Assembly: GCA_964353865.1 (NCBI GenBank)
Contig: CAYGXJ010000078.1
Location: 1,853-65,852 of the forward strand
Reading direction: 5' to 3'
DNA from: an uncultured Anaerolineales bacterium
Lineage (GTDB): Bacteria > Chloroflexota > Anaerolineae > Anaerolineales > RBG-16-64-43
Length of the DNA stretch: 64,000 nt
Translations under genes and position numbers: made by a program
The notes under the pieces: generated by a model
Told to the model about the DNA's origin: nothing
What the model saw: only the letters and a program-made list of their open reading frames with translations
Databases searched by the model: none
Part shown: positions 1-64,000 of the stretch, piece after piece
Position numbering within the stretch: position 1 is the stretch's first letter
How the letters are laid out: the number at the start of each line of letters is the position of its first letter

Positions 1-26
1 GGCACGCCATGGCCTGCCCCAACACG
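1..26. repeat. Family-A palindromic intergenic element (GGCACGCCATGGCCTGCCCC...), copy cut by the window edge
   Basis: nt 1-26 match the reverse complement of 26332-26357 at 25/26 positions. Imperfect palindrome centred on CCATGG. A third copy lies at 10497-10524. Confidence 0.8.
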
Positions 27-166
27 ATCTGGGAATGGATTCTCGCCGTCACCGCGTTGGCAGCGTGCCACCAGCGATCAGCATGACCCGCGCGGGTCAT
101 GCTGAGGAGGGCGGGAATGCTGCGGCGCATTTGCCACGCGCCTGCCCGCTTCTCTCGGAGTTGGAT

Positions 167-1087
167 CTATGGTCTGGGGGCGGGCGGACGACTGAGCGCC
201 ACGGCTAGGCGCGCCGCATGCATGGCGTTGTTGCGCAGCAGGGCGAGATTCGCGCTGAGGGTCTTGCCGCCGCTCTTGCGCGCGACGCGCGAAAGAAGGA
301 AGGGCGTCACCTGATTGCCGTGGATGCCTTCCTTCTGTGATTCTTCGAGCGCCTCGCGAATGAGCTGTTCCATCTCGTCGTGGGCCAGGGCCGCATCGGC
401 GGGGCACGGAACGGTGAGCAGCACGCTGCCGCTGCGCGGGAGCTGCCAATGATGGCGTGCGAAGGCGGCGGCCTGCTCCACATCTTCGACGCGCAGGCTC
501 ACGCGCAATCCCGAGTCGCGCGAATAGAAAGCGGGGAAGTTCTCGGTCTGATAGCCGAGCACCGGGACGCCGAGGGTTTCGAGCACTTCCAACGTGGCGG
601 GCAGGTCGAGGATGGATTTGGCACCGGCGCACACAACCACCACCCGCGCCTGGGCCAGCTCGGGCAGATCGGTCGAGACATCGTGCGGCTCGCGATGCAC
701 GCCGCCGATGCCACCGGTGGAGAACACGTGAATGCCGGCCGCCTCGGCCGCGACCAGCGTAGCTGCCACCGTGGTACCGCCCGATTGCCCAAGCAGATGA
801 GCGGAGGCGATTTCCCGCCGGCTGACCTTGAGCGCCGTGCGGCTGGCGGCCAGGCGTTCAATCTCCTCGGCGCTCAGCCCGACGCGCAAGCATCCGTCGA
901 GCATGGCCACGGTCGCGGGCACTGCGCCCTCGGCGCGCACGATGGCCTCGCAGCGCATGGCGATTTCGAGATTGTGCGGCGCGGGCAGGCCGTGGGTCAC
1001 CACCGCGGTTTCGAGGGCGACCACCGGCTGGCCCTCGTGGATGGCGCGCGCCACCTCGAGCGAGACCTGCATGAAGGGAATGGCCAT
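167..1087 (-). CDS. psuG: pseudouridine-5'-phosphate glycosidase
   Basis: Colinear with the E. coli YeiN/PsuG pattern (VVALETAVVTHG, GGTTVAAT, STGGIGGVHR, VVCAGAKSILD, TPFLL). ATG at 1087 (GTG at 1090 is an alternative). Sits directly downstream of the kinase gene. Confidence 0.92.
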   Translation of the reverse strand: MAIPFMQVSLEVARAIHEGQPVVALETAVVTHGLPAPHNLEIAMRCEAIVRAEGAVPATVAMLDGCLRVGLSAEEIERLAASRTALKVSRREIASAHLLGQSGGTTVAATLVAAEAAGIHVFSTGGIGGVHREPHDVSTDLPELAQARVVVVCAGAKSILDLPATLEVLETLGVPVLGYQTENFPAFYSRDSGLRVSLRVEDVEQAAAFARHHWQLPRSGSVLLTVPCPADAALAHDEMEQLIREALEESQKEGIHGNQVTPFLLSRVARKSGGKTLSANLALLRNNAMHAARLAVALSRPPAPRP

Positions 1088-1102
1088 CACCGCCAGGGCT
1101 TT

Positions 1103-2056
1103 CTAGATCAGCAGCTGATCGTACAGTTTCTCAAGTGAGAGGTCGGGGGCCACGGTCGAGGGCGAGCGCAAGGTCAGCGAGGCGGCCGAGATGCCCACCC
1201 GTACCGCGTCGTGAATCGGGATGTCGTTGAGCAGGCCGAAGATCACGGCTGCGGTGAGCGCATCGCCGGCGCCGGTCGGGTCGAGGATTTGCGTGCGCAG
1301 CGCCGGCAAGTGTCCGTGATCGGTGGCGGTGGCGTAGGCCACGCCGAACTCGGCCAGGGCGATGAGCGCCACATCCACGCCGCGGCGCACCAGCTCGCGC
1401 GCCGCCATCACCGGCTGGGCCGGGTCGCCGCTGGGCAATGCTTGCCCAAGCAACACCTCGGCTTCGCCGGCATTGGGTGTGACGAGAAACAAATCCTCCA
1501 GGTGCGGTGCAAGGCGGCGGGCCAGCGACCGCGAGACCGGGTCGGCGCTGATGGGTACGCCCGCCTGCTGGGCAAGATGCACGGCGGCGGCGATGGTCTG
1601 CGGTGCCAGGTTGGCATCCAGGAACACCATTGCCGCTCCAGCGAACAGGTGCGCGTTGGCATGAAGCACGTCGGGCGTGATGGCTTCCAGCGCGCGCATA
1701 TCGTCGAGAGCCAAATGGAGCTGGCCGGTCGAGTCGACGATGGCCAAATAGGCGCCGCTGGGGCGGTCATCCAGCATGAGCAGGGCCGAGGTATCGACAC
1801 CCGCCTGCACCAACTGCTGGCGCAGGTGATGGGCAAAGAAATCGCTGCCGATCGCGCTGATGAGGGCGGTGGGCTGGCCCAGGCGGACCAGGTTCTCTGC
1901 GACGTTGCGCGCGACGCCGCCGCATGCCAGGCGGATGCGCGCTGGGTTTGAGGTGTGCACTTCAAGCGGCCCGCTGACGTGGCCGACCATGTCGACCCCC
2001 GCGGCGCCGATCGCCAGCACGCGCGGCGGTTGCTCGTCATCCCTGGGCACGGCCAT
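1103..2056 (-). CDS. psuK: pseudouridine kinase (PfkB/ribokinase family)
   Basis: N-terminal VLAIGAAGVDMVG and C-terminal DPTGAGDALTAAVIFGL (PfkB anion-hole motif). Adjacent to and co-directional with psuG, like yeiC-yeiN. Start trimmed from 2269 to ATG 2056 (MAVPRDD...). Confidence 0.85.
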   Translation of the reverse strand: MAVPRDDEQPPRVLAIGAAGVDMVGHVSGPLEVHTSNPARIRLACGGVARNVAENLVRLGQPTALISAIGSDFFAHHLRQQLVQAGVDTSALLMLDDRPSGAYLAIVDSTGQLHLALDDMRALEAITPDVLHANAHLFAGAAMVFLDANLAPQTIAAAVHLAQQAGVPISADPVSRSLARRLAPHLEDLFLVTPNAGEAEVLLGQALPSGDPAQPVMAARELVRRGVDVALIALAEFGVAYATATDHGHLPALRTQILDPTGAGDALTAAVIFGLLNDIPIHDAVRVGISAASLTLRSPSTVAPDLSLEKLYDQLLI

Positions 2057-2292
2057 GCATTCCCTCGTGGGCCTGGCGGCGAGAGTGCGCTGTGGCGATA
2101 AGTTTACTACAGCCTGAACTGTGACCTGGGCTGGGTCCGCGAAGTGCACACCCCGCCCGCGTGAACGGGCGAGGCGATTCGGGTCTAGAATTAGCAGGCC
2201 ACCTTCGCCGCGGCCGACCGCATGCCCGATTCGCAGAGGGATGTTGACCCGCGGTGCGTTGCAGCCCACATCTTGCCGAAGGCGGGAGGAAT

Positions 2293-4383
2293 ATGCGCTC
2301 CATTTTCTACCCCAGCAGCATTGTCGTCATTGGCGTCTCCGAGAAACCCGACAACCTGGCTCGCAACATCGTGGGCAACCTGCGCGCCTTCGGCTATGCC
2401 GGGGCGATCTACGCCGTGGGCCGCGAGCCCGGTCAAGTGCACGGCGTTCCCATCGTGTCTTCGCTCGCGGCGGTGCCCGACCACATCGAGCTGGCGGTGA
2501 TCCTTACCCCGGCTCAGCTTGTGCCCGGCATGATGGAAACCTGTGCGCGCAAAGGAACCCGCCGCGTGGTGATCGAATCCGGCGGATTCAGCGAATTCTC
2601 GGCCGCAGGACGCGAACTGGAGCAGCAGCTGGTGGAGATCGCTGCGCAATACGACATGCGTTTCGTCGGCCCCAACTGCATCAGCGTGGTCAACCTCGAA
2701 TCGGGGGTATGCCTGCCCTTCGCGCAACTGGAGTCGGCCGATTTGCGACTGGGGCCGGCGTCGGTCATCTCCCAGAGCGGCGGGGTTTCGGTGACCTACC
2801 TCACGCGCCTTTCGGCGGGCGGCGTGGGCGTCAACAAAGGCGTGAGTATCGGCAACAAGACCAACCTGGACGAGGGCGACTACCTGGAGTTCTTGCTCGC
2901 CGATGAAGGCACGCGCATGGTCTTCATGTATCTCGAATCGATCAGCGACGGGCGGCGTCTGGTGGAACTCGCGCGCTCGAGCCCGAAGCCGGTGGTGGTG
3001 CAGAAGGCCAACCGTGGCCCGGCGGCGCGCGCGGTGGCGCTCTCGCACACGGCGGCGTTGGCCGATGACGACCGGATAGTGGATGCGGCGCTGCGCCAGG
3101 CGGGCATCCTGCGTGCCGAAAGCTTCCGCGAGGCGGTGGCGATCGGTCAGGCGCTGGCGCTGCCGCCCGTCGCCGGGCGCGACCTGGTCATCATCAGCCG
3201 TTCCGGCGGCCACGCGGTGATTGCGGCGGATTTGGCCGAAAGACTCGGGTTCCATTTGATGGCGCTGCCTCAGGATTTCGTCGACACAGTGCGCGCGATG
3301 TTCCGCGCAGACGTCATCGCACTGACCAACCCGCTCGACCTGGGTGTGATTTTCGATTTCAACTTGTATGCCGATATTGTGGCGCGCTGCCTGGAAGTGC
3401 TCGCCCCGAACGCGGTGCTGTTGATCAACACCTACGGCGAAACCGAAGCGGACAGTGCGCATCGTTTGGCGGGGCGCGTGAAGGAGATCATGCACAGCAC
3501 CGGGCGGCCGGTGGCGATCTGCGCCTACTCGCGCGCCGATGATCGCGAACGAATCCAGAACGAATTCGGGATACCGGTGTACAACGACCTGGAGGAGGCG
3601 CTGATCGGGTTGGCGGCCTCGCGCACACGGCAGGCCTGGCTAGCCCGCCACGCCGCCCAGCCTCGTGTGGCGTTGCCCAGCGTGCCCGCCTCCGCCGCAG
3701 TTGCCTCGCGCCAGGGGCTGGTGCTCCCGCCCGATGCGCTCGCGTTGTGCCATAGTTATGGGATCGTGCCAGCCGCCTTCGAGGTGACGGGTACGTCCGG
3801 CGAGGCGGCGCGGGCGGCGGCGCGCCTCGGGTTCCCGGTGGCGCTCAAGGCAATCTCGTCTGCGCTGATCCACAAAACCGATCGCGGCGGCGTGAGCCTC
3901 AACTTGGGCAGTGAGGCAGAAACTGCCGCCGCGGCGAAGGTGATGGGCGACCGCCTGCGGGGGAGCGTCGCACAGGATGAAACGCTTGAGTTCATGGTGC
4001 AACGCATGGCGGCCCCCGGGATCGAGCTGATCCTGGGCGGCCTGCACGATCACCTGTTTGGGCCGGTAGTCATGCTGGGCATCGGGGGTGTGTACGCGGA
4101 GATCTTCAAAGATGTCGCTTTCCGGTTGGCGCCACTGACGCGGCTCGAGGCCGAGGACATGCTGGAGGAACTACGCGGGGCAACTCTCTTGCGGGGTGTG
4201 CGCGGAGGCGCGGCGGCGGACCGCGAAGCGCTCCTGCGCGCCATGCTCGATTTCTCGCGCCTGGTGGCGGAGCACCCTGAGCTGCGCGAGGTCGAAATCA
4301 ATCCACTGATCATCTCTCCCGACGGGGCATGGGCCGTGGATGCACGGGCGGTCGCCGTCGCGAAAGAGCCGCAGGCCGGTTAG
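2293..4383 (+). CDS. ADP-forming acetyl/acyl-CoA synthetase (NDP-forming, fused alpha-beta)
   Basis: N-terminal CoA-binding fold (SIVVIGVSEKPDNLARNI), a succinyl-CoA-ligase-like middle and a C-terminal ATP-grasp. GGGAGGA RBS lies before ATG 2293. Confidence 0.85.
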   Translation: MRSIFYPSSIVVIGVSEKPDNLARNIVGNLRAFGYAGAIYAVGREPGQVHGVPIVSSLAAVPDHIELAVILTPAQLVPGMMETCARKGTRRVVIESGGFSEFSAAGRELEQQLVEIAAQYDMRFVGPNCISVVNLESGVCLPFAQLESADLRLGPASVISQSGGVSVTYLTRLSAGGVGVNKGVSIGNKTNLDEGDYLEFLLADEGTRMVFMYLESISDGRRLVELARSSPKPVVVQKANRGPAARAVALSHTAALADDDRIVDAALRQAGILRAESFREAVAIGQALALPPVAGRDLVIISRSGGHAVIAADLAERLGFHLMALPQDFVDTVRAMFRADVIALTNPLDLGVIFDFNLYADIVARCLEVLAPNAVLLINTYGETEADSAHRLAGRVKEIMHSTGRPVAICAYSRADDRERIQNEFGIPVYNDLEEALIGLAASRTRQAWLARHAAQPRVALPSVPASAAVASRQGLVLPPDALALCHSYGIVPAAFEVTGTSGEAARAAARLGFPVALKAISSALIHKTDRGGVSLNLGSEAETAAAAKVMGDRLRGSVAQDETLEFMVQRMAAPGIELILGGLHDHLFGPVVMLGIGGVYAEIFKDVAFRLAPLTRLEAEDMLEELRGATLLRGVRGGAAADREALLRAMLDFSRLVAEHPELREVEINPLIISPDGAWAVDARAVAVAKEPQAG

Positions 4384-4400
4384 CGGACGGGAGCCAGGCT

Positions 4401-4937
4401 GTGAGCGTTGCCTTGCCCGAATTGATCCAGGCCATCCTGCGCGATTACGCGCTGCCGGTTTTCGGACACCACGGGGTGGCACATTGGGCGCGCGTGCTGG
4501 AGAACGGACTGGCGCTCGCGCCGCGCACCGGCGCCAACGAAGAGGTGGTGCGCCTGTTCGCGGTGTTGCACGACTCGCGGCGCGTGAACGAGGCGGTGGA
4601 TCACCTGCACGGCCGCCGCGGCGCGGATTTTGCCGCCTCGCTGCGTGGCGCTGGGTTCGACCTGCCGGATGCGGACTTCGAATTGCTCTACCAGGCCTGC
4701 GCACTGCACACCGACGGTCTCACCACCGCCGATGTCACCGTGCAAACGTGCTGGGACGCCGACCGGCTCGACCTGGCGCGTGTCTTCATTAGGCCGCGGC
4801 CCGAGTTTCTATGCACGGACATGGCGCGCAACCCGCAGCTCATGAGGTGGGCGGTGCTGCGTGGCGCGCAGCGCGTCGTGCCAGCCCTGGTCGCCGAAGT
4901 CTGGCACATCCCGCTGCCCACGCCCGGCACAGGCTGA
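4401..4937 (+). CDS. HD-domain-like hypothetical protein
   Basis: H..H / LHD / D pattern (HHGVAHWARV, AVLHDSRR, CWDADRLD). GTG 4401 lies just after the upstream stop. Function unknown. Confidence 0.6.
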   Translation: MSVALPELIQAILRDYALPVFGHHGVAHWARVLENGLALAPRTGANEEVVRLFAVLHDSRRVNEAVDHLHGRRGADFAASLRGAGFDLPDADFELLYQACALHTDGLTTADVTVQTCWDADRLDLARVFIRPRPEFLCTDMARNPQLMRWAVLRGAQRVVPALVAEVWHIPLPTPGTG

Positions 4938-5052
4938 TCGCGCCGTTCCCTGCTCGGCATTCCCATGGCCTCCCATCTGGTGGTAGAGTCACGCCGGGTT
5001 CCGCGCGCGGCGGGTTCGTCCGGGCCTGCCCGCGCGTGAGCAGGGAGGCGGC

Positions 5053-6357
5053 ATGAGCAAGATGGCGGTTCTCTCGGGTGTGCTGGCGGCCGGGGTTCTG
5101 CTGGCCGGTTGCACATTGAATCTCCCGGCGGTAAACGTCGCTCCGCCGGCCGTGCCGACGTCGTCGGCGACGACGGCGAACGCAACAGCTTCCGCAATGC
5201 CAAGCCTCACCGCCACGCCGCCTCCGCCCACCGTGACGGCGACGGGCACGCCTGCGCCCGTCGGCCCGCCCATCGAAAAGCTGCAGGCCGGGCTCGAGAT
5301 CACGGTCCGCACCGTCCGCATGGTGGATGCCACAAGCGGCTGGGCCATCGGCGGGCCGGCCGCGGCGAGCGATCACATCCTGCGAACGGGCGATGGCGGC
5401 GCCACCTGGCGCGACGTGTCACCGCCTGCGGCCGAACAACCGGGGACGCGCCTGACCGCGGTGGGTGCCTTCCGCAACGGATCGACGGCCTGGGTAGCGT
5501 ACTCACTCGAGAGTCCGGGAGAGACGCCCCAGGTGGCGCTGATCTGGCGCACCCAGGATAGCGGGGCGACGTGGAGCGCGAGTGCGCCGCTGGATATCGA
5601 CCCGCTGATGGGAATCTACCAGCCCTCGCATTTGCTCTTCGTGGACGCAGACCACGGCTGGCTGCTGGTGCACGCCGGCGCGGGCATGAACCACGACTAC
5701 ATTGCCATCTACCACTCCACGGATGGCGGCCGCGCCTGGTCCAAAATCGTTGATCCCTTCCTCACCGACAACGTGCAGAGCTGCTACAAGACCGGCCTGC
5801 TCTTCACCTCGCCGCTCGAAGGGTGGATGACGGGCGACTGCGGGGGCGTAGCGCCGGGGGTGCTGTTCTTCCATTCCCCGGATGGCGGCGAGAATTGGGA
5901 CCGGGTGCGCCTGCCGCCCCCGCCCGAGACCCCCGATCTTTTCGAGCGCTCGGATGTGGCCTGCGGCGCGGACTCGCTCAGCTTCCCCGACCCGCAGCAC
6001 GGGCGCATGGTCGTCTTCTGCCGTATGTACAACGAGACTCCCACTCGGGATGTGTACTACCTGTACGAGAGCGACAACAGCGGACGCTTGTGGCTGCCGA
6101 TGAGCTTCCCCGGCGAGCGGGCGGTGTTCCTGACCAAGGACCTGGGCTGGGCCGTCGGGCCGACCGTTCGTCGCACGACCGACGGAGGGCAGACCTGGAA
6201 AGAAATGGGCAAGGTTGCCTGGCAGGCGGAGTTCAGCTTCGTGAGCGAGACACTGGGTTGGGCGGTGGCCCGCGCACAGGAGGAACTGGCGCTGGTGACG
6301 ACCCGCGACGGCGGCCGCGATTGGCTGATCCTCAAACCGAAGACCATCGCGCCCTGA
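5053..6357 (+). CDS. BNR/Asp-box repeat lipoprotein (Ycf48-like beta-propeller)
   Basis: Lipobox LLAGC and a Pro/Thr/Ala linker. Six S/DxDxGxxW Asp-box repeats (GDGGATW, DSGATW, DGGRAW, DGGENW, DGGQTW, DGGRDW). GGGAGG RBS. Confidence 0.8.
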   Translation: MSKMAVLSGVLAAGVLLAGCTLNLPAVNVAPPAVPTSSATTANATASAMPSLTATPPPPTVTATGTPAPVGPPIEKLQAGLEITVRTVRMVDATSGWAIGGPAAASDHILRTGDGGATWRDVSPPAAEQPGTRLTAVGAFRNGSTAWVAYSLESPGETPQVALIWRTQDSGATWSASAPLDIDPLMGIYQPSHLLFVDADHGWLLVHAGAGMNHDYIAIYHSTDGGRAWSKIVDPFLTDNVQSCYKTGLLFTSPLEGWMTGDCGGVAPGVLFFHSPDGGENWDRVRLPPPPETPDLFERSDVACGADSLSFPDPQHGRMVVFCRMYNETPTRDVYYLYESDNSGRLWLPMSFPGERAVFLTKDLGWAVGPTVRRTTDGGQTWKEMGKVAWQAEFSFVSETLGWAVARAQEELALVTTRDGGRDWLILKPKTIAP

Positions 6358-6434
6358 GGCGGGCGGTGCGCAAGTCCCCCTGAGACCGACCGCAGTTGGT
6401 GAGGCGGCGTGCGCTCTAGACTGTAGCCGCGGGT

Positions 6435-7829
6435 TCAGCCGGCGTCAGGCGAGGCGCGCCGATCGCGCCGGGCGGCGCGGCGCCGCGCCAACTCATCGTT
6501 CAGCGCGCGATGCACTTCGCGCGTGATGGGGAAGGCGGCCGCCGCGGCGATGGCCGCCACCAGCAGCGCCGCCGGGACCCAGGTGGTGAGCGCGCGGATG
6601 CCGAGCAGCGCCGTCGGGGCCTGGACCGCGGCATTGGGCTGGTAGCCGGTGAGTTCGAGTACCCACCCGACCGAGGCCAGCGCCAGCGAGGTGCCGAGTT
6701 TCTGAATGAATCCGGACAGCCCCCCGAAAACCCCCTCCTGCCGCTCGCCGCTTTCGTACTCCACCGACTCGAGCGCATCCGCACCCATCGCGGTTGGCAA
6801 AACGTGCGCCGCGGATATGCCCAGGCCAGCCAGCACGGCGACGATAAAGACGGGCACGACCGCCGCCGCCGGCACCCACCACAGCGCCACGTGCAGCACC
6901 GCCCACACGGCGGTGGCGATGACGAAGGCCCACTTCTTCTCGTAACGCCCGGCCAGCCAATTGACCACCGGCAGGAAGACTATCGCGCTGGCAAGGATCG
7001 TCGCCAGGAAGATGGGCGTGTCGGCTTCGCTCACCTTGGCCCAGTAGATGAGGAAGTAGGCGAACACGGCCTCGACCATCGCGATGGCCAGCCATGCCAG
7101 CCCGTTGAGGAGCAGTGACAACCAGAAGGCGCGGTTGCGTAGCAGCACGCGCACCGAACGGGCGATGTCGCTCGTGCGCGCCGATTGAAAGTCCGCGCGC
7201 TCGCGCACGAGCGCCACCAAAACGAAGTAGGGCACCATGCTGACCAGGCCGATGCCGACGCCCGCCCACTGGAAAGCAGCCTGCACCGAGCCGGCGGCCT
7301 CGAACACGAACGGCAAGGCCACCGCCGCGAGGAGCCCAGTGACGATCGACACACCGGCGCGATAGGTGACAATCGATGTTCGCTCGTCGGTGTCGAGCGA
7401 GAGCTCGGGTGTGAGAGCATAGTACGGGCCGGAGACGAATGTGTACGCCAGGTCGAAGAGCAGGTAGATCACCAGGTAGTAGGCGGCGCGCCCAGTGGAC
7501 GTGGCCAGAGGCGGGACGAACCACAGCAACGCGTAGAACACGGCCATGGGCACCGCGCCGGCCAGCATGTACGGGCGGCGCCGCCCCAGCCGGCTGCGCG
7601 TGCGATCGGAAAGCGCGCCGACCAGTGGATCGTTGACCGCATCCCAGATGCGCGCGATGAGAAGTATCGTCCCGGCGACGCCTGGGCGAACCCCGGCGAC
7701 ATCGGTGAGGAAGAAGAGAAAATAGAAGGGCAGGACCGTGCCCGCCGCCACCGAGGGCGCAAACTCGCCCAGGGCGAACACCAGCTTGTGGTACCACCTC
7801 AGTTTGCGATCGCTCGCGGAAAGCTGCAT
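6435..7829 (-). CDS. glycoside-pentoside-hexuronide (GPH):cation symporter family MFS transporter
   Basis: Polytopic protein. GPH signature region ARIWDAVNDPLVGALSDRTRSRLGRRRPYM. AAGGAG RBS before ATG 7829. Confidence 0.85.
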   Translation of the reverse strand: MQLSASDRKLRWYHKLVFALGEFAPSVAAGTVLPFYFLFFLTDVAGVRPGVAGTILLIARIWDAVNDPLVGALSDRTRSRLGRRRPYMLAGAVPMAVFYALLWFVPPLATSTGRAAYYLVIYLLFDLAYTFVSGPYYALTPELSLDTDERTSIVTYRAGVSIVTGLLAAVALPFVFEAAGSVQAAFQWAGVGIGLVSMVPYFVLVALVRERADFQSARTSDIARSVRVLLRNRAFWLSLLLNGLAWLAIAMVEAVFAYFLIYWAKVSEADTPIFLATILASAIVFLPVVNWLAGRYEKKWAFVIATAVWAVLHVALWWVPAAAVVPVFIVAVLAGLGISAAHVLPTAMGADALESVEYESGERQEGVFGGLSGFIQKLGTSLALASVGWVLELTGYQPNAAVQAPTALLGIRALTTWVPAALLVAAIAAAAAFPITREVHRALNDELARRRAARRDRRASPDAG

Positions 7830-8193
7830 CAGGCGGCTCCTTGGGAAGGGATGGTCCCCACGCAAGGCTTAACACGCGCGGAGCACTGGAAGAGACGAGT
7901 TTGGCCTGAGCCTAGTCCTCGAGGCTATTGGGCCCCGGGGAAGTAGGAGGGTCGGGCCATGGCGGCGAGTGAGCATGATCTGGCGATTGGTGGAGCACGT
8001 GCCAAGAGGCACGAGCGCTGACAAGCATGCGCGGGCCACCAGAATGGCGCCCGACCGACAGTCCCGACAGCCCTAGGTGGCGCCAGGCATGCAAACCATT
8101 GTCCAGACTTGCATGGACCTGCAACGCGTGCGCGTGATTGGGGCAATCGAAAGACTCCTCCCATGGATTCATCCAGGAAGGGGAGGAATTTCG

Positions 8194-8225
8194 TATAATA
8201 CAGATGGACATTGACGGCAAATGTC
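8194..8225 (+). promoter_or_regulatory. putative -10 (TATAAT 8194-8199) followed by a 7-bp inverted repeat GGACATT-N7-AATGTCC (8205-8225) upstream of the etf fusion gene
   Basis: Read directly from the AT-richer intergenic DNA. No convincing -35 element. Confidence 0.3.
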
Positions 8226-8251
8226 CCTCGAGAAGACACTGAGGACACACA

Positions 8252-10096
8252 GTGCGCATTGTCGTCTGCGTCAAACAGGTGCCCACGGCCGACCGCCTGC
8301 AGTTCGACAGCCGAGATCTGCGCCTTGTGCGCGCGGGCGTGCCGAACGAAATTAACCCATTCGATCGTCGCGCGCTGGCGCAGGCCATTGCGTTGCGCGA
8401 GCAGCACGGCGGCGAAGTCATCGTGCTCACGATGGGCCCTGAACAGGCGCGCGAGGCGCTTTTCGAAGCCCTGGCTTCCGGCGCCGATCGCGCGGTTCAC
8501 TTGCAGGGAAGAGAGTTCGCCGGATCGGACACTCTGGCCACCGCTCGCGCGTTGGCTGAGGCCTGCCGCCACATCGGGTTCGACCTGATCTTGTGCGGCA
8601 AGTACACCACCGACGGGGAGACGGCCCAGGTGCCGGGGATGATCGCAGAGATACTGGACCTGCCCCAGGTTTCGGGAGTGACGGGCCTTGAGCTCAACGC
8701 CAAGCTCGATCGGGTGACCGTGACAAGCGAAGTGGATGACGGCCTGGAGGTGGTCGAGGCCAGGCTGCCGGCGGTGCTCACCGCCAGCGAGCGGTTGATC
8801 AAACCCATCAAGGTGTCGCCCGAGATGCTGGCCGCCGCGCGCAGCCGGCCGGTGGAGACGTGGGGAGCGCGCCAGCTCGAACTCGACCCGGTGCTGCTGG
8901 GGGATTCGGGCTCACCGACATGGGTCAGCGCGGTGCGCGAAGTCGTCAGCTGCCGCAAGCGAGTGATCCGCTCGGCGCACGAGGGCGCGCAGGGGGTGGT
9001 GGATGCGACGGTGCGCGATCTCCTGGCCGAGGGGCTGTTTGGCCGATGGCGAGCCACGGCCAGTGAGGCGCCGCCGATGGCGCATGCTGCCCGCTCAGCC
9101 GAGCGCGCGGTGTGGGTTGTCGCCGAGGTGCACCATGGCACACTGCGTCCGGTCACATTTGAGATGCTGGCCGAGGCGCGGCGTGTCGCAACCCGCCTGG
9201 GTGGGCCGGTGGCCTGCGTGCTCATCGGGCACGAGGTAGCCCCACTGGCTTCGCTTGCCGCGCGTCACGGTGCCGAGGTTGTCTACGTCGCGGATGCCGA
9301 GCCGCTGGGTGAGTTCTCGCTCGAGCAACATACGCACGTCCTGGCCGCCGCCATTCGCGCGCGCCGACCGCACCTGGTGTTGTTAGCTTCGACCGCAAGC
9401 GGCCGCGACCTCGCCCCGCGCGTTGCGGCGCGGCTGGAGATCGGCCTGACCGGCGATTGCCTGGGTCTGGAGGTCGACGATCAATCGCGGATTGTGCAGC
9501 TTAACCCGGCCTTTGCCGGCAGCCTGATCGCGCCTGTCCTTACTCGAACATTGCCGGTCATGGCTACGCTTCGTCCGGGCGCCGTGGAACCCTGGCCGCC
9601 GGATGGCTCGCACATGGTCGAGATCATCCACCTGGAGGTCGGCCATCTGCCGGCCAAGCGTACGCGTGTGCGCGATCACCAGCCGAGCGAGTACACGGTC
9701 CTCGACCTGGAACGCAGCCAGGTCATTGTCGGGGTGGGGATGGGCATGGGTGGCCCGCAGAATTTCCCGCCGTTGGATGAATTGGCGCGCGTGCTGGGCG
9801 CCGGTCTGGGCGCCACCCGCAAGGTGGTGGACGAAGGCTGGCTGCCTCGCCAGACCCAGATCGGGTTGACCGGTCATGCCTATGGGCCCAAGCTTTACGT
9901 TGCAGTAGGCATCAGCGGCAAGCCATACCATCTGTTCGGGTTGCGGCGCGCCGGGTTGATCCTCGCGGTGAACTCCGACCCGCAGGCGCCGATCTTCGCG
10001 GATTGCGACTACGGGATCGTTGGTGATTGGAGCGAGGTGGTCCCTCTTCTCACAGCGCGCCTGGTGCGTGCCCGGCGTGAAGCGGGCGTGACATGA
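8252..10096 (+). CDS. fused electron-transfer flavoprotein, EtfB-like N-half and EtfA-like C-half in one 614-aa polypeptide
   Basis: N-half: MRIVVCVKQVP..., NPFD, CGKYTTDGETAQVPGMIAE. C-half: VGVGMG..., ATRKVVDEGW, YVAVGISGKPYH, AVNSDPQAPIF. No stop or frameshift between the halves. GTG start. Confidence 0.85.
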   Translation: MRIVVCVKQVPTADRLQFDSRDLRLVRAGVPNEINPFDRRALAQAIALREQHGGEVIVLTMGPEQAREALFEALASGADRAVHLQGREFAGSDTLATARALAEACRHIGFDLILCGKYTTDGETAQVPGMIAEILDLPQVSGVTGLELNAKLDRVTVTSEVDDGLEVVEARLPAVLTASERLIKPIKVSPEMLAAARSRPVETWGARQLELDPVLLGDSGSPTWVSAVREVVSCRKRVIRSAHEGAQGVVDATVRDLLAEGLFGRWRATASEAPPMAHAARSAERAVWVVAEVHHGTLRPVTFEMLAEARRVATRLGGPVACVLIGHEVAPLASLAARHGAEVVYVADAEPLGEFSLEQHTHVLAAAIRARRPHLVLLASTASGRDLAPRVAARLEIGLTGDCLGLEVDDQSRIVQLNPAFAGSLIAPVLTRTLPVMATLRPGAVEPWPPDGSHMVEIIHLEVGHLPAKRTRVRDHQPSEYTVLDLERSQVIVGVGMGMGGPQNFPPLDELARVLGAGLGATRKVVDEGWLPRQTQIGLTGHAYGPKLYVAVGISGKPYHLFGLRRAGLILAVNSDPQAPIFADCDYGIVGDWSEVVPLLTARLVRARREAGVT

Positions 10097-10146
10097 TCGG
10101 CCCGGCCGCGGCCAGTGCCGACAGGAGCCTGCACCTCATAGGAGAG

Positions 10147-10203
10147 AGCACAGCATGCCTTATGCTTGCCCGCGTGGGAGTGGCATGCGCGAGCTTGGCC
10201 GCG
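10147..10203 (+). repeat. Family-B interspersed element (diverged copy)
   Basis: ...GCATGCCTTATGCTTGCCCGCGTGGGAGTGGCATGCGC... aligns with 26171-26235 and 59759-59825. Confidence 0.6.
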
Positions 10204-10346
10204 TTGGGAAGAGAGTAAGAGGGTGAACGCGAATGGACGCGCAGCCGGCCGAGAGAGGGCGGCCGGGCTCGTGAGGCTCCAAGATCTTATCGGCGCCATG
10301 GGTTATTCCGCTGCCCAGGTCAGACCGCGATGACATTGGCGAGAAT

Positions 10347-10391
10347 CTGTCATTGCGAGCAGGGCGTAAGCCCGGCGTAGTAATCCTGGAG
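10347..10391 (+). repeat. Family-C-related hairpin element (GTCATTGCGAG...GTAATCC variant)
   Basis: TGTCATTGCGAGCAGGGCGTAAGCCCGGCGTAGTAATCC has the same layout as the GTCATTCCGAGG...GAGGAATC units. Confidence 0.45.
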
Positions 10392-10496
10392 TGTGCGGGC
10401 CGCGGAACTTGGCGGCCCAGCGACACTCCCATTGGCGCCCCACGATCGCCTCGTCGCCATGCGCCTCTGCACAGCCCATGGCTCATCGCTATTCCG

Positions 10497-10524
10497 GTCG
10501 GGGCGCGCCATGGCGTGCCCCGAC
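10497..10524. repeat. Family-A palindromic element (perfect 28-nt hairpin, allowing one G-U pair)
   Basis: GTCGGGGCGCGCCATGGCGTGCCCCGAC is self-complementary around CCATGG. Related to 1-26 and 26332-26357. Confidence 0.75.
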
Positions 10525-10648
10525 ATTCATCACCTGGCGAGGTCCCGCGGAACACTCACCTCTCGCGTTGACAGGGAGGGCGTCTGTTCGACCACGGGAT
10601 TGAGGGTATGATGGGTTTTGTTGTCAGCAATGACAATGGAGGAGCGGC

Positions 10649-11398
10649 ATGTCCCTCGAGCGCGATCCCCACGGAAATGAGACACGGTTCCTCCATCAGA
10701 TCGGGGGCCTCTCGGGTGCGCGTGTGCTTGAGGTGGGCTGTGGGGAAGGACGGCTGACCTGGCGCTACGCGAACGCCACCCAGTCCACCGTGGCCATCGA
10801 TCCCCTTCTTGAGCGCCTGAGCGCGGCGCGCAACGGGTGCATTGCGGAATGGCGTGAGCGGCTGCACTTCGTGCAGGCCGACGCCGAGCATTTGCCGTTG
10901 CGCCACGCAGAATTCGACCGGGCGATTCTGGCATGGTCGCTGTGATGAATCCGCCACGAGGGCATGGTGCATGCCCTGGAGCGGATCTGGACTGCCCTCG
11001 CGCCGCATGGCGTGCTGGTCGACGTGCGTCCCGTCGCGGCCCGCTGGCCGCTCGAGATCCTCTGCCCGGGTCGCGCGGTGCGCGCAGGTCGGGTGGATGA
11101 CCGGCCGGGTGTAGCCGACGATCGCGCGGCGGATGCGGCCATGCACGCGGTCGAGCGCCGTGGGTTGTTCCGCCGCATCGACCAGGTGACCTTCCCCTTT
11201 GCCTATCTCTGGGATTCCGTAGACGAGATGAGCGACTACATTGCAGGCAACTGGGAGGGATGCGTTATCCTGCCGGGAAGACTGCTGGCCCGCGCTCGAA
11301 ACCTGGAACGCGAGGCTCGCGGCGAGCGGCGTGTGCGCATTACGCTGCGCATGATCATGCGCACATTCGCTAGGCAGGATGAACCGCGGGGTGCCTGA
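10649..11398 (+). pseudogene. class I SAM-dependent methyltransferase interrupted by tandem in-frame TGA TGA (10943-10948)
   Basis: ORFs 10649-10945 and 10964-11398 share one frame. Motif I VLEVGCGEGRLT and motif II FDRAILAWSL come before the stops. The expected continuation (ALERIWTALAPHGVLV) follows them. Confidence 0.65.
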
Positions 11399-11433
11399 GA
11401 GCGAGGCGAATTGGGCTTGGCACGTGTCTCGCC

Positions 11434-11465
11434 GCGCGGGCGCATGTTGCGCCCGCGCAGTTTGT
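11434..11465. terminator. GC-rich hairpin between convergent genes (GCGCGGGCGC-ATGTT-GCGCCCGCGC, then AGTTTGT)
   Basis: Perfect 10-bp stem with a 5-nt loop, located between the 3' ends of 10964-11398 (+) and 11542-12051 (-). Confidence 0.55.
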
Positions 11466-11541
11466 CGCACCTCAGATGCTTCAGGAGCCCCAATGGCGGT
11501 CTTCGAAGAGGGTACCGAAGAGACCCCCACCTTGCCGACGC

Positions 11542-12051
11542 CTAGCTAATCTCCCGCACAATGACGCACCCATAGGTCGGCGTCTCGGCTGGTTCGGGCG
11601 AACCGCCGGTCAGGACGGCCATGACCGCATCCGCGAGAAAGTGGCGCAAGGGCTCGGGCTGCCTCATCGTGCTGTCGTCCACGGCGCCGCGGTAGCGCAG
11701 TCGAGCTTGCCCATCGACGACGAATGCCTGAGGGGTGATTGTGCAGCCCAATTCATCGGCCACGCGCGCCCCGGAATCCACCAGGATCGGGCTTATGCCT
11801 CGCGCCTCCGCCTCGCTCGTCAGCAGTTCGAGCGATTCGTCCGCATTGGGGGCGACGAAGAGCACGCTCACCTCGGCAGACCAGGTTCGTTGCAGTGCAG
11901 CCAGGCGCGCCTCGGCCAGCTTCACCACCGGGCAATTCGCGGACCAAAACAAAATGACCCGCACGCGGCCATCGGCCGCGGCCAACATGTGCGGCACCCC
12001 ATGGATGTCATCGAGCCAGGTGGCGGGAAGTCTCTCTCCTAAGGCAACCAT
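11542..12051 (-). CDS. thioredoxin-fold (redoxin/AhpC-TSA-like) protein
   Basis: VILFWSANCPVVK...LFVAPNADES...ITPQAFVVD fits a thioredoxin-like fold with a single Cys. ATG 12051 overlaps the upstream gene end by 13 nt. Confidence 0.6.
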   Translation of the reverse strand: MVALGERLPATWLDDIHGVPHMLAAADGRVRVILFWSANCPVVKLAEARLAALQRTWSAEVSVLFVAPNADESLELLTSEAEARGISPILVDSGARVADELGCTITPQAFVVDGQARLRYRGAVDDSTMRQPEPLRHFLADAVMAVLTGGSPEPAETPTYGCVIVREIS

Positions 12052-13505
12052 CGAGGTAAGTAGGCCCCCACTGCAAGCTGGCGCGGATTCTCGCCGGCGG
12101 CCGTCGTTACCCACACCTCCGGCGGCAGCGAGACGTGCGTCTGGTCGAAGCGCATGAAGAGCAAGAGCGAGCCGTCTGGGCTCCAGCGGATCGCGGAGGC
12201 GTTGAAGGCCGGGGCGTAGGTGAGCTGCCGCGCCTGCGTCCCGTCGCGTTCCATCACCCACAACTGGCGTCCGGGCGACCAGTGTTCAGCGTCGAGATAC
12301 TTGCGCCCAAACGCCAGGTGGTCGCCATCCGGCGAAATGGCGACGTTGGCATCCTCGACCAATGGCGAACTCGAAAGATCGGTGCTCTCATTCGTCGCCA
12401 GGGTGACGTAGATTAGGTGACTGTAGAATTGTTCTATTGTGTCGCTGGGCGTGCCAAGGTCGGGCGCGGCCGAGGTGGAGGGTCCGACCGCGAGGGTGGG
12501 CGTCGCTGCAAGATGCTCGTCGACAATGCGGATCTCCGGGAAGATCAGGTGCGCGCCGTCCGGCGTCCACACCCCGACTTCGCCCGAGGCATTCGGTACA
12601 TAGGTCTTGCCGCCGCGCAAATCGTCGACGACAGTGGTCTCTTGGTCGCCATCATAGTAGGCCAGCCAGGCTTGCGGACCCCAGACCGGGCCGCGGGTGG
12701 CATGCGCGGCGTCGCCCACAGGACGTGCGCTCCCGTCCTCCAGGTCGAGGATCCAAACCCGCGGGCGCTGTGCGCTGACGATGCCGCCCACACTCGGCGC
12801 GAGCACCGCTCTGTCGTAGGCCAGTTGGCGACTGTCGGCGGCAATGGCCGGGTTGCGGCACTGATCCCCCTCACAATTGAGCAGCTTGCGAGGTGCTGAT
12901 CCATCCAACGCCAGGTACCACAGGTCCGATTGTGTATCCGGGGCCCCGACGCTGTATACGAGGAAGGTGCCGCTTGGACTGACGTCGTACTCGAGGATCG
13001 GCAATGGGCTCTCGACGAGGGCGCGGCCCGCTTCACCCTCCAGGGGTTGGACCATTATTGCGTAGGTCTCGGCCGCGTGCTGGAGATACAGCACACGCAG
13101 ACCTGCGGTTGAGAAATGCCACTGGTACGACCGCAGGAGGGGCAAGCCATTACGCGAGCGCGCGCCAAGGGCGAGTGAGATGCGCACGGCGCTGCCCGTG
13201 GGCCACGGGGCGGCGGGCACAAGTTGAAGTGTGGTTCCTTCCCAGCGCGCGGAGGTGCTCACCTCCGGCGAGAGGCGCAGGTTGGCTTCCACGCTGTCTT
13301 CGTCCATAGGGACCGAAAAGCGAATCGTGAATGGGGCAAAGGCGCCCGCCGCCTCGTCGGCCGCCGGGCGGACTGCCACAACGCGCGGCGCGAGCAGCAG
13401 CGAGATCGCGGCGAAGCCGGCGGCAAACCCGATCAGGCCGAGCACAAGCGGCGGCAGGCCGCGCTCACGATGGAAGCGAATCCCTCGTCGGAAAACCATG
13501 CCCAC
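12039..13505 (-). CDS. membrane-anchored Ig-like (SbsA-type) plus TolB-like beta-propeller protein
   Basis: N-terminal TM helix, an Ig-like segment (FTIRFSVPMDEDSV...LQLVP) and PD40-like repeats (SPDGDHLAF, WSPDGSLLLF). GTG 13505 or ATG 13499. Confidence 0.7.
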   Translation of the reverse strand: MGMVFRRGIRFHRERGLPPLVLGLIGFAAGFAAISLLLAPRVVAVRPAADEAAGAFAPFTIRFSVPMDEDSVEANLRLSPEVSTSARWEGTTLQLVPAAPWPTGSAVRISLALGARSRNGLPLLRSYQWHFSTAGLRVLYLQHAAETYAIMVQPLEGEAGRALVESPLPILEYDVSPSGTFLVYSVGAPDTQSDLWYLALDGSAPRKLLNCEGDQCRNPAIAADSRQLAYDRAVLAPSVGGIVSAQRPRVWILDLEDGSARPVGDAAHATRGPVWGPQAWLAYYDGDQETTVVDDLRGGKTYVPNASGEVGVWTPDGAHLIFPEIRIVDEHLAATPTLAVGPSTSAAPDLGTPSDTIEQFYSHLIYVTLATNESTDLSSSPLVEDANVAISPDGDHLAFGRKYLDAEHWSPGRQLWVMERDGTQARQLTYAPAFNASAIRWSPDGSLLLFMRFDQTHVSLPPEVWVTTAAGENPRQLAVGAYLPRWLP

Positions 13506-13539
13506 CTCACCGGGGCATTATAACCATGCCGCTTCCTCC

Positions 13540-13645
13540 GTCATTCCGAGGGTGCACCCCCTCCTGTCATTCCGAGGACGCGCCGCGCCCGAGGAATCTC
13601 CTCCTGCGGAAGGCGGGAGGCCGAAGATGCAATACGAGAGTTGCC
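13540..13645 (+). repeat. Family-C elements: partial copy (13540-13551) plus full 35-nt unit (13566-13600) and conserved tail
   Basis: GTCATTCCGAGG-N11-CCGAGGAATCTC, followed by ...GGAAGGCGGGAGGCCGAAGATGC. Same unit at 13724-13758 and, reversed, at 46386-46420. Confidence 0.8.
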
Positions 13646-13717
13646 ATAGGTAGCCGAGTTTTCCGCTTCGTGCCGTGCCGCACCGCGGCCCGGTCCTCCT
13701 CGCAATGGCGGTGGGGC

Positions 13718-13793
13718 CTCCCTGTCGTTCCGAGGTGCTGCAGTCCCTGAGGAATCTCGGCTGGCGATGAGCGGAAGATCGGGGTGCCACGCC
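13718..13793 (+). repeat. Family-C element, full 35-nt unit (13724-13758) plus tail
   Basis: GTCGTTCCGAGG-N11-CTGAGGAATCTC, then ...GAGCGGAAGATCGG. Same length and arms as 13566-13600. Confidence 0.8.
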
Positions 13794-13816
13794 CCCTTCC
13801 ACCCGGCCCGAATGTC

Positions 13817-13825
13817 TGATAATAT
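13817..13825 (+). promoter_or_regulatory. putative extended -10 (TGATAATAT) for typA
   Basis: TG at 13817-13818 and TAATAT at 13820-13825, about 110 nt upstream of ATG 13937. Confidence 0.35.
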
Positions 13826-13936
13826 AGGTCCTCTCTGCGCAGCGACCCCGGCCGCACCAGTCCGGGGTCCTTGCTGTGTCCCACACGCCGGCCAGGAGGG
13901 TTCCCCACCGGCGCCGGCGGCGAATGTGAAAAGAAC

Positions 13937-15796
<1,860 letters not shown>

Positions 15797-16205
15797 GTCG
15801 CGAGTCGGCCACAGGCCGCTTTCCGTTTCTTCGCCCGATCAACCCCTGCCAGCTCTGTGAGCCTGGAAGCCTGTAGGCCCTCGGCTTGAGTCGACGGCGA
15901 GGCGCGACCCTTGGCTGCACTGTTGCCAATATGCGGCAACGCCACATCTCGCCACCGGCAGCCCCGAAGCGCACTTTCCCTGCGGCCCAGCGTCATCTAC
16001 CCCCATGGCTGGGGCGTTGACTGCGAGGCACTCGAATGCGAGTCTGGTGGCTCCACGGGCCACACGAGTCACCGAGGGCGTGAAGGGAAGGTTTCTTGCG
16101 TTGCGGAGCGCTACCTCTGGCACCTGCCGTTGCACCAGCAGTGTGTCGAATGACCCCCTCTCTCGCCATCGTGGGTGAATCGTTCAGTAATTCGCCCGGG
16201 CCGTA

Positions 16206-16214
16206 TGCTATAAT
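16206..16214 (+). promoter_or_regulatory. putative extended -10 promoter (TGCTATAAT) for dnaE
   Basis: TGn-TATAAT lies 53 nt upstream of ATG 16267. The 13-mer TATGCTATAATCC (16204-16216) recurs at 32965-32977 on the minus strand. Confidence 0.5.
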
Positions 16215-16266
16215 CCCATCCTGTTCCCCTCCCATCGATAATTCATGACCGGATGGTGTCGCGGCG

Positions 16267-19200
16267 ATGTCCTTTGTCCATCTGCACGTGCATTCTGAGT
16301 ATTCACTGCTTGATGGGCAAGGCAAGGTTAGGCGGCTGGTGGCGCGGGCCAAGGAACTTAGCATGCCCGCGCTGGCGCTGACCGACCACGGCACGCTGTT
16401 CGGCGTGGTCGAGTTCTTCAACGCCGCCACTGCCGCGGGTGTCCGTCCGGTCATCGGGGTGGAGGCATACCTTGCCACCCGCGGCATGACCGAGAGGGAC
16501 TCACGCATCGACCGCGATCCCTTCCATCTGTTGCTCCTGGCTGAAAACGATACCGGCTACCGCAATCTCCTCATAATCGCCACCGCGGCACAACTCGAGG
16601 GCTTCTACTACAAACCCCGCATCGACCACGACTTCCTAGCCTCGCATTCCGAGGGTCTGATCTGCACCTCCGGCTGCCTAGCGGCGGAGTTGCCGCGCGC
16701 GCTGAATGAAGGCCGCGATGCCGAAGCCTCCCGCCTGCTGGATTGGTATTTCGAGGTCTTCGGGCGTGACAGGTTCTTCCTCGAGCTGCAGCACCACGAG
16801 ATCCCCGAGCTGCACGCGGTCAACCGGCGGCTGGTGGAACTGGCGCCCCGCTACCAGGCGAAGCTGGTGGCCACCAACGATGTGCATTACGTGATGCCCG
16901 AAGACAGCGCCGCCCACGACATCCTGCTCTGCATCCAAACGGGCGCTTTGGTCTCCGAGCCCAGCCGTATGCGCATGTCCGACGGCAGCTACTTTATGCG
17001 CAGCGAGGAGGAAATGCTGCGCCTCTTCGCGGAGGTCCCGCAGGCAGTCCATCAGACGCAGCTCATTGCCGAGCGCTGCCAGGTGGACCTTTCGTTCAAG
17101 GGCTATCACCTGCCATCCTTCCCCGTGCCTGCGGATCACACGCCGGCCAGTTATCTGCGCGCCTTGTGCGAGCAGGGTTTGCGCGGGCGCTTCGGCGAAC
17201 GGGCGGCCGAGCCTGCCTTTGGCGAGCGGCTGGCCTACGAACTCGACATCATCCACACCATGGGCTTCGATACTTATTTCCTCATTGTGTGGGATCTGTG
17301 CCGCTTCGCTCGGGAGCAGGGCATTTGGTACAACGCGCGCGGTTCGGCGGCCGGCTCGCTGGTGGCCTACGCGCTGAGTATCACGCTGGTCGACCCGCTC
17401 GAGCACGGGTTGATCTTCGAGCGCTTCCTTAACCCGGGGCGCGTCTCGATGCCTGACATCGACCTCGACTTCCAAGACGATCAGCGGGCCCGTGTGCTGC
17501 AGTACGCGGCCGATCGCTACGGGCACGACAAGGTCGCACAGATCATCACCTTCGGCACGATGGCCGCGCGCGCCGCGGTGCGCGACGTCGGGCGTGTGCT
17601 CGACATCCCGCTGTCGGAGGTCGACAAGGTCGCGAAGCTGATCCCGGCCATCCCGGGCAAGCCGGTCTTGCTGGGTGAGGCAGTGGAGGACGTGGCGGCG
17701 CTGAAGGAGCTGTACCAGAAGACCGACTACGTCCGCAACCTGGTGGATACGGCCGCCAAGCTGGAGGGCGTCGTGCGCAACGCCGGCACGCATGCCGCGG
17801 GCGTGGTGATTGCCGACCGCCCGCTCGTGGAGTACCTGCCGCTGCACCGCCCGACGCACGGCAGCCTGGAGGAGGGCCCGATCACCGTGGTGACCCAGTT
17901 CGAGATGCAATTCCTCGAACAACTGGGGCTGCTCAAAGTGGATTTCCTTGGCCTGGCCACCCTTACCTTGATGCAGCGCGCCTGTGCGCTGATCAGCGAG
18001 CGTCAGGGCATAGACCTCAATCTCGACAGCATCCCCACCGACGATCCGGCGATCTACGAACTCCTCGGACGCGGGGAGGTGGCGGGCGTGTTCCAGGTGG
18101 AAGGGTCGGGCATGCGCCGCTACCTGATGGAGATGAAGCCGACCGGGCTCGACAACGTCATTGCCATGATCGCCCTCTACCGCCCGGGCCCGATCGATTT
18201 CATTCCAACCTACATCCGCCGCATGCACGGCGAGGAGAAGATCGAATACCGCCACCCGGCGCTCGAACCGATCCTGCGCGAAACCTACGGCATCCCGATT
18301 TACCAAGAGCAATTGATGCGCGCGGCGATCGAGATGGCCGGCTACAAACCGAGCGAAGCCGACGACCTGCGCAAGGCCGTGGCCAAGAAGAAGGCCGAGT
18401 CCCTGCAAGCCCACCGCCAGCGATTTGTGGCAGGCTGCGAGCAGCGCAGCATTCCGCGCGCAACGGCCCAGGCCATCTATGACGACTGGGAGGGTTTCGC
18501 GCGCTATGGGTTCAACAAGGCCCACGCCGCCGACTACGGCGTGATCTGCGTCCAGACGGCCTATCTTAAAGCGCACTTCCCCGTGGAATTCATGACCGCG
18601 CTGCTATGTGTTAACCGCGGCGACAGCGAGAAGGTGGCGCTCTATATTGCCGATTGCCGGCGTATGGGCATCGACGTGCTACCTCCGGACATCAATCACG
18701 GCCAATGGGACTTCTCAATTGAAGAGCGCCCCGGCAGCCCGACGGCTATTCGCTTTGGGTTGGGGGGGGTCAAGAACGTTGGTGAAGGCCCGGTGCTGGC
18801 AATCATCGAAGCGCGCGGATCCGAGCGGGCATTTGCGGGCGTGGACGACTTCGCGCGGCGGGTCGACTTGCGGCGGGTCGGGCGACGCGCGCTGGAATCG
18901 CTCATCCGCGTCGGCGCACTGGATGCATTGGGCGATCGCCTCTCTCTCCTGGACGCCCTCGACCAATTGCTTTCGGTCTCTGCCCAGCACTTCCGCGCCG
19001 TGGAAAGCGGCCAGTTGAGTCTGTTTGCCGCCGGGCCCAGCGGTCCGATCGAGGTCTTGCAGCTCCAGCCGTCGCGCAACCCGGTGCCGCAACGAACGGT
19101 GCTCGAGTGGGAGCGCGAGCTCCTGGGGCTCTATGTCAGCGATCATCCGCTCTCGCCGTACCTGGTGCAGTTGCAGCAGGCGGTTACGCATTTCTCGGCG

Positions 19201-20082
19201 GAGTGGAGCGAGGAACTGAACGGACAGCCGGTGCGGGTAGCCGGCCTGGTCACCCATATCCGCGGACACCAGACACGAACGGGCAAGCCGATGGCCTTTG
19301 TGACGCTGGAGGATCTGCAAGGGGCGATCGAAATCACGGTCTTCCCGAACTTGTGGAACAAGGTCAAAGGCTGGCTGAAGACGAATGCCATCGCGCTGGT
19401 CGAGGGCAAAGCGGAGTATGTCGGGACCACGCCGCGCGTCCTGGCCGACGCGATCTCCCCCGAACTTACACCGAGCGGATCGGTCAAACTAATGCGTCCG
19501 GCGGGTCGTGCAACACTGCCATCGCCGCCGGCCGTGCCCGCCGCTGCGCCCAGCGCGTCGCTCGGGCCAGAGGTGGCGGCGATGGACCCATCGAGCGAGC
19601 CGGATCCGGACTGGGACAACGTCCCGCCGCCCGAACCGTTGATTGAGGCCTTGCCCGGTACCGGCGGCGAGGGCCTGGCCTCGCCCTCTGCCACGCGGAC
19701 TCCCATCGCCCACGCCTCTGGCACCGTGCTCGCCGTGGCAAGCGTTGAAGCCACGAAGCTGGCCGGCGCGCCGCTTCTGGCCCCGGCGCCTGCGCTTCGC
19801 CCGGGTCCCGCGCTCGCGCCCGCCGCGCCGCGCATGATCACCATCACTTTGCGCGAGACGGGCGACCGCCCGCGTGACGTTCGCCGCCTGCGCCACGTGC
19901 ATGGTTTGTTGGCCAGCTACCCGGGTCAGGATCACTTCGCACTCAATATTTTCGAGGGCAGTCGCGCCTGGCGCGTCGAATTTCCAAACGAAACCACCGG
20001 GTTCGGCGCCGAACTTGAATTGCGCCTGCGCGAGTTGCTGGGGCCGGATTCGATCGAGATCTCTCCCTGGCGAGTCCAATAG
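16267..20082 (+). CDS. dnaE: DNA polymerase III alpha subunit
   Basis: PHP domain (FVHLHVHSEYSLLDG), palm/fingers (GRVSMPDIDLDF, YRPGP), OB fold and a canonical C-terminal domain. A 121-aa Pro/Ala-rich insertion lies at 19468-19830. Confidence 0.95.
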   Translation: MSFVHLHVHSEYSLLDGQGKVRRLVARAKELSMPALALTDHGTLFGVVEFFNAATAAGVRPVIGVEAYLATRGMTERDSRIDRDPFHLLLLAENDTGYRNLLIIATAAQLEGFYYKPRIDHDFLASHSEGLICTSGCLAAELPRALNEGRDAEASRLLDWYFEVFGRDRFFLELQHHEIPELHAVNRRLVELAPRYQAKLVATNDVHYVMPEDSAAHDILLCIQTGALVSEPSRMRMSDGSYFMRSEEEMLRLFAEVPQAVHQTQLIAERCQVDLSFKGYHLPSFPVPADHTPASYLRALCEQGLRGRFGERAAEPAFGERLAYELDIIHTMGFDTYFLIVWDLCRFAREQGIWYNARGSAAGSLVAYALSITLVDPLEHGLIFERFLNPGRVSMPDIDLDFQDDQRARVLQYAADRYGHDKVAQIITFGTMAARAAVRDVGRVLDIPLSEVDKVAKLIPAIPGKPVLLGEAVEDVAALKELYQKTDYVRNLVDTAAKLEGVVRNAGTHAAGVVIADRPLVEYLPLHRPTHGSLEEGPITVVTQFEMQFLEQLGLLKVDFLGLATLTLMQRACALISERQGIDLNLDSIPTDDPAIYELLGRGEVAGVFQVEGSGMRRYLMEMKPTGLDNVIAMIALYRPGPIDFIPTYIRRMHGEEKIEYRHPALEPILRETYGIPIYQEQLMRAAIEMAGYKPSEADDLRKAVAKKKAESLQAHRQRFVAGCEQRSIPRATAQAIYDDWEGFARYGFNKAHAADYGVICVQTAYLKAHFPVEFMTALLCVNRGDSEKVALYIADCRRMGIDVLPPDINHGQWDFSIEERPGSPTAIRFGLGGVKNVGEGPVLAIIEARGSERAFAGVDDFARRVDLRRVGRRALESLIRVGALDALGDRLSLLDALDQLLSVSAQHFRAVESGQLSLFAAGPSGPIEVLQLQPSRNPVPQRTVLEWERELLGLYVSDHPLSPYLVQLQQAVTHFSAEWSEELNGQPVRVAGLVTHIRGHQTRTGKPMAFVTLEDLQGAIEITVFPNLWNKVKGWLKTNAIALVEGKAEYVGTTPRVLADAISPELTPSGSVKLMRPAGRATLPSPPAVPAAAPSASLGPEVAAMDPSSEPDPDWDNVPPPEPLIEALPGTGGEGLASPSATRTPIAHASGTVLAVASVEATKLAGAPLLAPAPALRPGPALAPAAPRMITITLRETGDRPRDVRRLRHVHGLLASYPGQDHFALNIFEGSRAWRVEFPNETTGFGAELELRLRELLGPDSIEISPWRVQ

Positions 20083-20230
20083 CTCGGTTGCCGAGAATCC
20101 AGGATGCGCCCACTCCCCGCACCGGGAGTTCTTCGCGCGTCTGCGATAGGCTGCCTCTGCCAGGTATAATCACGACGCATTCGCGCGTGCCTCGCAGCCG
20201 CCATCATCCATTCATTCGAGGAGGACTCTC

Positions 20231-21391
20231 ATGCGCATTGGCATTCTTACTGGTGGAGGCGATGTCCCGGGGTTGAATGTCGCCATCAAGGCCGTGGTGC
20301 TGGCGGCCGAGGAGATGGGCTGGGACGTTTTGGGGGTCCGCCGTGGGTGGGGGGGTCTGCTTAACTACAACCCGGCGGCTGACTCGCACACCAACACGGG
20401 GCTGGTGCTGCCCCTCACACGCGAAACGGTCCGCACGGTCGATCGCGACGGGGGAACCTTCCTGCACACCTCGCGCACCAACCCGCAGAAGGTCAAGCCC
20501 AAGGACCTGCCCGAATTCCTTAGGAGCGAGTATCCGCTCAAGGAGGGCAAGACCACCGTGGACTGCACCGACCACACGCTGCGCGTGCTTTCCCATCTCA
20601 AGGTGGATGCATTGATCCCGATCGGCGGCGACGATACGCTTTCGTTTGCGGCCCGGCTGCACAAGGAAGGGGTCAAGGTCGTGGCCATCCCCAAGACGAT
20701 GGACAACGACGTCTACGGCACCGACTACTGCATCGGGTTCAGCACCGCCGTCTCGCGCAGCGTTGAATTCATCCATGCTTTGCGCACGCCCAGCGGAAGC
20801 CACGAGCGGGTGCTGATGGTGGAGCTCTTCGGGCGCAACAGCGGCGAGACGGCCCTCATCGCCGCCTACTTGGCGGATGCCGACCGCGCGCTCATCAGCG
20901 AAGTGCCGTTCGACGTCCAGCGCCTGGCGCCGATGGTCGTGGCGGACCGGCAGCGCAACCCCAGCCGCTATGCCGTGGTGGTCGTTTCCGAAGGGGCGAG
21001 CATGATCGGAGGCGAGATCGTCGAGACCGGCCAGGAGGATGCGTTCGGCCACAAGAAGCTGGGCGGCATCGGTCAGATGACGAGCGAAGCGCTCAAGAAG
21101 CTGACCGGCCTCGAATTCGTAAACCAGACACTGGCCTACCTGATGCGCGCCGGGCCGCCCGACTCTCTCGACCGCATGGTCGCGATCTCGTACGGCAACC
21201 TGGCAATGCAGCAAATGGCGCAGGGCAATTTCGGGCGCATGGTGGCCGTGCAGCAGGGCTGTTTCACCACCGTGCCCATCGACACGGCCATTCAGGGAAA
21301 GCGCCAAGTGGACGTGAAGGAGTTTTACGACGAGCAGGAATACCGACCGAAAGTGAAAGCGGTTGTTGGCAAGCCGATGTTCCTGTACTAA
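20231..21391 (+). CDS. pfk: 6-phosphofructokinase, predicted PPi-dependent type
   Basis: [39 protein letters not shown]. Asp in GGDD and Lys in PKTxDND are the signature reported for PPi-PFKs. Confidence 0.85.
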
Positions 21392-21477
21392 TGCAAATTG
21401 CGGAATGACCGGCGAGCCCGGAACCCGAGGCAGGTTTTGAGATTCCCAGCGGCACTCTCTTCCGCACGAGGTGGGCC

Positions 21478-21882
21478 ATGACACCGACGCAGGCCGTCGC
21501 GAGCCGCGAACGCCCGACATTCAGCCTGTTGGCCATTGTGACCCTTGGGTTTGTGGCCGGCATGTGGATGGCCTGGCAAGGATTGGTCACCCGCCTGACG
21601 GGCAGTGTGCCCTTCGCGTTTGGGGGGCAGGAACTATGGGTCACGCTGGCCGCCGCAGGGGGCCTTTCTCCTGCCGCATTCGACTGGCCGCTTGTGATTG
21701 TTGGCACCTCGTGGTGGGGCGCCACATTGGGGTTGTGGATGCGCAACAAGTGGGGCTGGCCGGTGACGCTGATCCTGGGGTCGCTCTCGCTCCTGCATCT
21801 GTGGGTGGTCACCCTCATGGCCGCCGCCGTGCTCGGGCTGCTGTTCTTGCCTGCGGTGCGCCGATGGGGACGCGGCGAATAG
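21478..21882 (+). CDS. small integral membrane protein (about 4 TM), unknown function
   Basis: Hydrophobic, Trp-rich segments. ATG start. The 3' end overlaps the next gene by 19 nt. Confidence 0.5.
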   Translation: MTPTQAVASRERPTFSLLAIVTLGFVAGMWMAWQGLVTRLTGSVPFAFGGQELWVTLAAAGGLSPAAFDWPLVIVGTSWWGATLGLWMRNKWGWPVTLILGSLSLLHLWVVTLMAAAVLGLLFLPAVRRWGRGE

Positions 21883-23024
21883 CCTCTCCTCGGGCTCTGC
21901 CCGCTTCGTTTGGCGTCGCCATTCTCGTCGGCGCGCTCATCGCAGGCTGCGGCCGGCCCGGCGCGAGCGTGCCCGCAACGGAAACCCTAGCACAGCCTGC
22001 CACCTTGACGGCTGCCCACGCATCGCCCACCCCGAGCGCGGTTCCAACTTCCACAGCAACGCCGCTGCCCACAGCGGTGCCGACGCCAAGCGCGACTCCG
22101 CCTGTTCTCACCACCTTCACCACTTCACGCTTGTTGCGCGGCGTGCAGCCGGCCGCGTATATCGCCAACACCTGCGCTTACTTGCGAGCGCGGTGGGATC
22201 CGGCCCGCAGCGCACCCGGAACGCTCATCCTGCCGGTGGCCTTTCATGGGGTGAGCACCGCCGGCAACCGCGGGCCGGGCGATACCACTACGCCGGTGGA
22301 GGACTTGCAGGCCAGCGTCTACTGGGCCAATCAGCTGGGCTTTGCCACGGTCACCATTACCCAGGCCGCCGACTTCCTCGAGAGCAACGCCTCCATCCCG
22401 CGCCTCTCGATGGTGTGGATCGTCGATGACCGCAATGCCGGCACGGTCGAGGGCCACATGATGCCGGTCATGATCGCCAATAACTGGACCATGTCGATGG
22501 CCTGGCCGATCGGCGACACGGACCTCCGTGCGGGATTGTGGCAACGGGCCGAGGCGTTGGCGGCGACGGGGCGGGTCGAGTTTCAGGCCCACGGCTATGA
22601 GCACAACCTGACGATCCACCCCACCTCCTCCGATGCGTACGTCCACAACGAGATCTTCGGCCCGCTTCCAATTCTCGAGAAGCATTTCGGGCGTTTGCCG
22701 GTGGCGTTTGTCTGGCCAGGTGGCAACTTCACGACACCCGCCGCACGACTCGTGCGAGAGGCCGGCTACCGCCTGGCCTTCACCTTCAGCGCGCGCGGCC
22801 CGCTTATGTTCAATTGGATTCCGCTGAACGACAAGGAGCGCGAGGTGGGAGATCCGCTGATGGTCCTGCCGCGCGAATGGGGCTACCCCGGACTTGTCGC
22901 CCAGTTGCGCAAGGCGGCCGAGATCAGCCAGGCGGCGCACGAATTTGCCCTCGCCAACTACGACACCGAGGCCGCCTACTACCGATCCGCTTGTGGCGGC
23001 GAGCTTCCCGAACCCGCTCAATAA
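21864..23024 (+). CDS. polysaccharide deacetylase-like lipoprotein
   Basis: Lipobox LIAGCG and a Thr/Pro/Ala linker. NodB-like segments (WIVDDRN..., FQAHGYEHN, FVWPGGNFT). Start trimmed from 21471 to ATG 21864. Confidence 0.65.
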   Translation: MGTRRIASPRALPASFGVAILVGALIAGCGRPGASVPATETLAQPATLTAAHASPTPSAVPTSTATPLPTAVPTPSATPPVLTTFTTSRLLRGVQPAAYIANTCAYLRARWDPARSAPGTLILPVAFHGVSTAGNRGPGDTTTPVEDLQASVYWANQLGFATVTITQAADFLESNASIPRLSMVWIVDDRNAGTVEGHMMPVMIANNWTMSMAWPIGDTDLRAGLWQRAEALAATGRVEFQAHGYEHNLTIHPTSSDAYVHNEIFGPLPILEKHFGRLPVAFVWPGGNFTTPAARLVREAGYRLAFTFSARGPLMFNWIPLNDKEREVGDPLMVLPREWGYPGLVAQLRKAAEISQAAHEFALANYDTEAAYYRSACGGELPEPAQ

Positions 23025-23192
23025 CCTGCGCCGCCCGCGCATCATCCGATGGCGAGATGTCGAATTCGGACATGAAGGGCCATGGTGGGCGACAGGTTGT
23101 TGTAAGCCAGCACGCCGGCTCCGGCGGAGTGCAACCCCTCCGCGGGCGAAGCGTATATCAACTGTGGAAGCGGCCGGGCAGGCGCACACGGG

Positions 23193-23220
23193 TTGCGCTT
23201 CACCGCGACTGCCATATAAT
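23193..23220 (+). promoter_or_regulatory. putative sigma-70-type promoter (TTGCGC-N16-TATAAT)
   Basis: -35 at 23193-23198 and -10 at 23215-23220, 56 nt upstream of ATG 23276. Confidence 0.45.
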
Positions 23221-23275
23221 TGCCTACACGACCTGCGCCGCTGTGGCGCCGGGCCACCAGGCAAGGAGATGAAGC

Positions 23276-23794
23276 ATGACTGATCTCGTTTCCAAAATCA
23301 AGGGCGCCCGCAACTTCTTTGAGAAGATCGTCGCCGTGATCCCTGGCTTCAAGGGCTACGTCGAGCGCTCGAACCGGCGCGATGCCGATAAGCTGCTGCG
23401 CACGACGGTGGCCAGCCGCTATGAGGAGCAGTGGTCGCGCATTTCGGAACTGCAGCGCCAGCTCGTAGCCCAGGGGCAGATCGAGTCGCTCGACGACCTG
23501 GAGGCCTCTGTCATGAAGCTGCGCGCGCTCGTGGATCGTGTGCGCCACGCGGCCTACGGCTACTCCGGTTTCTTCGATGCGGTCAAGGTGAACGAGGCCG
23601 AGCTCGACACGCTGTATCAATACGACAGCACCCTGCTCGACAAGGTGGCCCAGGTCTCCAGTGCGGTCGACAACGTGGCCTCCTCCATCGGGGGCGAGGG
23701 GCTGCCGGCGGCCGTTCGCAATCTGACGGCCTTGGCGCAGGAATGCATCGATCTGTTCGACCGCCGGGGCGAGGTGATCCTGACCTCCGGCTAA
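23276..23794 (+). CDS. predicted all-helical hypothetical protein (partner of the SPFH protein)
   Basis: 172 aa. AAGGAG RBS with 7-nt spacing. Heptad-like helical sequence. I recognise no family. Confidence 0.6.
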   Translation: MTDLVSKIKGARNFFEKIVAVIPGFKGYVERSNRRDADKLLRTTVASRYEEQWSRISELQRQLVAQGQIESLDDLEASVMKLRALVDRVRHAAYGYSGFFDAVKVNEAELDTLYQYDSTLLDKVAQVSSAVDNVASSIGGEGLPAAVRNLTALAQECIDLFDRRGEVILTSG

Positions 23795-23866
23795 CGGCCG
23801 GCCAGGCGCCATCCGCCACAACGCGCCGCCCGTTGAGGCGCCGCTCAGCATCACGGAGAGAAACAC

Positions 23867-24898
23867 ATGGCTAGAATTTTCGATGTGATCGAATACCCGA
23901 TCGAAATGAAGGACGAGATCGTCCATCGCTTTCCCGAGACCGGGTTCGGCGATTTCCGCATCGGCTCGCAGGTGATCGTGCGCGAGTCGCAGGCGGCGGT
24001 GTTCTTCCGCGACGGCAAGGCGCTGGATGTCTTCCTCGCCGGGCGGCACACCATCTCCACCGCTAACATCCCGTACCTGATCGATCTGATCGGCAAGGCC
24101 TTCAACGAGCGCACGCCTTTCACGGCGGAGGTGTACTTCGTCTCGTTGCGCGAGTTCACCAACGAGAAGTGGGGCACCCCGCAGCCGATCATCGTGCGCA
24201 ACCCCGGCATGGGCCTGGGCGTGGCGCTCATGCAGGGCTTCGGCTCCTACTCCTACCAGGTCCACGACCCGCAGCAGTTCGTCACCCAAATCGTGGGCGC
24301 CACCGGCACCTACGCCACGAGCGAGATCCAGAGCCGGCTGCGCGCCATTCTGCTCTCGAAGCTGCAGGATATGCTCGGCGAGGTGGGGGCCAAGAAGTCG
24401 GTGCCCGAACTCATCGGGCTGACCGAGGAACTCGGCGCCGGTGTGCGCGCCAAGGGACAGGACGACTTCCGCGCGGTGGGGCTGACGCTGAAGACCTTCT
24501 ACATCGAGAATCTCAAGCCCTCCGACAAGAGCGCCGAAGAACTACGGGCGATGGGCATGCTCGACATGGCAACCTACACTCAGTTGCAGGCGGCGGATGC
24601 GATGCGCGAAGCGGCGCGCAACCCGCAGGGCGGGGCCGGGCTTACCGCCGGCATCGGGGCTGGCATGTCGATCGGCCAGGTGATGGGCCAGGCACTGCAG
24701 GGCGGGGCGGCCGGTGTGGCCGGCGCCGCGGCGGGAGCCATGCCGGATGTGATGACGGTTTCGGACGCGGCCGGGCTGCTCAAGGTGGGTGAAGAAGATG
24801 TGCTTGCACTGATCACCGCCGGCGAGCTCAAGGCCAAGAAGATCGGGTCGACCTACCGCATTGCCAAGACCGCCCTCGAAGAGTATCTGAAGAAGTAG
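23867..24898 (+). CDS. SPFH/Band-7 (YdjI-like) protein with Gly/Ala-rich linker and C-terminal excisionase-type HTH
   Basis: N-terminus FDVIEYP...IVHRFPE...GSQVIVRESQAAVFFRDGK (YdjI-type SPFH). C-terminus MTVSDAAGLLKVGEEDVLALITAGELKAKKIGSTYRIAKTALEEYL (HTH_17-like). Confidence 0.75.
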   Translation: MARIFDVIEYPIEMKDEIVHRFPETGFGDFRIGSQVIVRESQAAVFFRDGKALDVFLAGRHTISTANIPYLIDLIGKAFNERTPFTAEVYFVSLREFTNEKWGTPQPIIVRNPGMGLGVALMQGFGSYSYQVHDPQQFVTQIVGATGTYATSEIQSRLRAILLSKLQDMLGEVGAKKSVPELIGLTEELGAGVRAKGQDDFRAVGLTLKTFYIENLKPSDKSAEELRAMGMLDMATYTQLQAADAMREAARNPQGGAGLTAGIGAGMSIGQVMGQALQGGAAGVAGAAAGAMPDVMTVSDAAGLLKVGEEDVLALITAGELKAKKIGSTYRIAKTALEEYLKK

Positions 24899-24917
24899 CC
24901 GCTCCACGCAAGCCACG

Positions 24918-24947
24918 GTCAAGGGGCCTCGCCGCCCCTTGACTTTT
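24918..24947 (+). terminator. rho-independent terminator after the SPFH gene
   Basis: GTCAAGGGGC-CTCGCC-GCCCCTTGAC followed by TTTT. Confidence 0.75.
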
Positions 24948-24954
24948 CGGTCAT

Positions 24955-24974
24955 ATATCGTATAATTACGATAT
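24955..24974. promoter_or_regulatory. ArsR-type operator, 8-4-8 inverted repeat ATATCGTA-TAAT-TACGATAT, overlapping the -10 TATAAT (24961-24966)
   Basis: Perfect 8-bp arms, 14 nt upstream of the arsR ATG. An AGAGG RBS follows. Confidence 0.65.
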
Positions 24975-24987
24975 AGAGGCGAAGCCA

Positions 24988-25344
24988 ATGAAGGACGTGC
25001 GTTTGAAATCGGATGAGGCACGGCTGGTGCGTATGGCGCGTGCGCTGGGAAACCCGCTGCGCTTGCGCCTGCTGCGCTACCTGGTCGACAACCCGCAATG
25101 CATCACTGGCGACCTGGTGCAGTTCAGCGGGCTGGCGCAATCCACGGTCAGCCAACACCTCAAGGTACTGCGCCAGGCAGGCTGGGTGACCGGCGAGGTG
25201 GAAGGCCCGGCCACGTGTTACTGCCTCGATCCTGAAGCCATGGCGTGGTTCGCCGATGAGATGCAGAACCTGTCCAAGAGCTGGTCGCAAATCTGTTGTC
25301 CGCCGCGTCCAGCGGCGAAATTGGATGTGGAGGTCACGAGATGA
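24988..25344 (+). CDS. arsR: ArsR/SmtB family transcriptional repressor
   Basis: Winged-HTH [13 protein letters not shown]...[33 protein letters not shown] overlap with arsM. Confidence 0.9.
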
Positions 25345-26159
25345 GTGAGATAGTTGAGAAAGAGGGCGAGGCCACTCACGCAGCAGTGCGCGAGCATTAT
25401 GCCCGCAGTGCGCGCGAGGCGGCGCAGGTGAGTGCCGGGGACGGCTGCGGCTGCGGAGCGGGGAGCGCGGGCAACGCCTGCTGCGGGGCGGGGGCCATGA
25501 CGAGCGAAGCCAACCTCGCCCTGGGCGAGGCTGCACCCATCCTGGCCTCCTGGGGATGCGGCAGCCCCACCGCCATTGCCGCGTTGCGCCCGGGGCAGGT
25601 GGTGCTCGACCTGGGAAGTGGCGGGGGTTACGATGCCTTCCTCGCCGTGCGTGCGGTGGCTCCCGAAGGGGGCGCGGTGGGGCGAGTCATCGGCGTGGAT
25701 ATGACGCCGGAGATGCTCGAGTTGGCGCGCGCCAACGCCCACCGGCTGGGCCTCGACCCTCACGTCGAATTCCGTCAAGGGTACATCGAAGCCCTGCCGG
25801 TGGAGGCCCACTCGGTGGATGTGATCCTCTCCAACTGCGTCATCAACCTGGCGCCCGACAAGGCGGCAGTCTTCAGCGAAGCCTTCCGCGTCCTGCGCCC
25901 GGGCGGGTGGCTCTCGCTCTCGGATATCGTCTCCGATCGACCGCTGCCCGAAGCGCAGCGGCGCGACTTGGCCAGTTGGGCGGGTTGCGTATCGGGCGCG
26001 CTGACCGAGGGCGAATACTTGGGGGCCATCCGCGACGCCGGTTTCGCGCCGATTGAGGTGACCTCGCGCGAGGCATGGCACCGCGATGGGGAGGTTGAAC
26101 TCTTCAGCCTGACGCTGCGCGCCTTCAAACCGGAGGTGCCGCACTCGGCGGAGGCGTGA
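25341..26159 (+). CDS. arsM: arsenite S-adenosylmethionine methyltransferase
   Basis: Cys-rich N-terminus (GCGCG...ACCG), SAM motif [11 protein letters not shown] and conserved WAGCVSGAL. Start ATG 25341 overlaps the arsR stop. Confidence 0.85.
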
Positions 26160-26170
26160 GGCTGCGGGGA

Positions 26171-26235
26171 CAGGGCATAGCACGCTTTACCCTTGACCGC
26201 GTGCGGATGGCATGCGCACTGAGGCCCGCGCGCGC
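26171..26235 (+). repeat. Family-B interspersed element
   Basis: CAGGGCATAGCACGCTTTACCCTTGACCGCGTGCGGATGGCATGCGCACTGAGGCCCGCGCG is roughly 85% identical (by eye) to 59759-59825. Confidence 0.8.
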
Positions 26236-26331
26236 GCGACACAGAGGGTGTGTGGCCGATGGATCGCAAGCTGAGTCTGTGGGCGAGAGCCGGTCAGGGC
26301 TGCGCCCTCTCGGAATGACCCACTGGCTCTG

Positions 26332-26357
26332 CTTGTTGGGGCAGGCCATGGCGTGCC
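26332..26357. repeat. Family-A palindromic element
   Basis: Reverse complement of nt 1-26 at 25/26 positions. GGGGCAGGCCATGGCGTGCC. Confidence 0.85.
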
Positions 26358-26464
26358 CGCCTCGTGGCGTGAGTTGCCGGCCTCCGACATCATGACGGCG
26401 TGAAGCTAGGAGCCGAGAGTCCTCGGGGCTCTGCCCCACGGAATGACAGTCTCTCAACATACGA

Positions 26465-26500
26465 ACCAGCGCACCCGAGAGGGTGCGCTGGTCTTATTGT
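26465..26500 (+). terminator. rho-independent terminator (12-bp perfect stem ACCAGCGCACCC / GGGTGCGCTGGT, GAGA loop, CTTATTGT tail)
   Basis: Read directly. Lies about 300 nt downstream of arsM, beyond the repeat island. Confidence 0.6.
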
Positions 26501-26575
26501 CGAGCGTGTGCGGCAATTCAGGCGCAGGTCGTGCTGGCGCGGGCGTGCGTAGGGCGTGCTATACCCTCTTCAGGA
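26501..26575 (-). repeat. Family-B interspersed element (reverse orientation, diverged)
   Basis: The reverse complement reads CTGAAGAGGGTATAGCACGCCCTACGCACGCCCGCGCC..., matching the GAAGAGGGCATAGCACGCC head of 59759-59825. Confidence 0.6.
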
Positions 26576-26603
26576 TCCGTCCGATGGGTCGTCGGCGCGG
26601 AGG

Positions 26604-27287
26604 CTACTCACCGATCGCGGCCAGGACCTTGGCGACTTGCTCCGGACGTAGTGTGGCCGATCGCGGCAGGCGCCGCACATACTCCTTGAGCTTCTCGGCG
26701 TGCATCGCCGGAGTGGGCGAGCCCTCCGCATCGACCTTCCCCTCGGCCGCGGTGAAGACGATGACGGACTTGATCGGCGGGAGCTCCTCGCCGGGCAGGA
26801 TCTTGTGCAACTTGCCGGTCAGTCCGGCCACTTCGGCCTCCGCTTCAAGGGACGGGTTGCCGAGCGATTCCTGAGCGAAGAAGCGGCGCATCCAGGTCAC
26901 GCCTGCGTGGCGCCACTTGTTTCCTTCGTAGCGGATCTGGCCGCCCTGGAACTTGGGCACCAGCGCCACGAGCCCTGAGGGCCCGATGAGCGCATGGGGC
27001 GTGCCCAGGCGATAGTGGACCAGCAGGTACTGGTCGTCGAGGCCCTTGAGCGCGGCGTCGAGCGCCTCGTCAGGCCGCGGGCGGCGACCCCAGCGGTTGG
27101 TGAAGAAGATGCCCACATTGGCCAGCACGAACCCGGTCATGAGGGCCAGCAGGGAGAGGTCGCTGCGCGTGGGCAAGAGAAACGTGACCACCATGCCGGC
27201 GATGAGCACCGCCAGCCCGCTCAAGTGAGCGACCACGCCGATGCGCGCATTGCGTTTGATGAGGGGTGCGTTGGTGACCAGTTTCAT
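26604..27287 (-). CDS. NERD-domain-like membrane protein (2 N-terminal TM helices)
   Basis: ALKGLDDQYLLVHYRLGTPHALIGPSGLVALVPKFQGGQIRYEG resembles the NERD core. ATG 27287 overlaps the fabF stop (ATGA). Confidence 0.55.
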   Translation of the reverse strand: MKLVTNAPLIKRNARIGVVAHLSGLAVLIAGMVVTFLLPTRSDLSLLALMTGFVLANVGIFFTNRWGRRPRPDEALDAALKGLDDQYLLVHYRLGTPHALIGPSGLVALVPKFQGGQIRYEGNKWRHAGVTWMRRFFAQESLGNPSLEAEAEVAGLTGKLHKILPGEELPPIKSVIVFTAAEGKVDAEGSPTPAMHAEKLKEYVRRLPRSATLRPEQVAKVLAAIGE

Positions 27288-28558
27288 GTGGGCTCCCAGC
27301 GGCGCAGGACGAGGCAGGCATTTTGCCCGCCCAGGCCGAACGAGTTCGACATCACCACCCGCGGCGAGGCCTCCCGCGCGCGATTGGGCACGACATCCAG
27401 GTCGCATTGCGGGTCGGGCGTGGTGTAGTTGATGGTGGGATGGATGTGACCGGTGTGCAGGGTGAGCGCGCAGACCAGCGCTTCGATGGCTCCCGCCGCG
27501 CCCATGGCGTGGCCGATCATCGATTTGGTCGAGCTGACCGCCAGGCGCCGCGCGTGTTCGCCGAACAAGGTCTTGATGGCCAGCGTCTCGGTTTGATCGT
27601 TGGCCTCGGTGGAGGTGCCGTGGGCGTTGATGTAATCCACCGCCTCGGGTGGCAGACCGGCGTCCTCAAGCGCCCAGCGCATGGTGCGCACCGCGCCGGC
27701 GGCATCCGGCCGTGGGATCGCGAGATGATATGCGTCGGAGGACGAGGCCTGGCCGACGATCTCGGCGTAGATGCGCGCCCCGCGGGCCTGCGCGTGGTCG
27801 AGGCGTTCGAGCACGAGGGCGGCCGCGCCCTCCGAAAAGACAAAACCTTCGCGGTCCTTGTCGAACGGCCGCGAGGCAAGTTCGGGCGAGTCGTTGTAGT
27901 GGATGGGCAAGGCGCGCATGGCGCAGAACCCGGCGATGGAGAAGTCGCGCACGAAGGCGTCGCAACCGCCGGCCAAGACCAGGTCGGCGCGTCCGCGGCG
28001 AATCCACTCCAAGCCCTCGCCGACCGTTTGCGTTCCGGTGGCGCAGGCGGTGGTGATGGTGAGGTTGGGCCCCAGCGCCCCGATGGTCTGCGTGATATGG
28101 AAGGTCGGCATGTTGGGCAGGCCGGAAGGCGCAGCATACGGGCTGACGCGCGCCAGCCCGCGCGTGCGCAGCACTTGAATCTCGTCATCGAAGCGGTCCA
28201 GCCCGCCGACAGTGGTGCCGAAGACGATTCCGGCGCGCTCGCCGTTCTCCAGCGGCCAGGCCACTCCGGCGTCGCGCAAGGCTTGGTGGGCGGAGGCCAC
28301 GGCGATCTGCGAGACGCGCGCCATGCGCCTCACTTCCTTCGGTTCAATATAGGCGCTCGGATCGAAGCCTTTGATCTCGCCGGCAATCTGGCAGGGCAGC
28401 CCGCTGGCATCGAATTGGGTGATGCGGCCAATGCCGGACCGGCCGGCCAGTAGCCCGTCCCAGAGCTGGGGCACGTCCAGCCCGAGGGCGGTGATGGCCC
28501 CCAGGCCGGTGATGACAACCCGCGAGGCGGAGGAGGGATCGGGCATCGCGCGTCTCAT
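27284..28558 (-). CDS. fabF: 3-oxoacyl-ACP synthase II
   Basis: RVVITGLG, catalytic TTACATG, NAHGTST, GHAMGAAG, NSFGLGGQN. Start is ATG 28558 (ATGA overlap with the plsX stop) or ATG 28546. Confidence 0.93.
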   Translation of the reverse strand: MRRAMPDPSSASRVVITGLGAITALGLDVPQLWDGLLAGRSGIGRITQFDASGLPCQIAGEIKGFDPSAYIEPKEVRRMARVSQIAVASAHQALRDAGVAWPLENGERAGIVFGTTVGGLDRFDDEIQVLRTRGLARVSPYAAPSGLPNMPTFHITQTIGALGPNLTITTACATGTQTVGEGLEWIRRGRADLVLAGGCDAFVRDFSIAGFCAMRALPIHYNDSPELASRPFDKDREGFVFSEGAAALVLERLDHAQARGARIYAEIVGQASSSDAYHLAIPRPDAAGAVRTMRWALEDAGLPPEAVDYINAHGTSTEANDQTETLAIKTLFGEHARRLAVSSTKSMIGHAMGAAGAIEALVCALTLHTGHIHPTINYTTPDPQCDLDVVPNRAREASPRVVMSNSFGLGGQNACLVLRRWEPT

Positions 28559-29571
28559 GCGGCGGATGCCGCAGCCGCGATGCCGCGACGCAGCGCCTCG
28601 AGCACGCCCGCCTCGACGGCCAGACGGGCCACGCGCACCGCATTCTTGATGGCGTACGCATCGGAACGCCCGTGGCCGATGAATACCAGCCCGTCCACAC
28701 CCAAGAGGGGCGCGGCGCCTTCCTCGGTCGGATCGAGCATCTTGCGAATTCCGCCGACGGTCGGTTTGACCAGCAACCCGCCCAGCTTGACCCACGGCGG
28801 GGCCGCTTGAATGCGTTCACGCATGAGTTCGAGGATGAGCTTCGCCACGGCTTCGGAGGATTTGAGCAGGATGTTGCCGGAGAACCCGTCGGTCACCACG
28901 ACGTCCGCCTCGCCGGCGATGAGCTCTTTGGGTTCGAGGTTGCCGACGAAATTGAGCCCGGAGGCCGCCAGCAGCGGGTAGGTGTCCTTGATCAGCTGGT
29001 TGCCTTTGCCCGCCTCTTCGCCGTTGGAGAGCAGGCCCACTCGCGGCTGAGGCACTCCGCGCACGCGTTCGGCGTAAATGACGCCCATGATGGCAAACTG
29101 CAACAGGTTCTCCGGTTTGCAGTCCGGGTTGGCGCCGATATCCAGCACGACGCAACTGCCGCGCTTGGTCGGGAAGACCGGCGCCAAGGCGGGGCGCTCC
29201 ACGCCGGGCAGAGTCCCCATGCGGAAGTAGGCCACCGCTGCCGCGGCACCGGTGTTGCCCGCGGTGACGAAGGCGTGGGCCTCGCCCGAGCGCACTAGAT
29301 CGATGCCCACCGCCATCGAGTTGCGCGCCTCCTTGCGCTTGGCTTTGAGCGCCAGCGCCAGCCCTTTGTCTTCCATGGTCAAGACGTCTGGTGCATGGAC
29401 GATGCGCACGGGCGCCGCCCCGGGACGCAACTCGTCGAGCACCGGCCCCAGCGCGCTTTCGTTGCCCACCAGCAAAACCTCTGCGCCGTATTCGCGTGCG
29501 GCTGCCAGCCCGCCCTCCACATCCGGGCGAGGATGGCGGTCGGAGCCCATGGCGTCAAGTGCAATCTTCAT
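28555..29571 (-). CDS. plsX: phosphate acyltransferase PlsX
   Basis: MKIALDAMGSD..., VLLVG, VTAGNTGA, LDIGANPDCKPENL, GFSGNILLK, GHGRSD. Start trimmed to ATG 29571. Confidence 0.93.
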   Translation of the reverse strand: MKIALDAMGSDRHPRPDVEGGLAAAREYGAEVLLVGNESALGPVLDELRPGAAPVRIVHAPDVLTMEDKGLALALKAKRKEARNSMAVGIDLVRSGEAHAFVTAGNTGAAAAVAYFRMGTLPGVERPALAPVFPTKRGSCVVLDIGANPDCKPENLLQFAIMGVIYAERVRGVPQPRVGLLSNGEEAGKGNQLIKDTYPLLAASGLNFVGNLEPKELIAGEADVVVTDGFSGNILLKSSEAVAKLILELMRERIQAAPPWVKLGGLLVKPTVGGIRKMLDPTEEGAAPLLGVDGLVFIGHGRSDAYAIKNAVRVARLAVEAGVLEALRRGIAAAASAA

Positions 29572-29739
29572 CACGCACCCCTCGTCAAAACCGGGAGAAG
29601 CTGGCCTGGATGATAGCACAATTGAGAACGCCGCCGGCCCGCACCCCGATGCGGCACGCGCAGTGCAGATTGCGCGCGGGCTGTCACCTGCGGTTGACAG
29701 CCGCGGAGGCCCAGATATAATTCACCCGCACGCCCTCGC

Positions 29740-29821
29740 GCGCTGGTGCTGGAACTGGCAGACAGGCATGGTTGAGGGCCATGTGCCGCAAGGCGTGGGG
29801 GTTCAACTCCCCCCCAGCGCA
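29740..29821 (+). tRNA. tRNA-Leu (anticodon GAG)
   Basis: Hand-folded. Acceptor GCGCTGG/CCAGCGC, 3-bp D stem CTG/CAG, anticodon stem CATGG/CCATG with loop TTGAGGG, 13-nt variable arm, T arm GGGGG-TTCAACT-CCCCC, discriminator A. CCA is not encoded. Confidence 0.9.
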
Positions 29822-29824
29822 CAA

Positions 29825-29858
29825 CTCCGCCGCAGATTTCGCGGCGGAGTTTTTATTT
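29825..29858. terminator. rho-independent terminator (CTCCGCCGC-AGATTTC-GCGGCGGAG-TTTTTATTT)
   Basis: Perfect 9-bp stem immediately after tRNA-Leu. It also faces the 3' end of the minus-strand ABC ATPase gene. Confidence 0.85.
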
Positions 29859-29874
29859 GCAGCACGCTTCGCCT

Positions 29875-30633
29875 TCAGTGGACCTTCTGCAAGAAGCGCG
29901 CGGTGCGCGGGTCGGTCGGCTTGGAGAAGATCTGTTCAGGCGGCCCGTCTTCCACAAAAATGCCCTGATCCATGTACACCACCCGGTCCGCCACGTCGCG
30001 CGCAAAGCCCATTTCGTGCGAGACGACGATCATGGTCGTGCCTTCGCTGGCTAGGTTCTTCATCACGTCGAGCACCTCGCCGATGAGTTCCGGGTCGAGG
30101 GCCGAGGTGGGCTCGTCGAAGAGCATCACCTTGGGTTCCATGGCCAGCGCGCGGGCGATCGCCACGCGCTGCTTCTGCCCGCCCGAGAGGCGGGAGGGGT
30201 ACTCGTCGCGCTTGGAGAGCAACCCCACTTTTTCAAGCAGCGTCTCGCCGACACGCGCCGCCTGTTCGCGAGGGCGGTTCTTGACCGTGATCGGGGCTTC
30301 GGTCACGTTTTCGAGCGCGGTCAGATGGGGGAACAGGTTGAAATCCTGAAAGACCATTCCTGTGCGCAGTCGAATGTCGCGCACGGCATCTCGGAATTCG
30401 CGCGCCACGTGCCCGTTCTCAGCGCAAACGCGGATGCCGTCGACGACGATCTCGCCCGAGGAGGGTTCCTCCAGGCAGTTGAGGCAGCGCAGCAGGGTCG
30501 ACTTGCCCGATCCGCTGCGCCCGATGATCACCACCACCTCGCGCGGGTACACGTCGAACGAGACGTCGCGCAGCACGTGCAGCCGCCCGAAGAACTTATG
30601 TAGATTGCGGACGTGAATAACGGGTTCGCTCAT
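29875..30633 (-). CDS. amino-acid ABC transporter ATP-binding protein (GlnQ/HisP-like)
   Basis: Walker [10 protein letters not shown], signature [15 protein letters not shown], Walker [15 protein letters not shown] 30633 overlaps the permease stop (ATGA). Confidence 0.93.
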
Positions 30634-31892
30634 CGTTCGCCTCGCGCCATGCGCCGCTCCAGGCGTTCCTGGAACGCCGAGAAGACCATGGTCAGCATCC
30701 AGTAGAAGACGGCCGCCACGAACAGGGTTTCCATGCTGTGGAAATACTGCCGGCCGATCTTTTGGGCGCGGAAGAGAACCTCCCACACACCCATGATGTA
30801 GACCAGCGATGAATCCTTGAGCATGGCGATGAACTCATTGCCCACCGGCGGGATGATCAGCCGCACCGCCTGGGGCAGGATCACGCGCTGCATTGTCTGG
30901 CGCCCGGTCATGCCCAAGGCATAGGCTGCCTCGGTCTGCCCCTTGCCGATGGACTGAATCCCGGCGCGGAAGATCTCGGTCATGTAGGCGCCGTAGTTGA
31001 GTGACAGGGCAAAGATACCCGAGGGCACCGGGTCCCACGTCAGCCAGGTGACGTGCAGGGCCTGGCCGATCTGCGGCAACGCGAGGAACACGAAGAAGAT
31101 CTGCACCACCAGCGGTGTGCCGCGGATGAGCGAGATATAGAAGGTAGCCAGGGCGTAAAAGGGAGGGAAGCGCGAGAGCCGCCCCAAAGCGCCCACCAGC
31201 GCCAGGCCCATGGCGAATAGGATCGAAAGCAGCGAAATGCCGATGGTCAGGCCCACGCCTTCGACGAAGGGGATGGGCACCGAGAGCAGGGGGTGAACAC
31301 GGGTGTTCACCGACAGCGACTGCGAGCCCAGGCCGACAACGAATAGAATGCCGCCCAGCACCAGCAGCGGCAGCATGATGCGTCGCCGCCGCTTGGGTTC
31401 GCCGCGCGCGATGTAAGCCAGACCCGCGCCGGCCAGCATCAGCACGCCTGCCGCGATCAATCGCCTTGCGGAATCCGCGCGGCCCAGCAATGCCGCGCTT
31501 TCGGCATTCACCCCCGGGACAGTGCCGGGCGTGGTGAGTAGAACCAGGCCGCCGACCAGCATCCACAGGGAGGTGAAACCGATCAGCAGGGTCGCGCCGA
31601 CGGCCATCCAGCGGCGGGCCGGGAATCCGACGGCCGCGGTGCCCAGTAACAGGATGCCCATCGGCACCAGCACCGAGGTGATGGTGGTGTAACCGGCGAT
31701 GAACGGCACCCACTTGAGCATGAAGCTCAAGTCGAGGCGGATGGCGCTCATCAATCCGGCCAACGCCAGGAGTAGTACGGCCCACGAAGCGAAGTTGCCG
31801 GCCGAGAACCGCGCGGCGCGCCGCCGCACATGCTCGGCTACCTGCTTTTCGACCTTCTGGCCTTCACGAGCAGGATCAGTTGAGTTGTCCAT
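30630..31892 (-). CDS. amino-acid ABC transporter permease with extended N-terminal membrane domain
   Basis: C-terminal HisM/GlnP-type domain ([22 protein letters not shown]) preceded by about 200 aa of additional TM helices. Confidence 0.85.
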
Positions 31893-31996
31893 TGTTGGCT
31901 GAGCCCACGGGAGCGTTCAGCAGCGGGGGATGGTCCAGGAGCCGGGAGGAAGACCCGGCTCCTGGCAGGTCTATGCGGTTCGTCGGCAAGACAGGG

Positions 31997-32854
31997 TCAC
32001 TGTCCAACTTTGCGTGCCAGATCGACCTTGTACCACTTCATCGAAAGGCTGGTGAGCGTGCCGTCATTGCGCATGGCTGTGATGATCTCGCTCACCTTGG
32101 CCGCCAGGGAGGTTGGATCCTTGCTGGCCGACTTGTCAATGGCCATGGCCAGAGCCTCGTAGTACACCGGGGCGCCGAGGGTTTTGATCTGGATGCCGCC
32201 CTCCTGCGCGCCAAAGACGGTCGTGGAGTTGGTCAGCCAGGCCTCGAAGTCCATGCGGCCGGCGGCCCACGCCTGCGCGCACTCCTGGTCGGTGGGGTAG
32301 GTTACGACCTGAGCGCCGGTCACCTGGTATATGATCTTTTCCCCGATCAGGGTCAGGCTGTCGTTATTCTGCAGGTAGGATTCATAGGTGGTGGCGGCCG
32401 CGGTGCAGATTGATTTCCCGTTCAGCTCCTCCACCTTGGTCAGGGTCGAGTTGTCTAGCACGGCAAACTGCGCGGGCGAATAGTAGTAGGGTTCGGTGAA
32501 CAACAGGACCTGGGCGCGCTCTTCGGTCGGGGTCATCGAGCCGATCGAGACGTCCCAGCGGTCGCCCCAGTGGCCGGAGGTGATGGTATCCCAGTCGGGA
32601 GTCACAAACTCGACTTTGACTCCCAGGCGCTTGGCGACTTCCTTGGCCGCATCGACATCGAATCCGTCGAGCTGGCCCTGCTCGTTGAGGAATGACTGGG
32701 GCGCGTAGTTGGGATCGGTCGAGACGCGCAAGACACCGCGCGATAGGACATCGGCCAGGAGATCGGGCGCGGCGGTGGGGGCCGCGGTCTGGCAGGCAGC
32801 CACCATCAGGCTGAGTGCGAGGAGCGCGGTCGTAATCCGAATCAGGCGTTTCAT
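31997..32854 (-). CDS. amino-acid ABC transporter substrate-binding lipoprotein (SBP family 3)
   Basis: Lipobox MVAAC. LRVSTDPNYAPQSF...GFDVDAAKEVAKRLGVKVEFV. Confidence 0.88.
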   Translation of the reverse strand: MKRLIRITTALLALSLMVAACQTAAPTAAPDLLADVLSRGVLRVSTDPNYAPQSFLNEQGQLDGFDVDAAKEVAKRLGVKVEFVTPDWDTITSGHWGDRWDVSIGSMTPTEERAQVLLFTEPYYYSPAQFAVLDNSTLTKVEELNGKSICTAAATTYESYLQNNDSLTLIGEKIIYQVTGAQVVTYPTDQECAQAWAAGRMDFEAWLTNSTTVFGAQEGGIQIKTLGAPVYYEALAMAIDKSASKDPTSLAAKVSEIITAMRNDGTLTSLSMKWYKVDLARKVGQ

Positions 32855-32964
32855 TCTCTTCCTCCCTCACAAAGGTCGGATGCATACGCTGGCGATACGG
32901 AATCGACGCTGTGATTGCGCTGAGGACTCACCTCCCTCCAGAGGTCAGTTCAGTGGGGTTTGAA

Positions 32965-32994
32965 GGATTATAGCATAGCCCTGAGGCAGGGCAA
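32965..32994 (-). promoter_or_regulatory. putative promoter of the ABC-transporter operon (TTGCCC-N16-TGCTATAAT on the minus strand)
   Basis: Reverse complement of 32965-32977 is TATGCTATAATCC, identical to the dnaE promoter core. About 110 nt upstream of ATG 32854. Confidence 0.5.
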
Positions 32995-33031
32995 GCACCG
33001 TTTCACGGGGCGTCAGGCGAGCGGGTTCGGC

Positions 33032-34216
33032 TCAATACGTGGGCCGCGCGTGCATCTGATCCAGATGCATCATATCGTGGCGGGCGATAAACGAGACCTG
33101 CTCGGCCAAGGTGGTCGGGCCGAAGATGGCGTGCCGCCCGGGGCGCTGCCAGGCCTGCGGCGGCAGGCCGAGCAGCAACTCCACCGTCCGGCTGCGCGCC
33201 TCGACAAAGGCCTGCAGCGAGGCCGGTCCGTTCTGCGCGCGATAGTTGCGCTGTTCGGCCCACAGGTCGGATTCGACCGCCGGAAGGAAAGGGTTCTCGC
33301 TGCCAGTGAGCATTTCGATGCGCGGCTGGGTGATCTCGCGTTCGACATCGCGCAGGTGGCAGGCAATCTCGGTGGGTCCCCAATCGGCATCGAGCGGACC
33401 GATGGACCAACCCGTAAACTCGGCAAAAGTGGTGAGCACCGCGCCCAGATGACCCCGCAGCACGTGCGGCAGAGCCATCGGGTCGGGCGGGTTGACCTGC
33501 CCGCACTTGTCCGCGTCTTCGAGCAGTGCCTGATACAAATCGGCCAGCGAGCCGGCGCTCAGCCTCCCGTCGCCGCTGCGGTGCGTTTCACCGGTCACCC
33601 AGAACGTGCGCAGGCCGAGGCGCTGCGCCGGGCGGATGTCCATCTCCAGGTCGTCGCCCACGAGCAGTGTTTCTTCCGGCTGCGAGCCCAGGCGGGCCAA
33701 GACCTCAGCGAAGTACTCAGGATGCGGCTTGGCGAAGTGTGCCTCCTCGTAAGAGGTGATCAGATCAAAGGGATTGGCCCGCGGCGCAAGGCCCGCCCAA
33801 TCCAGACGTTGCTCGATGGCGGTGCGTGGAAAGAGCGGGTTGGTCACCACCGCCACCTTCCACTTGCGCTCGAAGGCCATGCGGACCAGCTCGGGAGCCA
33901 TGGCCACGGGTTGGGTATGAAGGCGCAGCTCTGGAAAGTGCCGCACGTAGAAATCTTCGATGGCCCCACGCACGGCCTGGGGGTCGAGGTGCAGCGAAGG
34001 GTAGAAGACCTCGTCGAACACCTGGCGCAGGGATTGCCCGGGGCGCTCATTGGCCAACATGGCTTGCGTGCCCGCCATGAGCGCTGCGACCATCCCTTCC
34101 GGTTCGGCGAAGGCCGCCAGGTGCTCGCCCAGCAGCGCCAGGTAGGCCCTGATGAAGCGCCGCATGTCGTTGGCCAGCAGCGTGTTATCCAAGTCGCAGA
34201 GCAGCGTCGAGATCAT
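33032..34216 (-). CDS. HAD-superfamily hydrolase fused to a DinB-like C-terminal domain
   Basis: HAD motifs LLCDLDNTL, VVTNP, KPHPEYF, VGDDLEMD. C-terminus IACHLRDVE...HDMMHLDQM is a DinB-like His triad pattern. Confidence 0.75.
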   Translation of the reverse strand: MISTLLCDLDNTLLANDMRRFIRAYLALLGEHLAAFAEPEGMVAALMAGTQAMLANERPGQSLRQVFDEVFYPSLHLDPQAVRGAIEDFYVRHFPELRLHTQPVAMAPELVRMAFERKWKVAVVTNPLFPRTAIEQRLDWAGLAPRANPFDLITSYEEAHFAKPHPEYFAEVLARLGSQPEETLLVGDDLEMDIRPAQRLGLRTFWVTGETHRSGDGRLSAGSLADLYQALLEDADKCGQVNPPDPMALPHVLRGHLGAVLTTFAEFTGWSIGPLDADWGPTEIACHLRDVEREITQPRIEMLTGSENPFLPAVESDLWAEQRNYRAQNGPASLQAFVEARSRTVELLLGLPPQAWQRPGRHAIFGPTTLAEQVSFIARHDMMHLDQMHARPTY

Positions 34217-34554
34217 GGGTGGGCGTCCGGCCCCAGGCGCAACTTCTCGAATTCAAGGTGACATTGGCCGCAACCGATTTCCGGTTCGCGCACTGCGTCA
34301 TTGCTCTTGCGGCAGCGGGCAATGATTTCCATGCGGCGCCCCAGGCCGAGCCAGCCGGTGCGCACGCTGGCCGCAAGTACGAGATTCGGGCAGGCATTGG
34401 CCAGCAGGATGCGCGGCACCGGGCAACGGCCGCACAATCCCGGGCGCCACTCGTGAGCTGCCGCGGCCGGCAGCAGGCGGCACTCGCGCCGCTCGCGGCC
34501 GCGGAAGTAGTCCCCGAAGTAGTAGCGGCATTCAGTGCCGGCAGGGGTGCGCAT
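34213..34554 (-). CDS. Cys-rich small hypothetical protein (8 Cys, two CxxC pairs)
   Basis: 113 aa containing CGRC and CGQC. Its stop overlaps the HAD-DinB start (ATGA). I recognise no family. Confidence 0.5.
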   Translation of the reverse strand: MRTPAGTECRYYFGDYFRGRERRECRLLPAAAAHEWRPGLCGRCPVPRILLANACPNLVLAASVRTGWLGLGRRMEIIARCRKSNDAVREPEIGCGQCHLEFEKLRLGPDAHP

Positions 34555-34620
34555 CGTGTAGAGGGTTTGCTCGTGCGGCCCACGCGGGCCTCAGTTGCCC
34601 GCCGGGGCCGTTCCCAGCTG

Positions 34621-35178
34621 TCACACGCGGGTCAAATAGGCCCCGTTGCGGGTGTCCACCCGGATCACATCACCGGCATTGACGAACAACGGGACCGACA
34701 CCTTGAGGCCTGTTTCGGTGGTCACCAACTTGGTGGCCCCGGTTGCGGTATCGCCCTTCACCCCCACCTCGGCCTGGATCACTTTCAGATCAACGGAGGC
34801 CGGCAGCTCGACATCCAGGTGTTCGCCATTGAAAAAGGTGAGCTTGACTTCGAGCCCTTCCTTGATGAAGCCTTGACCCTCGCCGATCACCGCCCGGGCG
34901 ATGGGCGATTGCTCGTAGGTCTGGCTGTCCATGAAGTACATGAAGTTCTCGTCGGAGTACAGGAAGGAGGCCATGTGGTGGTCGAGGCGGATGTCCTGCA
35001 CTCGATCTCCGGATTGGAAGGTGCGTTCCATCGTGCCGCCGGTGCGCAGGTCGCGCACGCGGGTGCGAATGGTGGCATTGCCGCGGCCAGGCTTGTTGTG
35101 CGAGTACTCGAGAACTTTGTACAGATGCCCGTCGAATTCGAAGGTAACCCCTTTGCGCAAATCGTTGACGTCGATCAT
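34621..35178 (-). CDS. efp: elongation factor P
   Basis: MIDVNDLRKGVTFEFDGHLYKVLEYSHNKPGRGNA...; 185 aa with full three-domain EF-P colinearity. Start trimmed to ATG 35178. Confidence 0.95.
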   Translation of the reverse strand: MIDVNDLRKGVTFEFDGHLYKVLEYSHNKPGRGNATIRTRVRDLRTGGTMERTFQSGDRVQDIRLDHHMASFLYSDENFMYFMDSQTYEQSPIARAVIGEGQGFIKEGLEVKLTFFNGEHLDVELPASVDLKVIQAEVGVKGDTATGATKLVTTETGLKVSVPLFVNAGDVIRVDTRNGAYLTRV

Positions 35179-35251
35179 TCCGGTGCCCAGCGTCCTTTCT
35201 GCGAGATCGCGGGCGATTATACCGCCTGGGCGGGGTGGGTGGCTGGCCGGC

Positions 35252-35605
35252 TCAGCCGATCGGGTAGCGCATGTGCTGGCCGCCAATGAGATGCAGGTGC
35301 AGATGGCGGACGATTTGTCCGGAGTCGGCGCCGGTGTTGATGATCACGCGGTAACCGCTTTCGTGCACGCCCTCCCGGCGGGCGACATCCGCGGCAGCCA
35401 GCAGTAACCGCGCGGCGAGGTCGGCGCCCGCCTCGGCCAGCCCGTTCAGGCCCGCCACATGACGGTTGGGGACGATCAGCACGTGGACCGGGGCCGCGGG
35501 GTGGATGTCGCGGAAGGTGGTCACCCATTCGTCGTGATAGATGATCTGTGCCGGTGCGGCGCGAGTCACGATTTTGCAGAAGAGGCACTCGGGATGGGAG
35601 TCCAT
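35252..35605 (-). CDS. HIT-family (histidine triad) protein
   Basis: CLFCKI...HVLIVPNRH...HLHLHLIGG. ATG 35605 preferred over TTG 35620. Confidence 0.9.
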   Translation of the reverse strand: MDSHPECLFCKIVTRAAPAQIIYHDEWVTTFRDIHPAAPVHVLIVPNRHVAGLNGLAEAGADLAARLLLAAADVARREGVHESGYRVIINTGADSGQIVRHLHLHLIGGQHMRYPIG

Positions 35606-35649
35606 GGTCAGTCCTGACAACCGGTTGGCTCGCTCGAGTCTGTGGCGGG

Positions 35650-36190
35650 GAGCCCGAGAAAGACGCCGTTCTCAAGCGCGGCCAGGCGGGTGGGGAGAAT
35701 GCGGTTCGCCAGGCCGGCTGGCGCGCGGCGCGAGCCGCAGCCGGCCGCGTGACGCAGAAGGGGCAGCGGTTGTCGCAGCCGTCTTGCACTTTAAGGAAGG
35801 CGTGCGTGCGCCGGCGCGGAGCGGGGGGCGGCGCGCGGCCATAGGGGCATCCCTCTGCGCCCCGGCGAGGCTCTCGCGCAGGGCCGCTTTGCCTGCATTT
35901 GCGACCACCCGGCTGACGCCCGGCAACGCGCGCGCTTCGCCCGCGGCGAGTGTGGCCCAACAGCCGGTGAGCACGAGGCGTGCCTGAGGCGCCAGGGCAT
36001 GCAGGCGGCGGGCGGCGCTGCGCGAATCGCGCTCGGCCTCCCTCGTCACGGCGCAGGTGTTGAGCACGATCACTTCGGCCTGGGCCGGGCGCGCGACGAT
36101 CTCGTCACCCGTGGCATGAAATCGCAGCGCGAGGGAGTCAATCTCGCTTTGATTGAGCCGGCAGCCGACCGTATCGAAGAAGACGCGCAT
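35650..36190 (-). pseudogene. decayed remnant of a MiaB/MtaB-type radical-SAM methylthiotransferase
   Basis: One frame holds the N-terminal UPF0004-type domain (MRVFFDTVGCRLNQSE...VIVLNTCAVT). The radical-SAM motif FLKVQDGCDNRCPFC appears only in a second frame. A third frame gives ILPTRLAALENGV.... The rest of the enzyme is absent because the HIT gene follows. Confidence 0.65.
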
Positions 36191-36272
36191 CGCTCACCTG
36201 GGCCGCGCGCATGAGGCCGCGTTGTACGGCCAAGCAGCGATGACCGCTGCAAGAGACCGGTGGCGCGCCGGC

Positions 36273-36914
36273 TTACGGCGCGCGGACGACGAAGTTATCG
36301 AATTGAATGTCGGTGCCCGGGGTATCGTACGTCCCCGCGATCAGACCTACATCGCCATCGGTGAGATCGCCATCAATGGCCGCGGCCACCTGCGTCCCGT
36401 TGGCAAGCAGGGTCAGCGAATTGCCTAGACAATCGAAGCGGACAGCATTCCTGCCATTGCCCTGACGAATAGCATCACTTTTCGTTATCAGTTCTCCCGA
36501 TATCAACGATTGCTTCCCGCCCGAGACCTTGCTAATGCCGGCGAAGCCGTCGCTCGAGATCAAAGCGAAGTAGAAGTTCTCCGTGTCGCGGTATCGGCAG
36601 ATGACCCCCAAGCCGTTGTCGTCGGACCCGCCGACCTTGGTGGCCTCCACCTCCACGCGGACATCGGTGAAACTGCGACCGGGGTTGGCCCAATAGTAAC
36701 TCATGGCTTCGTTGATTAGGATGCGATAGATACCGTCCACGTAGTCGGTAACGGCGGTGTCGGAGGATAACTTGTCCCAGCCGCTGCCGCTATCTGAGAA
36801 GTCGTCTTGGAACAGGATGCTGGTATCGCTGCCCGATGTGGCGGTGCCGCTTGTCAGGCTGCATCCCAGCGTGAGTGCACTGGCAAGCACAAGAACAAGA
36901 GCGAACCTCGACAC
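36273..36914 (-). CDS. secreted lipoprotein, predicted beta-sandwich, unknown function
   Basis: Lipobox LTLGCS. Ser/Thr/Asp/Gly-rich composition. Locally lower GC than the neighbouring genes. Confidence 0.65.
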   Translation of the reverse strand: MSRFALVLVLASALTLGCSLTSGTATSGSDTSILFQDDFSDSGSGWDKLSSDTAVTDYVDGIYRILINEAMSYYWANPGRSFTDVRVEVEATKVGGSDDNGLGVICRYRDTENFYFALISSDGFAGISKVSGGKQSLISGELITKSDAIRQGNGRNAVRFDCLGNSLTLLANGTQVAAAIDGDLTDGDVGLIAGTYDTPGTDIQFDNFVVRAP

Positions 36915-37549
36915 TGCTAGTCTCCTCCGGAGTTGAGTTGGTTTGTGGCCGACCCGGCCCGTTATGCGAGATCGCGCGAGACAACCCCGCGCGACCGTAT
37001 CGTCTCACCGCCGGCCTGAGGATACCCCGAAATCGGGCCGCCTTCAAGGTGCCAATGCATGGTCCAAGAGGGAGGGCTATGAAGTGCCCGTTAAGGCGAA
37101 GGGCAGGCGAAGAGACGGGGGCCGGGATGTCGCGTGAGAACGCGGTTTGGATGAGGCCCAAGGAAGATGCAAGCCGCTCGTTGTTGATGGGGAGATGGAT
37201 TGACCCCGCGAGAATGCCCCATCCTTCGACTTCGATTGTCCTCCTGGATCCCCGCTTCGAGCACTCGGGGATGACGTTCGTGACGCAACTGGAGGCGCTG
37301 CAGTCGAGTAGGTGGAAGGTCCCCCGCCAGACGAGTCCCAAGACTACCGCACAGCTAGTTGCACCAGCGCACGAAGGGCCGAACGAGGTTGCAGCCTCCA
37401 CCTCCCTCGTCAATATGAATTGAAGCGCGCACTGGCACGCCGGTTGCAGCCCTCAGGCGGAGCGCGCAGACGTCTGGAGGTGCCGCATGCAGCCAAGCGC
37501 GGCTGGGCATTTGTGCTATTATCCCGTCGGGAGTGCCAGCCAGCAGCCT

Positions 37550-37777
37550 ATGGCCCATGAAATCCAAGCGTATTGCGTGCGCTGCAAGGCCCAACGCCCG
37601 ATGGTGGAGGTGGAATACCTCAACACCCGCAACGGGCGGCCGGCAGCGCGGGGCAAATGCGCAAAGTGCGGGACGGTGACGATGAAGTTTCTCAAGTCGC
37701 TGCCGCCTCCGGCGCCCATGCTCGAGCCCCCCGCAGAAGACAAGACCGAGGACCTGGCGGCGACCGACAGCCGTTAG
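37550..37777 (+). CDS. small zinc-ribbon protein (DUF5679-like)
   Basis: AYCVRCKAQRPM...NGRPAARGKCAKCGT has two CxxC pairs, followed by a Pro-rich tail. Start trimmed to ATG 37550. Confidence 0.6.
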   Translation: MAHEIQAYCVRCKAQRPMVEVEYLNTRNGRPAARGKCAKCGTVTMKFLKSLPPPAPMLEPPAEDKTEDLAATDSR

Positions 37778-37907
37778 CCCGGGGGCGCCCGCCGTCGGGC
37801 GCTGCCCTCCAAGCCCGCCTGCGTCGCGTGCGTCGGGTGCAGACTGCTCGAAGCGCACAAGCCAATCGTTGGATAAGGCGCGCGCCGTGCGCCGCGCCGA
37901 TGGATGG

Positions 37908-40394
37908 ATGATGATGACACGATCCGGAATAACACACAGGCAACCGAAGGTCCGGCGATGCCTGACGCGCGTCGCGCTGGCGACGGTTGCGGCAATGCTG
38001 CTGGTGGGATGCGGCGGCGTTCCCGGGATCGGTGGTGGTCCGGCACCCACGCGCTATCCCTTCCCCACCACCACCCCCGCGGCCCGCTTGCCAGTGACCT
38101 TCATCGTCACCGTGCCCGATGGCACGGGCTCGGATTCGCAGGTAGTGCTCAACCTGCTGGATGAAGTCACCAGCCTGGCGCTCAACTCGACGGTGATCGC
38201 GATGGAGGCGATCGGCGAGGGCAAGTGGGAGGCACGCGCAGATCTTCCTCGCGGGCGGCTTGTCTTCTACCGCTACTCGCTGCGCGGCGAGGGCGAAACG
38301 CTGGAGGCTGTGCCCAATGGCGAAGGCGTCGATTACCGCCTGTTCCTCGTGACCGGTGCGAATACCGTCGATGACCAGATTTCGCGGTGGCTGACCACAA
38401 CCTACACGCGACCCTCCGGCCGGGTGCACGGCCTGGTGCGCGACCAGGCCACCGGCCTGGCCATTCCCGGCCTGATGGTCTCGGTGGCGGGCATGCGCAC
38501 CTGGACCGATTCGGCAGGCGCCTACAAGTTCGATTCGGTGCCGGCCGGCAAGCATATGCTGGTCTACTTCGACCCGGACGGCAACTATCGCGTGTTCCAA
38601 CAAGAAGCCATCGTGGCCGACGGCGCGGAGACTCCGGCCGATGTCCAACTTGTGCCGGCACCGCGGGTGTCGGTGACCCTGCACGTCTACCTGCCGGCCG
38701 ATACGCCGGCCGGTGCGCCGGTGCGGTTGGTCGGCAACTTGCTTTCGCTGGGCAGCACCTTCCAGCCCGCGGCCGCAGGCTCGCTCATCGAACCCACACG
38801 CGCCCTCACGCTCACCCCGCTGCCGGATGGAACCTCGGTGGCGGTGGTCTCACTCCCGGTGGGGTACCACCTGCGCTACAAGTTCAGCCTGGGCGACGGT
38901 TTCTGGAACGCCGAGCGTGACGGCACGAGCGCACTGGTGGTGCGCGAGCTGGACGTGCCGCAGATGGACGTGCTACAAACCGACGGCGTGATTACCTGGC
39001 ATTCGGCAGGTGGTGCGGTGAGCTTCGACGCCAGCGTGCCCATCGGCACGCCGATGACGGAGAGCGTGTCGATGCAATTCGCGCCCTTCCCGGGCATCTG
39101 GATGAATCCGGTGCCGATGTGGAGCGCCGGGCCACAGCGCTGGAGTTACACTCTGTTCAACCCTCTCGAATGGCCGGGCCCGGTGGCTTACCGCTACTGC
39201 CGCAACGGCGACTGCGGCGTGGCCGACGATACGGCCACGGCCGGCGCCAACCCGGCGGGGCGGCAGTTCACGCCCTCGGCTCAACCCCAATCGCTGGCCG
39301 ACACGGTGCAAGCCTGGGTTGCCTGGAGCGATGCGCCCGCGCCGTCACTGGCACTCGCGGCACCGGCTGCGCGGCCGGACTTCCGCAGCGGCGTGGTATT
39401 GACCTCTGCGCCATGGCGCCGCCCGTTCGACCCGACCTTGGTAGATCTGGTGGGCCTGCGCCTCAACTCGCTCGTGATCAGCCCCGCGTGGTATGCGGCC
39501 GCGGTCACACCGCTGCCGGACCTTGTCTATCTGCCTGGATTGAACTCGCCGCTGCGTCAGGACCTCTTGGCGCAGATCGGTTCGGCGCGCTCGGCCGGCT
39601 TGCGCACCGTGCTGGCGCCGGACCTACTCCCGCTGAGTGGTTCGCTCGGCGATTGGTGGGCCGCAGCGCCGAAGAGCACCGAATGGTGGAATGCGTGGTT
39701 CACCGCCTACCGCACCTTCCTGGTAGGCTATGCCGATCTCGCGCAGCAAGCCGGCGTGGAAGAACTGATTGTGGCGCGCACATCGGTTGTCCCGGCTATG
39801 CCGGGCGCAGAGGGTGCCCCGGCGGATGCCGAGATCCGCTGGCGGGTTCTGATTCGCGATTTACGCAATCACTTTGGAGGGCGGATGGCCGTGGAGCTCT
39901 TGCTCACCGACCAACTGCAAATGCCGCCGCTCTTCCTGGACGAGGTGGATGAAATCTACGTTCAGGTGCGTACGCCGCTGGGCGCGAATGATGGCGCCAG
40001 CCTGGAGGATATGTCCGGCTCCGCCGAGGCGCTCTTGGATGGCAAGGTGGCCGTGTTGCGCGCGCTGGGCAAGCCGATTGTCATTAGCGCGGCCTACGCC
40101 TCAGCCAACGGCGGCGCCAGCGGCTGCCCGAACGACACCAGCGGCGCGTGTCTGGCGCTGGAGGCGTTGACCTCCGGCTCGCCACTGGCGCTTGCCATCG
40201 CCCCCAACCTGAACGTCCAAGCCAACGCCTATCAGGCGCTGCTGGCCAACGCGGCCGCACGGGATTGGGTGAGCGGGTTCGTCGCCTGGGGCTACTATCC
40301 GGCGGTGGGATTGCGCGACGCCTCGCCTTCGGTGCACGGCAAGCCGGCCGAGACCGTGCTGCAGGTTTACTTCCGGGCGCTCTCCGGCCGATAA
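37908..40394 (+). CDS. large multidomain lipoprotein (CarboxypepD_reg-like and CBM-like beta-sandwiches plus a C-terminal TIM-barrel-like putative glycoside hydrolase region)
   Basis: Lipobox LLVGCGG. GRVHGLVRDQATGLAIPGLMVSVAG...TDSAGAYKFDSVPAG is a carboxypeptidase-regulatory-like fold. Function uncertain. ATG 37908. Confidence 0.6.
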   Translation: MMMTRSGITHRQPKVRRCLTRVALATVAAMLLVGCGGVPGIGGGPAPTRYPFPTTTPAARLPVTFIVTVPDGTGSDSQVVLNLLDEVTSLALNSTVIAMEAIGEGKWEARADLPRGRLVFYRYSLRGEGETLEAVPNGEGVDYRLFLVTGANTVDDQISRWLTTTYTRPSGRVHGLVRDQATGLAIPGLMVSVAGMRTWTDSAGAYKFDSVPAGKHMLVYFDPDGNYRVFQQEAIVADGAETPADVQLVPAPRVSVTLHVYLPADTPAGAPVRLVGNLLSLGSTFQPAAAGSLIEPTRALTLTPLPDGTSVAVVSLPVGYHLRYKFSLGDGFWNAERDGTSALVVRELDVPQMDVLQTDGVITWHSAGGAVSFDASVPIGTPMTESVSMQFAPFPGIWMNPVPMWSAGPQRWSYTLFNPLEWPGPVAYRYCRNGDCGVADDTATAGANPAGRQFTPSAQPQSLADTVQAWVAWSDAPAPSLALAAPAARPDFRSGVVLTSAPWRRPFDPTLVDLVGLRLNSLVISPAWYAAAVTPLPDLVYLPGLNSPLRQDLLAQIGSARSAGLRTVLAPDLLPLSGSLGDWWAAAPKSTEWWNAWFTAYRTFLVGYADLAQQAGVEELIVARTSVVPAMPGAEGAPADAEIRWRVLIRDLRNHFGGRMAVELLLTDQLQMPPLFLDEVDEIYVQVRTPLGANDGASLEDMSGSAEALLDGKVAVLRALGKPIVISAAYASANGGASGCPNDTSGACLALEALTSGSPLALAIAPNLNVQANAYQALLANAAARDWVSGFVAWGYYPAVGLRDASPSVHGKPAETVLQVYFRALSGR

Positions 40395-40531
40395 GAGCTC
40401 GGCACGACGCAGGCGGGGAGAAGTGACGGACAGCCCGCTTCTTGCCCAACATCCCACGCGCACTAACGACCATGGCAGGTTGTCGCACACCTGCCACGGA
40501 GGCGTTCATCCTCGAACCGACCAGCCGGCCG

Positions 40532-40565
40532 CGGCCCGCACGAAGGGTGTGCGGCCGGTTTGCTT
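40532..40565 (+). terminator. possible terminator hairpin (CCGCAC-GAAGGGT-GTGCGG, extended with one bulge, then GGTTTGCTT)
   Basis: Read directly. Weak T-tract. Confidence 0.35.
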
Positions 40566-40628
40566 ACGCGGGAGCCGAGGCGCAGCACTCTCGCCGAGGC
40601 CTCCGGCCCGCGATGGGAGAGGCAGACC

Positions 40629-41645
40629 ATGGAGATACTTGCACAAGGGACGGGCGAGCTGATCGGCTGGCACGACCCGGACGACAACCGGCGCTGGGTG
40701 CTCGAGCACAAATCGCGCGAGCTGCGCGACAAGCGCATGAGCGTGACCCAGGCAGTGCGCGAATACGTCCACGATGGCGACTACCTGGCGATGGGCGGCT
40801 TCGGTCACATCCGCGTTGCCATGGCGGTGGTGTATGAGATCATCCGCCAGCGCCGCCAACACTTGGTGCTCGCGGGCAAGACAGCGGTGCACGACGCAGA
40901 CCTGCTCATCGGTTCGGGCTGTGTCGATCGCATCGAGGTCGCCTACGCTTTCGCCCAGGAACTGCGCGGCCTCTCGCCGGCAAGTCGCCGCGCGGTGGAG
41001 AGCGGCGCGTGCCGCGTGGTCGGTGAGATCTCCAATGCCGGGTATCAGTGGCGCTTCTTGGCCGGCATGCTGGGCGTCCCATTCATCCCCTCCCGCACCA
41101 TGCTCGGCTCCGACACGCTCACCCACAGTGCGTGCAAGGTGGCGCGCGACCCGTGGAGCGGCAAACCGGTCTGCCTGATCCCAGCCGCTTACCCGGACGT
41201 GGCCGTGTTCCACGTACCGCGCTGCGACATGTACGGCAACGCGCAGATCGACGGCATACTGATCATGGATTGGGAGCTGGCGCGCGCGGCACGGCGGGTC
41301 ATCATCACGACCGAAGAAATCGTCGCCCATGAGGTCATCCAGGAGCGGCCGTGGCTCACCGCCATTCCCTTCTATGTGGTGGATGCCGTGTGCGAGGCGC
41401 CCTTCGGGGCGCATCCGACCACCATGCCTTACCTGTACTACTTCGACGAGGAGCACATCGGCGAGTGGCTCGACCTGTCGAAGACGCCGGAAGGCACGCG
41501 CGACTATCTTGACAATTACGTTTACAGCATGCCCGACTACGCTGCCTACCTCGAGCACATCGGCGGCGCAACCAAGCGGGCCTACCTCGAGGATGTCGAG
41601 CATCTGCGGCAGCCATTGCGCGCGCCCTGGCTGCATAGGAAGTGA
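40629..41645 (+). CDS. CoA-transferase subunit A (glutaconate-CoA-transferase-like)
   Basis: VHDGDYLAMGGFG...LVLAGKTAVHD...; paired with the subunit B gene 8 nt downstream. ATG 40629. Confidence 0.8.
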   Translation: MEILAQGTGELIGWHDPDDNRRWVLEHKSRELRDKRMSVTQAVREYVHDGDYLAMGGFGHIRVAMAVVYEIIRQRRQHLVLAGKTAVHDADLLIGSGCVDRIEVAYAFAQELRGLSPASRRAVESGACRVVGEISNAGYQWRFLAGMLGVPFIPSRTMLGSDTLTHSACKVARDPWSGKPVCLIPAAYPDVAVFHVPRCDMYGNAQIDGILIMDWELARAARRVIITTEEIVAHEVIQERPWLTAIPFYVVDAVCEAPFGAHPTTMPYLYYFDEEHIGEWLDLSKTPEGTRDYLDNYVYSMPDYAAYLEHIGGATKRAYLEDVEHLRQPLRAPWLHRK

Positions 41646-41652
41646 GGCCGTC

Positions 41653-42429
41653 ATGACCGCACCCCAACCTGCATACACCGCGACGGAACTGATGGCCTGC
41701 GTGGCAGCGCGCACGCTGGAGGACCGGCGCACGGTGCTGGTGGGCACCGGGCTGCCAATGATCGGGGCCATCCTCGCCCAGCGCATGCATGCGCCGGGGC
41801 TGGTGATCATCTTCGAGGCGGGCGGGGTGGGCCCGCGCGTGCCCACCCTGCCGGTCTCGGTCGGTGATTCGCGGACCTTCTACCACGCTTCGGCTGCCTC
41901 CAGCATGCACAACGTGATGAGCGCTTGCCAGGCGGGCTACGTGGATTTCGGTTTCCTGGGCGGGGCGATGATGGACCGCTACGGCAACCTCAACACCACC
42001 GTCATCGGGCCGTGGGAGGCCCCCGAGGTTCGCCTGCCCGGCTCGGGGGGCGCCAATGACGTGGGCTCGCTGGCCCAGCGGACCATCATCATCCTCCGCC
42101 AGGATACCCGCCGCTTTGTGGAGCGGGTCAACTTCATCACCACGCCGGGGTACATCGACGGCCCAGGAGCGCGCGAACGGGCCGGGCTGCCGGCCGGGTC
42201 GGGGCCGTACCGCGTGCTCACGCAGCTTGCGGTCTTCGATTTCGATGAAACCTCCAAGCAACTGCGGCTGCGCGCGACGCACCCGGGCGTGTCGCTGGCC
42301 GATGTGCAGGCCGCGAGCGGGTTCAAGATCCAGGTGGCCGATACGCTGGAGGTCACCTCGCCGCCGACCGAGGAGGAGCGCCGTCTGCTGCATGAGATTG
42401 ACCCAGCGGGCATGGTCATCGGCAAGTAA
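41653..42429 (+). CDS. CoA-transferase subunit B
   Basis: VLVGTGLPM...IFEAGGVG...GGAMMDRYGNLNTTVIG...LPGSGGANDV. ATG 41653. Confidence 0.8.
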   Translation: MTAPQPAYTATELMACVAARTLEDRRTVLVGTGLPMIGAILAQRMHAPGLVIIFEAGGVGPRVPTLPVSVGDSRTFYHASAASSMHNVMSACQAGYVDFGFLGGAMMDRYGNLNTTVIGPWEAPEVRLPGSGGANDVGSLAQRTIIILRQDTRRFVERVNFITTPGYIDGPGARERAGLPAGSGPYRVLTQLAVFDFDETSKQLRLRATHPGVSLADVQAASGFKIQVADTLEVTSPPTEEERRLLHEIDPAGMVIGK

Positions 42430-42480
42430 CGCGAGAGGTCAACCGGCCGCGCTGCGCAGCAGGGCCGGTTTGTTGTCCGG

Positions 42481-44766
42481 GTGCGCAGGCTGGTACAATC
42501 CGCGCCTGTGAGGCCCATCATCGCCACGCTAGCGACCAATCGACGCGTGCGGCATCGCCTGCAACAGTTGGCGCTCGGCGTTGCGCTTCTGACGTCCGCC
42601 GGCGCGCTGGCCGCGTGCAACGGCGGTGTGCCGATCTTCAGCTCGGCCACGCCCAGCTTGCCTGCGCCGCAGGTGACGATCATCGCCGGCCAAGATCCCA
42701 ACGAGGTGGCCGGGCAGTTTCTGGCCGCGTGGAACGAGCGCGCCTTCGATCCCATGTATGCCCTGATTTCGGCCGCAAGTCGGAGCGCGATCAGCGCCGA
42801 GGACTTCGCTGCGCGCTACGAAGATTTCCGGCGCAAAGCGGCGATCACCCAGGTGCGCGCTGAAATCCTTGCCACGCAGGTCAACTCGCCCAACGCCGAT
42901 GTCAGCACGCGCATCAGCTACACCTCCGGCATGGCGGGCGAATTCTCGCGCGAGATGATCTTGCCGCTGGTGATGGAAGGCGATACCTGGCGCATCGTCT
43001 GGGATGACGGGTTGATCCTGCCGGAACTCAAAGGCGGCGGGCGGCTGGTCCTCGAAGCAGACATCCCTGCGCGCGGCACGATTTATGATCGCTATGGCGA
43101 CCCGCTGGCCTACGAATCCGAAACCCTGTCGCTGGGCATCGTCCCGGGCGAAATCGTCGATGAAGAAAGCCTGCTGCGCGAGCTCAGCCGGCTGCTCTTG
43201 ATGAATACCGAGACCATTCGCCTCAAATACGCCAACGCCCTGCCGGACTGGTATGTTCCTTTGGGGGAGGTCTCGCGCGAAGAAGTGGGCAAGCGCTATG
43301 GCGTGTTGAGCGGCATGGGCGGTATCCGCATCTCGAGCAACGAGGGCCGCACTTACTTTGGCGGCGGCATCGCCTCGCACGTGATCGGCTACGTGGCGCA
43401 GGTGCCCAAAGAGCAGCTCGACGATTACCTGGCGCAGGGATACCTGGGCGACGAACTGGTGGGCGTGCAGGGCCTCGAGCAGTGGGGTGAGTCCTCCCTG
43501 GCCGGGACGCACGGGGGCACGTTGTACGTGGTGGCTGCGGATGGGCGCGTGCTCTCCACCCTCGCGCAAAGGAACAGCCAGCCGGCCTACGATATCTACA
43601 CGACCCTCGACCGCGACCTGCAGGCCAAGGTCGAGCGCTATGCCTTCGGCCATCTCACCGGCGCGGCGGTCGTGCTCAACCGGGAAACGGGCGAAGTGCT
43701 GGCCATGGTCTCCAGCCCGGGCTTCGATTCAAACCTCTTCAACGGAGGCAACTTCAACAGCCAGTATCTTCTGCCCGAGCTTCTCAACGACCAGCGCGTG
43801 CCATTGCTCAACCGGGCCACCCAGGGACAGTATGCGCTGGGCTCGGTCTTCAAGCTCATCACCATTGGCGGCGCCCTCCAGTCGGGCGCCTATACCGCGG
43901 CTACCACCTACACCTGCGACGGCTACTTCCGCGAACTCCCGGGACTCACACTCGAGGACTGGACGGTGGCCAAGGACAAGCCGCCGCACGGGACGCTCAA
44001 CCTAGTGCAGGGATTGACACATTCGTGCAACCCCTTCTTCTGGCACATCGGGTTGGATCTCTTCAACCGCGACCCGTGGATCGTCCCTAACATGGCGCGC
44101 GGCTACGGGCTGGGCAAACTGACAGGCATCGGGGTCATCGAGGAAGAACCGGGGTTCATCCCGGACCCAGCCTGGAAGGCCGAACAAGGTGAGCCGTGGG
44201 TCGCGGGCGATGCGGTGAACATGGCCATCGGGCAAGTGCTGCAAGTTACGCCGCTGCAAGTGGCGGATTTCGCGGCCGCGCTGGGCAATGGCGGCACACT
44301 CTACCGGCCGCAGCTCGTGCAGTCGATCCAACAGGGCGAGCAGCCGCCCGTGTTCGCCTTTTCCCCTGAGGTGCGCGGCCAACTTCCGCTCAGCGCTGAA
44401 AACCTGGTGGTGATCCAAGAGGGCATGCGTGGTGTCACCAATGCCCCCGGAGGAACGGCGCGGGCCACTTTTTATGGTTGGCGGGCGGTGGCCGGCAAGA
44501 CGGGCACCGCGCAGGACCTGCCTCGCACGCCGCACGCCTGGTTCACGGGCTACACCTTCCTGGAGCGCTCCGACAAGCCCGACATCGCCATCGCCGTCAT
44601 CGCCGAGAACGCCGGCGAGGGGTCGGAGATCGCCGCACCCATCTTCCGCCGCATCCTCGAGATCTACTTCTACGGCTCGCCCCAGACGCTCTACCGGTGG
44701 GAATCAGCCGTTGGCGGCCCCACCGTGACTCCCACGCTTCCGGTCACCGAAACCCCGGGCGGATGA
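42481..44766 (+). CDS. penicillin-binding protein 2-type transpeptidase with NTF2-like N-terminal domain
   Basis: SVFK (SxxK), HSCN (SxN) and KTGTA motifs. N-terminal membrane anchor. GTG 42481 (start uncertain). Confidence 0.88.
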   Translation: MRRLVQSAPVRPIIATLATNRRVRHRLQQLALGVALLTSAGALAACNGGVPIFSSATPSLPAPQVTIIAGQDPNEVAGQFLAAWNERAFDPMYALISAASRSAISAEDFAARYEDFRRKAAITQVRAEILATQVNSPNADVSTRISYTSGMAGEFSREMILPLVMEGDTWRIVWDDGLILPELKGGGRLVLEADIPARGTIYDRYGDPLAYESETLSLGIVPGEIVDEESLLRELSRLLLMNTETIRLKYANALPDWYVPLGEVSREEVGKRYGVLSGMGGIRISSNEGRTYFGGGIASHVIGYVAQVPKEQLDDYLAQGYLGDELVGVQGLEQWGESSLAGTHGGTLYVVAADGRVLSTLAQRNSQPAYDIYTTLDRDLQAKVERYAFGHLTGAAVVLNRETGEVLAMVSSPGFDSNLFNGGNFNSQYLLPELLNDQRVPLLNRATQGQYALGSVFKLITIGGALQSGAYTAATTYTCDGYFRELPGLTLEDWTVAKDKPPHGTLNLVQGLTHSCNPFFWHIGLDLFNRDPWIVPNMARGYGLGKLTGIGVIEEEPGFIPDPAWKAEQGEPWVAGDAVNMAIGQVLQVTPLQVADFAAALGNGGTLYRPQLVQSIQQGEQPPVFAFSPEVRGQLPLSAENLVVIQEGMRGVTNAPGGTARATFYGWRAVAGKTGTAQDLPRTPHAWFTGYTFLERSDKPDIAIAVIAENAGEGSEIAAPIFRRILEIYFYGSPQTLYRWESAVGGPTVTPTLPVTETPGG

Positions 44767-44781
44767 ACGCGCCGCCTGCGC

Positions 44782-44820
44782 ATGCAACGGCCGCGGACTT
44801 CCCGCGGCCGTTGCATTTCG
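44782..44820 (+). terminator. terminator hairpin after PBP2 (15-bp perfect stem ATGCAACGGCCGCGG / CCGCGGCCGTTGCAT, loop ACTTC)
   Basis: Read directly. Short T-tract (TTTCG), partly inside the stem. Confidence 0.6.
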
Positions 44821-45143
44821 AGAAGCACACGCGTCGCTCGCTCATGCGCTTTCCCGGCCCCGACGTACTCGATGGCCCAGGGCGACTCGCGTCGGGCCAG
44901 CGCGCGGTGTATCATCCACGCACCACGGAGTGGCCCGGCGGGCGCGATGTCCTCGGGCCGGCATGCTGCGCCAGGCTCTCCCCGGGCCCGTGCGGCACGC
45001 CACCTGATGGAGGGATTTGACCCGGGCCCGTGCCCCGGCGCGCATCGGCCGCCCCATGACTCTGGCGCTCCACCGCTTTCTCGTTGCAGTCACTTCTGCC
45101 TCGGCCGGGCGCGGCCACCAATCATTTGCCTGTGGAGGGCGCC

Positions 45144-46295
45144 ATGGATTTCAATCTCACCGATGAACAACGCATGTGGCGCGAGTCCGTCCGCGAGTTC
45201 TGCGAACGGGAGGTCAAGCCGCGCGCGCGCCACGTGGACGAGACCGGCGAGTTCAACTGGGATGCGGCGCGCAAGATGGGGCCGCTCGGGCTCCTCGGCC
45301 TGAGCGCGCCCGAAGAGTACGGCGGAGCCGGCGTGGATGCGATCAGCGCGGCCATCGCCATTGAAGAACTGGGGCGTGCGTGCGGCAGCACCGCTCTCTC
45401 CATTGCCGCGCACAACGGGCTCGGGTGCGGTGCGCTGGCGCTCTTCGGATCGCCGGCCCAAAAGGAGAAGTGGCTGCGTCCGCTCGCGAGTGGAGCGGGG
45501 CGGCTGGCCTCGCTCGCGCTCACCGAGCCCGGCGCGGGTTCGGATCTTGGGGGCGGAGTGAAGACGCGCGCTCGACGTGACGGCCGGCAATGGGTCATTC
45601 AGGGCGCCAAGATGTGGGTCACCAACGCCAGCCTGGCGGATGTCATCGTGACCCTGGCGCGCACTGACCCTGCCGGCGGGACGCGCTCGATGAGCATGAT
45701 CATCGTGCCCACCGATGCGCCCGGGCTGACGATTGCCTCGCCGGAGAAGAAGATGGGTCTGCACGGCTCACCGACCCACGCCGTCACGTACGAAGAAGTC
45801 CGAGTGCCGCAGGAGAACTTGCTGGGCGAGGAAGGCCGCGGGTTGGCCCAGGCGCTGCAGGTACTCGACGGGGGACGTATCGGCATCGGCGCGCTGGCCG
45901 TGGGGTTGGCGCAGGCGGCGTTCGAGGCGGGGCGGGCGTATGCCAAGGAGCGCTATGCCTTCGGCCGCCCGATCGCTGAGTTCCAGGCCATTCAGTGGAT
46001 GCTGGCCGATGCGGCCACGGAGATCGAGGCCGCTCGCCTGATGGTCTATCGAGCGGCATGGCTCAAGCAGGGCGGCCAGCCTTTCGCGCTGCAGGCCGCC
46101 ATGGGCAAACTGATGGCCACGGAGGTCGCCGAGCGTGCTTGCCGCAATGCTATTCAGATCCATGGTGGCTACGGGTACTCGTCGGAGTATCCGGTCGAGC
46201 GCATCTATCGCGACGCGCGGTTGATGACCATCGGTGAGGGGACGAGCGAGGTGCAGCGCATGGTCATCGCCCGGCACATCCTGGCCGGTGCGTAG
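45144..46295 (+). CDS. acyl-CoA dehydrogenase
   Basis: MDFNLTDEQ..., LTEPGAGSD, GKLMATE..., QIHGGYGY, RIYRDARLMTIGEGTSEVQ. ATG 45144 with GGAGGG RBS. Confidence 0.92.
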   Translation: MDFNLTDEQRMWRESVREFCEREVKPRARHVDETGEFNWDAARKMGPLGLLGLSAPEEYGGAGVDAISAAIAIEELGRACGSTALSIAAHNGLGCGALALFGSPAQKEKWLRPLASGAGRLASLALTEPGAGSDLGGGVKTRARRDGRQWVIQGAKMWVTNASLADVIVTLARTDPAGGTRSMSMIIVPTDAPGLTIASPEKKMGLHGSPTHAVTYEEVRVPQENLLGEEGRGLAQALQVLDGGRIGIGALAVGLAQAAFEAGRAYAKERYAFGRPIAEFQAIQWMLADAATEIEAARLMVYRAAWLKQGGQPFALQAAMGKLMATEVAERACRNAIQIHGGYGYSSEYPVERIYRDARLMTIGEGTSEVQRMVIARHILAGA

Positions 46296-46316
46296 GATTG
46301 AACTTCCGGGAATCAG

Positions 46317-46354
46317 GAGGGGCTGTCTGGTCAGAGTGCGACGGACAGCCCCTC
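46317..46354 (+). terminator. hairpin after the acyl-CoA dehydrogenase gene (GAGGGGCTGTC-N16-GACAGCCCCTC)
   Basis: Perfect 11-bp stem, no clear T-tract. Confidence 0.4.
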
Positions 46355-46360
46355 TGCGAT

Positions 46361-46450
46361 TCGGAATCCATTGCTATCGAAGGTCGAGATTCCTCGGGCG
46401 CACCGCGACACCGGAATGACTCCGTGGCTGCTGACTGCATCGGAATGACA
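46361..46450 (-). repeat. Family-C elements in reverse orientation (full 35-nt unit 46386-46420 plus partial copies)
   Basis: Reverse complement of 46386-46420 is GTCATTCCGGTG-N11-CCGAGGAATCTC. Extra CGGAATGAC heads at 46441-46450 and 46361-46369. Confidence 0.8.
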
Positions 46451-46469
46451 GAGAGGCTGAGGAGCGGGC

Positions 46470-46556
46470 GAGGCTGCGCCGCATGCATCATTCGTGCGCG
46501 GGGATTCGGGCGAGTGCCGTCCGCGGGCGGTCAAGGCGTGCTATGCCCTCTTCCGC
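46470..46556 (-). repeat. Family-B interspersed element (reverse orientation)
   Basis: The reverse complement begins GAAGAGGGCATAGCACGCCTTGACCGCCCGCGG..., matching 59759-59800. Confidence 0.7.
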
Positions 46557-46570
46557 ATGATCGCGCGGCC

Positions 46571-47419
46571 TCAGGTCACGCCCTCGAACAAATCACGCTC
46601 GCGGCGTCCCGCCACAGGCGCAGGGACTGCGCGCATGTAGTGCTCGCTGGCACCCAGCCAGCGCTGGAGGAAAGCCAGCGGCCCCAACATCCGTCCACCG
46701 CCCTGGCTCGAATGGCAGGCGGAGGCTTCCTCTTTGACCTTCATGACTCGCCGGATCGATACGGAGGCGTGCACCGGAAAGTCCATTCCCGCGAACGAGG
46801 TCAAATCGATATCACCGTTCTTGCCGAAATGATGCGGGTCGCGGCCAAAGAGCGGCAGCACCCGCACGGCCAAGCGCAGGAAGCCGCGCCCGAAGGTGTG
46901 GAAGTACAGCTTCTGCGGTGCAAAGGCGGGCAGTCCCTCGAGCTCCAATGTATCGTCGCCGGCGATGCGAAATGCGGCGACCGTCGCGTTATGAATTGCG
47001 ATGTGATCGGGGTGCCGATATCCACCGATCGGGTCGAAAGTAAGGACAACCTGCGGACCGATGCGGCGGATGAGCGCTGCGACCTCGCGCGCCACCTTTT
47101 CGAGGGGCGCGGCAGCCAGCGCCTGTGGGTGGAGATTATCGGGCGAGCCGGGCATTCCCGAATCGCGATAACCCAGGAAGTGTACCTGGGTCAGGCCGAG
47201 CGTCTGGGCCGCACATCGCAGCTCCGATTTTCGCATCTCGCCGACCGAAGCAAAGCCTTTGAGGTCCGGGGGAGCCTCGCCCACCTCGCCGGCCGTGGCG
47301 CAGGCAAGATGCACCTCCACGCCCAAGAGCGCGTACAGGGCCAGGGTGCCCCCGGTGCCGAAGGTTTCGTCGTCCGGATGGGCCAGCACAGCCAACAACC
47401 GTTTCGGATTCGGCGTCAT
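46571..47419 (-). CDS. PIG-L/LmbE-family N-acetylglucosaminyl deacetylase
   Basis: LLAVLAHPDDETFGTGGTL and HPDH motifs. 282 aa. Confidence 0.85.
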   Translation of the reverse strand: MTPNPKRLLAVLAHPDDETFGTGGTLALYALLGVEVHLACATAGEVGEAPPDLKGFASVGEMRKSELRCAAQTLGLTQVHFLGYRDSGMPGSPDNLHPQALAAAPLEKVAREVAALIRRIGPQVVLTFDPIGGYRHPDHIAIHNATVAAFRIAGDDTLELEGLPAFAPQKLYFHTFGRGFLRLAVRVLPLFGRDPHHFGKNGDIDLTSFAGMDFPVHASVSIRRVMKVKEEASACHSSQGGGRMLGPLAFLQRWLGASEHYMRAVPAPVAGRRERDLFEGVT

Positions 47420-47579
47420 AGTTCCTCATTCCCTTGCTCACCGGTCTTACTTGCCGCGGGACATGGCGCATTGCGAGGCATGGGCCTCGCGGCATTCTAC
47501 CGCGCCCCTGGTCCTCTACAAAGAGCGGCCCACCCAGGGTGTCGGTGGGCGCGTGGAATGACGAGCCGGCGTGCGGGGA

Positions 47580-48482
47580 TCACGCGAAGCGGGTGAGGCC
47601 GGCGGCTTCGGCGGCCGACCGTGCCCGCGCATACTCTTCCTGGGTCAGCGGGCGGCTGATGTCGGCGTGCTGGCCCGCATGATAGTCCGGGCGGTATTGG
47701 TCCATCAGGTTAAGATACGTCGCGCGGGAGATCGAGCGCGCGAGAAAGCGTGCGATCTGAGAAGTTCCCGCCAGGTTGTTGGGCAGGACGAGATGCCGAA
47801 CCAGCAGCCCGCGCACGGCCAGACCCTCCTGATCCAGCACCAAATCCCCAACCTGGCGATGCATCTCTTTCACCGCGCCCCGATTGACGGCCGGATAATC
47901 GGCGGCGTGCGAGTAAGCCAGCCCTACCCGCGCGTCGGAATACTTCATATCCGGCATGTAGATATCAATCACCCCGTCGAGCAGGTGCAGCGCCTCGAGG
48001 CAATCGTATCCGCCACTGTTGTAGACCAACGGGACGCGCAGCCCCTGGTGCGCGGCCAGGTGCACGGCTTCCAGTATCTGCGCCACCACGTGACTCGGCG
48101 AGACCAGGTTGATATTGTGGCACCCGAGTTCCTGCATGTGAAGCATCATCGCGGCCAGCTCGCCGGCATCGACCTCCGGCGCATCGGGGCTCTGGCTGAT
48201 GGTGTGGTTCTGGCAGAACTGACAGCGCAGGTTGCAGCCCGAGAAGAATATCGTGCCTGAGCCGTTGCGCCCGGTGAGCGGGGCCTCTTCTCCGAAGTGG
48301 GGGTGGAAGGATGCCACGCGCGCCCAGCGCCCGATGCGGCAGGTGCCGGCGTGGGTTGTGCGGTTCACCCGGCAGCGGCGCGGGCACAGGTCGCAGGAGG
48401 TGAGACAGCCGGCCGCCTCTCGGGCGCGCACGGCCAGTTCACCAGAGCGATGCAGAATGAGATAGGCGGGGAATGCGGTCAT
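47580..48482 (-). CDS. PflX-like (COG1313-type) radical SAM protein, intact cluster motif
   Basis: GCNLRCQFCQN (CX3CX2C) plus an N-terminal CDLCPRRC-x10-C motif. ATG 48482. Confidence 0.85.
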   Translation of the reverse strand: MTAFPAYLILHRSGELAVRAREAAGCLTSCDLCPRRCRVNRTTHAGTCRIGRWARVASFHPHFGEEAPLTGRNGSGTIFFSGCNLRCQFCQNHTISQSPDAPEVDAGELAAMMLHMQELGCHNINLVSPSHVVAQILEAVHLAAHQGLRVPLVYNSGGYDCLEALHLLDGVIDIYMPDMKYSDARVGLAYSHAADYPAVNRGAVKEMHRQVGDLVLDQEGLAVRGLLVRHLVLPNNLAGTSQIARFLARSISRATYLNLMDQYRPDYHAGQHADISRPLTQEEYARARSAAEAAGLTRFA

Positions 48483-48507
48483 GGACGGGCGCCGCCCGGC
48501 GCGCCGC

Positions 48508-49473
48508 TCACACGGCAATCGTTGGGCCGCGTTCGATGTGCGCGATGCGTCCGAAACGATGCAAGCCAGCTTCACTCGCCAAGGTCTTGGCGCACTCCAA
48601 TTCGCGCGGCGTGATCTTGCGATACAGATCGCCCAGTCCCTTGGCGCTGCGCGTGGGCCGGAAGTCGTCCACCAGATGGAGATAGGTGTCGGGCGATATC
48701 TGCCGCGCTAGAAAGCGGACAACGTAGGAAGTGCCGGCCAGGCGGTTAGGTAGCACCACGTGGCGCACGAGCAGCCCGCGCACGGCGCAGCCCTCATCGC
48801 TCACCATCAGATCGCCCACCTGGCGGTACATCTCACGCAGGGCGGCGCGGTTGATGCGCGGGTAGTCGCGCACATCGAGGAAGCGGCGCGCCTGGCGCGT
48901 ATAACCGAAGCGCATCTCCGGGGCGTAGATGTCGACAACCCCCTCCAGCAAGGCCAGAGCCACCGGAGCGTCGTATCCGTTTGAGTTGTATACCAGCGGC
49001 AGAGTCAAACCTTGGCGGGCGGCAATTGCCAGCGCCTCAAGGATCTGTGCCACGACGTGGCTGGGGTTGACCAGATTGATGTTGTGGCAGCCAGCGTTTT
49101 GCAGCTCACGCATGCACGCCGCCAGGGCGGCGGGTGTTACCTCGCGCTCCGAGCTTTCATGGCTGAAGGCCATCGGGCGCTGTTCGTTAAGCGGCGCGCC
49201 GGGTTTGCGAAGTTCGCCGCCGGCGAAGAGGATCGCGCCCGAGCCGCGCGATCCGACGAGGCTCGCCTCTTCGTGGTAGTTGGGGATGAAGGCCAGCATG
49301 CGCGCGTCGCGCCCGGTGCGGCATGCGCCAGCTTCGCGAGTGCGATCGGCACCGCAAACGCGCGGGCACAGGTCGCACGCCGAAAGGCGCGCGCGGGCGC
49401 GCTTGGCCCGCTCGGCGAGAGCCGTCTTGCGGCCAAGGCGCAGGTAACCCGGGGCTGGGTCAGAAGCTGACAT
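48508..49473 (-). CDS. PflX-like paralog lacking the radical-SAM CX3CX2C cysteines
   Basis: Colinear with the downstream paralog (GCHNINLV.PSHVVAQILEA, PLVYNS.GYD, RGLLVRH.VLPN.LAGTS), but the cluster motif reads GGELRKPGAPLNEQ. The N-terminal CDLCPRVC-x10-C motif is retained. Confidence 0.8.
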   Translation of the reverse strand: MSASDPAPGYLRLGRKTALAERAKRARARLSACDLCPRVCGADRTREAGACRTGRDARMLAFIPNYHEEASLVGSRGSGAILFAGGELRKPGAPLNEQRPMAFSHESSEREVTPAALAACMRELQNAGCHNINLVNPSHVVAQILEALAIAARQGLTLPLVYNSNGYDAPVALALLEGVVDIYAPEMRFGYTRQARRFLDVRDYPRINRAALREMYRQVGDLMVSDEGCAVRGLLVRHVVLPNRLAGTSYVVRFLARQISPDTYLHLVDDFRPTRSAKGLGDLYRKITPRELECAKTLASEAGLHRFGRIAHIERGPTIAV

Positions 49474-49611
49474 GCGGCAAAGGGGCGGTTGGCATGGGCA
49501 TCAAAACGAATCTCGCGGACGGCACCTGGCAAATTCGCGCCGACCCCACTTGATTGTACCTAAGGTTGGATTGACGGCCCGGCGCGGGGTATGGTATGAT
49601 GCTCGGCATTC

Positions 49612-49689
49612 GGGGGCGTGGTGTAGCTGGCCTAACACGCGGCCCTGTCAAGGCCGAGACCGCGGGTTCGAATCCCGTCGCTCCCGCCA
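49612..49689 (+). tRNA. tRNA-Asp (anticodon GTC), CCA encoded
   Basis: Hand-folded. Acceptor GGGGGCG/CGCTCCC (one G-U pair), D stem GTGT/ACAC, anticodon stem CGGCC/GGCCG with loop CTGTCAA, T arm GCGGG-TTCGAAT-CCCGT, then G-CCA. Confidence 0.9.
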
Positions 49690-49698
49690 CGAACGAAT

Positions 49699-49745
49699 GG
49701 AGGCTCCAGCCGGATCTTTTCGGCTGCGGCCTCCTTTCTGTTATT
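49699..49745 (+). terminator. rho-independent terminator after tRNA-Asp
   Basis: GGAGGCTCCAGCCG-GATCTTTT-CGGCTGCGGCCTCC followed by TTTCTGTTATT. Confidence 0.75.
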
Positions 49746-50172
49746 GGGCAGCCGCCTTGGGGCGTGCATCGCACGAAGGACCCCACTGGTCGAATCCGAA
49801 CCAGCCGCGAGGTACTTGGCCCCCAAAGACCACCGCATGAGGGTCCGGACTTGATCTGTCGAACGTTGCGTTTCGACCTCCATCAGATCAGCAACCCGGA
49901 TACGGATACCTCGCCCCCATCCGCGATTGGGCCACCACGCCCTGGTGCGCATCGATCGAATCGTTTCAACCGGTCGCAAGGAGAGGGAACTTGTGAGGCA
50001 GATCGCCCCTCGGCAGGATCTTGATCCGTGCTGGCGACAACCAAGGTGGAGGCGCACGAAGCGCGAAGGGGCGAAGAGAGGAGCGCGGCCCCATCGATCT
50101 GGCTCGGCGGGATTCAAGGACGCCAATTCCGCACCGGTCGGCGAAACGCGACGACTCGCCGCCCGAGGAAAG

Positions 50173-50199
50173 GTGCGGGATCGGCAGTGCGGGATCGGC
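50173..50199 (+). promoter_or_regulatory. tandem 13-bp direct repeat GTGCGGGATCGGC (x2, 14-bp period) abutting the -35 element
   Basis: 50173-50185 and 50187-50199 are identical. The second copy ends 3 nt before TTGACA. Confidence 0.5.
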
Positions 50200-50202
50200 G
50201 TG

Positions 50203-50231
50203 TTGACACCCCAGTCCACCCATGCTATCCT
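50203..50231 (+). promoter_or_regulatory. sigma-70-type promoter TTGACA-N17-TATCCT of the gntR / methyl-transfer operon
   Basis: -35 at 50203-50208 and -10 at 50226-50231. Confidence 0.6.
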
Positions 50232-50240
50232 GTCCCCGAG

Positions 50241-50264
50241 ATTGGTATATACCACCAGACCAAT
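50241..50264. promoter_or_regulatory. GntR/HutC-type operator: perfect palindrome TGGTATATACCA (50243-50254) nested in ATTGGT...ACCAAT
   Basis: Contains the GT-N-TA-N-AC core typical of HutC-family sites. Lies between the -10 element and ATG 50283. Confidence 0.6.
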
Positions 50265-50282
50265 TTGTTCCAGGCGACACAA

Positions 50283-51071
50283 ATGACGTCTTCCAAGGCC
50301 GAACACGCCTCGCTCAATCCTCTCCAGCTCAAACCTGTCAACCGTCTGGTGGCCGGCGTGCCTCTCTACATTCAGATAGCAGAAGGACTCCTGACCTGGG
50401 TCGATTCGGGTCGCCTCGCTCCTGGCGATCGCCTGCCGCCCGAGCGCGACCTGAGCCAGATGCTTGGCGTGAACCGAATGACTTTGCGCCGTGCGCTGGA
50501 GATGCTCGAGGCGCAGGGGCTGCTGGCGCGCCGCCAAGGTGCCGGCACCTACATCGCCGACCGCAAGATCGAGCGCCAGGCCGGGCAACTAGTCTCGTTC
50601 ACCAAGCGCATGCGCGAGCAAGGCTTCACGCCTGGGGCGAAGGTGATCTCGTTTGAGGAGCGGCCGTGCGGCGCAGCTCTGGCGGCGGCGCTGCGGCTGC
50701 CGGCATTTGCGCCCGTCTACGACATCCGCCGGCTGCGATTCCTCAACGGCCAGCCGGTGCTGCTCGAGCACTATACGCTCCCGATCATGCGCTTTGCGCG
50801 CCTGGCGCGATACGATCTTGAGCAAAACTCGTTGTACGAGGTGCTGCATGAGCACTACGGGGTGGATGTGCATCGGGCGCGCCTCAGCCTGGAGGCGGTG
50901 CTGGCCACCGCGTACGAGTCTGAGCAATTGCTCGTGCCGCTGAGCGCACCGCTGATGCTTGAACGCCGGCTTTCATATGATGCTCTGGGAGCGCCGGTGG
51001 ACCACGGCGAGGACTACTACCGGGGGGACCGTTTTCAATTCGTCACCGAGACGGCGGCGCTGGCGCTGTAG
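50283..51071 (+). CDS. GntR/HutC-family transcriptional regulator (wHTH plus UTRA domain)
   Basis: PLYIQIAEGL...GDRLPPERDLSQMLGVNRMTLRRALEMLEAQGLLARRQGAGTYI followed by a UTRA-like C-terminus. ATG 50283. Confidence 0.88.
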   Translation: MTSSKAEHASLNPLQLKPVNRLVAGVPLYIQIAEGLLTWVDSGRLAPGDRLPPERDLSQMLGVNRMTLRRALEMLEAQGLLARRQGAGTYIADRKIERQAGQLVSFTKRMREQGFTPGAKVISFEERPCGAALAAALRLPAFAPVYDIRRLRFLNGQPVLLEHYTLPIMRFARLARYDLEQNSLYEVLHEHYGVDVHRARLSLEAVLATAYESEQLLVPLSAPLMLERRLSYDALGAPVDHGEDYYRGDRFQFVTETAALAL

Positions 51072-51122
51072 ACCTGCGCCGTGCGAGGCGGCCATTCCGC
51101 CAGGTGAAAGAGGGACGAGGCG

Positions 51123-52643
51123 ATGGGCCAATACTTCGAACTGCTGAGCCGCGATCAGGTGCTGCGGGTTCACGAGGCATCACTGGAGATTCTCGACGAG
51201 GTGGGGCTGCTCATCCGCAATGCGCAAGCGCGTGAGATCCTCGCTGCACATGGCTGCCGCCCGCTGCCCGGGAGCGAGATCATGCACTTCCCGCGAGCCG
51301 TGGTTGAAGAGTTCCGCGTCTCGATCCCGCCCACCTTCACTTTTGGCGGCCGCGAGCCGCGCTTCGACCGGACGATCCCGGACGACAGCCCGGTGATGGT
51401 CACCGGCAGTTCGGCGCCGAACATCATCGACCCGCTGACCGGGCAGGAGCGACGCGCGCGCTCGGAAGACTTGGCACGCATCGCCCATCTCGTCAACGGA
51501 CTCCCGGGGTACGACGTCTTCTCCATCTCAACTCTGGCCGAAGACGCCCCTGCGGGCATGTTCAGCCTCACCCGCTTCTATGCCGCACTTAAGAACTGCG
51601 CCAAGCCGGTGCGCGGCAGCGGCCCGCCTGAGGACACCGAGAAGATTCTGCAACTGGCGTATACCATCGCCGGAAGCGAAGCCGCCTACCGGGCACATCC
51701 TTTCGTGACCCATCACTACTGCCCGGTGGTTTCGCCGCTGACGATGGATTTCGATTCGACCCAGATGCTCATCTATTACACCGAGCAAGGGCTGCCCTGC
51801 TACCCGACCATTGTCCCCAACGCCGGGCTCACATCGCCGCTGACTCTCCTGGGGACTTTAGCCCAGGGCAATGCGGAATTCCTGGCCGCGGCGGTTCTCG
51901 AGCAAATGGTGCGGCCCGGCAAAGCTACGATCTACGCCATGTTACCTACCGTGGCCGATATGCGCAGCGGGGCCTACGCGCCGGGCGCGATCGAGACCGG
52001 CGTGCTCTTCGTGGGGCACGCGCAGATGGCACGTTTCTACAATGTGCCCAACGGCGGCTACATTGGGCTGACCAATTCCAAACTCAACGACGCCCAATCG
52101 GGCTACGAGACCGGTATGTCGCTGGCGCTTGGCCTGGCGGCCGGCGTGGACATGTTCAACACCGGCGGGTTGCTGGACGCGTTGATGGCATTCGATTTTG
52201 CCAAGGCGGCCATTGACGACGAAATCTTCATGATGGCCAAGCGGGCCAAGCGCGGACTGGAGTTCAGCGAGGACAACCTGGCCCTCGATCTGATTCGCGA
52301 GGTGGGACCGGCGGGCATGTTTATGGACAACGCGCACACGTTGGAGCGCATGAAGACGGCCGCCTTCCTGCCCGAGATTTCGGATCGCGACGCTCGCGCC
52401 CAGTGGATCGAGCGCGGCGCCCTGGACTCACAGGAGCGCGCGATGCGCAAGGTGCAAGACATTCTGACCTGCGACAACCCGGTTGTGTTTTCCGCGGAGG
52501 TCGATGCACGCGTGCGCGCCAAATTCGCCGGTCTGGTGGCTGGGGACTCGCGCCCGCCCGAAGGCTGGACACGCGCCGCCCGGACCGCCCGGCGTGAGCG
52601 CACTGAACGGCGGCGACGCGAAGCGGCTGGCCAGAGCAGCTGA
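51123..52643 (+). CDS. MttB-superfamily (non-pyrrolysine) methyltransferase, probable quaternary-amine:corrinoid methyltransferase
   Basis: 506 aa with no in-frame TAG. MttB-like along the full length (LSRDQVLRVHEASLEILDEVG..., IDDEIFMMAKR..., TLERMK). Substrate unknown. Confidence 0.8.
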   Translation: MGQYFELLSRDQVLRVHEASLEILDEVGLLIRNAQAREILAAHGCRPLPGSEIMHFPRAVVEEFRVSIPPTFTFGGREPRFDRTIPDDSPVMVTGSSAPNIIDPLTGQERRARSEDLARIAHLVNGLPGYDVFSISTLAEDAPAGMFSLTRFYAALKNCAKPVRGSGPPEDTEKILQLAYTIAGSEAAYRAHPFVTHHYCPVVSPLTMDFDSTQMLIYYTEQGLPCYPTIVPNAGLTSPLTLLGTLAQGNAEFLAAAVLEQMVRPGKATIYAMLPTVADMRSGAYAPGAIETGVLFVGHAQMARFYNVPNGGYIGLTNSKLNDAQSGYETGMSLALGLAAGVDMFNTGGLLDALMAFDFAKAAIDDEIFMMAKRAKRGLEFSEDNLALDLIREVGPAGMFMDNAHTLERMKTAAFLPEISDRDARAQWIERGALDSQERAMRKVQDILTCDNPVVFSAEVDARVRAKFAGLVAGDSRPPEGWTRAARTARRERTERRRREAAGQSS

Positions 52644-52690
52644 CGTGTGCCGCGAGGCCGGGAGTGGGAGAGGGGCAGGCCCGGCCCTCA

Positions 52691-54766
52691 ATGCATACCC
52701 ATCGATATGGGACGGATGACACTGTGACCGACAAGCCAACCTCAATCCCCGAACACCAACTCGTGCTCGTGCCATCCGGGCGGCGCGGACTCATCGCAGA
52801 GGGGACCGACCTGCTCACCGCCTGCCGCTCACTGGGGGTGGATCTGGAATCGATTTGCGGCGGCAAGCAGACCTGCGGCAAATGCCAGGTCGTCGTGGAG
52901 GAAGGGCGCTACGAGAAACACGGCCTCACCTCCGTCGCACGTCACCTCTCGCCGCCCGAGGCGCAAGAGATCGCCTGCGCGGCCAAATTCGATATCCACG
53001 GCCGACGGCTGGCCTGCGCCGCCCGCGTGCAGGGCGAATTGCTGGTCAGCGTGCCGGAGGAAAGCCAGGCGCGCAAACAGGTCATCGCCAAAGAGGCCAC
53101 TGAGCGCACGATAACCATCCAGCCCGCGGTGCGGCTCATCTATATAGAAGTGACCCCGGCCAACCTGGGTGACCATCGCGGGGATTGGCAACGGGTGCAG
53201 CAGGCGCTGCGTGAACAATGGCAGATCGCGTCGCCGGTCCTCGACCCGGCCGTGCTGCCCAGCCTGCAACCGGCGCTGCGCCGTGGCGGGAGCACGCTGA
53301 CCCTCACCCTGTGGGACGAGCGCGAGGTGCTGCGCATCGAGCCCGGCTATGTGGAGCGGCTGGTCGGCCTGGCGGTGGATGTGGGTTCAACCACTATCGC
53401 GGCTCACCTGTGCGACTTGCGCACCGGCGCCGTGCTCGCCAGCGAATCGATGATGAATCCCCAGGTGCGCTTCGGCGAAGACCTGATGAGCCGAGTGTCG
53501 TACGGCATGAGCGAGCCGCAAGGCGTGGCACGCATGCACCGTGCGGTCATCCGCGCCATCAACGAATTGGCCGAGAAGGCCGCTGCCCGCGGCGGGTTTA
53601 CCTCGGGCGAGATCGTCGACAGCGTGCTGGTGGGCAACAGCATCATGCATCACCTGCTGCTCGGGCTTGACCCGGTTGAGCTGGGCGGTGCGCCGTTTGC
53701 GCTGGCCACCTCCGGACCGCTCGACATGAAGGCGCGCGACCTGGGGCTGGCGTTCCACCGCGGCGCGCGGGTGCACGTGCTGCCGTGTATCGCCGGGCAT
53801 GTGGGCGCCGACCACGTGGCGGCGCTGCTGGCCGAGGCGCCGCACAAGCAAGATGAAGCGATGCTGCTCATCGATGTGGGGACCAACGCCGAGATCTCGC
53901 TCGGCAACCGCGAGCGAATGATGTGCGCCTCAAGCCCGACCGGGCCGGCCTTCGAGGGCGCGCAAATCACCCACGGCCAGCGCGCCGCTCCGGGCGCCAT
54001 CGAGCGGGTGCGCATCGACCGCGTCACGCTCGAGCCGCACTTGAAGGTCATCGGCCATGAGACCTGGGTGGAGCCGCAGGCTGCGGACGAAGTGCCTGCC
54101 CAGGCACGTGCCACCGGCATCTGCGGCAGCGGCATCATCGAGGCCGTAGCGGAGATGTTCCTGGCCGGCATCATCACCTCCGACGGCCGCTTCGACGAAC
54201 AGGCCGCCGAGCGCTCACCGCGCGTGCAATTCGAAGGACGCACCGGGCGCTACGTGCTCGCGGACGCCGCGCAAACCGCTACCGGCGCGCCGATCGTGGT
54301 CACTCAGAGCGATGTGCGCGCGATTCAATTAGCCAAGGCGGCGTTGTATGCCGGCGTGCGGCTGCTCATGGAACATCAGGGCGTCGCGCAGGTCGACCGC
54401 ATTGCACTGGCCGGCGCCTTCGGCAGTTACATCAGCCCGCGCCACGCGATGATCCTGGGCATGATCCCAGACTGCGAGCTGGAGCGCGTGCAGGCCGTAG
54501 GTAATTCGGCGGGCGACGGAGCGCGCATTGCCCTGCTCGACCGCGAGCAGCGAGTGGAGGCGGAGCGGCTGGCGAGATGGGTGGAGCACGTGCAGACAGC
54601 CACCGAGCCCACCTTTCAAGATCTGTTCGTCGCGGCGCTTGCCTTGCCGCACGCGAGCGACGCCTTCCCTCATTTGCAGGCCGAGCTTCCTGCCCCGCGA
54701 ACCGCCGCACGGGCGCGGCCGCGGCAAAGCCACACCAACCCATCCCACCTGGAGAATGCGGAATGA
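52691..54766 (+). CDS. corrinoid reductive-activation ATPase (RACo / RamA-like; N-terminal [2Fe-2S] ferredoxin plus ASKHA ATPase)
   Basis: CGGKQTCGKCQV...LACAARV plant-type 2Fe-2S motif. ASKHA region GLAVDVGSTTIAAHL, LLIDVGTNAEI. Start ATG 52691 (52664/52724 are alternatives). Confidence 0.82.
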   Translation: MHTHRYGTDDTVTDKPTSIPEHQLVLVPSGRRGLIAEGTDLLTACRSLGVDLESICGGKQTCGKCQVVVEEGRYEKHGLTSVARHLSPPEAQEIACAAKFDIHGRRLACAARVQGELLVSVPEESQARKQVIAKEATERTITIQPAVRLIYIEVTPANLGDHRGDWQRVQQALREQWQIASPVLDPAVLPSLQPALRRGGSTLTLTLWDEREVLRIEPGYVERLVGLAVDVGSTTIAAHLCDLRTGAVLASESMMNPQVRFGEDLMSRVSYGMSEPQGVARMHRAVIRAINELAEKAAARGGFTSGEIVDSVLVGNSIMHHLLLGLDPVELGGAPFALATSGPLDMKARDLGLAFHRGARVHVLPCIAGHVGADHVAALLAEAPHKQDEAMLLIDVGTNAEISLGNRERMMCASSPTGPAFEGAQITHGQRAAPGAIERVRIDRVTLEPHLKVIGHETWVEPQAADEVPAQARATGICGSGIIEAVAEMFLAGIITSDGRFDEQAAERSPRVQFEGRTGRYVLADAAQTATGAPIVVTQSDVRAIQLAKAALYAGVRLLMEHQGVAQVDRIALAGAFGSYISPRHAMILGMIPDCELERVQAVGNSAGDGARIALLDREQRVEAERLARWVEHVQTATEPTFQDLFVAALALPHASDAFPHLQAELPAPRTAARARPRQSHTNPSHLENAE

Positions 54767-55446
54767 GCGAGGAATTGGATCTGACCAAGCTGCCGACCGA
54801 GGAGATCGTCCTGCAGATCAAGGACGACCTGTATGATGGACTGGCGGCTGAAGTTGCGGCCGCGGTCCGGGAACTGCTGCGTCGCGGCCTGACGCCCTAC
54901 GAGGTTCTAACCGGATCGCTCGTGGCCGGGATGGATGTCGTGGGTGCGGATTTCCGCGACGGGGTCCTCTTCGTGCCCGAGGTGCTCATGGCCGCCAAGT
55001 CCATGAAGGCCGGCATGGAAATCCTGCGCCCGCTGCTGGTGGAGACCGGCGCGCCGCAGATCGGCACGTTCGTCATCGGGACGGTGAAAGGCGACATTCA
55101 CGACATCGGCAAGAACCTGGTGGCGATGATGATGGAGGGGGCCGGGTTCAAGGTGGTGAACCTGGGCATCAACGTGGACGCGGAGAAGTTCATCGGCGCG
55201 GTGAAGGAGCACAAGCCCACTCTCTTCGGCATGAGCGCGCTGCTGACCACGACCATGCCGTACATGGGGGTGGTGATCAAGGCTCTCAAGGAAGCCGGGT
55301 TGCGCGACGACCTGATTGTCTTGGTCGGCGGCGCACCGCTTAACGCCACTTTTGCCGAAGAGATCGAGGCCGACGCCTACTGTCGCGATGCGGCCATCGC
55401 GGTCGAAACGGCCAAGAAACTGGTCGCGCTCAAGCGCGGGGGCTAG
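54763..55446 (+). CDS. corrinoid (B12-binding) protein, cap plus Rossmann domain
   Basis: DxHxxG base-off/His-on motif GDIHDIGKN, MSALLTTT, VGGAP. ATGA overlap with the activase stop. Confidence 0.9.
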   Translation: MSEELDLTKLPTEEIVLQIKDDLYDGLAAEVAAAVRELLRRGLTPYEVLTGSLVAGMDVVGADFRDGVLFVPEVLMAAKSMKAGMEILRPLLVETGAPQIGTFVIGTVKGDIHDIGKNLVAMMMEGAGFKVVNLGINVDAEKFIGAVKEHKPTLFGMSALLTTTMPYMGVVIKALKEAGLRDDLIVLVGGAPLNATFAEEIEADAYCRDAAIAVETAKKLVALKRGG

Positions 55447-55587
55447 CTTGGCCGCATGGGCAGGAGCGCGTCGGACGAGGCGGGACGGCGGCCAGGGGCT
55501 TGGGCGGGCCGACAATGGGCATCCGCTACCCACCTCGATCGGTGACATCGATATCGGTCCAGACCACGTCGCCAACAAGGAGGCCGA

Positions 55588-56475
55588 ATGACAACCTGGA
55601 GTGAGTTGCTGGCGCAGCCAGGAGTGATCCTCGCCGATGGCGCGATGGGCACGATGCTGATGGCAAACGGACTGGCATTCGGCAATTCCCCTGAACTATG
55701 GAACGTCGATGAGCCGCAGCGCGTGGGAGAGGTTCACGCGGCTTACCTCCAAGCGGGCGCGCGCATCCTCCTGACCAACACATTCGGCGGGAACCGCTTC
55801 CGCTTGCAGCTCCACAACTTGCAGGAGCGTGCCGCCGAACTGAACCGCGCTGCGGCACGCCTGGCTCGCGAAGCCGCGGGGGGCACCGCGCTGGTGGCGG
55901 GCGACATCGGCCCCAGCGGGGGCATCCTGGCGCCCCTCGGCGAACTGGAGCCCGAGGCAGCCGTGGCCGGGTTCGCCGAGCAGGCGGCGGCGCTGGTCGA
56001 GGGCGGGGTCGACGTGATCTGGCTCGAGACGATGTCGAGCCTGGAAGAGATGCGCGCGGCTATCGACGGAGTGCGGCGGGCGTCGGCGGGTATCCCGATC
56101 ATCACCACGATGACGTTCGATACGCGCGGGCGGACGATGATGGGTGTGACGCCCGCGCGCGCGGCGCAGACTCTGAGCGGATGGGGGGCCGTGGCGGTGG
56201 GGGGCAACTGCGGCAACGGGCCGGACGAAATCCTCGAAGTGGTGGCCAAGATGCGGGCGACGGCGCCCGCCGCCACGCTCGTGGCCAAAGCCAACGCCGG
56301 CGTGCCGCACCTTGCGGCCGGGCGTCCGGTTTACGGCGCCGGCCCGGACGACATGGCGCGCTACGCCATCGCGGCCGTCGAGGCCGGGGCGCGCGTCATC
56401 GGCGCGTGCTGCGGAAGCACACCAGACCATTTGCGAGCGATGCGCGATGCGCTCGCAGCCAAAGGCCTGCTCTAG
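55588..56475 (+). CDS. stand-alone homocysteine S-methyltransferase-domain protein (MetH Hcy-module-like)
   Basis: ILADGAMGTML, LLTNTFGGN, Zn-ligand Cys in GGNCG and GACCGSTP. AGGAGG RBS. Confidence 0.85.
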   Translation: MTTWSELLAQPGVILADGAMGTMLMANGLAFGNSPELWNVDEPQRVGEVHAAYLQAGARILLTNTFGGNRFRLQLHNLQERAAELNRAAARLAREAAGGTALVAGDIGPSGGILAPLGELEPEAAVAGFAEQAAALVEGGVDVIWLETMSSLEEMRAAIDGVRRASAGIPIITTMTFDTRGRTMMGVTPARAAQTLSGWGAVAVGGNCGNGPDEILEVVAKMRATAPAATLVAKANAGVPHLAAGRPVYGAGPDDMARYAIAAVEAGARVIGACCGSTPDHLRAMRDALAAKGLL

Positions 56476-56480
56476 CGGGA

Positions 56481-57071
56481 GTGGTTGAGTTGCGAACTGC
56501 CTTGATCGCCTGTGGTGCATTGGCGCGCGAAGTGCTGGCTCTCAAAGCCAAACACAACTGGCAGGCGGAGGTGCTGGCCGTGCCGTCTTTGTTGCACAAC
56601 ACACCCGACCGCATCCCGCAGGCCGTGGCGCGGCGCATCCGCGAAGCGCGTGCCGCCTTCGACCGGGTCATCGTCGTTTACGGCGATTGCGGCACGGGCG
56701 GCCGGCTGGATGCGCTGCTCGCCGCCGAAGGCGTTGAACGTGTGGCGGGGCCTCATTGTTACGAGATGTACGCCAATGGTCAGTTCCAGGCGATGATGGA
56801 CCGCGCGCCGGGCACGTTTTTCCTCACCGACTATTTGGCGCGTTCATTCGATCATCTGGTCGTGGAGCGATTGGGTCTCGATCGCCACCCGGAACTGCGC
56901 GAGGACTTCTTCGCCAACTACACCAAGGTGGTCTATCTGGCGCAGGAGGACAAAGCGGAGCTGGTGGCCAAGGCGGAATGGGCTGCGCGCGCCCTTGGGC
57001 TGCCGCTGGAGGTGGTGCGTGTGGGCTACGGTGCACTCGAATCACGGCTGGTGGAGATGATGAAAGCATGA
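56481..57071 (+). CDS. DUF1638-family protein
   Basis: LIACGALAREV...SLLHNTPDRIP...VIVVYGDCGTGG...GPHCYEMY matches my recollection of the DUF1638 pattern. GTG 56481 or TTG 56490. Confidence 0.7.
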   Translation: MVELRTALIACGALAREVLALKAKHNWQAEVLAVPSLLHNTPDRIPQAVARRIREARAAFDRVIVVYGDCGTGGRLDALLAAEGVERVAGPHCYEMYANGQFQAMMDRAPGTFFLTDYLARSFDHLVVERLGLDRHPELREDFFANYTKVVYLAQEDKAELVAKAEWAARALGLPLEVVRVGYGALESRLVEMMKA

Positions 57072-57373
57072 GCGTTGACGTTCGTATCGTTTCGTGGCGC
57101 GATATCCCGGCGCAGGTGAAGATCGGCGCCGGACGTGCGCGCATATCGCGTCCACTCGCCGAGCGCTTTCAGCGCGCGATCGACGAGGCGGCGATGCGCG
57201 CCGGAAAAAGCGGCAGCGACGAATACCTCACCGAGTGGCGCACCTCCGACCCCGAGACCCGCGAAGGGGAACCCGAATCGGTGGCCGCGGAACTCGTGGC
57301 GGAGATCGAGGCCGCGTACCCCGAGGCGCGGCTGCAGGCCTTGGTGGCTCAGCGCGGGTTAGAGGCCGCATAG
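57068..57373 (+). CDS. small conserved protein with WRDIPAQV motif (I recall this as the Pfam 'Virulence factor' family that accompanies MetF/DUF1638 clusters)
   Basis: 101 aa. ATGA overlap with the DUF1638 gene stop. The family assignment is from memory only. Confidence 0.55.
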   Translation: MSVDVRIVSWRDIPAQVKIGAGRARISRPLAERFQRAIDEAAMRAGKSGSDEYLTEWRTSDPETREGEPESVAAELVAEIEAAYPEARLQALVAQRGLEAA

Positions 57374-57411
57374 TCCTTGCTGCACGACCGGGCGGGGAGA
57401 AGGTAGAGCGC

Positions 57412-57867
57412 ATGTCGTTCCTGCAAAACCATCCGGCGCTGCTCGAGACGGCCTACGACGCAACCACGCGCCTGCTGCATCCGTGGCGGCGCTGGCTGCG
57501 CCGCGGCGGGGCGACCGAGAAGCTTCTGGTCGTCGCCGAGCAGGTGGGCAAAGGCGCCATCTTCGACTGCCGCATGTGCGGCGAATGTGTGCTGCACAAC
57601 ACCGGCATGACCTGCCCGATGACCTGCCCTAAGAATATGCGCAACGGGCCGTGCGGCGGAGTGCGCCCCGACGGCCGCTGCGAAGTCCTTCCCGACCAGC
57701 CCTGCATTTGGACTGAGGCGTGGCAGCGCGCGGCGCGCATGCCCAAGTACGGCGGCGAAATCCACCTCATCCTGTCTCCGCTCGACCGCCAGCAGCAGGA
57801 CCGCTCGGCTTGGTTGAACGAACTTCTCGGCCTGCCGGATTCGGTCCCCCAGGGATGGGACGAATGA
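57412..57867 (+). CDS. metV: methylene-THF reductase C-terminal-domain protein (MetV-type Cys-rich subunit)
   Basis: CRMCGECVL...TGMTCPMTCPKNMRNGPCGG. Its stop overlaps the metF start (ATGA). Confidence 0.8.
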   Translation: MSFLQNHPALLETAYDATTRLLHPWRRWLRRGGATEKLLVVAEQVGKGAIFDCRMCGECVLHNTGMTCPMTCPKNMRNGPCGGVRPDGRCEVLPDQPCIWTEAWQRAARMPKYGGEIHLILSPLDRQQQDRSAWLNELLGLPDSVPQGWDE

Positions 57868-58823
57868 AGAGCGGCTCCCGGCTCGAGCGCGTGTTGCACT
57901 CCGGGCGATTTGCGGTGACGGCCGAGCTGAACCCGCCCGACAGCGCCGATGCGCAGGCAGTCTACGACCGCGCGTTGGTGCTGGCCTCGGTGTGCGACGC
58001 GATCAATGCCACCGATGCCTCGGGCGCCAATGTCCACATGTCGAGCGTCGGGGTGTGCGCATTGCTCACACGCGCCGGCTACGAGGCTGTGCTGCAGGTA
58101 AGCTGCCGCGACCGCAATCGCATCGCCATACAGGGCGATCTGCTGGGGGCGGCCGCCATGGGCGTGCGCAACGTGCTGTTCCTCACCGGCGACGGAGTCC
58201 AGGCTGGCGATCAGCCGCAGGCCAAGCCGGTGTTCGATCTGGATTCGATCGCTGCGCTGCGCATGGCACGCCTGATGCGCGACACGGGGCGCTTCCTTAG
58301 CGGGCGGACCCTCGAGGTGCCGCCGCGCATCTTCATGGGGGCGGCTGCCAACCCGTTTGTGCCACCGGTGAAGTTTCGCGCCCAGCACTTGGCCAAGAAA
58401 GTGGAAGCCGGGGCCGATTTCATCCAAACCCAGTACGTCTTTGACCTGGCGCGCATGCGCCAGTTCATGCGTGAAGTGTGCGATTTAGGGCTCGACCGCC
58501 GCGTCCACATTCTGGCTGGCGTGGGCCCGCTGCGCTCGGCCAAGACCGCGGAGTGGATGCGCAGCCACGTGCCGGGAGTGGTGGTGCCGGATGACGCGGT
58601 ACATCGCCTGCGCGGCGTGCCGACCGACCACCAACGCGAAGAGGGCAAACGCCTGTGCATCGAGATTATCCGTGAACTGCGCGAGATGCCTGGCATTCAT
58701 GGAGTGCATGTGATGGCCTATCGCCAGGAGGAGCTGGTGGCGGAAATCATCGAAGAAGCCGGCCTGCTCCCGCGACGGGCGGAGCCCGAAGCGACGGCGC
58801 GAGTTGAGGAGAAAGTGGCCTGA
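57864..58823 (+). CDS. metF: 5,10-methylenetetrahydrofolate reductase
   Basis: FAVTAELNPP, LQVSCRDRNR, FLTGD, KVEAGADFIQTQ. Confidence 0.88.
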   Translation: MKSGSRLERVLHSGRFAVTAELNPPDSADAQAVYDRALVLASVCDAINATDASGANVHMSSVGVCALLTRAGYEAVLQVSCRDRNRIAIQGDLLGAAAMGVRNVLFLTGDGVQAGDQPQAKPVFDLDSIAALRMARLMRDTGRFLSGRTLEVPPRIFMGAAANPFVPPVKFRAQHLAKKVEAGADFIQTQYVFDLARMRQFMREVCDLGLDRRVHILAGVGPLRSAKTAEWMRSHVPGVVVPDDAVHRLRGVPTDHQREEGKRLCIEIIRELREMPGIHGVHVMAYRQEELVAEIIEEAGLLPRRAEPEATARVEEKVA

Positions 58824-59727
58824 TGGAAACCATTCTTCGTTCGCCGGGGCGCGAAGTGCGCATTGGCCCGGCGCGGCCCTTCGTCATCATCGGTGAACGG
58901 ATCAACCCGACCAACCGCGCGCGGCTGGCGGCGGAAATGGCGGCCGGCGATTTCTCACGGGCGCGCGCGGAGGCGATTGCCCAGGTGCAAGCCGGGGCGC
59001 AGGTGCTGGATGTCAACGCGGGCATTCCGCTGGCCGACGAACCGGCCATCCTAGCCGAGGCTATCCGCGTCATCCAGGAGGCCGTCGATGTGCCGCTGCG
59101 CATCGATTCCTAGCTTGTCAAAGCGCTGGAAGCCGGTTTGGCCGCCTATCGCGGCAAACAGCTGGTCAATTCGGTGACCGGCGAGAGCGAGCGCCTGGAA
59201 GTGGTGCTGCCGCTGGTGAAGAAAAACGGCGCGGCGGTGATCGGCGTGGCCAACGACGAGGGCGGTATCTCGGAAGACATACACGTGCGTTTCGCGGTGG
59301 CACAGAAGATCGTCGAGCGCGCGGAAGCGTTCGGCATCCCGCGTGAAGACGTGCTCATCGACCCGTGGCCATGCCCATCGGCGCGGTTGCCGCCGCCGGC
59401 GTCTCGCTGTTTGCCTTGGCGCGCCGGCTGCGCGAGGAACTCGGGGTCAACACCGTGTGCGGGGCACCCAATATCTCGTTCGGCCTGCCGGATCGCGTAA
59501 TGCTGAACGGCGCCTTTCTCACCATGGCCATCGGCGCGGGCATGACCTGTGCCATCACTAATCCGCTGGAGGAGGACTTGCGCAAGTTGATCCTTGCGGC
59601 GGATGTGATGATGGCCCACGATGATAACTGCGCGTCGTGGCTCGCGGCGCAGCGACCGGCCGGCGACGGCGCGCGCGAGGAGCGTCTGGCAAGGCGCGAA
59701 CGGCGCCGGGCGCAGCAGGGCGTGTAG
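58823..59727 (+). pseudogene. pterin-binding methyl-THF:corrinoid methyltransferase (MetH pterin-module / MtgA/AcsE-like) disrupted by an in-frame TAG (59111-59113) and a 1-nt deletion near 59363
   Basis: GERINPT..., LDVNAG, PLRIDS-TAG-LVKALEAGL...QLVNSVTGE..., VLIDP then a frame change to (L)AMPIGAV...CGAPNISFGLPDR. The start overlaps the metF stop (TGATG). Confidence 0.65.
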
Positions 59728-59758
59728 CGCGCATCAAGCTGTCCTCGACAGCCAATCT

Positions 59759-59825
59759 GGAAGAGGGCATAGCACGCCTTACATTTGACCGCGCGCGAGT
59801 GGCATGCGCATGGCCCTGCGCGCGT
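59759..59825 (+). repeat. Family-B interspersed element
   Basis: GGAAGAGGGCATAGCACGCCTTACATTTGACCGCGCGCGAGTGGCATGCGCATGGCCCTGCGCGCG. See 26171-26235 and 46470-46556. Confidence 0.8.
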
Positions 59826-59908
59826 TCCACGCTGCCCGGGTGACAGCGTTGGCTCGCGGGCCACGCGGCGCGACAGGCGCGCAAGTGCCTGTGCTACACT
59901 AACCTTCG

Positions 59909-62900
59909 ATGTCCGTCGAGTACCTGCTCGGCCCCGCCGCCTCAGGCAAGACCCACGCCTGCATTGAGCGTGTGCAATCGCTTCTGGCCAAGAAGAGGCT
60001 CGCCTCGGCCTGGGTGGTTGTGCCCACGCGAACCAGCGCCACCTCCTTCCGCCGCCGGCTGGCACAATCCGGGGGCGCACTCGGCGCTACCATCCTCAGA
60101 TTCAGCGGCCTGTACGACGAGATCCTCGCCCGCGCCGGCCAGTTCATCCCGGTCGCCGATGAGGCCGTCGTTCTGCGCATGGTGCGCGCAGCGATCGATG
60201 CGCTGCACGCCGACGGCATCCTTCCCTACTACGCCCCCATCCGGCGCTCGCCGGGGTTAATTCGCGCCATGGCCGAGCACATCGCCGAATTCAAGCGGGC
60301 GATGCTGACCTCCGAGCAGCTTCAGGCGGCGCTCGTGGACGCCGCGCCGCGACTGACGGAGATGGCAGACATCTACCGCGTCTACCAGGAGGGGCTGCAG
60401 GCGCTGAGCTGGGTGGATCGCGAGGGAGCCGGCTGGCTGGCAGTGCGCGCGCTCCAGCGGCAGGCTGGCCTCCTGCGATCGGTTGACCTTCTGATCGTGG
60501 ACGGGTTCGATTCCTTCAGCCCGCTGCAACTCGAAGCGCTCACCGCGCTCGGCGAGCAGGTGGGCCTGATGGTCATCACGCTGTGCGGTGAGCCGGAGAT
60601 GAGTCGCGCCGCCTACCGGCGGTTCGAGCGCACACACCGCACCCTGACCGAACGCCTGAATCTCTCGCCGGTGATGCTCACTCCGGGCGGCCAACGGCCG
60701 ATGGCGCTTGGGCATCTTGAGCGTTACCTCTTTTCGGCGGAGGCGCCGCAAGTCGATGGCGGGACGGAGGTCGCGCTTCTCGAGGCGCAAACCCAGGCGC
60801 TGGAGGCGCGCGAGGCGCTGCGCTGGATCAAGGCACGCCTCCAGCGCGATGAGCTTAAGCCCTTCGAATGCGCGATCATCGCGCCCGACCTGCGCCCATA
60901 TCAGGCTTACCTGCGCGAGGCGGCGCGCGAGTTCGACCTGCCGGTGCGCTTCGTGCAGGGTGATGTGCTCGAGAACAACCCGGCGATCGCCTCGATCCTG
61001 GACCTTCTTCAACTTCCGCTGCTCGAATGGCCGCGACGGTTGCTGCTGAACGTCGTCTCCAGCCCGTACTTCGATCTGGGCAGTTGCCAATTGGCGCGCG
61101 ACGACGCCTGGCCGCTCGAGGAAGCCGCGCGCGCGGCTCAGGTCATCCGCGGTCTCGACCAGTGGCGGGAGGGCCTGGCAGTTCTCGCGGATGCCGCGCC
61201 GCCACCAGCCACGGATGAGGAAGACACGCCACTGCGCGCCCCATCCGGCGAGCAGGTGCGCCGCCTGGCAGCGGCGCTCGAACGGCTGGCCGAGCGCCTT
61301 CGCCCCGCGCCGGAGGCGACACTCGCCGAGCATTCACGCTGGGCGCTCGAGCGGCTCGACGATGCCGAAGGATTTGCCGTCGAGCGCCAGGTGCGCGCCG
61401 TGCCCGAGAATTCGGAGCGGGACCTGGCGGCGCTGGAGGCGCTGCGGCAGGTGCTGGACGCGCTCGTGCTCAGCGAGAAGGCGCAGCCCAACCCGCCGCG
61501 CGTCGCATATCGCGAATTCATCGACGAGTTGCGCGAGGCGGTGGGTGCCGCCACCTACCAGCCCGAGGGCGATGAGGCCTGGCGCGGTTCGCGCATATGC
61601 GTGGCGGACCTGACCCAGGCGCGCGGCGTGCCCTTCGCAGCCGTGGCCCTGCTCGGCGTGGCAGAAGGCATCTTCCCCAGGCGGCTGAGCGAGGACCCGT
61701 TCCTCACCGACAGCGACCGCGGGCAGTTGATCGAGCGCGGTCTGCGACTCGAGCCGCGCCTGCGCAGCGATCAGCAGACCGTCTTCTACGAGGCCGTCAC
61801 GCGCGCCGAGCGCTTCTTGCTTCTCACGCGGCCATACCTTTCGCCGGAAGGCGAGGCCTGGGAGCCCTCGCCCTACTGGCAAGCGCTGCGCGAAGTGGTG
61901 CGCGTCGTGCCGCAGCGCGTGCGCAGCGAAGGCTGCCTTCCGCTCTCCGAGGCGGCCTCGCGCTCCGAACTCCTGGCGCAGGCTCTACTGCGCGGCGACC
62001 TGCCCGCAGAGTACGCGGAACTCGGCGGCGAGTGGCGTCAGGCACAACATGCCCGCCGCATATTGCAGGCGCGCCTGGCGCGCGAGGCGGAGGGCGAGTT
62101 CGATGGGCAGCCGGCGGACCTCGCGCCGGTGCTGCGCCTAGCCTACGGCCCGCGGCACGTCTTCAGCCCTGGCCGGCTTGAGACCTACGCCGGCTGCAAA
62201 TTCCACTTCTTCATCCAGAAGGCGCTCGCGCTCGAAGAACTGGCCGAACCCGAAGTAGGATTCGATCCGGCGCAGTTAGGGACGATGCTGCACGAGATCC
62301 TCGAGCAGGTTTATGCGAGCGCTGGGGACGTCTCCAACCTTGAGCTGCTCCTCGAGTCGCTTGAGCCGGCGGCCGAACGAGTTTTCGCCGACGCGCCGCG
62401 GCGGCTTGGTTTTCGCCGCTCCCCATTATGGGAAGCCGAACGGGCCGGCCTGCTCGACGACCTGCGCCAGACGCTGCACGCGTTGCATGCCTACTCGACC
62501 GGATATCGCCCGGCGCGGCTCGAGGCGCGGTTCGGGATGGAGGGCGACCCGCTGCGGCTGGAGACCGCGGCGGGCGAAGTTCTGTTGCACGGGATCATCG
62601 ACCGTGTGGACGTGGATGCGCTGGGCCAGCTGCGAGTGATCGACTACAAGACCGGGTCGAGCCGGCTCGAGATGCGGGATCTTGAAGAGGGGCGCCGGCT
62701 GCAGATCACGGTTTACGGGCTTGCGGCCGAAGGCGTGCTGGGGCTGGGCCGGCTGGCCGAGGGCGTGTATTGGAAGATACGCCAGGCCGGAGCCAGCGCG
62801 CTCAAGTTGGAGGCACTCAACTATGTTTCGGAGGCGGGCAAGCACTACGCCGGCGTGAACGGCGCGGCGGACCTGGTCCGCCATTACATCGGGAATTACG

Positions 62901-63004
62901 TTGCCGGCATTCGCGCGGGCGACTTCCGCCCGCGGCCGCCGGAGGGCGGATGCCCGGCGTACTGCCCGGCGCGCCTGTTCTGCTGGCGCTATCAGCCCGC
63001 GTGA
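59909..63004 (+). CDS. addB: AddB-type helicase-nuclease subunit (PD-(D/E)XK nuclease with Fe-S cluster cysteines)
   Basis: N-terminal P-loop GPAASGKT. C-terminal nuclease GIIDRVD...VIDYKTG. Cys cluster YAGC...CPAYCPARLFC. Confidence 0.82.
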   Translation: MSVEYLLGPAASGKTHACIERVQSLLAKKRLASAWVVVPTRTSATSFRRRLAQSGGALGATILRFSGLYDEILARAGQFIPVADEAVVLRMVRAAIDALHADGILPYYAPIRRSPGLIRAMAEHIAEFKRAMLTSEQLQAALVDAAPRLTEMADIYRVYQEGLQALSWVDREGAGWLAVRALQRQAGLLRSVDLLIVDGFDSFSPLQLEALTALGEQVGLMVITLCGEPEMSRAAYRRFERTHRTLTERLNLSPVMLTPGGQRPMALGHLERYLFSAEAPQVDGGTEVALLEAQTQALEAREALRWIKARLQRDELKPFECAIIAPDLRPYQAYLREAAREFDLPVRFVQGDVLENNPAIASILDLLQLPLLEWPRRLLLNVVSSPYFDLGSCQLARDDAWPLEEAARAAQVIRGLDQWREGLAVLADAAPPPATDEEDTPLRAPSGEQVRRLAAALERLAERLRPAPEATLAEHSRWALERLDDAEGFAVERQVRAVPENSERDLAALEALRQVLDALVLSEKAQPNPPRVAYREFIDELREAVGAATYQPEGDEAWRGSRICVADLTQARGVPFAAVALLGVAEGIFPRRLSEDPFLTDSDRGQLIERGLRLEPRLRSDQQTVFYEAVTRAERFLLLTRPYLSPEGEAWEPSPYWQALREVVRVVPQRVRSEGCLPLSEAASRSELLAQALLRGDLPAEYAELGGEWRQAQHARRILQARLAREAEGEFDGQPADLAPVLRLAYGPRHVFSPGRLETYAGCKFHFFIQKALALEELAEPEVGFDPAQLGTMLHEILEQVYASAGDVSNLELLLESLEPAAERVFADAPRRLGFRRSPLWEAERAGLLDDLRQTLHALHAYSTGYRPARLEARFGMEGDPLRLETAAGEVLLHGIIDRVDVDALGQLRVIDYKTGSSRLEMRDLEEGRRLQITVYGLAAEGVLGLGRLAEGVYWKIRQAGASALKLEALNYVSEAGKHYAGVNGAADLVRHYIGNYVAGIRAGDFRPRPPEGGCPAYCPARLFCWRYQPA

Positions 63005-63008
63005 GGGC

Positions 63009-64000
63009 ATGGTGAAACGCGCATCCATTCTCGAGACGTTCGACCTGACACCCGTGCAGCGGAGCGCGCTCGAGGCGCGCGGCCGCGATGTAGTGCTCAT
63101 CGCCGGCGCCGGCTCGGGCAAGACCCGCACGCTCACCGCGCGCTACCTCTCGCTGCTTGAGGAGAACCTGGCGCCACGATCCGTGGTGGCTGTGACCTTC
63201 ACCGAGAAGGCCGCGCGCGAGATGCGCAATCGCATCCGCACGCGCGTGAACGAATGGGTGCGCGATGCACGCTCCGGCCAAGCGCGCGCTGGCTGGGCGG
63301 CGATCGAGGCGGATATCGACACTGCGCGCATCGGCACCATTCACAGCTTGTGCGCCGAGATTATCCGCGCCCATCCGGTGGAAGCCGCGGTCGATCCGGG
63401 GTTCGAAGTGCTCGAGGAGGGCTTGGCCGCGGCCTGGAAGTCGCAGGCCGTGGAGGATGCGCTGACCTGGGCCTCGGGTGAAGCCGATCTCGTGCCCGTA
63501 TTGCGCGCGTTCACACCCATGCAGCTGCGCGCCGGGCTGGCCAAACTGATCGGGTTTCGACTCGAGTCGGTCGAAGCGTTCGACGGAGTAGACCTCGTAG
63601 CCCGCTGGGACGCTGCCTTGAATGCAAGAGTGCGTGAATTCGTAGAGGGCTCAGAGGTTGTCGATGCCATAGGGCGGCTGGAGGAGCTGGAGACAGAGGG
63701 CACGCTGGAGGCCGACGCTGGCCCGAAGCTGAACGAGCAGGTACAGCAGTTGCTCGCTGAATGGCATGCGATGGGTGAGGCGCTCGCGCGCTCGAGCCTG
63801 GTGGAGGCCGCAGGGCACCTGGCGCGCATCCGCGAGGAATGCCTCAATTTGACGGTCGGAAGGAAGGCCGGCCAGGCGAAGCCTCTTGTGCGCCTGATCC
63901 GCGATCGGTACGAAGTGCAAGTGGAGCGCTGGCTGGGTCGGGTCAAGGACCCCCAGGCGCTGGAACATGCAGAGGAGTCGCTTCGCGCGCTCGTGCCAGG
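63009..64000 (+). CDS. addA: AddA/UvrD-family helicase-nuclease subunit (5' partial, runs off the window)
   Basis: My own translation from ATG 63009: MVKRASILETFDLTPVQRSALEARGRDVVLIAGAGSGKTRTLTARY...AVTFTEKAAREMRNRI...IGTIHSLCAEI. No stop before 64000. Absent from the ORF track because it is open-ended. Confidence 0.85.
   Translation, partial: MVKRASILETFDLTPVQRSALEARGRDVVLIAGAGSGKTRTLTARYLSLLEENLAPRSVVAVTFTEKAAREMRNRIRTRVNEWVRDARSGQARAGWAAIEADIDTARIGTIHSLCAEIIRAHPVEAAVDPGFEVLEEGLAAAWKSQAVEDALTWASGEADLVPVLRAFTPMQLRAGLAKLIGFRLESVEAFDGVDLVARWDAALNARVREFVEGSEVVDAIGRLEELETEGTLEADAGPKLNEQVQQLLAEWHAMGEALARSSLVEAAGHLARIREECLNLTVGRKAGQAKPLVRLIRDRYEVQVERWLGRVKDPQALEHAEESLRALVP

Follow-up and report, generated by a model that had tools for sequence, protein, structure and literature searches.

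The cysteines that bind the iron–sulphur cluster define radical SAM enzymes, and the locus described here raises the question of what has become of a family member in which all three have gone. Within the 64,000-nucleotide stretch of DNA that was analysed (the window), two paralogous genes lie side by side on the minus strand. Copy A (48508..49473) is an intact open reading frame for a PflX-like protein of 321 amino acids that lacks all three radical-SAM cluster cysteines. Copy B (47580..48482) encodes a canonical PflX-like radical SAM protein, 300 amino acids long when read from MTAFPAYL. A preliminary description of the locus had identified the genes as adjacent colinear paralogs 25 nt apart, and this is confirmed by the open reading frames and by BLASTP, which aligns the two proteins with 52% identity across 300 residues (E 5e-100). 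A C-terminal tail of 14 residues is present only in A and is absent from B. We found no terminator-like site in the 25-nt spacer on the minus strand (48483..48507), so A and B are probably co-transcribed as a single transcript.

To define the lesion, we compared the two copies at the cluster-binding loop. In B, the CX3CX2C motif is formed by C83, C87 and C90 (48213..48236, minus strand), and hhalign pairs CNLRCQFCQN with the PflA motif CLMRCLYCHN. At the aligned positions A carries GGELRKPGA, and no CX3CX2C motif was found anywhere in the A protein. The earlier report of GCNLRCQFCQN in B and GGELRKPGAPLNEQ in A was reproduced in our alignment, as were the in-frame codon replacements in A (TGC to GGC, TGT to AAA and TGC to GCG); the single extra codon that it described must, however, be corrected to five extra codons between the conserved flanks, seen as an alignment gap. 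A hidden or compensated frameshift was considered and rejected, in agreement with the earlier account, because both alternative frames across the lesion are devoid of a cysteine motif. The position of the cluster loop is occupied in A by a replacement loop extending from F83 to R99 (FAGGELRKPGAPLNEQR; 49177..49227, minus strand). Cysteines that might act as substitutes were also considered; these comprise only C119 in the A clade, the family-wide C129 and the four N-terminal cysteines, and none restores a CX3CX2C-like site; restoration of such a site was what the preliminary description had named as a possible objection. From its sequence, A is predicted to be unable to bind the SAM-cleaving [4Fe-4S] cluster.

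Comparison with related loci allowed us to assess whether A is maintained. Orthologs of A are 72–93% identical and every one is 321 amino acids long, and an intact copy was present on each related Anaerolineae contig examined. The source environments are freshwater sediment and peat, sampled as metagenomes. The gene is intact in all eight A-clade loci for which coding sequences were extracted, three of them from GTDB Anaerolineae/Anaerolineales MAGs. Synonymous distances within the A clade reach saturation (dS 1.0–1.6), and dN/dS ranges from 0.10 to 0.22 for A, from 0.10 to 0.24 for B and from 0.04 to 0.14 for the neighbouring PIG-L gene. At the deepest comparisons dN is about 1.4-fold higher in A (0.20) than in B (0.14), and the branch leading to the canonical members is longer for A (0.72) than for B (0.50). 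Among the relatives examined we observed no further lesions in A, and the signs of a pseudogene, namely a broken reading frame in relatives and a dN/dS near 1, were seen neither in A nor in a second cysteine-less clade, A′. These comparisons indicate that A is a selectively maintained, conserved protein and not a decaying duplicate, bearing out the earlier suggestion of a conserved pseudo-enzyme.

The replacement loop is almost unchanged among 10 orthologs, which differ by many synonymous codon changes and a single amino-acid change. For residues 82–98 the pN/pS ratio is 0.06; the whole gene has a value of 0.25 and the adjoining linker (residues 99–110) one of 0.72, making the loop the most constrained segment of A. 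The cysteine motif of B has a comparable pN/pS of 0.04. In the A clade the former cluster loop has been rebuilt as the motif GGELRKPGAPLNEQR, which is constrained as strongly as the catalytic motif of B. The argument is limited to the A clade, because the corresponding loop in A′ is unconserved and varies through insertions and deletions. In the AF2 model of A the rebuilt loop is of low confidence (pLDDT 53–54, falling below 50 at residues 98–106).

The more distant A′ clade (P0019, P0121, P0122 and others) clusters with A in neighbour-joining trees at bootstrap values of 100/100 and 94/100; with this method, long-branch attraction among fast-evolving cysteine-less sequences is possible. P0019 has its strongest matches in the A clade, ahead of all canonical members, and A and A′ have in common the derived substitutions Q270D, M184A and S199L together with the loss of K188. 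Members of A′ are intact, with dN/dS of 0.15–0.27. This shared origin makes it likely that a single old duplication and cluster loss lies behind both clades. Further cysteine-less family members (P0227, P0245, P0280, P0282 and P0316) group with A and A′ at only 26–43% bootstrap, and were therefore treated as independent motif losses.

To place both proteins in a family, we combined homology searches with structural modelling. The PflX-like family (COG1313/KEGG K04070, 'putative pyruvate formate lyase activating enzyme') includes B as a typical member, and A derives from such a protein. Proteins given this name by JGI are recovered with E values of about 1e-80 to 1e-90, and A is 48–54% identical to them over at least 93% of its length. 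Both copies have the N-terminal CX2CX3CX10C motif and the GCHNINLV, YNxGGYD, RQVGDL and RGLLVRH blocks of the family; of these, the N-terminal motif and the GCHNIN, RQVGDL and RGLLVRH blocks are invariant in 130 sequences. In Pfam, B matches the radical SAM model PF04055 (30.4 bits, cut-off 29.5), whereas A has no match in Pfam or NCBIfam, including none to PF04055 at E ≤ 0.01. Nevertheless, the AF2 model of A (pLDDT 88.7, pTM 0.90) adopts the partial (β/α)6 TIM-barrel fold of the radical SAM superfamily, and its top Foldseek matches in the PDB are radical SAM enzymes throughout, with PFL-AE first. The model of B (pLDDT 95.9) likewise has PFL-AE as its best PDB match (3C8F, E 5e-9). For both models the best structural match is thus PflA (PDB 3CB8, 3C8F and 8FO0), with target-normalised TM scores of 0.68–0.70, and hhalign aligns three motifs, namely the cluster motif, DTNG/YNTGG and DLK/PDMK. 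However, PflA is only 12–15% identical in sequence to the models and has no N-terminal Cys4 extension, and A has no cluster site of any kind. In addition, glycyl-radical-activase scores fall far below cut-off: B reaches 20.4 bits with TIGR02493 (PFLA, cut-off 231.75), 17.3 bits with TIGR02494 (174.35) and 32.6 bits with the NrdG2 model TIGR02495 (131.15), and A matches none of the three NCBIfam models.

The preliminary description had regarded the family as having no established function. We found no characterised member in the resources searched (literature, PDB and NCBIfam): a PDB sequence search with B returned no relative, NCBIfam offered no equivalog, and literature searches found no relevant paper on PflX, COG1313 or MJ0674, and nothing relevant on radical SAM pseudoenzymes or members lacking CX3CX2C.

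The N-terminal CX2CX3CX10C site (C33, C36, C40 and C51; 49321..49377, minus strand) has been retained in A and is modelled with a pLDDT of 95–97. An alignment of 130 family members shows no variation at these four cysteines or at C129, even among the cysteine-less proteins, all of which have them. A also keeps the C129/H130 pair and roughly 75% of the residues conserved across the family. Conversely, CX3CX2C-QN is gone, about 30 of 125 family-conserved positions are lost, and other active-site losses or changes affect H65, G67, Q94, N95, D186E, K188R, N266H and Q270D.

Taking these observations together, we favour, with moderate confidence, the view that A is a functional derivative of the PflX-like family that is maintained by selection and is incapable of reductive SAM cleavage. 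A single tandem duplication in an Anaerolineales lineage probably gave rise to the A–B pair. All three cluster cysteines of A have since been lost, along with the adjoining invariant Q-N, and further active-site residues have changed, while A has kept the partial barrel fold resembling that of PFL activase and the invariant N-terminal four-cysteine site. Most likely, A would be a non-radical ligand- or partner-binding, possibly metal-binding, protein that acts through a remodelled pocket and the N-terminal Cys4 site. It is probably co-transcribed with B in most cases and would probably serve the same pathway.

The genes surrounding the pair bear on whether A works with a neighbour. As stated previously, a gene of the LmbE type lies 160 nt downstream of B on the minus strand (46571..47419). 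This syntenic downstream neighbour encodes a PIG-L/LmbE-family deacetylase (PF02585, 119.2 bits vs 28.2) that scores below the equivalog cut-offs for MshB (148 vs 224 bits), Mca (129 vs 277) and BshB (82 vs 195). PIG-L is found downstream of every cysteine-less copy at the A/A′ loci. A –10-like element, TAGAAT (47494..47499, minus strand, within GCGGTAGAAT), precedes the gene, and the string GCGGTA[GA]AAT likewise occurs upstream of PIG-L at the distant loci L093 and L094. The element may act as a promoter, and PIG-L is probably transcribed separately from A–B. We considered PIG-L as a functional partner and rejected the idea: the gene does not occur near canonical members at 77 single-copy loci, it is preceded by a conserved –10-like element of its own, and it shares its synteny with unrelated genes; the whole block is syntenic, with acyl-CoA dehydrogenase and CoA-transferases also alongside the pair. 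At the other end, the sequence TACAAT (49553..49558, minus strand), about 80 nt upstream of the A start codon, is invariant in an alignment of eight orthologous upstream regions and is a candidate promoter element for A. It sits in the divergent region common to A and tRNA-Asp (GTC; 49612..49689, plus strand), the latter being the divergent upstream boundary of the A–B unit. Clustering of the neighbours of canonical members at 77 loci revealed no shared partner; the best recurrent neighbour was a metallophosphatase, at seven deltaproteobacterial loci. A PADLOC scan for defence systems returned nothing beyond a 14-bit pVip match for B, judged to be noise, and no glycyl-radical enzyme was found linked to the A–B locus.

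The preliminary description had proposed that A is a scaffold or regulatory partner of B. The pseudo-enzyme part of that proposal stands, whereas the partner part is only partly supported and derives from adjacency. In its obligate form, A would be a non-catalytic component of a heteromer with B that contributes to the radical chemistry of B by scaffolding, by presenting the substrate or by regulation, and would have no function alone. Such an arrangement recalls eukaryotic Dph1–Dph2, in which, after duplication of an enzyme, catalysis falls to one paralog and a supporting role to the other. However, neither Dph1 nor Dph2 belongs to the PF04055 barrel superfamily and each has kept a bound cluster, whereas the cluster site is completely gone from A and an A–B heteromer is only putative. 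The close spacing of the two genes on one strand with no terminator-like site between them is consistent with an obligate partnership, as are the similar purifying selection on both copies and the retention in A of most family-conserved surface and pocket residues. Furthermore, the two genes stand in one order and close together on both sides of the A/A′ split (with 21 nt between A′ and B′ in L008 and L092), even though B and B′ are only 61% identical, and the pair is retained in 17 of the 20 loci examined, which is compatible with cooperation between A and B. Against this, at L093 (SRR22234382) and L094 (Ga0187865_1000130, 102 kb) in the A′ clade the cysteine-less gene has PIG-L as its immediate downstream neighbour and B is missing from the locus, although these contigs are short or partly fetched and a canonical copy may sit elsewhere in the genome. 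In L001/L002, representing one A-clade population, B carries a 2-bp frameshift (insertion of TA) and A is intact; the frameshift may have arisen recently, or it may be an assembly error common to two related samples. Two cysteine-less relatives, P0227 and P0316, stand alone, and PFL-AE, the closest structural relative, is a monomer and was matched as a single chain. Since the whole neighbourhood is syntenic, the adjacency of A and B could be plain inheritance. On balance we consider an obligate partnership possible but doubtful; that A has an autonomous role with no strict need of an adjacent B is a plausible alternative, on which our opinion is close to evenly divided.

A broader possibility, which we regard as somewhat unlikely, is that the PflX-like scaffold possesses a second, non-radical activity, for which the barrel pocket and the invariant N-terminal Cys4 site would be responsible, and in which cluster-less forms (A/A′, P0227, P0245, P0280, P0282 and P0316) would repeatedly have specialised.

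It is also conceivable, but very improbable, that A is still a radical SAM enzyme with a non-canonical cluster site, built either from the N-terminal CX2CX3CX10C motif or from C119 and C129. Non-canonical cluster motifs are known in SAM radical chemistry, as in ThiC and Dph2, and in support of such a site the N-terminal cysteines and C129 are invariant, while at position 119 all A-clade orthologs have cysteine in place of the methionine of canonical members. However, the N-terminal site is found equally in all canonical members, so its role is auxiliary or structural and it does not stand in for the cluster site. Moreover, the A′ clade does not have C119, and the invariant Q94-N95 that follows the motif has been lost together with the cysteines. 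The residues corresponding to the cation/SAM-carboxylate site of PFL-AE, at which Asp129 has a role (PMC10267522), are also altered, by D186E and K188R in A and by a K to L change in A′. With regard to the nature of the retained N-terminal site, the B model matches LIAS/LipA (E 1e-6 to 3e-5), in which an N-terminal cysteine motif precedes the radical SAM motif. The LipA motif is CX4CX5C, in contrast to CX2CX3CX10C in A and B, and lipoyl synthase/MiaB-type enzymes with an N-terminal auxiliary cluster have no sequence-level relationship to B, so that this likeness is only a lead.

Finally, the loss of catalytic residues, the missing Pfam and NCBIfam matches and the faster divergence of A might suggest a young pseudogene, a decaying duplicate in which stop codons have yet to accumulate, but this is extremely unlikely given the full-length reading frames at saturating synonymous distances with low dN/dS, the concentration of constraint in the lesion loop itself and the retention of A′ since an older split.

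To our knowledge, there are few well-documented cases of radical SAM members that have lost the cluster entirely and yet are under strong selection. A lost its cluster site long ago, its rebuilt loop is constrained like a catalytic motif, and similar motif losses recur within the same very widespread PflX-like family, whose homologs in anaerobes number in the thousands. Annotation pipelines leave A nameless or copy the name 'pyruvate formate lyase activating enzyme', which is almost certainly wrong. The A/B pair constitutes a natural experiment for telling apart what an orphan radical SAM family does with and without its cluster, in a defined system that biochemists can express. If the broader possibility of a second activity without radical chemistry is correct, the A-clade loop GGELRKPGAPLNEQR would be a new ligand-binding element, and the cluster-less forms would make up a class, as yet undescribed, of proteins that descend from radical SAM enzymes but work without radicals.

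The cysteine-less PflX-like paralog (copy A; 48508..49473) and the adjacent canonical radical SAM protein (copy B; 47580..48482) are encoded on the minus strand by an intact ORF of 321 aa and an ORF of 300 aa counted from MTAFPAYL, respectively, with a 25-nt spacer between them (48483-48507). BLASTP aligned the two proteins colinearly with 52% identity across 300 residues (E 5e-100). The CNLRCQFCQN motif of B supplies C83, C87 and C90, and A reads GGELRKPGAPLNEQ at the aligned position, its cysteine codons having been swapped in frame (TGC to GGC, TGT to AAA and TGC to GCG). Alignment and codon reading thereby confirmed the colinear paralogs and in-frame cysteine loss reported in the preliminary description; the sole correction is that five extra codons, not one, lie between the conserved flanks in A. 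Pfam identified B as a radical SAM protein (30.4 bits; cut-off, 29.5), with weak sub-threshold NCBIfam matches to glycyl-radical activases and the AmmeMemoRadiSam enzyme. No match to A was found in either Pfam or NCBIfam.

A search of 5.8 billion proteins returned ten clusters at 72-92% identity to A, none with a Pfam domain, followed by a sharp fall to canonical PF04055-bearing members at ≤54% identity. Contigs that carry A orthologs, from metagenomes and from Anaerolineae/Anaerolineales MAGs, share the gene order of the window: MttB/corrinoid cluster, GntR regulator, tRNA-Asp, A, B, PIG-L, acyl-CoA dehydrogenase, PBP2 and CoA-transferases. Cysteine-less proteins form another clade, A' (P0019, P0121, P0122, P0123 and P0124), which is more distant from the window copy and is found at loci L008, L092-L098 and L177. 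A and A' grouped together in 100/100 and 94/100 neighbour-joining bootstraps, A' matched A-clade proteins above any canonical member in reciprocal searches, and both share the derived substitutions Q270D, M184A, S199L and loss of K188. Together these results point to a single duplication and cluster loss older than the A/A' split. B and its counterpart beside A' are only 61% identical. When 1.84 billion representatives clustered at 50% identity were searched with a profile, A and A' together made up one representative (P0019, 534 bits; next match 334 bits), and A was present in only three of the 80 best GTDB loci. The A+A' clade is old yet taxonomically narrow.

It had been proposed that A acts as a scaffold or regulator of the adjacent active B, which is possible but weakened. 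The A-B spacer has no terminator-like site, the pair is kept at most loci, and two A' loci (L008 and L092) retain the A-then-B order with a 21-nt spacer. However, adjacency is weak evidence of interaction on its own, since synteny between the A and A' lineages extends over the whole downstream block (PIG-L, acyl-CoA dehydrogenase and CoA-transferases). Moreover, B is missing at L093 and L094, where PIG-L comes immediately after A'; because these loci are not each other's nearest relatives by A' identity, two separate losses of B are probable. A 2-bp TA insertion (CACTTATACAGG versus CACTTACAGG) frameshifts B in contigs of two different samples (L001:9380-9520 and L002:9154-9294, compared with L003), and the neighbouring cysteine-less copy is intact in both. 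The converse case, loss of A with B retained, was not seen at this locus. The B-less and frameshifted loci speak against an obligate partnership with B.

Cluster cysteines were absent in 10/10 aligned A orthologs, in which the replacement peptide FAGGELRKPGAPLNEQR was almost invariant, and length was exactly 321 aa in the eight of eight extracted. Pairwise Nei-Gojobori dN/dS, with synonymous distances reaching saturation in these comparisons, was 0.10-0.22 for A, 0.10-0.24 for B and 0.04-0.14 for PIG-L. Among the loop codons of A, synonymous differences are numerous and only one change alters the amino acid. The pN/pS was 0.06 in the new loop (residues 82-98), 0.72 in the adjacent linker (residues 99-110) and 0.25 over the whole gene, compared with 0.04 for the cysteine motif of B and 0.21 for all of B, indicating that the new loop is constrained like the catalytic motif that it replaced. 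Intact 321-aa orthologs in related genomes, low dN/dS and the constrained loop argue against a decaying duplicate and support the earlier suggestion of a pseudo-enzyme. A compensated frameshift was ruled out, because no cysteine motif appears when the lesion in A is read in either of the two alternative frames. Purifying selection acts on A' as well (dN/dS 0.15-0.27); the A' loop, however, is indel-variable and not conserved, and the constrained loop motif is restricted to the A clade.

Judged against the 125 alignment columns that are ≥90% conserved in canonical members, A deviates at about 30, including the whole CNLxCxxCQN block, H65 and G67 of PHFGEE, G165 and M184, and further D186E, K188R, N266H and Q270D. 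Comparison with E. coli PflA by hhalign paired the cluster motif, YNTGG with DTNG, and PDMK with LDLK. In PFL-AE, Asp129 of this last motif helps hold the cation bridging the SAM carboxylate (PMC10267522). From the motif match and the role of Asp129, we infer that the substitutions in A and A' affect the SAM site beyond the cysteines. Residues kept in A include C33, C36, C40 and C51, C129-H130-N131, YN, GY, EMxRQVGD and RGLLVRH; the four N-terminal cysteines are invariant in 130/130 aligned sequences. The AF2 models of A (pLDDT 88.7, pTM 0.90) and B (pLDDT 95.9, pTM 0.94) are both confident and have identical secondary-structure order, the only uncertain part being the rebuilt loop of A (residues 91-110). 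The nearest Foldseek match to both was pyruvate formate-lyase activating enzyme (3CB8, 3C8F and 8FO0; target-normalised TM 0.68-0.70, identity 12-15%). Lipoyl synthases, which bear an N-terminal auxiliary cluster, were a further match of the B model and offer a lead on what the retained Cys4 site may do.

The downstream PIG-L/LmbE deacetylase gene (46571..47419; 119 bits) is none of the NCBIfam equivalogs MshB, Mca or BshB. Separate transcription of this neighbour seems likely, since the gene has its own upstream element, GCGGTA[GA]AAT, conserved in the window, L093 and L094, and no PIG-L gene was found near canonical family members at 77 loci. At L092 and L093 the cysteine-less gene comes after the end of a nuo (NADH dehydrogenase) operon, not tRNA-Asp/GntR, and on its downstream side it has the PIG-L, acyl-CoA dehydrogenase and CoA-transferase genes of the window. 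Between A and tRNA-Asp, a divergent intergenic region (49553-49611) is highly conserved across eight orthologous loci; it holds an invariant GTACAAT on the strand of A and, on the opposite strand, a promoter-like site of tRNA-Asp (TTGACG-18-TATGAT). Plus-strand genes at 50283-56475 look like a methyl-corrinoid demethylation cluster, syntenic across all A-clade loci. The gene at 51123-52643 encodes an MttB-superfamily methyltransferase that is uninterrupted (non-pyrrolysine), the gene at 52664-54766 a corrinoid activase of the RACo type carrying a 2Fe-2S domain, and the gene at 55588-56475 a member of the S-methyltransferase family. A GntR/UTRA regulator and a B12-binding corrinoid protein are encoded in this stretch as well.

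For the PflX-like family as a whole, neither an NCBIfam equivalog nor a PDB sequence relative was found, a literature search on its function returned no relevant paper, no conserved gene neighbour emerged among 77 loci, and a defence-system scan gave no match. In three members (P0238, P0239 and P0255) an intein lies exactly at the third CX3CX2C cysteine (CNLRCVF|C...intein...SN|CQN), hence within the cluster-binding loop; it matches Pfam Intein_splicing, and LAGLIDADG_3 too in P0239 and P0255. An otherwise canonical member from a cultured isolate, Methylobacter marinus A45 (NZ_KB912877.1, 6001-6885), reads GRNLRCEFCQN, with Arg in place of the first cluster cysteine.

A is best explained as a pseudoenzyme paralog, a kind already known, inside an orphan radical SAM family. 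It would be a functional derivative, dead for SAM cleavage, whose pocket has been remodelled and is constrained and whose predicted N-terminal metal site is retained; it is predicted to be usually co-expressed with B, probably in the same pathway, and would be able to persist without an adjacent B. Six further 50%-identity representatives lack CX3CX2C (P0227, P0245, P0280, P0282, P0316 and P0249, the last with Arg at the third cysteine), and no robust tree grouping with A+A' was found for them. P0227, from two marine metagenome samples, has PEMRFG and MDD in common with A; it and P0316 are standalone genes on their contigs. Cluster-site loss therefore seems, from these sequences, to recur in the family, and its repetition with the scaffold retained suggests that the PflX-like scaffold has a cluster-independent use.

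Follow-up and report, generated by a model that had tools for sequence, protein, structure and literature searches.

Genetic work in Ruegeria pomeroyi has shown that MtgB, MtgC, MtgD and MtgE together form a dual glycine betaine demethylase and split methionine synthase (Mausz et al. 2025, PNAS, PMC12478193). In this system MtgB is an MttB-family protein, MtgC the corrinoid protein, MtgD a bidirectional pterin module and MtgE the homocysteine module. The dual role is reflected in mtgC and mtgD mutants, which are methionine auxotrophs and have lost growth on glycine betaine, and MtgC of this class forms a distinct clade near CmuA, apart from MetH and from the MtgC of anaerobes. RamA, DUF1638 and MetF2 have been tied to MtgBCDE by proteomics and earlier fitness data, and the mtg genes are colocalised in Sinorhizobium meliloti (PMC12478193). 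In Phaeobacter, DUF1638 and the split methionine synthase are cofit, and methionine synthesis depends on the ortholog of the homocysteine module as well as on the B12 and pterin modules (Price 2018, PMC5764234). In roseobacters, mtgE and mtgB are regulated reciprocally (bioRxiv 10.64898/2025.12.19.695462).

We analyzed a 64-kb stretch of DNA (the window) from an uncultured Anaerolineales bacterium in which ten genes, all on the + strand, occupy positions 50173-59727 (Table 1). This operon is probably a Chloroflexota (Anaerolineales-type) modular cobalamin-dependent methyltransferase of the MtgBCDE class, in which mtgD has decayed and the folate link has been cut. The genes present, their order and domains, the operon's conservation as a whole and the condition of mtgD were read directly from the DNA; the mechanism would be that of the genetically characterized Ruegeria, Phaeobacter and Sinorhizobium systems, to which the parts are homologous. 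An earlier note on this DNA had described ten co-directional genes running from a GntR regulator to a pterin-binding methyltransferase. Order, strand and domains stood on re-reading, and the profile searches that it proposed supported the MttB and homocysteine methyltransferase assignments as well as all others in the nine intact genes; the tenth gene is broken by two lesions that the note did not mention. The four start/stop overlaps it listed are exact (ATGA at 54763, 57068 and 57864, TGATG at 58823), and all translational-coupling overlaps are preserved, along with nine of the ten reading frames. It had started the regulator at 50173, but the coding start is most likely 50283: the product then has 262 aa, the length called in relatives (L001-L004 and L086-L089), and a promoter-like site precedes this start. 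The site itself is weak evidence, because the count of such sites in the consensus scan was not above shuffle expectation.

Table 1. Features of the operon, in window coordinates.
Feature	Position	Strand	Evidence or remark
Promoter-like site, TTGACA-17-TATCCT with TG	50203..50231	+	Consensus scan; upstream of regulator gene
GntR/HutC-type regulator, GntR HTH and UTRA effector domain, 262 aa	50283..51071	+	Pfam
Non-Pyl MttB-family methyltransferase, MtgB-like methyl-donor module, 506 aa	51123..52643	+	PF06253, 1.6e-88
RACo/RamA-like [2Fe-2S]-ASKHA corrinoid reductive activase, 700 aa	52664..54766	+	Pfam Fer2, RACo_linker, Raco_middle, RACo_C_ter
MtgC-like corrinoid protein, 227 aa	54763..55446	+	Pfam B12-binding_2 cap and B12-binding; DxHxxG
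MtgE-like stand-alone Zn homocysteine S-methyltransferase module, 295 aa	55588..56475	+	PF02574 (S-methyl_trans), 3.4e-68
DUF1638 protein, 193 aa, probable TTG start	56490..57071	+	Pfam; 193-aa call from relatives
PF13769 Virulence_fact small protein (WRDIPAQV), 101 aa	57068..57373	+	Pfam, 4.5e-26
MetV, MTHFR C-terminal Cys-rich subunit, 151 aa	57412..57867	+	PF12225, 7.9e-26; 151-aa call from relatives
MetF-type methylenetetrahydrofolate reductase, 319 aa	57864..58823	+	PF02219, 4.4e-36
mtgD-like pterin-binding methyltransferase gene, pseudogene in this genome	58823..59727	+	Interrupted; intact 301-aa Pterin_bind in relatives
In-frame TAG in mtgD	59111..59113	+	Replaces conserved Ser codon TCG, IDSS motif
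1-nt deletion site in mtgD, frameshift	59364..59366	+	CCG TTG GCC -> CCG -TG GCC

The donor module is a non-Pyl member of the MttB family. Its ORF contains no in-frame TAG or other interruption, as had been noted before, and a Leu aligns with the Pyl of M. barkeri MttB, which sets the protein apart from pyrrolysine-dependent trimethylamine methyltransferase; it scored 329 bits against TIGR02369, whose cut-off is 525. Its closest solved structures were those of glycine betaine methyltransferase (9yce/2qne, 7e-66), with MttB 7xcl at 9e-46. Four pocket residues of D. hafniense MtgB (Y97, R312, H348 and F356) are replaced by S, G, N and L, a set shared by all 120 closest MttB homologs. R312, here a Gly, is present in every characterized non-Pyl member, and in the S. 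meliloti structure 4YYC the four glycine-betaine positions are occupied by Y, R, H and G. With all four binding residues changed, the protein is not MtgB in the strict sense, that is, the D. hafniense glycine betaine:corrinoid methyltransferase, and judging from these replacements a glycine-betaine function like that of characterized MtgB cannot be assumed. Nor does the pocket, which has lost even the conserved Arg, support a quaternary amine as donor, as the earlier note had proposed.

The acceptor module resembles MtgE in sequence. The Zn cysteines lie in GGNCGNG and GACCGST motifs, C208, C274 and C275 are invariant, and beyond its match to PF02574 the protein passes NCBIfam NF005718 (339.9 bits against a cut-off of 338). 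It is 55% identical to a homolog in a Roseobacter MAG (L031) that adjoins DUF1638 and Virulence_fact; likeness to MtgE was gauged through this homolog, the named reference orthologs being PGA1_c13370 and S. meliloti Bmt. That the model it passes is called 'betaine--homocysteine S-methyltransferase', and that the S. meliloti homolog was first described as Bmt (discussed in PMC12478193), could suggest that the enzyme is self-sufficient and merely sits beside a betaine-catabolic MttB system: a BHMT that takes methyl groups directly from glycine betaine, or an enzyme of the MmuM type that takes them from S-methylmethionine or AdoMet. We consider this very unlikely. The closest solved structure is the homocysteine domain of T. 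maritima MetH (1e-54), far nearer than BHMT (8e-22) or HMT (4e-17), and Mausz et al. hold that S. meliloti-type 'Bhmt' has no betaine-binding residues and is MtgE (PMC12478193). The requirement for the Phaeobacter ortholog alongside B12 and pterin modules also argues against self-sufficiency, as does the gene's position in four relatives (L086-L089), where it overlaps the corrinoid protein gene or starts 1-3 nt after it.

The remaining cobalamin functions are likewise encoded separately. The corrinoid protein stands alone and carries its DxHxxG motif as GDIHDIG, so that this motif and the Zn homocysteine domain were both rightly recognized at first reading; its best NCBIfam match, 'glycine betaine-specific corrinoid protein MtgC', fell under the cut-off. 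Pfam identified both a RamA/RACo-like activase and DUF1638, the two accessory functions associated with MtgBCDE, and no AdoMet reactivation domain (PF02965) in the operon. The best NCBIfam match of the activase was AcsV-like, under that model's cut-off. The gene for the small PF13769 protein always adjoins DUF1638 in relatives. A canonical MetH, made as one polypeptide, was rejected, the genes being separate and the metH equivalog models scoring far under their cut-offs.

The identical ten-gene operon with an intact mtgD was found in L001-L004, L006 and L008, and at 76% MttB identity (L086-L087) the ten genes were present as well, again with mtgD intact. At 73% (L088) the order is the same apart from an inserted EamA gene, and just a 42-aa ORF is called at the place of MetV, and at 69% (L089) the contig boundary falls right after Virulence_fact. 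Linkage of the homocysteine methyltransferase gene to this MttB clade, surveyed from the MttB side, thus holds down to 69% identity, in keeping with the earlier note. In Phycisphaerae and Ignavibacteria, an MttB gene forms a four-gene cluster with the genes of a homocysteine module, a corrinoid protein and a MetH-type activation domain. No pterin gene lies in the flanking sequence examined (up to 10 kb per side), and these clusters indicate that donor-to-homocysteine wiring exists elsewhere. As for other neighbors of the operon, a dimethylglycine/sarcosine-dehydrogenase-like gene adjoins it in L086-L088 and a choline-kinase-like gene in L086 and L087, which counts in favor of the MtgBCDE reading.

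In the window lineage mtgD is a genuine, decaying pseudogene, and selection has been relaxed on the window branch only. Relatives encode an intact protein of 301 aa that passes NCBIfam NF005719, with Ser at the position of the TAG and one more T near 59365. On the window branch mtgD accumulated 16 synonymous and 18 non-synonymous changes, compared to 96 and 36 for six other operon genes (Fisher p=0.007), while its evolution was normal on the L001 branch (17 synonymous, 4 non-synonymous). Among the window-branch changes is S216P in the GxSNxSFG motif. It is scarcely credible that the interruptions are not inactivating, either as assembly errors or as a TAG read as pyrrolysine combined with a programmed frameshift. 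Errors are possible in MAG consensus sequences, and the operon's family has historically been tied to pyrrolysine; however, Logan contigs from runs ERR3804373 and ERR4334728 independently contain the identical TAG, and the ERR4334728 contig, the one contig reaching the second site, also contains the deletion. The deletion is the only coding-region indel across 14.2 kb compared with L001 (93% identity), and the excess of non-synonymous change is specific to mtgD on this branch. Relatives encode the Ser as TCG rather than TAG, no slippery motif stood out at the deletion site when the sequence was read, and no pyl genes lie within the 64-kb window. The operon therefore has no functional pterin-binding module of its own and its folate link is cut; no second pterin module, metH or metE was found within the 64-kb window.

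Could mtgD be merely the first gene to break in an operon that has lost its function and entered early decay? In addition to the two lesions and the excess non-synonymous change in mtgD, MetV shows 5 synonymous and 7 non-synonymous changes on the window branch and, at 0.22, the highest dN/dS among the intact genes; in raw counts, the non-synonymous to synonymous ratio of the other operon genes is 36:96 on the window branch, somewhat above 23:102 on the L001 branch. Set against this, nine of ten frames and the overlaps are preserved, and dN/dS is 0.03-0.10 for the intact MttB, RACo, corrinoid protein, homocysteine module, DUF1638 and PF13769 genes and 0.10 for intact MetF. General decay is therefore unlikely.

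Alternatively, the operon may by now act chiefly as a methionine synthase that depends on corrinoid but not on folate: MttB would take a methyl group from some methylated compound and pass it through the corrinoid protein to the homocysteine module, and the pterin module would have been lost as dispensable. This possibility, which we regard as real though doubtful, draws on the true loss of mtgD next to six intact and constrained genes, on the presence of mtgB and mtgE in one operon, and on the pterin-less clusters of Phycisphaerae and Ignavibacteria. It is at odds with the phenotype of the Ruegeria mtgD mutant, a methionine auxotroph with no growth on glycine betaine (PMC12478193), and with the retention of an intact mtgD in relatives; direct flow from MtgB to MtgE is still putative, intact MetF and MetV are unexplained if the folate link is useless, and a paralogous pterin module may sit outside the window. 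This is the direct route of the first reading, and it is partly compatible with the explanation that we prefer.

For an MtgBCDE-class operon with a decayed mtgD, the homologous systems suggest the following mechanism. The GntR/HutC regulator would control a single transcription unit, and the MttB-family enzyme would move a methyl group from a methylated substrate onto Co(I) of the corrinoid protein. The methyl-Co(III) carrier could then be unloaded in two ways, by the pterin module to THF, with MetF/MetV oxidizing methyl-THF into the C1 pool, or by the Zn homocysteine module to give methionine. In the opposite direction, MetF/MetV would work with the pterin module, corrinoid protein and homocysteine module as a split MetH. 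The RACo/RamA-like activase, with DUF1638, would restore Co(I) at the expense of ATP, not AdoMet. With mtgD lost, either the route from MttB through the corrinoid protein to homocysteine would remain in this lineage, or a paralogous pterin module elsewhere would substitute. The earlier note anticipated much of this scheme: one corrinoid carrier, MttB and pterin/MetF routes, a homocysteine acceptor and ATP-driven reactivation match the published MtgBCDE model (PMC12478193; PMC5764234). Methyl-THF as a donor also belongs to that model, but MtgD is bidirectional and THF is a major acceptor as well, in catabolism; and two donors cannot be claimed for this genome, whose pterin module is a pseudogene.

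The view that this architecture was uncharacterized is out of date, since MtgBCDE, a vitamin-B12-dependent system that couples the removal of methyl groups from methylated amines to methionine formation, was published in 2025 from marine bacteria (PMC12478193). The window extends the class to an Anaerolineales-type lineage of the Chloroflexota. Its operon shares with the Ruegeria, Phaeobacter and Sinorhizobium systems a non-Pyl MttB, corrinoid, pterin and Zn homocysteine modules, a RamA/RACo activase, DUF1638 and a dedicated MetF. Several differences set it apart. First, all of these parts, together with MetV and a GntR regulator, are gathered into a single, tightly coupled operon; in Ruegeria and Phaeobacter they lie dispersed. 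Second, mtgE is usually unlinked in marine taxa, while here mtgB and mtgE share an operon and, reading from gene layout, are co-transcribed, in contrast to their reciprocal regulation in roseobacters; the physiology may therefore differ. Third, the S/G/N/L substrate pocket of MttB is unusual and mtgD is a pseudogene in this genome.

The D. hafniense MtgB/MtgC/MtgA glycine betaine:THF system (2QNE, 9YCE; Picking et al. 2026, PMC13080624) provides the best match of the window MttB (7e-66, about 32-34% identity), and the two have in common Leu at the pyrrolysine position, the logic of MT1, corrinoid protein and pterin MT2, and RamA-type activation; however, none of the four glycine-betaine-binding residues is kept, and that system, from an anaerobic Firmicute, has no homocysteine module. 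Canonical MetH likewise has homocysteine, pterin and B12 modules, the T. maritima enzyme being closest in structure to the homocysteine module, but here these are separate proteins, an MttB donor module is added, and in place of the AdoMet-binding reactivation domain there is an ATP-dependent activase of the RACo type. BHMT of the human/SAR11 type shares the S-methyl_trans fold and Zn site, and a net transfer from betaine to homocysteine would match, yet it is corrinoid-independent and binds betaine directly, and the window homocysteine module is much nearer to that of MetH. Lastly, in the core-MetE folate-independent methionine synthases MesA-D (Price et al. 2021, PMC7857596) a methyl-corrinoid protein, not methyl-folate, methylates homocysteine, a concept that would apply to the window if the direct route operates, though on an unrelated acceptor fold (MetE-like rather than S-methyl_trans).

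The ten co-directional genes lie on the + strand and span 50283-59727. Pfam profile searches backed all domain assignments that the earlier note had made, and several of its finer readings held at the nucleotide level. The MttB-family gene, described there as free of in-frame TAG, is an unbroken ORF; the DxHxxG motif claimed for the corrinoid protein is present in the translation as GDIHDIG; and the four start/stop overlaps are exact (ATGA at 54763, 57068 and 57864; TGATG at 58823). The cysteines of the homocysteine (Hcy) module lie in GGNCGNG and GACCGST and are invariant across aligned relatives. The regulator, placed at 50173 in that reading, most likely starts at 50283, giving a protein of 262 aa as called in relatives. 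No paralog of any operon protein was found elsewhere in the 64-kb window, nor were metH, metE, cobalamin genes or betaine-transport genes detected in the rest of it. Rfam returned no cobalamin or other riboswitch upstream of the operon or anywhere in the window; its sole match was a tRNA. This tRNA-Asp (GTC) gene (49612-49689, +) lies in the 800-nt gap between two radical-SAM-like genes and the operon regulator.

Features of the operon, of mtgD and of homologous loci (prefix L; all other positions refer to the window)
Feature	Location	Strand	Match or remark
Gene 1, regulator		+	GntR + UTRA (Pfam)
Gene 2, donor module		+	MTTB, 1.6e-88 (Pfam)
Gene 3, activase		+	Fer2 + RACo_linker + Raco_middle + RACo_C_ter (Pfam)
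Gene 4, corrinoid protein		+	B12-binding_2 + B12-binding (Pfam)
Gene 5, homocysteine module		+	S-methyl_trans, 3.4e-68 (Pfam)
Gene 6		+	DUF1638 (Pfam)
Gene 7, WRDIPAQV protein		+	PF13769 'Virulence_fact' (Pfam)
Gene 8, MetV		+	PF12225, MTHFR C-terminal (Pfam)
Gene 9, MetF		+	MTHFR (Pfam)
Promoter-like site	50203-50231		upstream of regulator start 50283
In-frame stop TAG	59111-59113	+	mtgD
Frameshift	near 59365	+	mtgD, 1-nt loss
EamA insertions and flanking substrate-hint genes	L088:7723-8589; L089:11538-12404; L086:18570-21524; L088:15603-17554		
Split MttB and MetF genes of a relative	L004:5545-6899 and 12278-13238		
Four-gene cluster	L079:1597-5319; L057:6952-10858; L085:1085-4782		

The earlier account was largely right, except that it took the tenth gene, mtgD, for a plain pterin-binding methyltransferase gene and overlooked the two lesions that break it. 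Relatives at 96% (L001-L003) and 90% (L004) MtgE identity carry an identical operon of ten genes in which Pterin_bind is intact; its 301-aa product passes NCBIfam NF005719. DNA alignment with these relatives showed that the TAG replaces TCG, the Ser of a conserved IDSS motif, and that the frameshift is one T missing from CCG TTG GCC. An alignment of 14.2 kb with L001 (93% identity) contains ten indels, of which the mtgD deletion alone falls within a coding region. Independent copies of the TAG came to light when the truncated 96-aa product was looked up exactly: it is encoded in Logan assemblies of two different runs (ERR3804373 and ERR4334728), and a third contig encodes a variant of equal length that differs by one residue. 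The TAG is present in both Logan contigs, and that of ERR4334728 also has the same 1-nt deletion. Scanning JGI metagenome contigs with a degenerate pattern for the TAG or TCG allele yielded a single contig (L005) and no independent copy of the window allele.

Selection on mtgD has also changed. With L004 as the outgroup for polarising branch-wise substitutions, mtgD showed 16 synonymous and 18 non-synonymous changes on the window branch. Six other genes of the operon together had 96 and 36 (Fisher p=0.007). Along the branch to L001 the mtgD ratio was ordinary (17:4, compared to 102:23 in the other genes). Among the window-specific changes is S216P in the GxSNxSFG motif. In the window lineage, mtgD is a real pseudogene. 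That its lesions are artefacts or recoding is extremely improbable. Assembly error was rejected because two other runs reproduce the TAG, one of them with the deletion as well, and because the deletion is alone among coding indels in 14 kb; pyrrolysine recoding of the TAG, because relatives encode Ser and the same gene is also frameshifted; and programmed frameshifting, because no slippery motif was noticed at the site, the deletion is absent from relatives and selection is relaxed. On the window branch MetV has 5 synonymous and 7 non-synonymous changes, which would fit the operon as a whole beginning to decay, a reading we consider unlikely.

Two further observations concern the sequence around these lesions. 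In L004, a 1.9-Mb contig, single-base indels break the MttB gene into two ORFs and do the same to MetF; the gene calls for DUF1638 and RACo are shorter as well. Since single-base indels are numerous there, these breaks suggest sequencing error rather than true pseudogenes, in contrast to the reproducible lesions in the window mtgD. Window 45583-59824, comprising the operon and upstream genes, is 93% identical to L001, while identity falls to 71% across addB/addA (window 59830-63005, L001 14371-17493); L004 is about 80-83% identical across both parts. This pattern suggests that recombination or replacement took place, with a breakpoint immediately after mtgD.

We consider it likely that the operon is an MtgBCDE-type methyl-transfer hub that has lost its link to folate in this lineage. 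An overlapping reading, possible if doubtful, is that the surviving function is direct, folate-independent methionine synthesis from MttB through the corrinoid protein to homocysteine. That this module for pterin binding was lost naturally is relevant to the question of whether methyl groups can flow directly from an MttB module to homocysteine, bypassing folate.

The nature of the methyl donor was approached through the MttB pocket. The closest solved structures to the window MttB are the D. hafniense MtgB entries 9YCE/2QNE (7e-66, about 32-34% identity), with M. barkeri MttB farther away (9e-46). MtgB binds betaine through Y97, R312, H348 and F356, and every non-Pyl member characterised is reported to retain R312 (Picking et al. 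2026, PMC13080624). At these positions the window MttB has S, G, N and L, a combination common to 120/120 of its closest database homologs (at least 66% identity); in structure 4YYC, from S. meliloti, they are Y/R/H/G. Leu occupies the pyrrolysine position of the window MttB. When tested for membership, the window protein fell outside the glycine-betaine-specific MtgB group. It is predicted to be an MttB-family MT1, and the S/G/N/L group forms, judged by sequence, a coherent MttB subfamily whose pocket differs. This clade is large, comprising the window protein with its 120 nearest homologs, and its conserved but divergent pocket suggests a methyl donor not yet assigned. A fuller proposal, which we regard as rather unlikely, is that the natural mtgD knockout retains the MttB protein, activase, corrinoid protein and Hcy module as a folate-independent methionine synthase using some methylated compound, which would probably not be an acidic betaine since the conserved Arg/His pair that binds the carboxylate is replaced. 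On this reading the S/G/N/L clade would have a substrate specificity new to the MttB superfamily.

Against solved structures, the window Hcy module matched the Hcy domain of T. maritima MetH best (1e-54), followed by BHMT (8e-22) and HMT (4e-17); it also passes the NCBIfam alphaproteobacterial 'betaine--homocysteine S-methyltransferase' model (339.9, cut-off 338) and shares 55% identity with a Roseobacter homolog that has DUF1638 and PF13769 as neighbours (L031). That it works alone, as a BHMT- or MmuM-type enzyme, is very unlikely in our judgement. We scanned one genome per species with the Hcy module, kept the 80 best loci and used the operon proteins as tblastn queries to annotate them; the best match in this species-level scan was 67% identical. 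Among these loci, the full operon appeared only in L006 and L008 and part of it in L019, and most homologs at 55-64% identity stand alone. In ~37/80 the Hcy-module gene is directly followed by a MetF gene (L041, L043, L047, L055, L058 and others; many Anaerolineae), often with a short MetH (Hcy + pterin + B12) within a few kb. This pairing recalls the layout of the fused YitJ-type enzyme and is a different, common context for stand-alone Hcy modules in the phylum. A few of the 80 loci are RACo/corrinoid protein/Hcy-module clusters. Within one such set (L029, L033, L080, L020, L049), other Chloroflexota have these three genes with no adjoining MttB, and a betaproteobacterial MAG has corrinoid protein, pterin module, RACo, MetV, MetF and Hcy module; these look like split MetH operons without a donor module.

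Linkage on the MttB side is tight. The full order from GntR to Pterin_bind is kept at 76% (L086/L087) and 73% (L088) MttB identity, though L088 has an inserted EamA transporter gene and, in the place of MetV, a called ORF of just 42 aa; at 69% (L089) the same order, including EamA, runs to the contig end after PF13769. The earlier note would have counted an Hcy methyltransferase gene unlinked to MttB in relatives as refuting its reading; for this MttB clade the gene instead stays linked in the relatives examined, down to 69% MttB identity. In the more distant relatives, the EamA-family gene sits between MttB and RACo. L086-L088 are flanked by an 808-aa DAO + FAO_M + GCV_T protein resembling dimethylglycine/sarcosine dehydrogenase, together with a choline-kinase-like gene in L086/L087 and phosphodiesterase and ABC transporter genes in L088. 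These neighbours hint at betaine- or choline-type substrates; none of them occurs in the 64-kb window. The window operon type is the most compact MtgBCDE form in the genomes surveyed.

Several other features were recorded. Upstream of the operon are two tandem paralogous radical-SAM-like genes (47580-48575 and 48508-49473, both -), the first retaining CxxxCxxC (CNLRCQFC) and the second having lost it, without a Pfam match; the Phaeobacter split-MetH cluster also contains a radical SAM gene, dispensable there. A 614-aa protein (8252-10096, +) with two ETF domains and an ETF_alpha FAD-binding domain appears to be a fusion of electron-transfer-flavoprotein beta-like and alpha subunits. The most unusual feature met in the analysis lies outside the window: in two Phycisphaerae MAGs and one Ignavibacteria MAG, genes for MttB, stand-alone PF02965 (MetH-type activation), a corrinoid protein and an Hcy module are tightly packed, with no pterin gene in flanking sequence of up to 10 kb each side. 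Their MttB pocket is S/Q/S/E. The cluster looks like a split MetH with an MttB-family module in place of the folate module, and our literature search found no description of it.

Ruegeria pomeroyi needs both MtgC and MtgD to make methionine and also to grow on glycine betaine, and MtgB (PF06253), MtgE, RamA, DUF1638 and MetF2 are further parts of this system; MtgE is the homocysteine module, homologous to S. meliloti 'Bhmt', and in S. meliloti MtgBCDE is colocalised with two reactivation modules (Mausz et al. 2025, PNAS, PMC12478193). Competing MtgBCD and MtgECD complexes have been described, mtgE being down-regulated in the presence of methyl donors (2025 preprint, bioRxiv 10.64898/2025.12.19.695462), and Phaeobacter has a three-part MetH with a RamA-like protein and DUF1638 (Price et al. 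2018, PMC5764234). The predicted window proteins fit the MtgBCDE parts list. Going by the organisms named for their homologs, they come from an Anaerolineales-type Chloroflexota MAG lineage. The earlier note had proposed one corrinoid carrier served by two methyl donors, with homocysteine as acceptor, in an architecture that it did not know to have been characterised. Its functional interpretation matches the model published in 2025, so the claim of novelty fails; the same combined architecture is already in that paper (PMC12478193), which does not mention Chloroflexota. Our finding therefore refines existing knowledge rather than describing a new system, and extends the known range of MtgBCDE, in which the catabolism of methylated amines is linked with cobalamin and methionine synthesis, from marine Proteobacteria to Chloroflexota MAG lineages. 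What is new is limited to four points. First, the window system is found in Chloroflexota MAG lineages, whereas the known ones are from marine Proteobacteria. Second, its operon is all-in-one, with mtgB and mtgE predicted to be co-transcribed. Third, its MttB has a conserved alternative pocket. Lastly, the window lineage is a natural mtgD knockout.

Follow-up and report, generated by a model that had tools for sequence, protein, structure and literature searches.

Recent work has established the MtgBCDE, or split-MetH, system as one of the major routes by which abundant marine bacteria demethylate glycine betaine and make methionine. The DUF1638 gene of Phaeobacter inhibens, PGA1_c13340, is cofit with the three split-MetH genes as well as the gene for a RamA-like activase, and its mutants are methionine auxotrophs that can be rescued by methionine; across the Alphaproteobacteria, DUF1638 and the RamA-like gene share a common phylogenetic profile (PMC5764234). 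The authors of that work offer no mechanism for PGA1_c13340 (PMC5764234). In Ruegeria pomeroyi, N-osmolytes induce both DUF1638 (SPO2162) and RamA, and no protein is induced more strongly than MetF2 (PMC12478193).

The window analysed here, a stretch of 64,000 nucleotides from an uncultured Anaerolineales bacterium, contains the same set of Pfam families: MttB-family, cap plus B12-binding, pterin-binding, homocysteine S-methyltransferase and Fer2-RACo domains, DUF1638, and a MetF paralogue (Table 1). In sequence terms, the operon is an Anaerolineales version of MtgBCDE/split MetH, equipped with a RACo/RamA-type activase. Stand-alone MtgC and MtgE proteins, a RACo/RamA-type activase in place of the MetH activation domain, and a non-pyrrolysine MttB enzyme are all found, whereas an intact MtgD is not. 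The locus also differs from the described systems (PMC5764234, PMC12478193) in that all of its parts lie in one translationally coupled operon and its MetF comes with MetV.

Table 1. Genes of the corrinoid/folate methyl-transfer operon in the window
Gene product	Coordinates	Strand	Family evidence and remarks
GntR/UTRA-family regulator	50283..51071	+	PF00392 + PF07702; opens the cluster
MttB-superfamily substrate:corrinoid methyltransferase, MtgB-like	51123..52643	+	PF06253, E 1.6e-88
RACo/RamA-type ATP-dependent reductive activase of corrinoid proteins	52664..54766	+	PF00111, PF17650, PF17651, PF14574
Corrinoid protein, MtgC-like (B12 cap + B12-binding)	54763..55446	+	PF02607 + PF02310
Homocysteine S-methyltransferase module, MtgE-like	55588..56475	+	PF02574, E 3.4e-68
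DUF1638 protein, 193 aa	56490..57071 (alternative GTG start 56481)	+	PF07796, E 4.4e-29
PF13769 ('Virulence_fact') protein, 101 aa	57068..57373	+	PF13769, E 4.5e-26
MetV (MTHFR C-terminal, Cys-rich small subunit)	57412..57867	+	PF12225, E 7.6e-26
MetF, methylenetetrahydrofolate reductase	57864..58823	+	PF02219, E 4.5e-36
Methyl-THF:corrinoid methyltransferase, pterin-binding, MtgD-like, disrupted	58823..59727	+	PF00809 / PRK07535, first 96 aa

The regulator gene, with a promoter-like site nearby (50203-50231), also comes first in the relatives L012, L024, L063 and L168. The MtgB-like ORF runs uninterrupted for 506 codons and, because it has no in-frame stop, its product is classed as a non-pyrrolysine enzyme; it scores 329 against TIGR02369 (the trimethylamine equivalog), below the cut-off of 525. 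The activase, whose start is uncertain in the window (the L168 orthologue has 680 aa), consists of a 2Fe-2S ferredoxin domain (Fer2) plus RACo linker, middle and ASKHA domains. The MtgC-like protein carries GDIHDIG, matching the DxHxxG motif, and its top NCBIfam match is the glycine-betaine corrinoid protein MtgC, at a score under the cut-off. Both Zn-ligand motifs (GGNCG and GACCG) are present in the MtgE-like protein, which reaches 339.9 against PRK07534 in NCBIfam ('betaine--homocysteine S-methyltransferase'; cut-off 338). MetF may start at ATG 57864, overlapping the MetV stop, or at ATG 57855; its L168 orthologue has 319 aa. In mtgD, comparison with the intact, 97% identical gene of L168 reveals an in-frame TAG (59111-59113) and the loss of 1 nt between 59365 and 59366; this copy may be a pseudogene or reflect an assembly error. 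We rejected a pyrrolysine reading of the TAG, since L168 has TCG (Ser) at that position and the same gene is also frameshifted. An Rfam scan of 44-64 kb returned tRNA only, with no cobalamin riboswitch or other RNA. Unlike the Azoarcus locus, the operon has no betaine transporter; glycine betaine is a possible methyl donor of the MtgB-like enzyme, and a dual role that includes methionine synthesis is likewise possible.

Two proteins of this operon, DUF1638 and its 101-aa neighbor, had been singled out in an initial annotation, made from the sequence alone, as overlapping genes of unknown function with a suggested role in corrinoid handling. Both ORFs are real, and they are not chance ORFs, because ∼7,900 and 607 homologues, respectively, are found at E ≤ 1e-3. 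The overlap is likewise present, the ATG of the small gene (57068-57070) lying on the TGA of DUF1638 (57069-57071) to give ATGA, but it is nothing special in this operon: the RACo stop and MtgC start also share an ATGA, as do MetV and MetF, and MetF and MtgD overlap through TGATG. DUF1638 probably starts at TTG 56490, which has GGGAG 8 nt upstream, rather than at GTG 56481, because database orthologues are 193 aa long.

The DUF1638 assignment is sound (101.9 bits versus a cut-off of 27, over model positions 3-159 of 161), and the motifs that had been quoted for it, YGDCGTGG and GPHCYEMY, begin at residues 64 and 87. The Cys/His pattern in which these motifs take part proved to be conserved in the family sample, as IACG, LHN, GDCGTGG and HCY. 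Among 86 unique sequences (the window protein and non-Firmicute bacterial relatives at 37-99% identity), conservation is ≥97% for C8, H36, C67, H89 and C90 and 90-97% for D66. The window protein has exactly three cysteines, each invariant across this sample, and a classical CxxC motif is absent. In the AF2 model (pLDDT 92.8), DUF1638 adopts a two-lobed alpha/beta fold; judged by topology, C8, H36, D66, C67, H89 and C90 follow strands 1-4 of the first lobe, and the strand ends of both lobes carry conserved residues (C8, H36-N37, D66-C67-G-T-G-G, H89-C90, T113-D114, Q152 and G179). Foldseek against the PDB yielded only weak matches to two-lobed alpha/beta proteins, namely the PrpR N-domain (E 9e-4, TM 0.41) and transcarbamoylases, and these are too weak for function to be transferred to DUF1638.

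The 101-aa protein had been taken for a member of an unnamed family recognizable by its VSWRDIPAQVK motif. The motif is there, from residue 8, and the protein belongs to a known Pfam family, PF13769 (91.4 bits versus a cut-off of 25, model positions 2-81 of 81), which comprises 807 clusters at 50% identity. Its hallmark is W10-R11-D12-x-P14-A15-Q16, and WRDxPAQ is invariant in 159 sequences; R23, R33, F34, Y53 and W57 are invariant as well. What had been described as an acidic tail is indeed acidic, but the acidity extends over the whole C-terminal half (residues 59-101, pI 4.1), the N-terminal half being basic (pI 10.2). Cys and His are both absent from the window protein, and the family has no conserved Cys or His. 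The AF2 model is of high confidence (pLDDT 94.5) and has no match in the PDB by Foldseek (best E 0.63, TM ≤ 0.29). Long ORFs in L027 and L081 that looked like PF13769 fusions were discarded as merely stop-free upstream stretches devoid of other domains.

Other searches addressed both proteins together. Sequence-profile searches of the PDB gave nothing meaningful for either family (best E 1.2 and 0.43), and NCBIfam has no model for the DUF1638 or the PF13769 protein. To uncover any hidden B12-binding, ferredoxin or MetV relatedness, we compared both with every other operon family using hhalign; all probabilities were ≤1.1%. Pfam and hhalign showed no likeness of either protein to a methyltransferase or folate enzyme.

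The linkage of these genes to corrinoid and MetF genes is conserved in other genomes. The corrinoid system is accompanied by PF13769 in four bacterial lineages, the Chloroflexi and the alpha-, beta- and gamma-proteobacteria, where the conserved neighbors include MetV/MetF, the methyl-THF methyltransferase, the activase and the corrinoid protein. We retrieved 80 metagenome loci via the activase ferredoxin domain; this sample, like that of genomes, is dominated by few lineages, and the counts represent non-independent events. PF13769 is present in 80/80 of these loci and DUF1638 lies immediately upstream of it in 75 (the other five have no DUF1638 match, several being cut off just upstream by the end of the contig). 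The block MtgC-DUF1638-PF13769-MetV-MetF-MtgD-RACo is seen in 69 of the 80, and eight variants have DUF1638-PF13769-MtgD-RACo without MetF. The same block occurs in Azoarcus KH32C, where it adjoins glycine-betaine transporters, in Porticoccaceae (L057, L061) and in Chloroflexi (L012, L024, L063, L168), and it is split in two in Sinorhizobium meliloti. DUF1638 and PF13769 lie within ∼40 nt of each other in 90 of 92 pairs, as measured by an intergenic-distance script with crudely inferred starts.

The published work on roseobacters bears on both families. The genetic tie of DUF1638 to split MetH that the initial annotation mentioned is real and corresponds to PGA1_c13340 of P. inhibens (PMC5764234). 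PF13769 is mentioned in neither study (PMC5764234, PMC12478193), though SPO1861, which by synteny is likely its Ruegeria orthologue, appears in the proteome table: every N-osmolyte proteome contains it, each replicate yielding 1-7 of its peptides, and the succinate control yields 0 (PMC12478193). In P. inhibens, the PF13769 orthologue is not among the five methionine-synthesis genes listed (PMC5764234); methionine synthesis may not require it, or the gene may be so small that insertions missed it. Our own literature search, by accession and locus tag, found no paper on PF13769 and no biochemical or genetic datum.

Gene fusions provide a second line of evidence. They are rare, involving four sequences, and always join PF13769 to the product of an adjacent gene. 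A 760-aa PF13769-Fer2-RACo fusion is encoded on a finished Terrarubrum plasmid, directly after genes for a B12-binding protein and DUF1638, and a second PF13769-RACo fusion is found in L088. The other two (P0366, P0510) are fusions to homocysteine S-methyltransferase; in L171, a Logan metagenome contig, such a fused gene lies between RACo and DUF1638.

The two families are nonetheless separable. The L005 operon encodes a URO-D-type methyltransferase, corrinoid protein, MtgD, RACo and PF13769, with DUF1638 and MetF both absent; L009 holds an isolated PF13769-RACo pair; and divergent PF13769 members (L172, L174) likewise persist without adjoining MetF or DUF1638. DUF1638 tracks the corrinoid protein, and PF13769 tracks the MetF/MtgD/activase side. 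A mirror-tree analysis of 50 complete blocks showed all seven genes to be co-inherited (r 0.84-0.95). It picked out no single partner of PF13769, the partial correlations being weak (MetV 0.33, MtgC 0.32, RACo 0.16, DUF1638 -0.04).

Collectively, these data lead us to lean, with moderate confidence, towards a model in which both proteins serve the upkeep or assembly of the corrinoid machinery and neither carries out methyl transfer. The earlier suggestion of a role in corrinoid handling or reactivation, rather than in C1 chemistry itself, fits the linkage, the PF13769-RACo fusion, and the lack of likeness to methyltransferases and folate enzymes. Their genes would be accessory components of a cobalamin-dependent, multi-subunit methyltransferase. 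In MtgBCDE/split-MetH systems, the MttB-family enzyme methylates the corrinoid protein MtgC, MtgD exchanges methyl groups between MtgC and tetrahydrofolate, MtgE transfers the methyl group to homocysteine, and MetVF interconverts methyl-THF and methylene-THF. Using ATP and its 2Fe-2S domain, the RACo/RamA-type activase brings inactive Co(II) back to Co(I). The three Cys and two His of DUF1638 probably make up a site that binds a metal, an Fe-S cluster or a corrinoid, and the protein would act on the corrinoid protein, either to reactivate it or to load or repair its cofactor. PF13769 would be a small docking or adaptor subunit, joining the activase and the separate catalytic modules (MtgD/MetF, MtgE) around MtgC. 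Family membership, linkage, fusions, predicted folds and residue conservation are what the analysis shows; the cofactor of DUF1638, the partners that PF13769 binds and the step served by each protein are inferred from these.

Activators of this kind are familiar from anaerobes. In acetogens and methanogens, corrinoid proteins are reductively activated at the expense of ATP by RACo, RamA and the O-demethylase activating enzymes, which share the Fer2, linker, middle and ASKHA architecture of the activase in the window. To our knowledge, the characterized enzymes need no dedicated partner protein. The window-type activase, by contrast, co-occurs with DUF1638 and PF13769, and PF13769 can be fused to the activase N-terminus; the two proteins would be extra components of a proteobacterial/Chloroflexi branch of activases. 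A similar need, the rescue of Co(II) arising from occasional oxidation of Co(I), is met in MetH by flavodoxin and flavodoxin reductase (E. coli) or methionine synthase reductase (human), in a SAM-driven reaction. Here, however, reactivation would be driven by ATP rather than S-adenosylmethionine, and our searches for a relation in sequence or fold found none.

Alternatively, PF13769 may work with MetF, as a small subunit or assembly factor of methylene-THF reductase (MetF/MetVF) that, for example, docks an electron carrier, which would place it in folate/C1 redox chemistry. MetV or MetF lies immediately 3' of PF13769 in 73/80 genome and 71/80 metagenome loci (144/160) and is thereby its commonest direct neighbor, an arrangement that suits a role in the folate branch just as well as one in corrinoid upkeep. 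In ∼60 Rhodobacteraceae PF13769 leads a PF13769-metF2-mtgD unit, often overlapping the metF2 start. L173 has the order MTHFR-MTHFR_C fusion, MtgD, PF13769; by partial distance correlation, MetV ranks among the top partners of PF13769; and SPO1861 of R. pomeroyi adjoins metF2, the gene for its most strongly induced protein. The magnitude of SPO1861 induction departs from that of MetF2, however, and PF13769 also occurs without MetF within 10 kb or in the operon (L005, L009, L053, L171 and the eight metagenome variants). Moreover, its fusions are all to RACo or homocysteine methyltransferase and none to MetV or MetF, and it lacks conserved Cys or His for a redox metal. The MetVF methylene-THF reductases of acetogens offer a comparison: they consist of MetF and Cys-rich MetV, sometimes with more electron-input subunits, and in most non-roseobacter loci MetV and MetF lie directly 3' of PF13769. 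We know of no PF13769-like subunit described for these enzymes, and PF13769 differs from their parts in having no redox-ligand residues and in occurring also without MetV or MetF. We consider a MetF-subunit role fairly unlikely.

For DUF1638, the main alternative is that it is a corrinoid chaperone or processing enzyme, which would hold cobalamin in the inter-lobe cleft with its cobalt ligated by Cys/His, and would load apo-MtgC or strip a wrong upper ligand without any electron transfer. In 68 metagenome loci, as in alpha-, beta- and gamma-proteobacteria, the gene directly 3' of that for the corrinoid protein encodes DUF1638. Its predicted fold is two-lobed, with conserved residues at the strand ends of both lobes, and its nearest folds, albeit weak matches, are two-lobed ligand-binding or cleft enzymes (the PrpR N-domain and transcarbamoylases). 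Co-S(Cys) ligation does occur in B12 trafficking, and the chaperones CblC and CblD, with DUF1638 as a Cys/His protein possibly handing cobalamin to methionine synthase, provide an analogy only, no homology being detected. Against a chaperone function, DUF1638 has no detectable similarity to any B12-binding family, and several PF13769/RACo/corrinoid operons have no DUF1638 nearby. This too strikes us as improbable, to about the same degree.

A more specific and distinctly less probable proposal is that DUF1638 and PF13769 together make up a hitherto unrecognized module through which RACo-type corrinoid activases of oxygen-exposed bacteria receive electrons or are assembled. In this scheme, DUF1638 would carry a labile metal or Fe-S centre, and PF13769 would attach it, and possibly MetVF/MetF, to the activase at the N-terminal 2Fe-2S domain, with electrons for Co(II)-to-Co(I) repair coming from methyl-THF oxidation or another cellular donor. 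If true, such a module would be a third way of reactivating cobalamin, alongside flavodoxin plus SAM in MetH and ferredoxin-fed RACo/RamA in anaerobes.

Regulation of the operon by one or both proteins, for instance as small nucleic-acid-binding or B12-sensing factors, seems very unlikely. PF13769 is small, its basic N-terminal half contains numerous invariant Arg and aromatic residues, and it leads its unit in Rhodobacteraceae; DUF1638 finds its best fold match in the sensor domain of a regulator, PrpR. Yet Pfam domains that bind DNA or RNA are missing from both proteins, the surroundings hold no riboswitch or other RNA element, the operon already has its GntR regulator, fusions to an activase or methyltransferase would be unexpected for a regulator, and the DUF1638 mutant phenotype is that of enzyme subunits. 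Finally, we give virtually no credence to the small protein being a virulence factor, for which the only support is the Pfam name 'Virulence_fact' and the RefSeq product names, given that the literature search produced no paper backing the name, that the bacteria carrying it live freely in soil and sea (Anaerolineales, roseobacters, Porticoccaceae, Azoarcus), and that nearly all of its contexts (exceptions, L011 and L175) are corrinoid/folate methyl-transfer operons.

The tie of DUF1638 to split-MetH methionine synthesis was already published; what appears to be new is PF13769 as an equally conserved and overlooked part of the system, which went unnoticed partly because of its misleading name. 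SPO1861 and SPO2162 of R. pomeroyi and their counterparts in S. meliloti are candidates for direct tests in tractable hosts. Settling the roles of the two proteins would correct thousands of 'virulence factor' annotations and would complete the parts list for in vitro reconstitution of the enzyme.

The DUF1638 gene and the short gene behind it lie in an operon whose members were assigned to families by profile matches (Pfam, NCBIfam). The DUF1638 call in the initial annotation is borne out by a PF07796 score of 101.9 bits (cut-off 27), and each of the motifs named there is found in the window proteins. The start had been placed at GTG 56481; orthologues are called at 193 aa, and hence it is probably TTG 56490, which has GGGAG 8 nt upstream. 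The 101-aa product, described as a protein of unknown function, is indeed uncharacterized, but it is no orphan: it matches PF13769 (‘Virulence_fact’) above cut-off (91.4 versus 25 bits) and thus belongs to a named family. The label ‘virulence factor’ is not supported. At E ≤ 1e-3, DUF1638 has ∼7,900 homologous proteins and PF13769 has 607; the PF13769 family comprises 807 clusters at 50% identity. The closest relatives come from Anaerolineales and other Chloroflexi MAGs.

Features of the methyl-transfer operon and its surroundings (window positions)
Feature	Position	Strand	Remark
tRNA gene	49612-49686		upstream bound of cluster
GntR/UTRA regulator	50283-51071	+	
Non-pyrrolysine MttB-family methyltransferase	51123-52643	+	
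Fer2-RACo activase	52664-54766	+	
Corrinoid protein (MtgC)	54763-55446	+	cap and B12-binding
Homocysteine S-methyltransferase (HcyMT)	55588-56475	+	
DUF1638	56490-57071	+	
PF13769	57068-57373	+	
MetV	57412-57867	+	
MetF	57864-58823	+	
Pterin-binding methyl-THF:corrinoid methyltransferase (mtgD)	58823-59727	+	broken
AddB-like helicase-nuclease	59909-63004		downstream bound; 1031 aa; L168 orthologue with UvrD-helicase/ADDB_N/PDDEXK

As first described, the ATG of the PF13769 gene at 57068 shares bases with the upstream TGA (ATGA, 57068–57071). Start and stop codons overlap at four junctions of the operon (three ATGA, one TGATG), the others being RACo/MtgC (ATGA, 54763–54766), MetV/MetF (ATGA, 57864–57867) and MetF/MtgD (TGATG, 58821–58825), so the overlap is a trait of the whole operon and not of that pair. 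These overlaps predict translational coupling throughout the operon. A riboswitch was sought around the operon, and none was found. Compared with a 97%-identical relative (L168, GCA_035288225.1), mtgD carries an in-frame TAG at 59111–59113, where the relative has TCG, and several substitutions clustered around it; it also lacks one nucleotide, between 59365 and 59366. The gene is either a pseudogene or the victim of an assembly error. All other operon genes are intact. Downstream of the cluster, an AddA-like gene follows the AddB-like gene. HcyMT barely passes the cut-off of the NCBIfam model ‘betaine--homocysteine S-methyltransferase’ (339.9 versus 338), and hence annotation pipelines will call it BHMT. 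Proteins so named have been argued to be the MtgE module of a split methionine synthase rather than true BHMT (Mausz et al. 2025, PMC12478193).

Both this kind of operon and the link of DUF1638 to split MetH are already published. Phaeobacter inhibens synthesizes methionine via a MetH split into three proteins, and there a RamA-like protein (DUF4445, now RACo) and the DUF1638 protein PGA1_c13340 show the same methionine-rescuable phenotype, in agreement with the genetic tie given in the initial annotation; no specific proposal for DUF1638 was offered (Price et al. 2018, PMC5764234). In Ruegeria pomeroyi, the shared corrinoid and pterin subunits, MtgC and MtgD, also work with MttB-family MtgB to demethylate glycine betaine; induction is strongest for MetF2 and is seen for RamA and DUF1638 (SPO2162) as well (PMC12478193). 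The operon in the window is of the same known kind, a compact Chloroflexi member. PF13769 is mentioned in neither paper nor in other searchable literature. Four points are new relative to that literature: PF13769 belongs systematically to this system, it occurs in fusions, its predicted fold has no PDB match, and it was overlooked in a published proteome.

A PF13769-centred scan, with one genome per species, found the gene in at least 547 species. Eighty loci were kept and annotated by phmmer, for which the window operon proteins, together with orthologues from proteobacteria, served as queries. The order MtgC-(HcyMT)-DUF1638-PF13769-MetV-MetF-MtgD(-RACo) is seen in Chloroflexi and two Porticoccaceae. 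In ∼60 Rhodobacteraceae, PF13769 is followed by a divergent 320-aa MTHFR-like gene (MetF2) and then MtgD, often with RACo 1–3 kb beyond, and DUF1638 sits apart, adjoining MtgC (loci L042, L080). A second set came from metagenome contigs searched with the N-terminal part of a fusion protein; since 79 of the 80 matches were to the ferredoxin part only or almost only, these loci were found through the activase. PF13769 is present in all 80, with DUF1638 directly upstream in 75. The full block MtgC-DUF1638-PF13769-MetV-MetF-MtgD-RACo occurs in 69/80, and the order DUF1638-PF13769-MtgD-RACo in 8/80; five loci have no DUF1638 match, several of these contigs ending just upstream. Sampled loci stem mostly from a few lineages, so independent events are fewer than any of these counts suggests.

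Annotated records show similar arrangements. Azoarcus sp. KH32C encodes a corrinoid protein, DUF1638, a ‘virulence factor’, MTHFR_C, MTHFR, a ‘dihydropteroate synthase’ and an ASKHA protein, flanked by glycine-betaine ABC transporter genes, purU and ETF genes. In Sinorhizobium meliloti, genes for MttB, a B12-binding protein and DUF1638 lie ∼2.3 kb from a group comprising ‘virulence factor’, MTHFR_C, MTHFR, MtgD, a hypothetical gene and ASKHA, with bmt nearby. Small ORFs lacking annotation recur in such operons; the one that separates MtgD from the ASKHA activase of S. meliloti (L087 14970–15308, 112 aa) has no Pfam match. DUF1638 goes with the corrinoid protein, and PF13769 with the MetF/MtgD/activase side.

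The two genes are separable. Candidatus Leptofilum (L005 5082–10288) has a URO-D-family methyltransferase in place of the MttB-family enzyme, followed by corrinoid protein, MtgD, RACo and, last, PF13769; MetF and DUF1638 are both absent from the vicinity. Locus L009 holds an isolated PF13769-RACo pair. Divergent PF13769 proteins (36–40% identity) occur in corrinoid/RACo/MTHFR/pterin clusters without DUF1638 (L172, L173, L174). MetF and MetV are fused (MTHFR-MTHFR_C, ∼540 aa) in L172 (4039–5640) and L173 (5331–6962), lineages with the most divergent PF13769, and a 91-aa ORF without a Pfam match lies between corrinoid protein and RACo in L172 (1961–2236). L174 is ordered corrinoid protein, pterin-binding methyltransferase, RACo, a 197-aa Fe/Mn superoxide-dismutase-like protein (Sod_Fe_C; 7208–7801), PF13769 and MTHFR-like; the dismutase-like gene may hint at oxygen/superoxide protection of the Co(I) machinery. 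Two loci are outliers. In a Chloroflexota MAG (L011 4621–9525), the genes downstream of PF13769 encode a NuoEF-like flavoprotein, FdhD, a 2Fe-2S/4Fe-4S protein and DUF6847, a group resembling an NAD-dependent formate-dehydrogenase cluster, and the contig carries no corrinoid genes; in L175, no related genes surround PF13769.

PF13769 fusions are rare, and the partner is always the adjoining gene. On a finished plasmid of Terrarubrum flagellatum, directly after genes for a B12-binding protein and DUF1638, a single 760-aa protein joins PF13769, Fer2, RACo linker, RACo middle and ASKHA; the same fusion is found in a related metagenome contig (L088). Two sequences (P0366, P0510) fuse PF13769 to homocysteine S-methyltransferase. 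Gene order differs in these cases, being RACo, PF13769-HcyMT fusion, DUF1638 in L171 and RACo-PF13769-HcyMT-DUF1638 in L053. A 214-aa protein (P0241, ENA contig) carries a tandem PF13769 duplication, a hint that the stand-alone protein may be a dimer. None of the observed fusions involves MetV or MetF. The fusions show that PF13769 tolerates covalent joining to either of two distinct parts of the corrinoid machinery.

The AlphaFold2 model of PF13769 (pLDDT 94.5) comprises a three-strand meander, a helix, a short helix, a two-strand hairpin and two helices, and Foldseek found no match to it in the PDB (best E 0.63, TM ≤0.29). Invariant residues are W10, R11, D12, P14, A15, Q16, R23, L30, R33, F34, A37, D39, A42, M43, D51, Y53 and W57. 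No Cys or His position is conserved, and a basic N-terminal half precedes an acidic C-terminal one. DUF1638 is modelled as two alpha/beta lobes (pLDDT 92.8), with weak best fold matches (PrpR N-domain, TM 0.41; transcarbamoylases). All three Cys of the window protein, the only ones it has, are invariant, as are H36 and H89; D66 is nearly so. In the predicted model, each of these residues directly follows one of strands 1–4 of the first lobe, and the second-lobe invariants T113-D114, Q152 and G179 also follow strands. Judged by strand topology, such an arrangement is typical of a cofactor or metal site in a cleft. Neither protein showed kinship to any other operon protein.

In the R. pomeroyi proteome (Mausz et al., PMC12478193), SPO1861 (‘uncharacterized protein’) adjoins metF2 (SPO1862) and mtgD (SPO1863). 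Four Ruegeria species (L071, L077, L078, L084) have the order PF13769-MetF2-MtgD, and by this synteny SPO1861 is very probably the PF13769 orthologue. It yielded 1–7 peptides per replicate on carnitine, choline, betaine and succinate+betaine, and 0 in the succinate/ammonium control, with significant increases on carnitine (3.0 log2) and succinate+betaine (4.0 log2).

The evidence places both proteins within the corrinoid methyl-transfer machine and outside the chemistry proper; neither has methyltransferase, folate-binding or B12-binding homology. A general role as upkeep or assembly accessories is somewhat better than an even bet for the pair, and any particular cofactor or partner is much less probable. 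The phenotype published for DUF1638, its link to activase and corrinoid protein, and its putative Cys3His2 site suggest a helper that binds a metal, a cluster or a corrinoid and would act in reactivation or cofactor loading. For PF13769, the lack of conserved Cys/His ligands, bipolar charge, fusions to RACo and MtgE, and persistence without MetF or DUF1638 fit a docking or scaffold subunit, which would serve separate modules around MtgC. The main alternative, that it may be a subunit of MetF/MetVF, draws support from its commonest neighbour.

Follow-up and report, generated by a model that had tools for sequence, protein, structure and literature searches.

In the MtgBCDE system of Ruegeria pomeroyi, MtgD is the pterin-binding protein and is proposed to work in both directions (PMC12478193). 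Deletion of mtgD in this bacterium resulted in methionine auxotrophy and in no growth on glycine betaine, and the MetF paralogue adjoining mtgD has been proposed to oxidise the methyl-tetrahydrofolate (methyl-THF) that is produced (PMC12478193). The split methionine synthase of Phaeobacter inhibens is composed of PF02574, PF00809 and B12-binding proteins together with a RamA-like protein and DUF1638, and DUF1638 has been associated with the reactivation of B12 where MetH is split (PMC5764234). In both species, the PF00809 protein MtgD stands alone (SPO1863 in R. pomeroyi, PGA1_c16040 in P. inhibens; Mausz et al. 2025, PMC12478193; Price et al. 2018, PMC5764234). MetH performs the same half-reaction with a pterin module of the same fold family, which is a domain of one large polypeptide. 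MeTr/AcsE serves the Wood-Ljungdahl pathway with CFeSP as its partner.

We analysed a 64-kb stretch of DNA (the window) that carries a ten-gene operon on the plus strand. Its last gene is mtgD, which as in the Roseobacter systems encodes a stand-alone PF00809 module. The first gene (50283..51071) encodes a GntR/UTRA regulator (PF00392 and PF07702), the start of which was set by homology to a sister locus, L003. The second is an mtgB-like gene (51123..52643) for a 506-aa methyltransferase of the MttB superfamily (PF06253, E 1.6e-88). It is uninterrupted, with no internal stop and no pyrrolysine codon. The closest structures to its product are the glycine betaine methyltransferases 9yce and 2qne (E 7e-66), trimethylamine methyltransferase being more distant, and by homology its substrate is probably of the betaine type. 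Next lies a gene for a RamA/RACo-type reductive activator of the corrinoid protein (52724..54766; RACo domains and Fer2), whose AcsV- and RamA-like NCBIfam matches both fall under the curated cut-offs. The corrinoid (B12-binding) protein MtgC (54763..55446; PF02607 and PF02310) has MtgC_2 as its best NCBIfam match, again under the curated cut-off. The homocysteine S-methyltransferase module MtgE (55588..56475; PF02574) passes NCBIfam NF005718. Downstream are genes for a DUF1638 protein (56520..57071; PF07796) and for a small PF13769 ('Virulence_fact') protein (57068..57373), a conserved member of the cassette that occupies the same position in loci of other phyla. The operon continues with metV (57412..57867; PF12225, DUF5981), encoding an MTHFR C-terminal-type subunit, and metF (57864..58823; PF02219), encoding methylene-THF reductase. 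These nine genes are all intact.

The locus shares with MtgBCDE a non-pyrrolysine MttB-family enzyme, a corrinoid protein, a PF02574 homocysteine module, a RamA-like activator, a DUF1638 protein and a MetF paralogue. What it lacks of this type is a functional pterin-binding module MtgD. The likeness is one of gene content: unlike the Roseobacter systems, the window has all components in one operon in an Anaerolineae-like genome, and its mtgD copy carries an inactivating nonsense codon and frameshift. The same gene order recurs in two Anaerolineales/Anaerolineaceae metagenome-assembled genomes (MAGs; L005 and L006) at 51-81% protein identity, and many Proteobacteria and members of other phyla share the core cassette (corrinoid protein, DUF1638, PF13769, metV, metF, mtgD and ramA). 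The locus thus appears to be an operon of the known MtgBCDE type, for which homology suggests a dual role in betaine demethylation and methionine synthesis.

The mtgD gene (58823..59727) would encode 301 aa if repaired. Its ATG overlaps the TGA of metF in the sequence cTGATGg. A sequence-only reading of this DNA had reported an in-frame TAG at 59111-59113 and a missing base between CCG and TGGCC. Translation confirmed the former, and homology in the shifted frame together with the sister loci confirmed the latter. In the frame of ATG 58823 (translation of 58823-59500), ...VDVPLRIDS is followed by the TAG and then by LVKALEAGLAAYRGKQLVNSVTGE...REDVLIDPWPCPSARL... The TAG stands at codon 97, where alignment with the sister loci places the Ser (TCG) of an IDSS motif. 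It arose by a single C-to-A substitution, and the adjacent codon is also altered, from GTT/GTG to CTT. The same frame reaches ...REDVLIDP (CCG at 59363-65) and then runs into the non-homologous WPCPSARL... The frame one base over, read from 59344, gives ...VAMPIGAVAAAGVSLFALARRLREELGVNTVCGAPNISFGLPDR... and ends at the TAG at 59725-27. Past the deletion this shifted frame reads (V)AMPIGAVAAAGVSLF...CGAPNISFGLPDR... up to the same stop. The homology downstream of the deletion is therefore in the -1/+2 frame. Leu codon 182, which is CTG or TTA in the relatives aligned, has lost its first nucleotide (59365..59366). The deletion site is a TT/CT dinucleotide outside any homopolymer run.

When the stop is masked and the lost base put back, the gene encodes a 301-aa product that fits the Pfam PF00809 (Pterin_bind) profile from position 2 to 244 of 244 (E 4.6e-25) and shares 93% identity with an intact orthologue, P0001. 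The earlier identification of the gene as a pterin-binding methyl-THF:corrinoid methyltransferase is borne out by this match. Unrepaired, fragments 1 and 2 match consecutive stretches of the profile, and fragment 3 alone gave no PF00809 match. The pterin motifs IDS, NSV, IDP and SNISFG are all encoded, but they are split over three reading-frame pieces, so that no single uninterrupted open reading frame covers the whole barrel. In the window, Pro also replaces the near-invariant Ser ahead of Asn in the SNISFG motif (GAPN). We considered a functional split barrel in three pieces and dropped it, since a convincing ribosome-binding site or start is missing from both piece 2 and piece 3.

P0001, the intact orthologue, passes NCBIfam NF005719 with 343.7 bits (cut-off 259). 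Its best solved structures are those of MeTr/AcsE (2yci, 2e7f and 1f6y) and of the D. hafniense pterin-binding protein (4o0q), with E values from 2.6e-42 (2yci) to 9e-39, followed by the MetH pterin-binding domain of T. maritima (1q7m, E 5.4e-38). The DS, NS, IDP and SN-S motifs align between MeTr and the intact orthologue. In contrast to MeTr, the window locus is without CODH/ACS genes, and in contrast to MetH, its pterin module has a gene of its own, which is dead.

A search of protein collections returned thousands of homologues of MtgD, and the following figures come from the at least 120 listed. These homologues (301 aa, up to 93% identical) are intact across both lesion sites, with Ser-Val at the site of the TAG and Leu at that of the deletion. 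The best 22 are uninterrupted proteins of about 300 aa with 84-93% identity to the repaired product, well outside what chance would give. In an alignment of 16 homologues, Ser is nearly invariant in the TAG column (IDSSV[V/I]K), as is Leu in the deletion column (IDPLAMPIGAV). This Ser is conserved at 95% or more. In addition, each of 80 loci recovered from reference genomes spans both sites in one matching segment. A scan of reference-genome contigs found no relative above 77% identity and did not recover the genome of the window itself, and the sister comparison was therefore built on metagenome contigs. Four sister loci (L003, L004, L085 and L086) share about 93-94% nucleotide identity with the window. 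The comparison with orthologous loci that the sequence-only reading had proposed found all four intact at both sites: they read TCA TCG GTG/GTT GTC where the window reads TCC TAG CTT GTC, and CCG CTG/TTA GCC where it reads CCG -TG GCC. Between the window and L003, in which mtgD is intact, the other operon genes and addB align without gaps and are free of internal stops, and the sole indel is the 1-nt gap in mtgD. This alignment and the Pfam matches uphold the earlier description of an overlapping operon that is intact apart from two lesions in its last gene. P0093, P0020 and P0004 had been candidates for the closest relatives and were dropped because their C-termini are chimeric; only their first ~630 nt were used.

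Both lesions were assessed on assembled contigs, and we asked how probable it is that they are sequencing or assembly artefacts in a gene that is really intact. Indel artefacts do occur among assemblies of this clade, as seen in a long-read-style contig, L087, in which mttB and metF are each split into two called genes. However, three Logan contigs, from three other runs and a different assembler, share the TAG, and two of them share the deletion as well. The truncated 96-residue product is recorded on contigs L001 (ERR3804373) and L002 (ERR4334728), as well as on one NCBI contig of 93,005 bp that is probably the source of the window. An R82L variant of this product, a separate cluster member, led to a third contig, L093 (ERR3804374). 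L002 and L093 carry both lesions, with 4 SNPs against the window in the former and 6 in the latter; L001, with 5 SNPs, covers only the TAG, which it carries. All three align to the window free of gaps, and their different SNPs indicate that they are distinct haplotypes and not copies of one assembly. Runs ERR3804373 and ERR3804374 are independent of ERR4334728, which also yielded a contig (L089) 100% identical to the window and may be the window's own sample; of the two other assemblies that corroborate the deletion, one is from ERR4334728. Moreover, the deletion does not lie in a homopolymer run, and the TAG is a substitution accompanied by a second change in the adjacent codon. An artefact is thus very improbable, and the error that the sequence-only reading had allowed for is refuted by the recurrence of the lesions in these haplotypes. 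Because they recur in contigs with 4-6 SNPs each, we regard the lesions as real and as fixed in a lineage that occurs in nature. At least six data sets contain this lineage, as shown by additional contigs with 99.6-100% identity, the upstream genes being intact throughout. A degenerate pattern for the TAG at the mtgD site and a lineage-specific 27-mer from between the lesions had no match among JGI metagenome contigs. Exact-product look-ups for the AddB, MttB and corrinoid proteins of the window and for the 120-aa third fragment found none on record, and no paper was found for the run accessions in a literature search.

It is also conceivable that the TAG is read through, by pyrrolysine insertion or a suppressor, and that a programmed -1 frameshift then yields a functional MtgD. 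The operon belongs to the MttB family, some members of which use pyrrolysine, and a -1 slip of tRNA-Pro on C-CCG, giving IDP-V-AMPIGAV, is formally possible. However, the MttB gene of this operon has no in-frame TAG, tRNA-Leu and tRNA-Asp are the only tRNAs encoded in the window, tRNA-Pyl being absent from it, and of the 36 Pfam-supported genes of the window 12 end in TAG, four of these within the operon. Where the TAG stands, the homologues have the conserved Ser, and neither the TAG nor the shift occurs in any of those listed. No X XXY YYZ heptamer is present at CUC AUC GAC CCG UGG. The predicted RNA fold of the 104 nt past the shift site is no better than that of shuffled sequences (z 0.11), and that of the 100 nt past the TAG is unremarkable (z -1.56). 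An Rfam search of the window found no riboswitch and no recoding element, and recovered one of the two tRNAs. Furthermore, changes after the lesions fall on invariant residues, and readthrough would leave the frameshift uncured. We consider such double recoding even less probable than an artefact. Amber readthrough had already been rated much the less likely option from the sequence, and the Ser of the homologues, the common use of TAG as a stop and the lack of tRNA-Pyl in the window give it no support. Therefore, mtgD is very probably a genuine, fixed pseudogene in an operon of the MtgBCDE type, a split methionine synthase and quaternary-amine demethylase.

The pattern of substitutions was examined at two depths. 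Among the lesion-bearing haplotypes, the pseudogene shows five differences, of which four are non-synonymous (R82L, N135H, V142G and P216S) and one is synonymous. V142 is invariant in the alignment of 16 homologues, and position 216 is a Ser conserved at 95% or more that precedes the Asn of the SN(I/V)SFG motif. In the same comparisons, the intact operon genes have 9 non-synonymous to 16 synonymous differences. The direction of this contrast fits neutrality, with counts too small for significance. For the longer branches, substitutions were polarised by the more distant locus L087; the counts are small and several tests were run. On the window branch, the ratio of non-synonymous to synonymous changes is 10:16 for mtgD against 25:103 for seven upstream operon genes (p=0.043). 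For metV, metF and mtgD together, the window branch has 20:36 and the L003 branch 4:37 (p=0.004). The upstream operon genes are alike on both branches (25:103 on that of the window and 18:104 on that of L003), and the synonymous counts of the branches are equal (139 vs 141). A stricter test with five sequences gave 13:24 against 2:33 for the three genes (p=0.003) and 6:13 against 0:16 for metF alone. These results suggest that the whole methyl-THF arm, including metV and metF, and not mtgD alone, is under relaxed constraint.

Translation from ATG 58823 stops after 96 residues, just past the Asp of the IDS motif. This N-terminal fragment is the most that the locus can produce, and alignment with MeTr suggests that it spans roughly one third of the barrel. 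Missing from it are the NSV, IDP and SNISFG motifs, which align with the residues that contact the pterin in MeTr, and consequently no functional MtgD is made from the locus. MtgD would normally transfer methyl groups between the corrinoid protein MtgC and tetrahydrofolate. After its loss, MtgB would still methylate MtgC, MtgE would pass the methyl group to homocysteine, and RamA and DUF1638 would keep the cofactor active. The exchange of methyl groups between MtgC and tetrahydrofolate through this locus would be lost, and with it both folate-dependent methionine synthesis by the system and the folate-linked oxidation of betaine-derived methyl groups via MetF/MetV. The genes metF and metV would be left partnerless and are apparently drifting. 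Provided that the genome has no PF00809 protein, metH or metE elsewhere, we infer, with the sequence-only reading, that the methyl-THF arm is dead and that MetF/MetV are stranded, the route from MttB to homocysteine being the only one remaining. Such an outcome agrees with the MtgBCDE model as published (PMC12478193) and draws some support from the excess of amino-acid change in metV and metF.

The pseudogene might instead be real and metabolically neutral, a redundant copy having been lost while a PF00809 protein, MetH or MetE elsewhere supplies the methyl-THF link. Our view of the genome is the 64 kb of the window, some genomes carry metH together with mtgBCD (28 of the 239 genomes harbouring metH; PMC12478193), and the other operon genes are still intact and constrained. 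On the other hand, about 70% of MtgBCD genomes are without MetH, and most are without MetE (PMC12478193). The excess amino-acid change in metV and metF is expected if the arm is useless, but not if a paralogue runs it. Within the 64-kb window, we found no second PF00809 protein, metH or metE. Redundant loss is a serious possibility that we nevertheless lean against. A more specific proposal is that the loss of MtgD turned MtgBCDE into a dedicated corrinoid-dependent quaternary-amine (betaine):homocysteine methyltransferase, in which methionine would be made only with a betaine-type donor or methionine itself, metV and metF decaying in step. We offer this tentatively and think it rather unlikely as it stands; if true, nature would have produced in this lineage a knock-out that parallels the mtgD mutant made in R. 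pomeroyi in the laboratory.

The flagged lesions are thus biology and not assembly noise. In the MAG to which the window belongs, mtgD should be annotated as a pseudogene, and the locus should not be taken to imply a complete pathway for folate-linked betaine demethylation or for B12-dependent methionine synthase. If no paralogue compensates, the lineage would represent a naturally occurring mtgD knock-out in the MtgBCDE system, which was described recently, and would show a modular enzyme trimmed to a betaine-to-methionine route. Beyond this knock-out and the possible co-decay of metV and metF, the case is one of routine gene decay: the finding is an ordinary, recent and fixed pseudogene in a known operon type, and neither a new kind of system nor recoding.

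As to the age of the lesions, the whole-gene dN/dS of mtgD relative to L003 is 0.185, and the other operon genes range from 0.07 to 0.18. At columns conserved across the family, the window deviates at two positions, or four when the lesions are counted (median 1). We had considered long-term decay and dropped it on account of these few deviations, which indicate that the inactivation is recent relative to the split from L003 (6% divergence). As a rough estimate from the branch counts, the inactivation would fall in the last ~15% of the window branch. The lesions are younger than the split from the 94%-identical L003 lineage and older than the diversification of the sampled haplotypes.

Substitutions are locally clustered in the sequence surrounding the TAG of the mtgD pseudogene, which would encode a pterin-binding methyltransferase if repaired (positions 59087-59122, + strand). 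Within these 36 nt, there are 8 differences (~22%) from the sister loci L085 and L086, in which the lesion sites are intact, the corresponding value for the whole of mtgD being ~6%. Codon 93 is hit twice, which turns Ser into Arg, and codon 98 once. The cluster could have arisen by a multi-nucleotide mutational event or as a short recombination tract. Among the lesion-bearing haplotypes, that is, the window and the Logan contigs L001, L002 and L093, the SNPs are concentrated in ~420 bp of metF (58268-58691) and include two derived amino-acid changes, F157Y and M158I. No SNP separated L001 or L002 from the window within the portion of mtgD that each contig covers.

Several of the closest "intact" MtgD homologues originate from chimeric metagenome contigs, and the apparent C-terminal diversity of these homologues is therefore inflated. 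The chimeric sequences include L085 from ~2040 onward, the 3' end of L086 and the protein P0004, and in the homologue P0093 an ATP-synthase subunit c sequence is joined behind MtgD residues 1-238. The operon was also found on a 1.9-Mb contig of a more distant relative (L087), whose MtgD is 87% identical. On this contig mttB and metF are each represented by two called genes (2308-3662 and 9041-10001 of L087), and alignment to the sister locus L003 requires small indels at the split genes. Two explanations would fit these splits: indel errors of long-read sequencing, or that this operon is decaying in a further lineage too.

Among the matches listed from genome contigs (L005-L084), a cassette is kept in the order corrinoid protein, DUF1638, PF13769 "Virulence_fact", metV, metF, mtgD and ramA, and this order recurs across Gammaproteobacteria, Steroidobacteraceae and other MAGs; examples lie at ~6800-11000 in L045-L082. 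Neither the small PF13769 protein nor MetV is brought up in the consulted sections of PMC12478193.

On the - strand, positions 35590-36190 contain what is left of a gene for a MiaB/MtaB-type radical-SAM methylthiotransferase. This is a second pseudogene of the window, apparently the older one. Its UPF0004 domain (PF00919) is intact within an ORF at 35672-36190, and the radical-SAM motif LKVQDGCDNRCPFCVTR is displaced by one frame. The remainder of the radical-SAM domain and the TRAM domain are absent because a HIT-family gene begins at ~35590.

The + strand also carries a 614-aa ORF (8252-10096) with two PF01012 ETF domains and a PF00766 ETF-alpha FAD-binding domain, which from this domain content looks like an EtfB-EtfA fusion of an electron-transfer flavoprotein.
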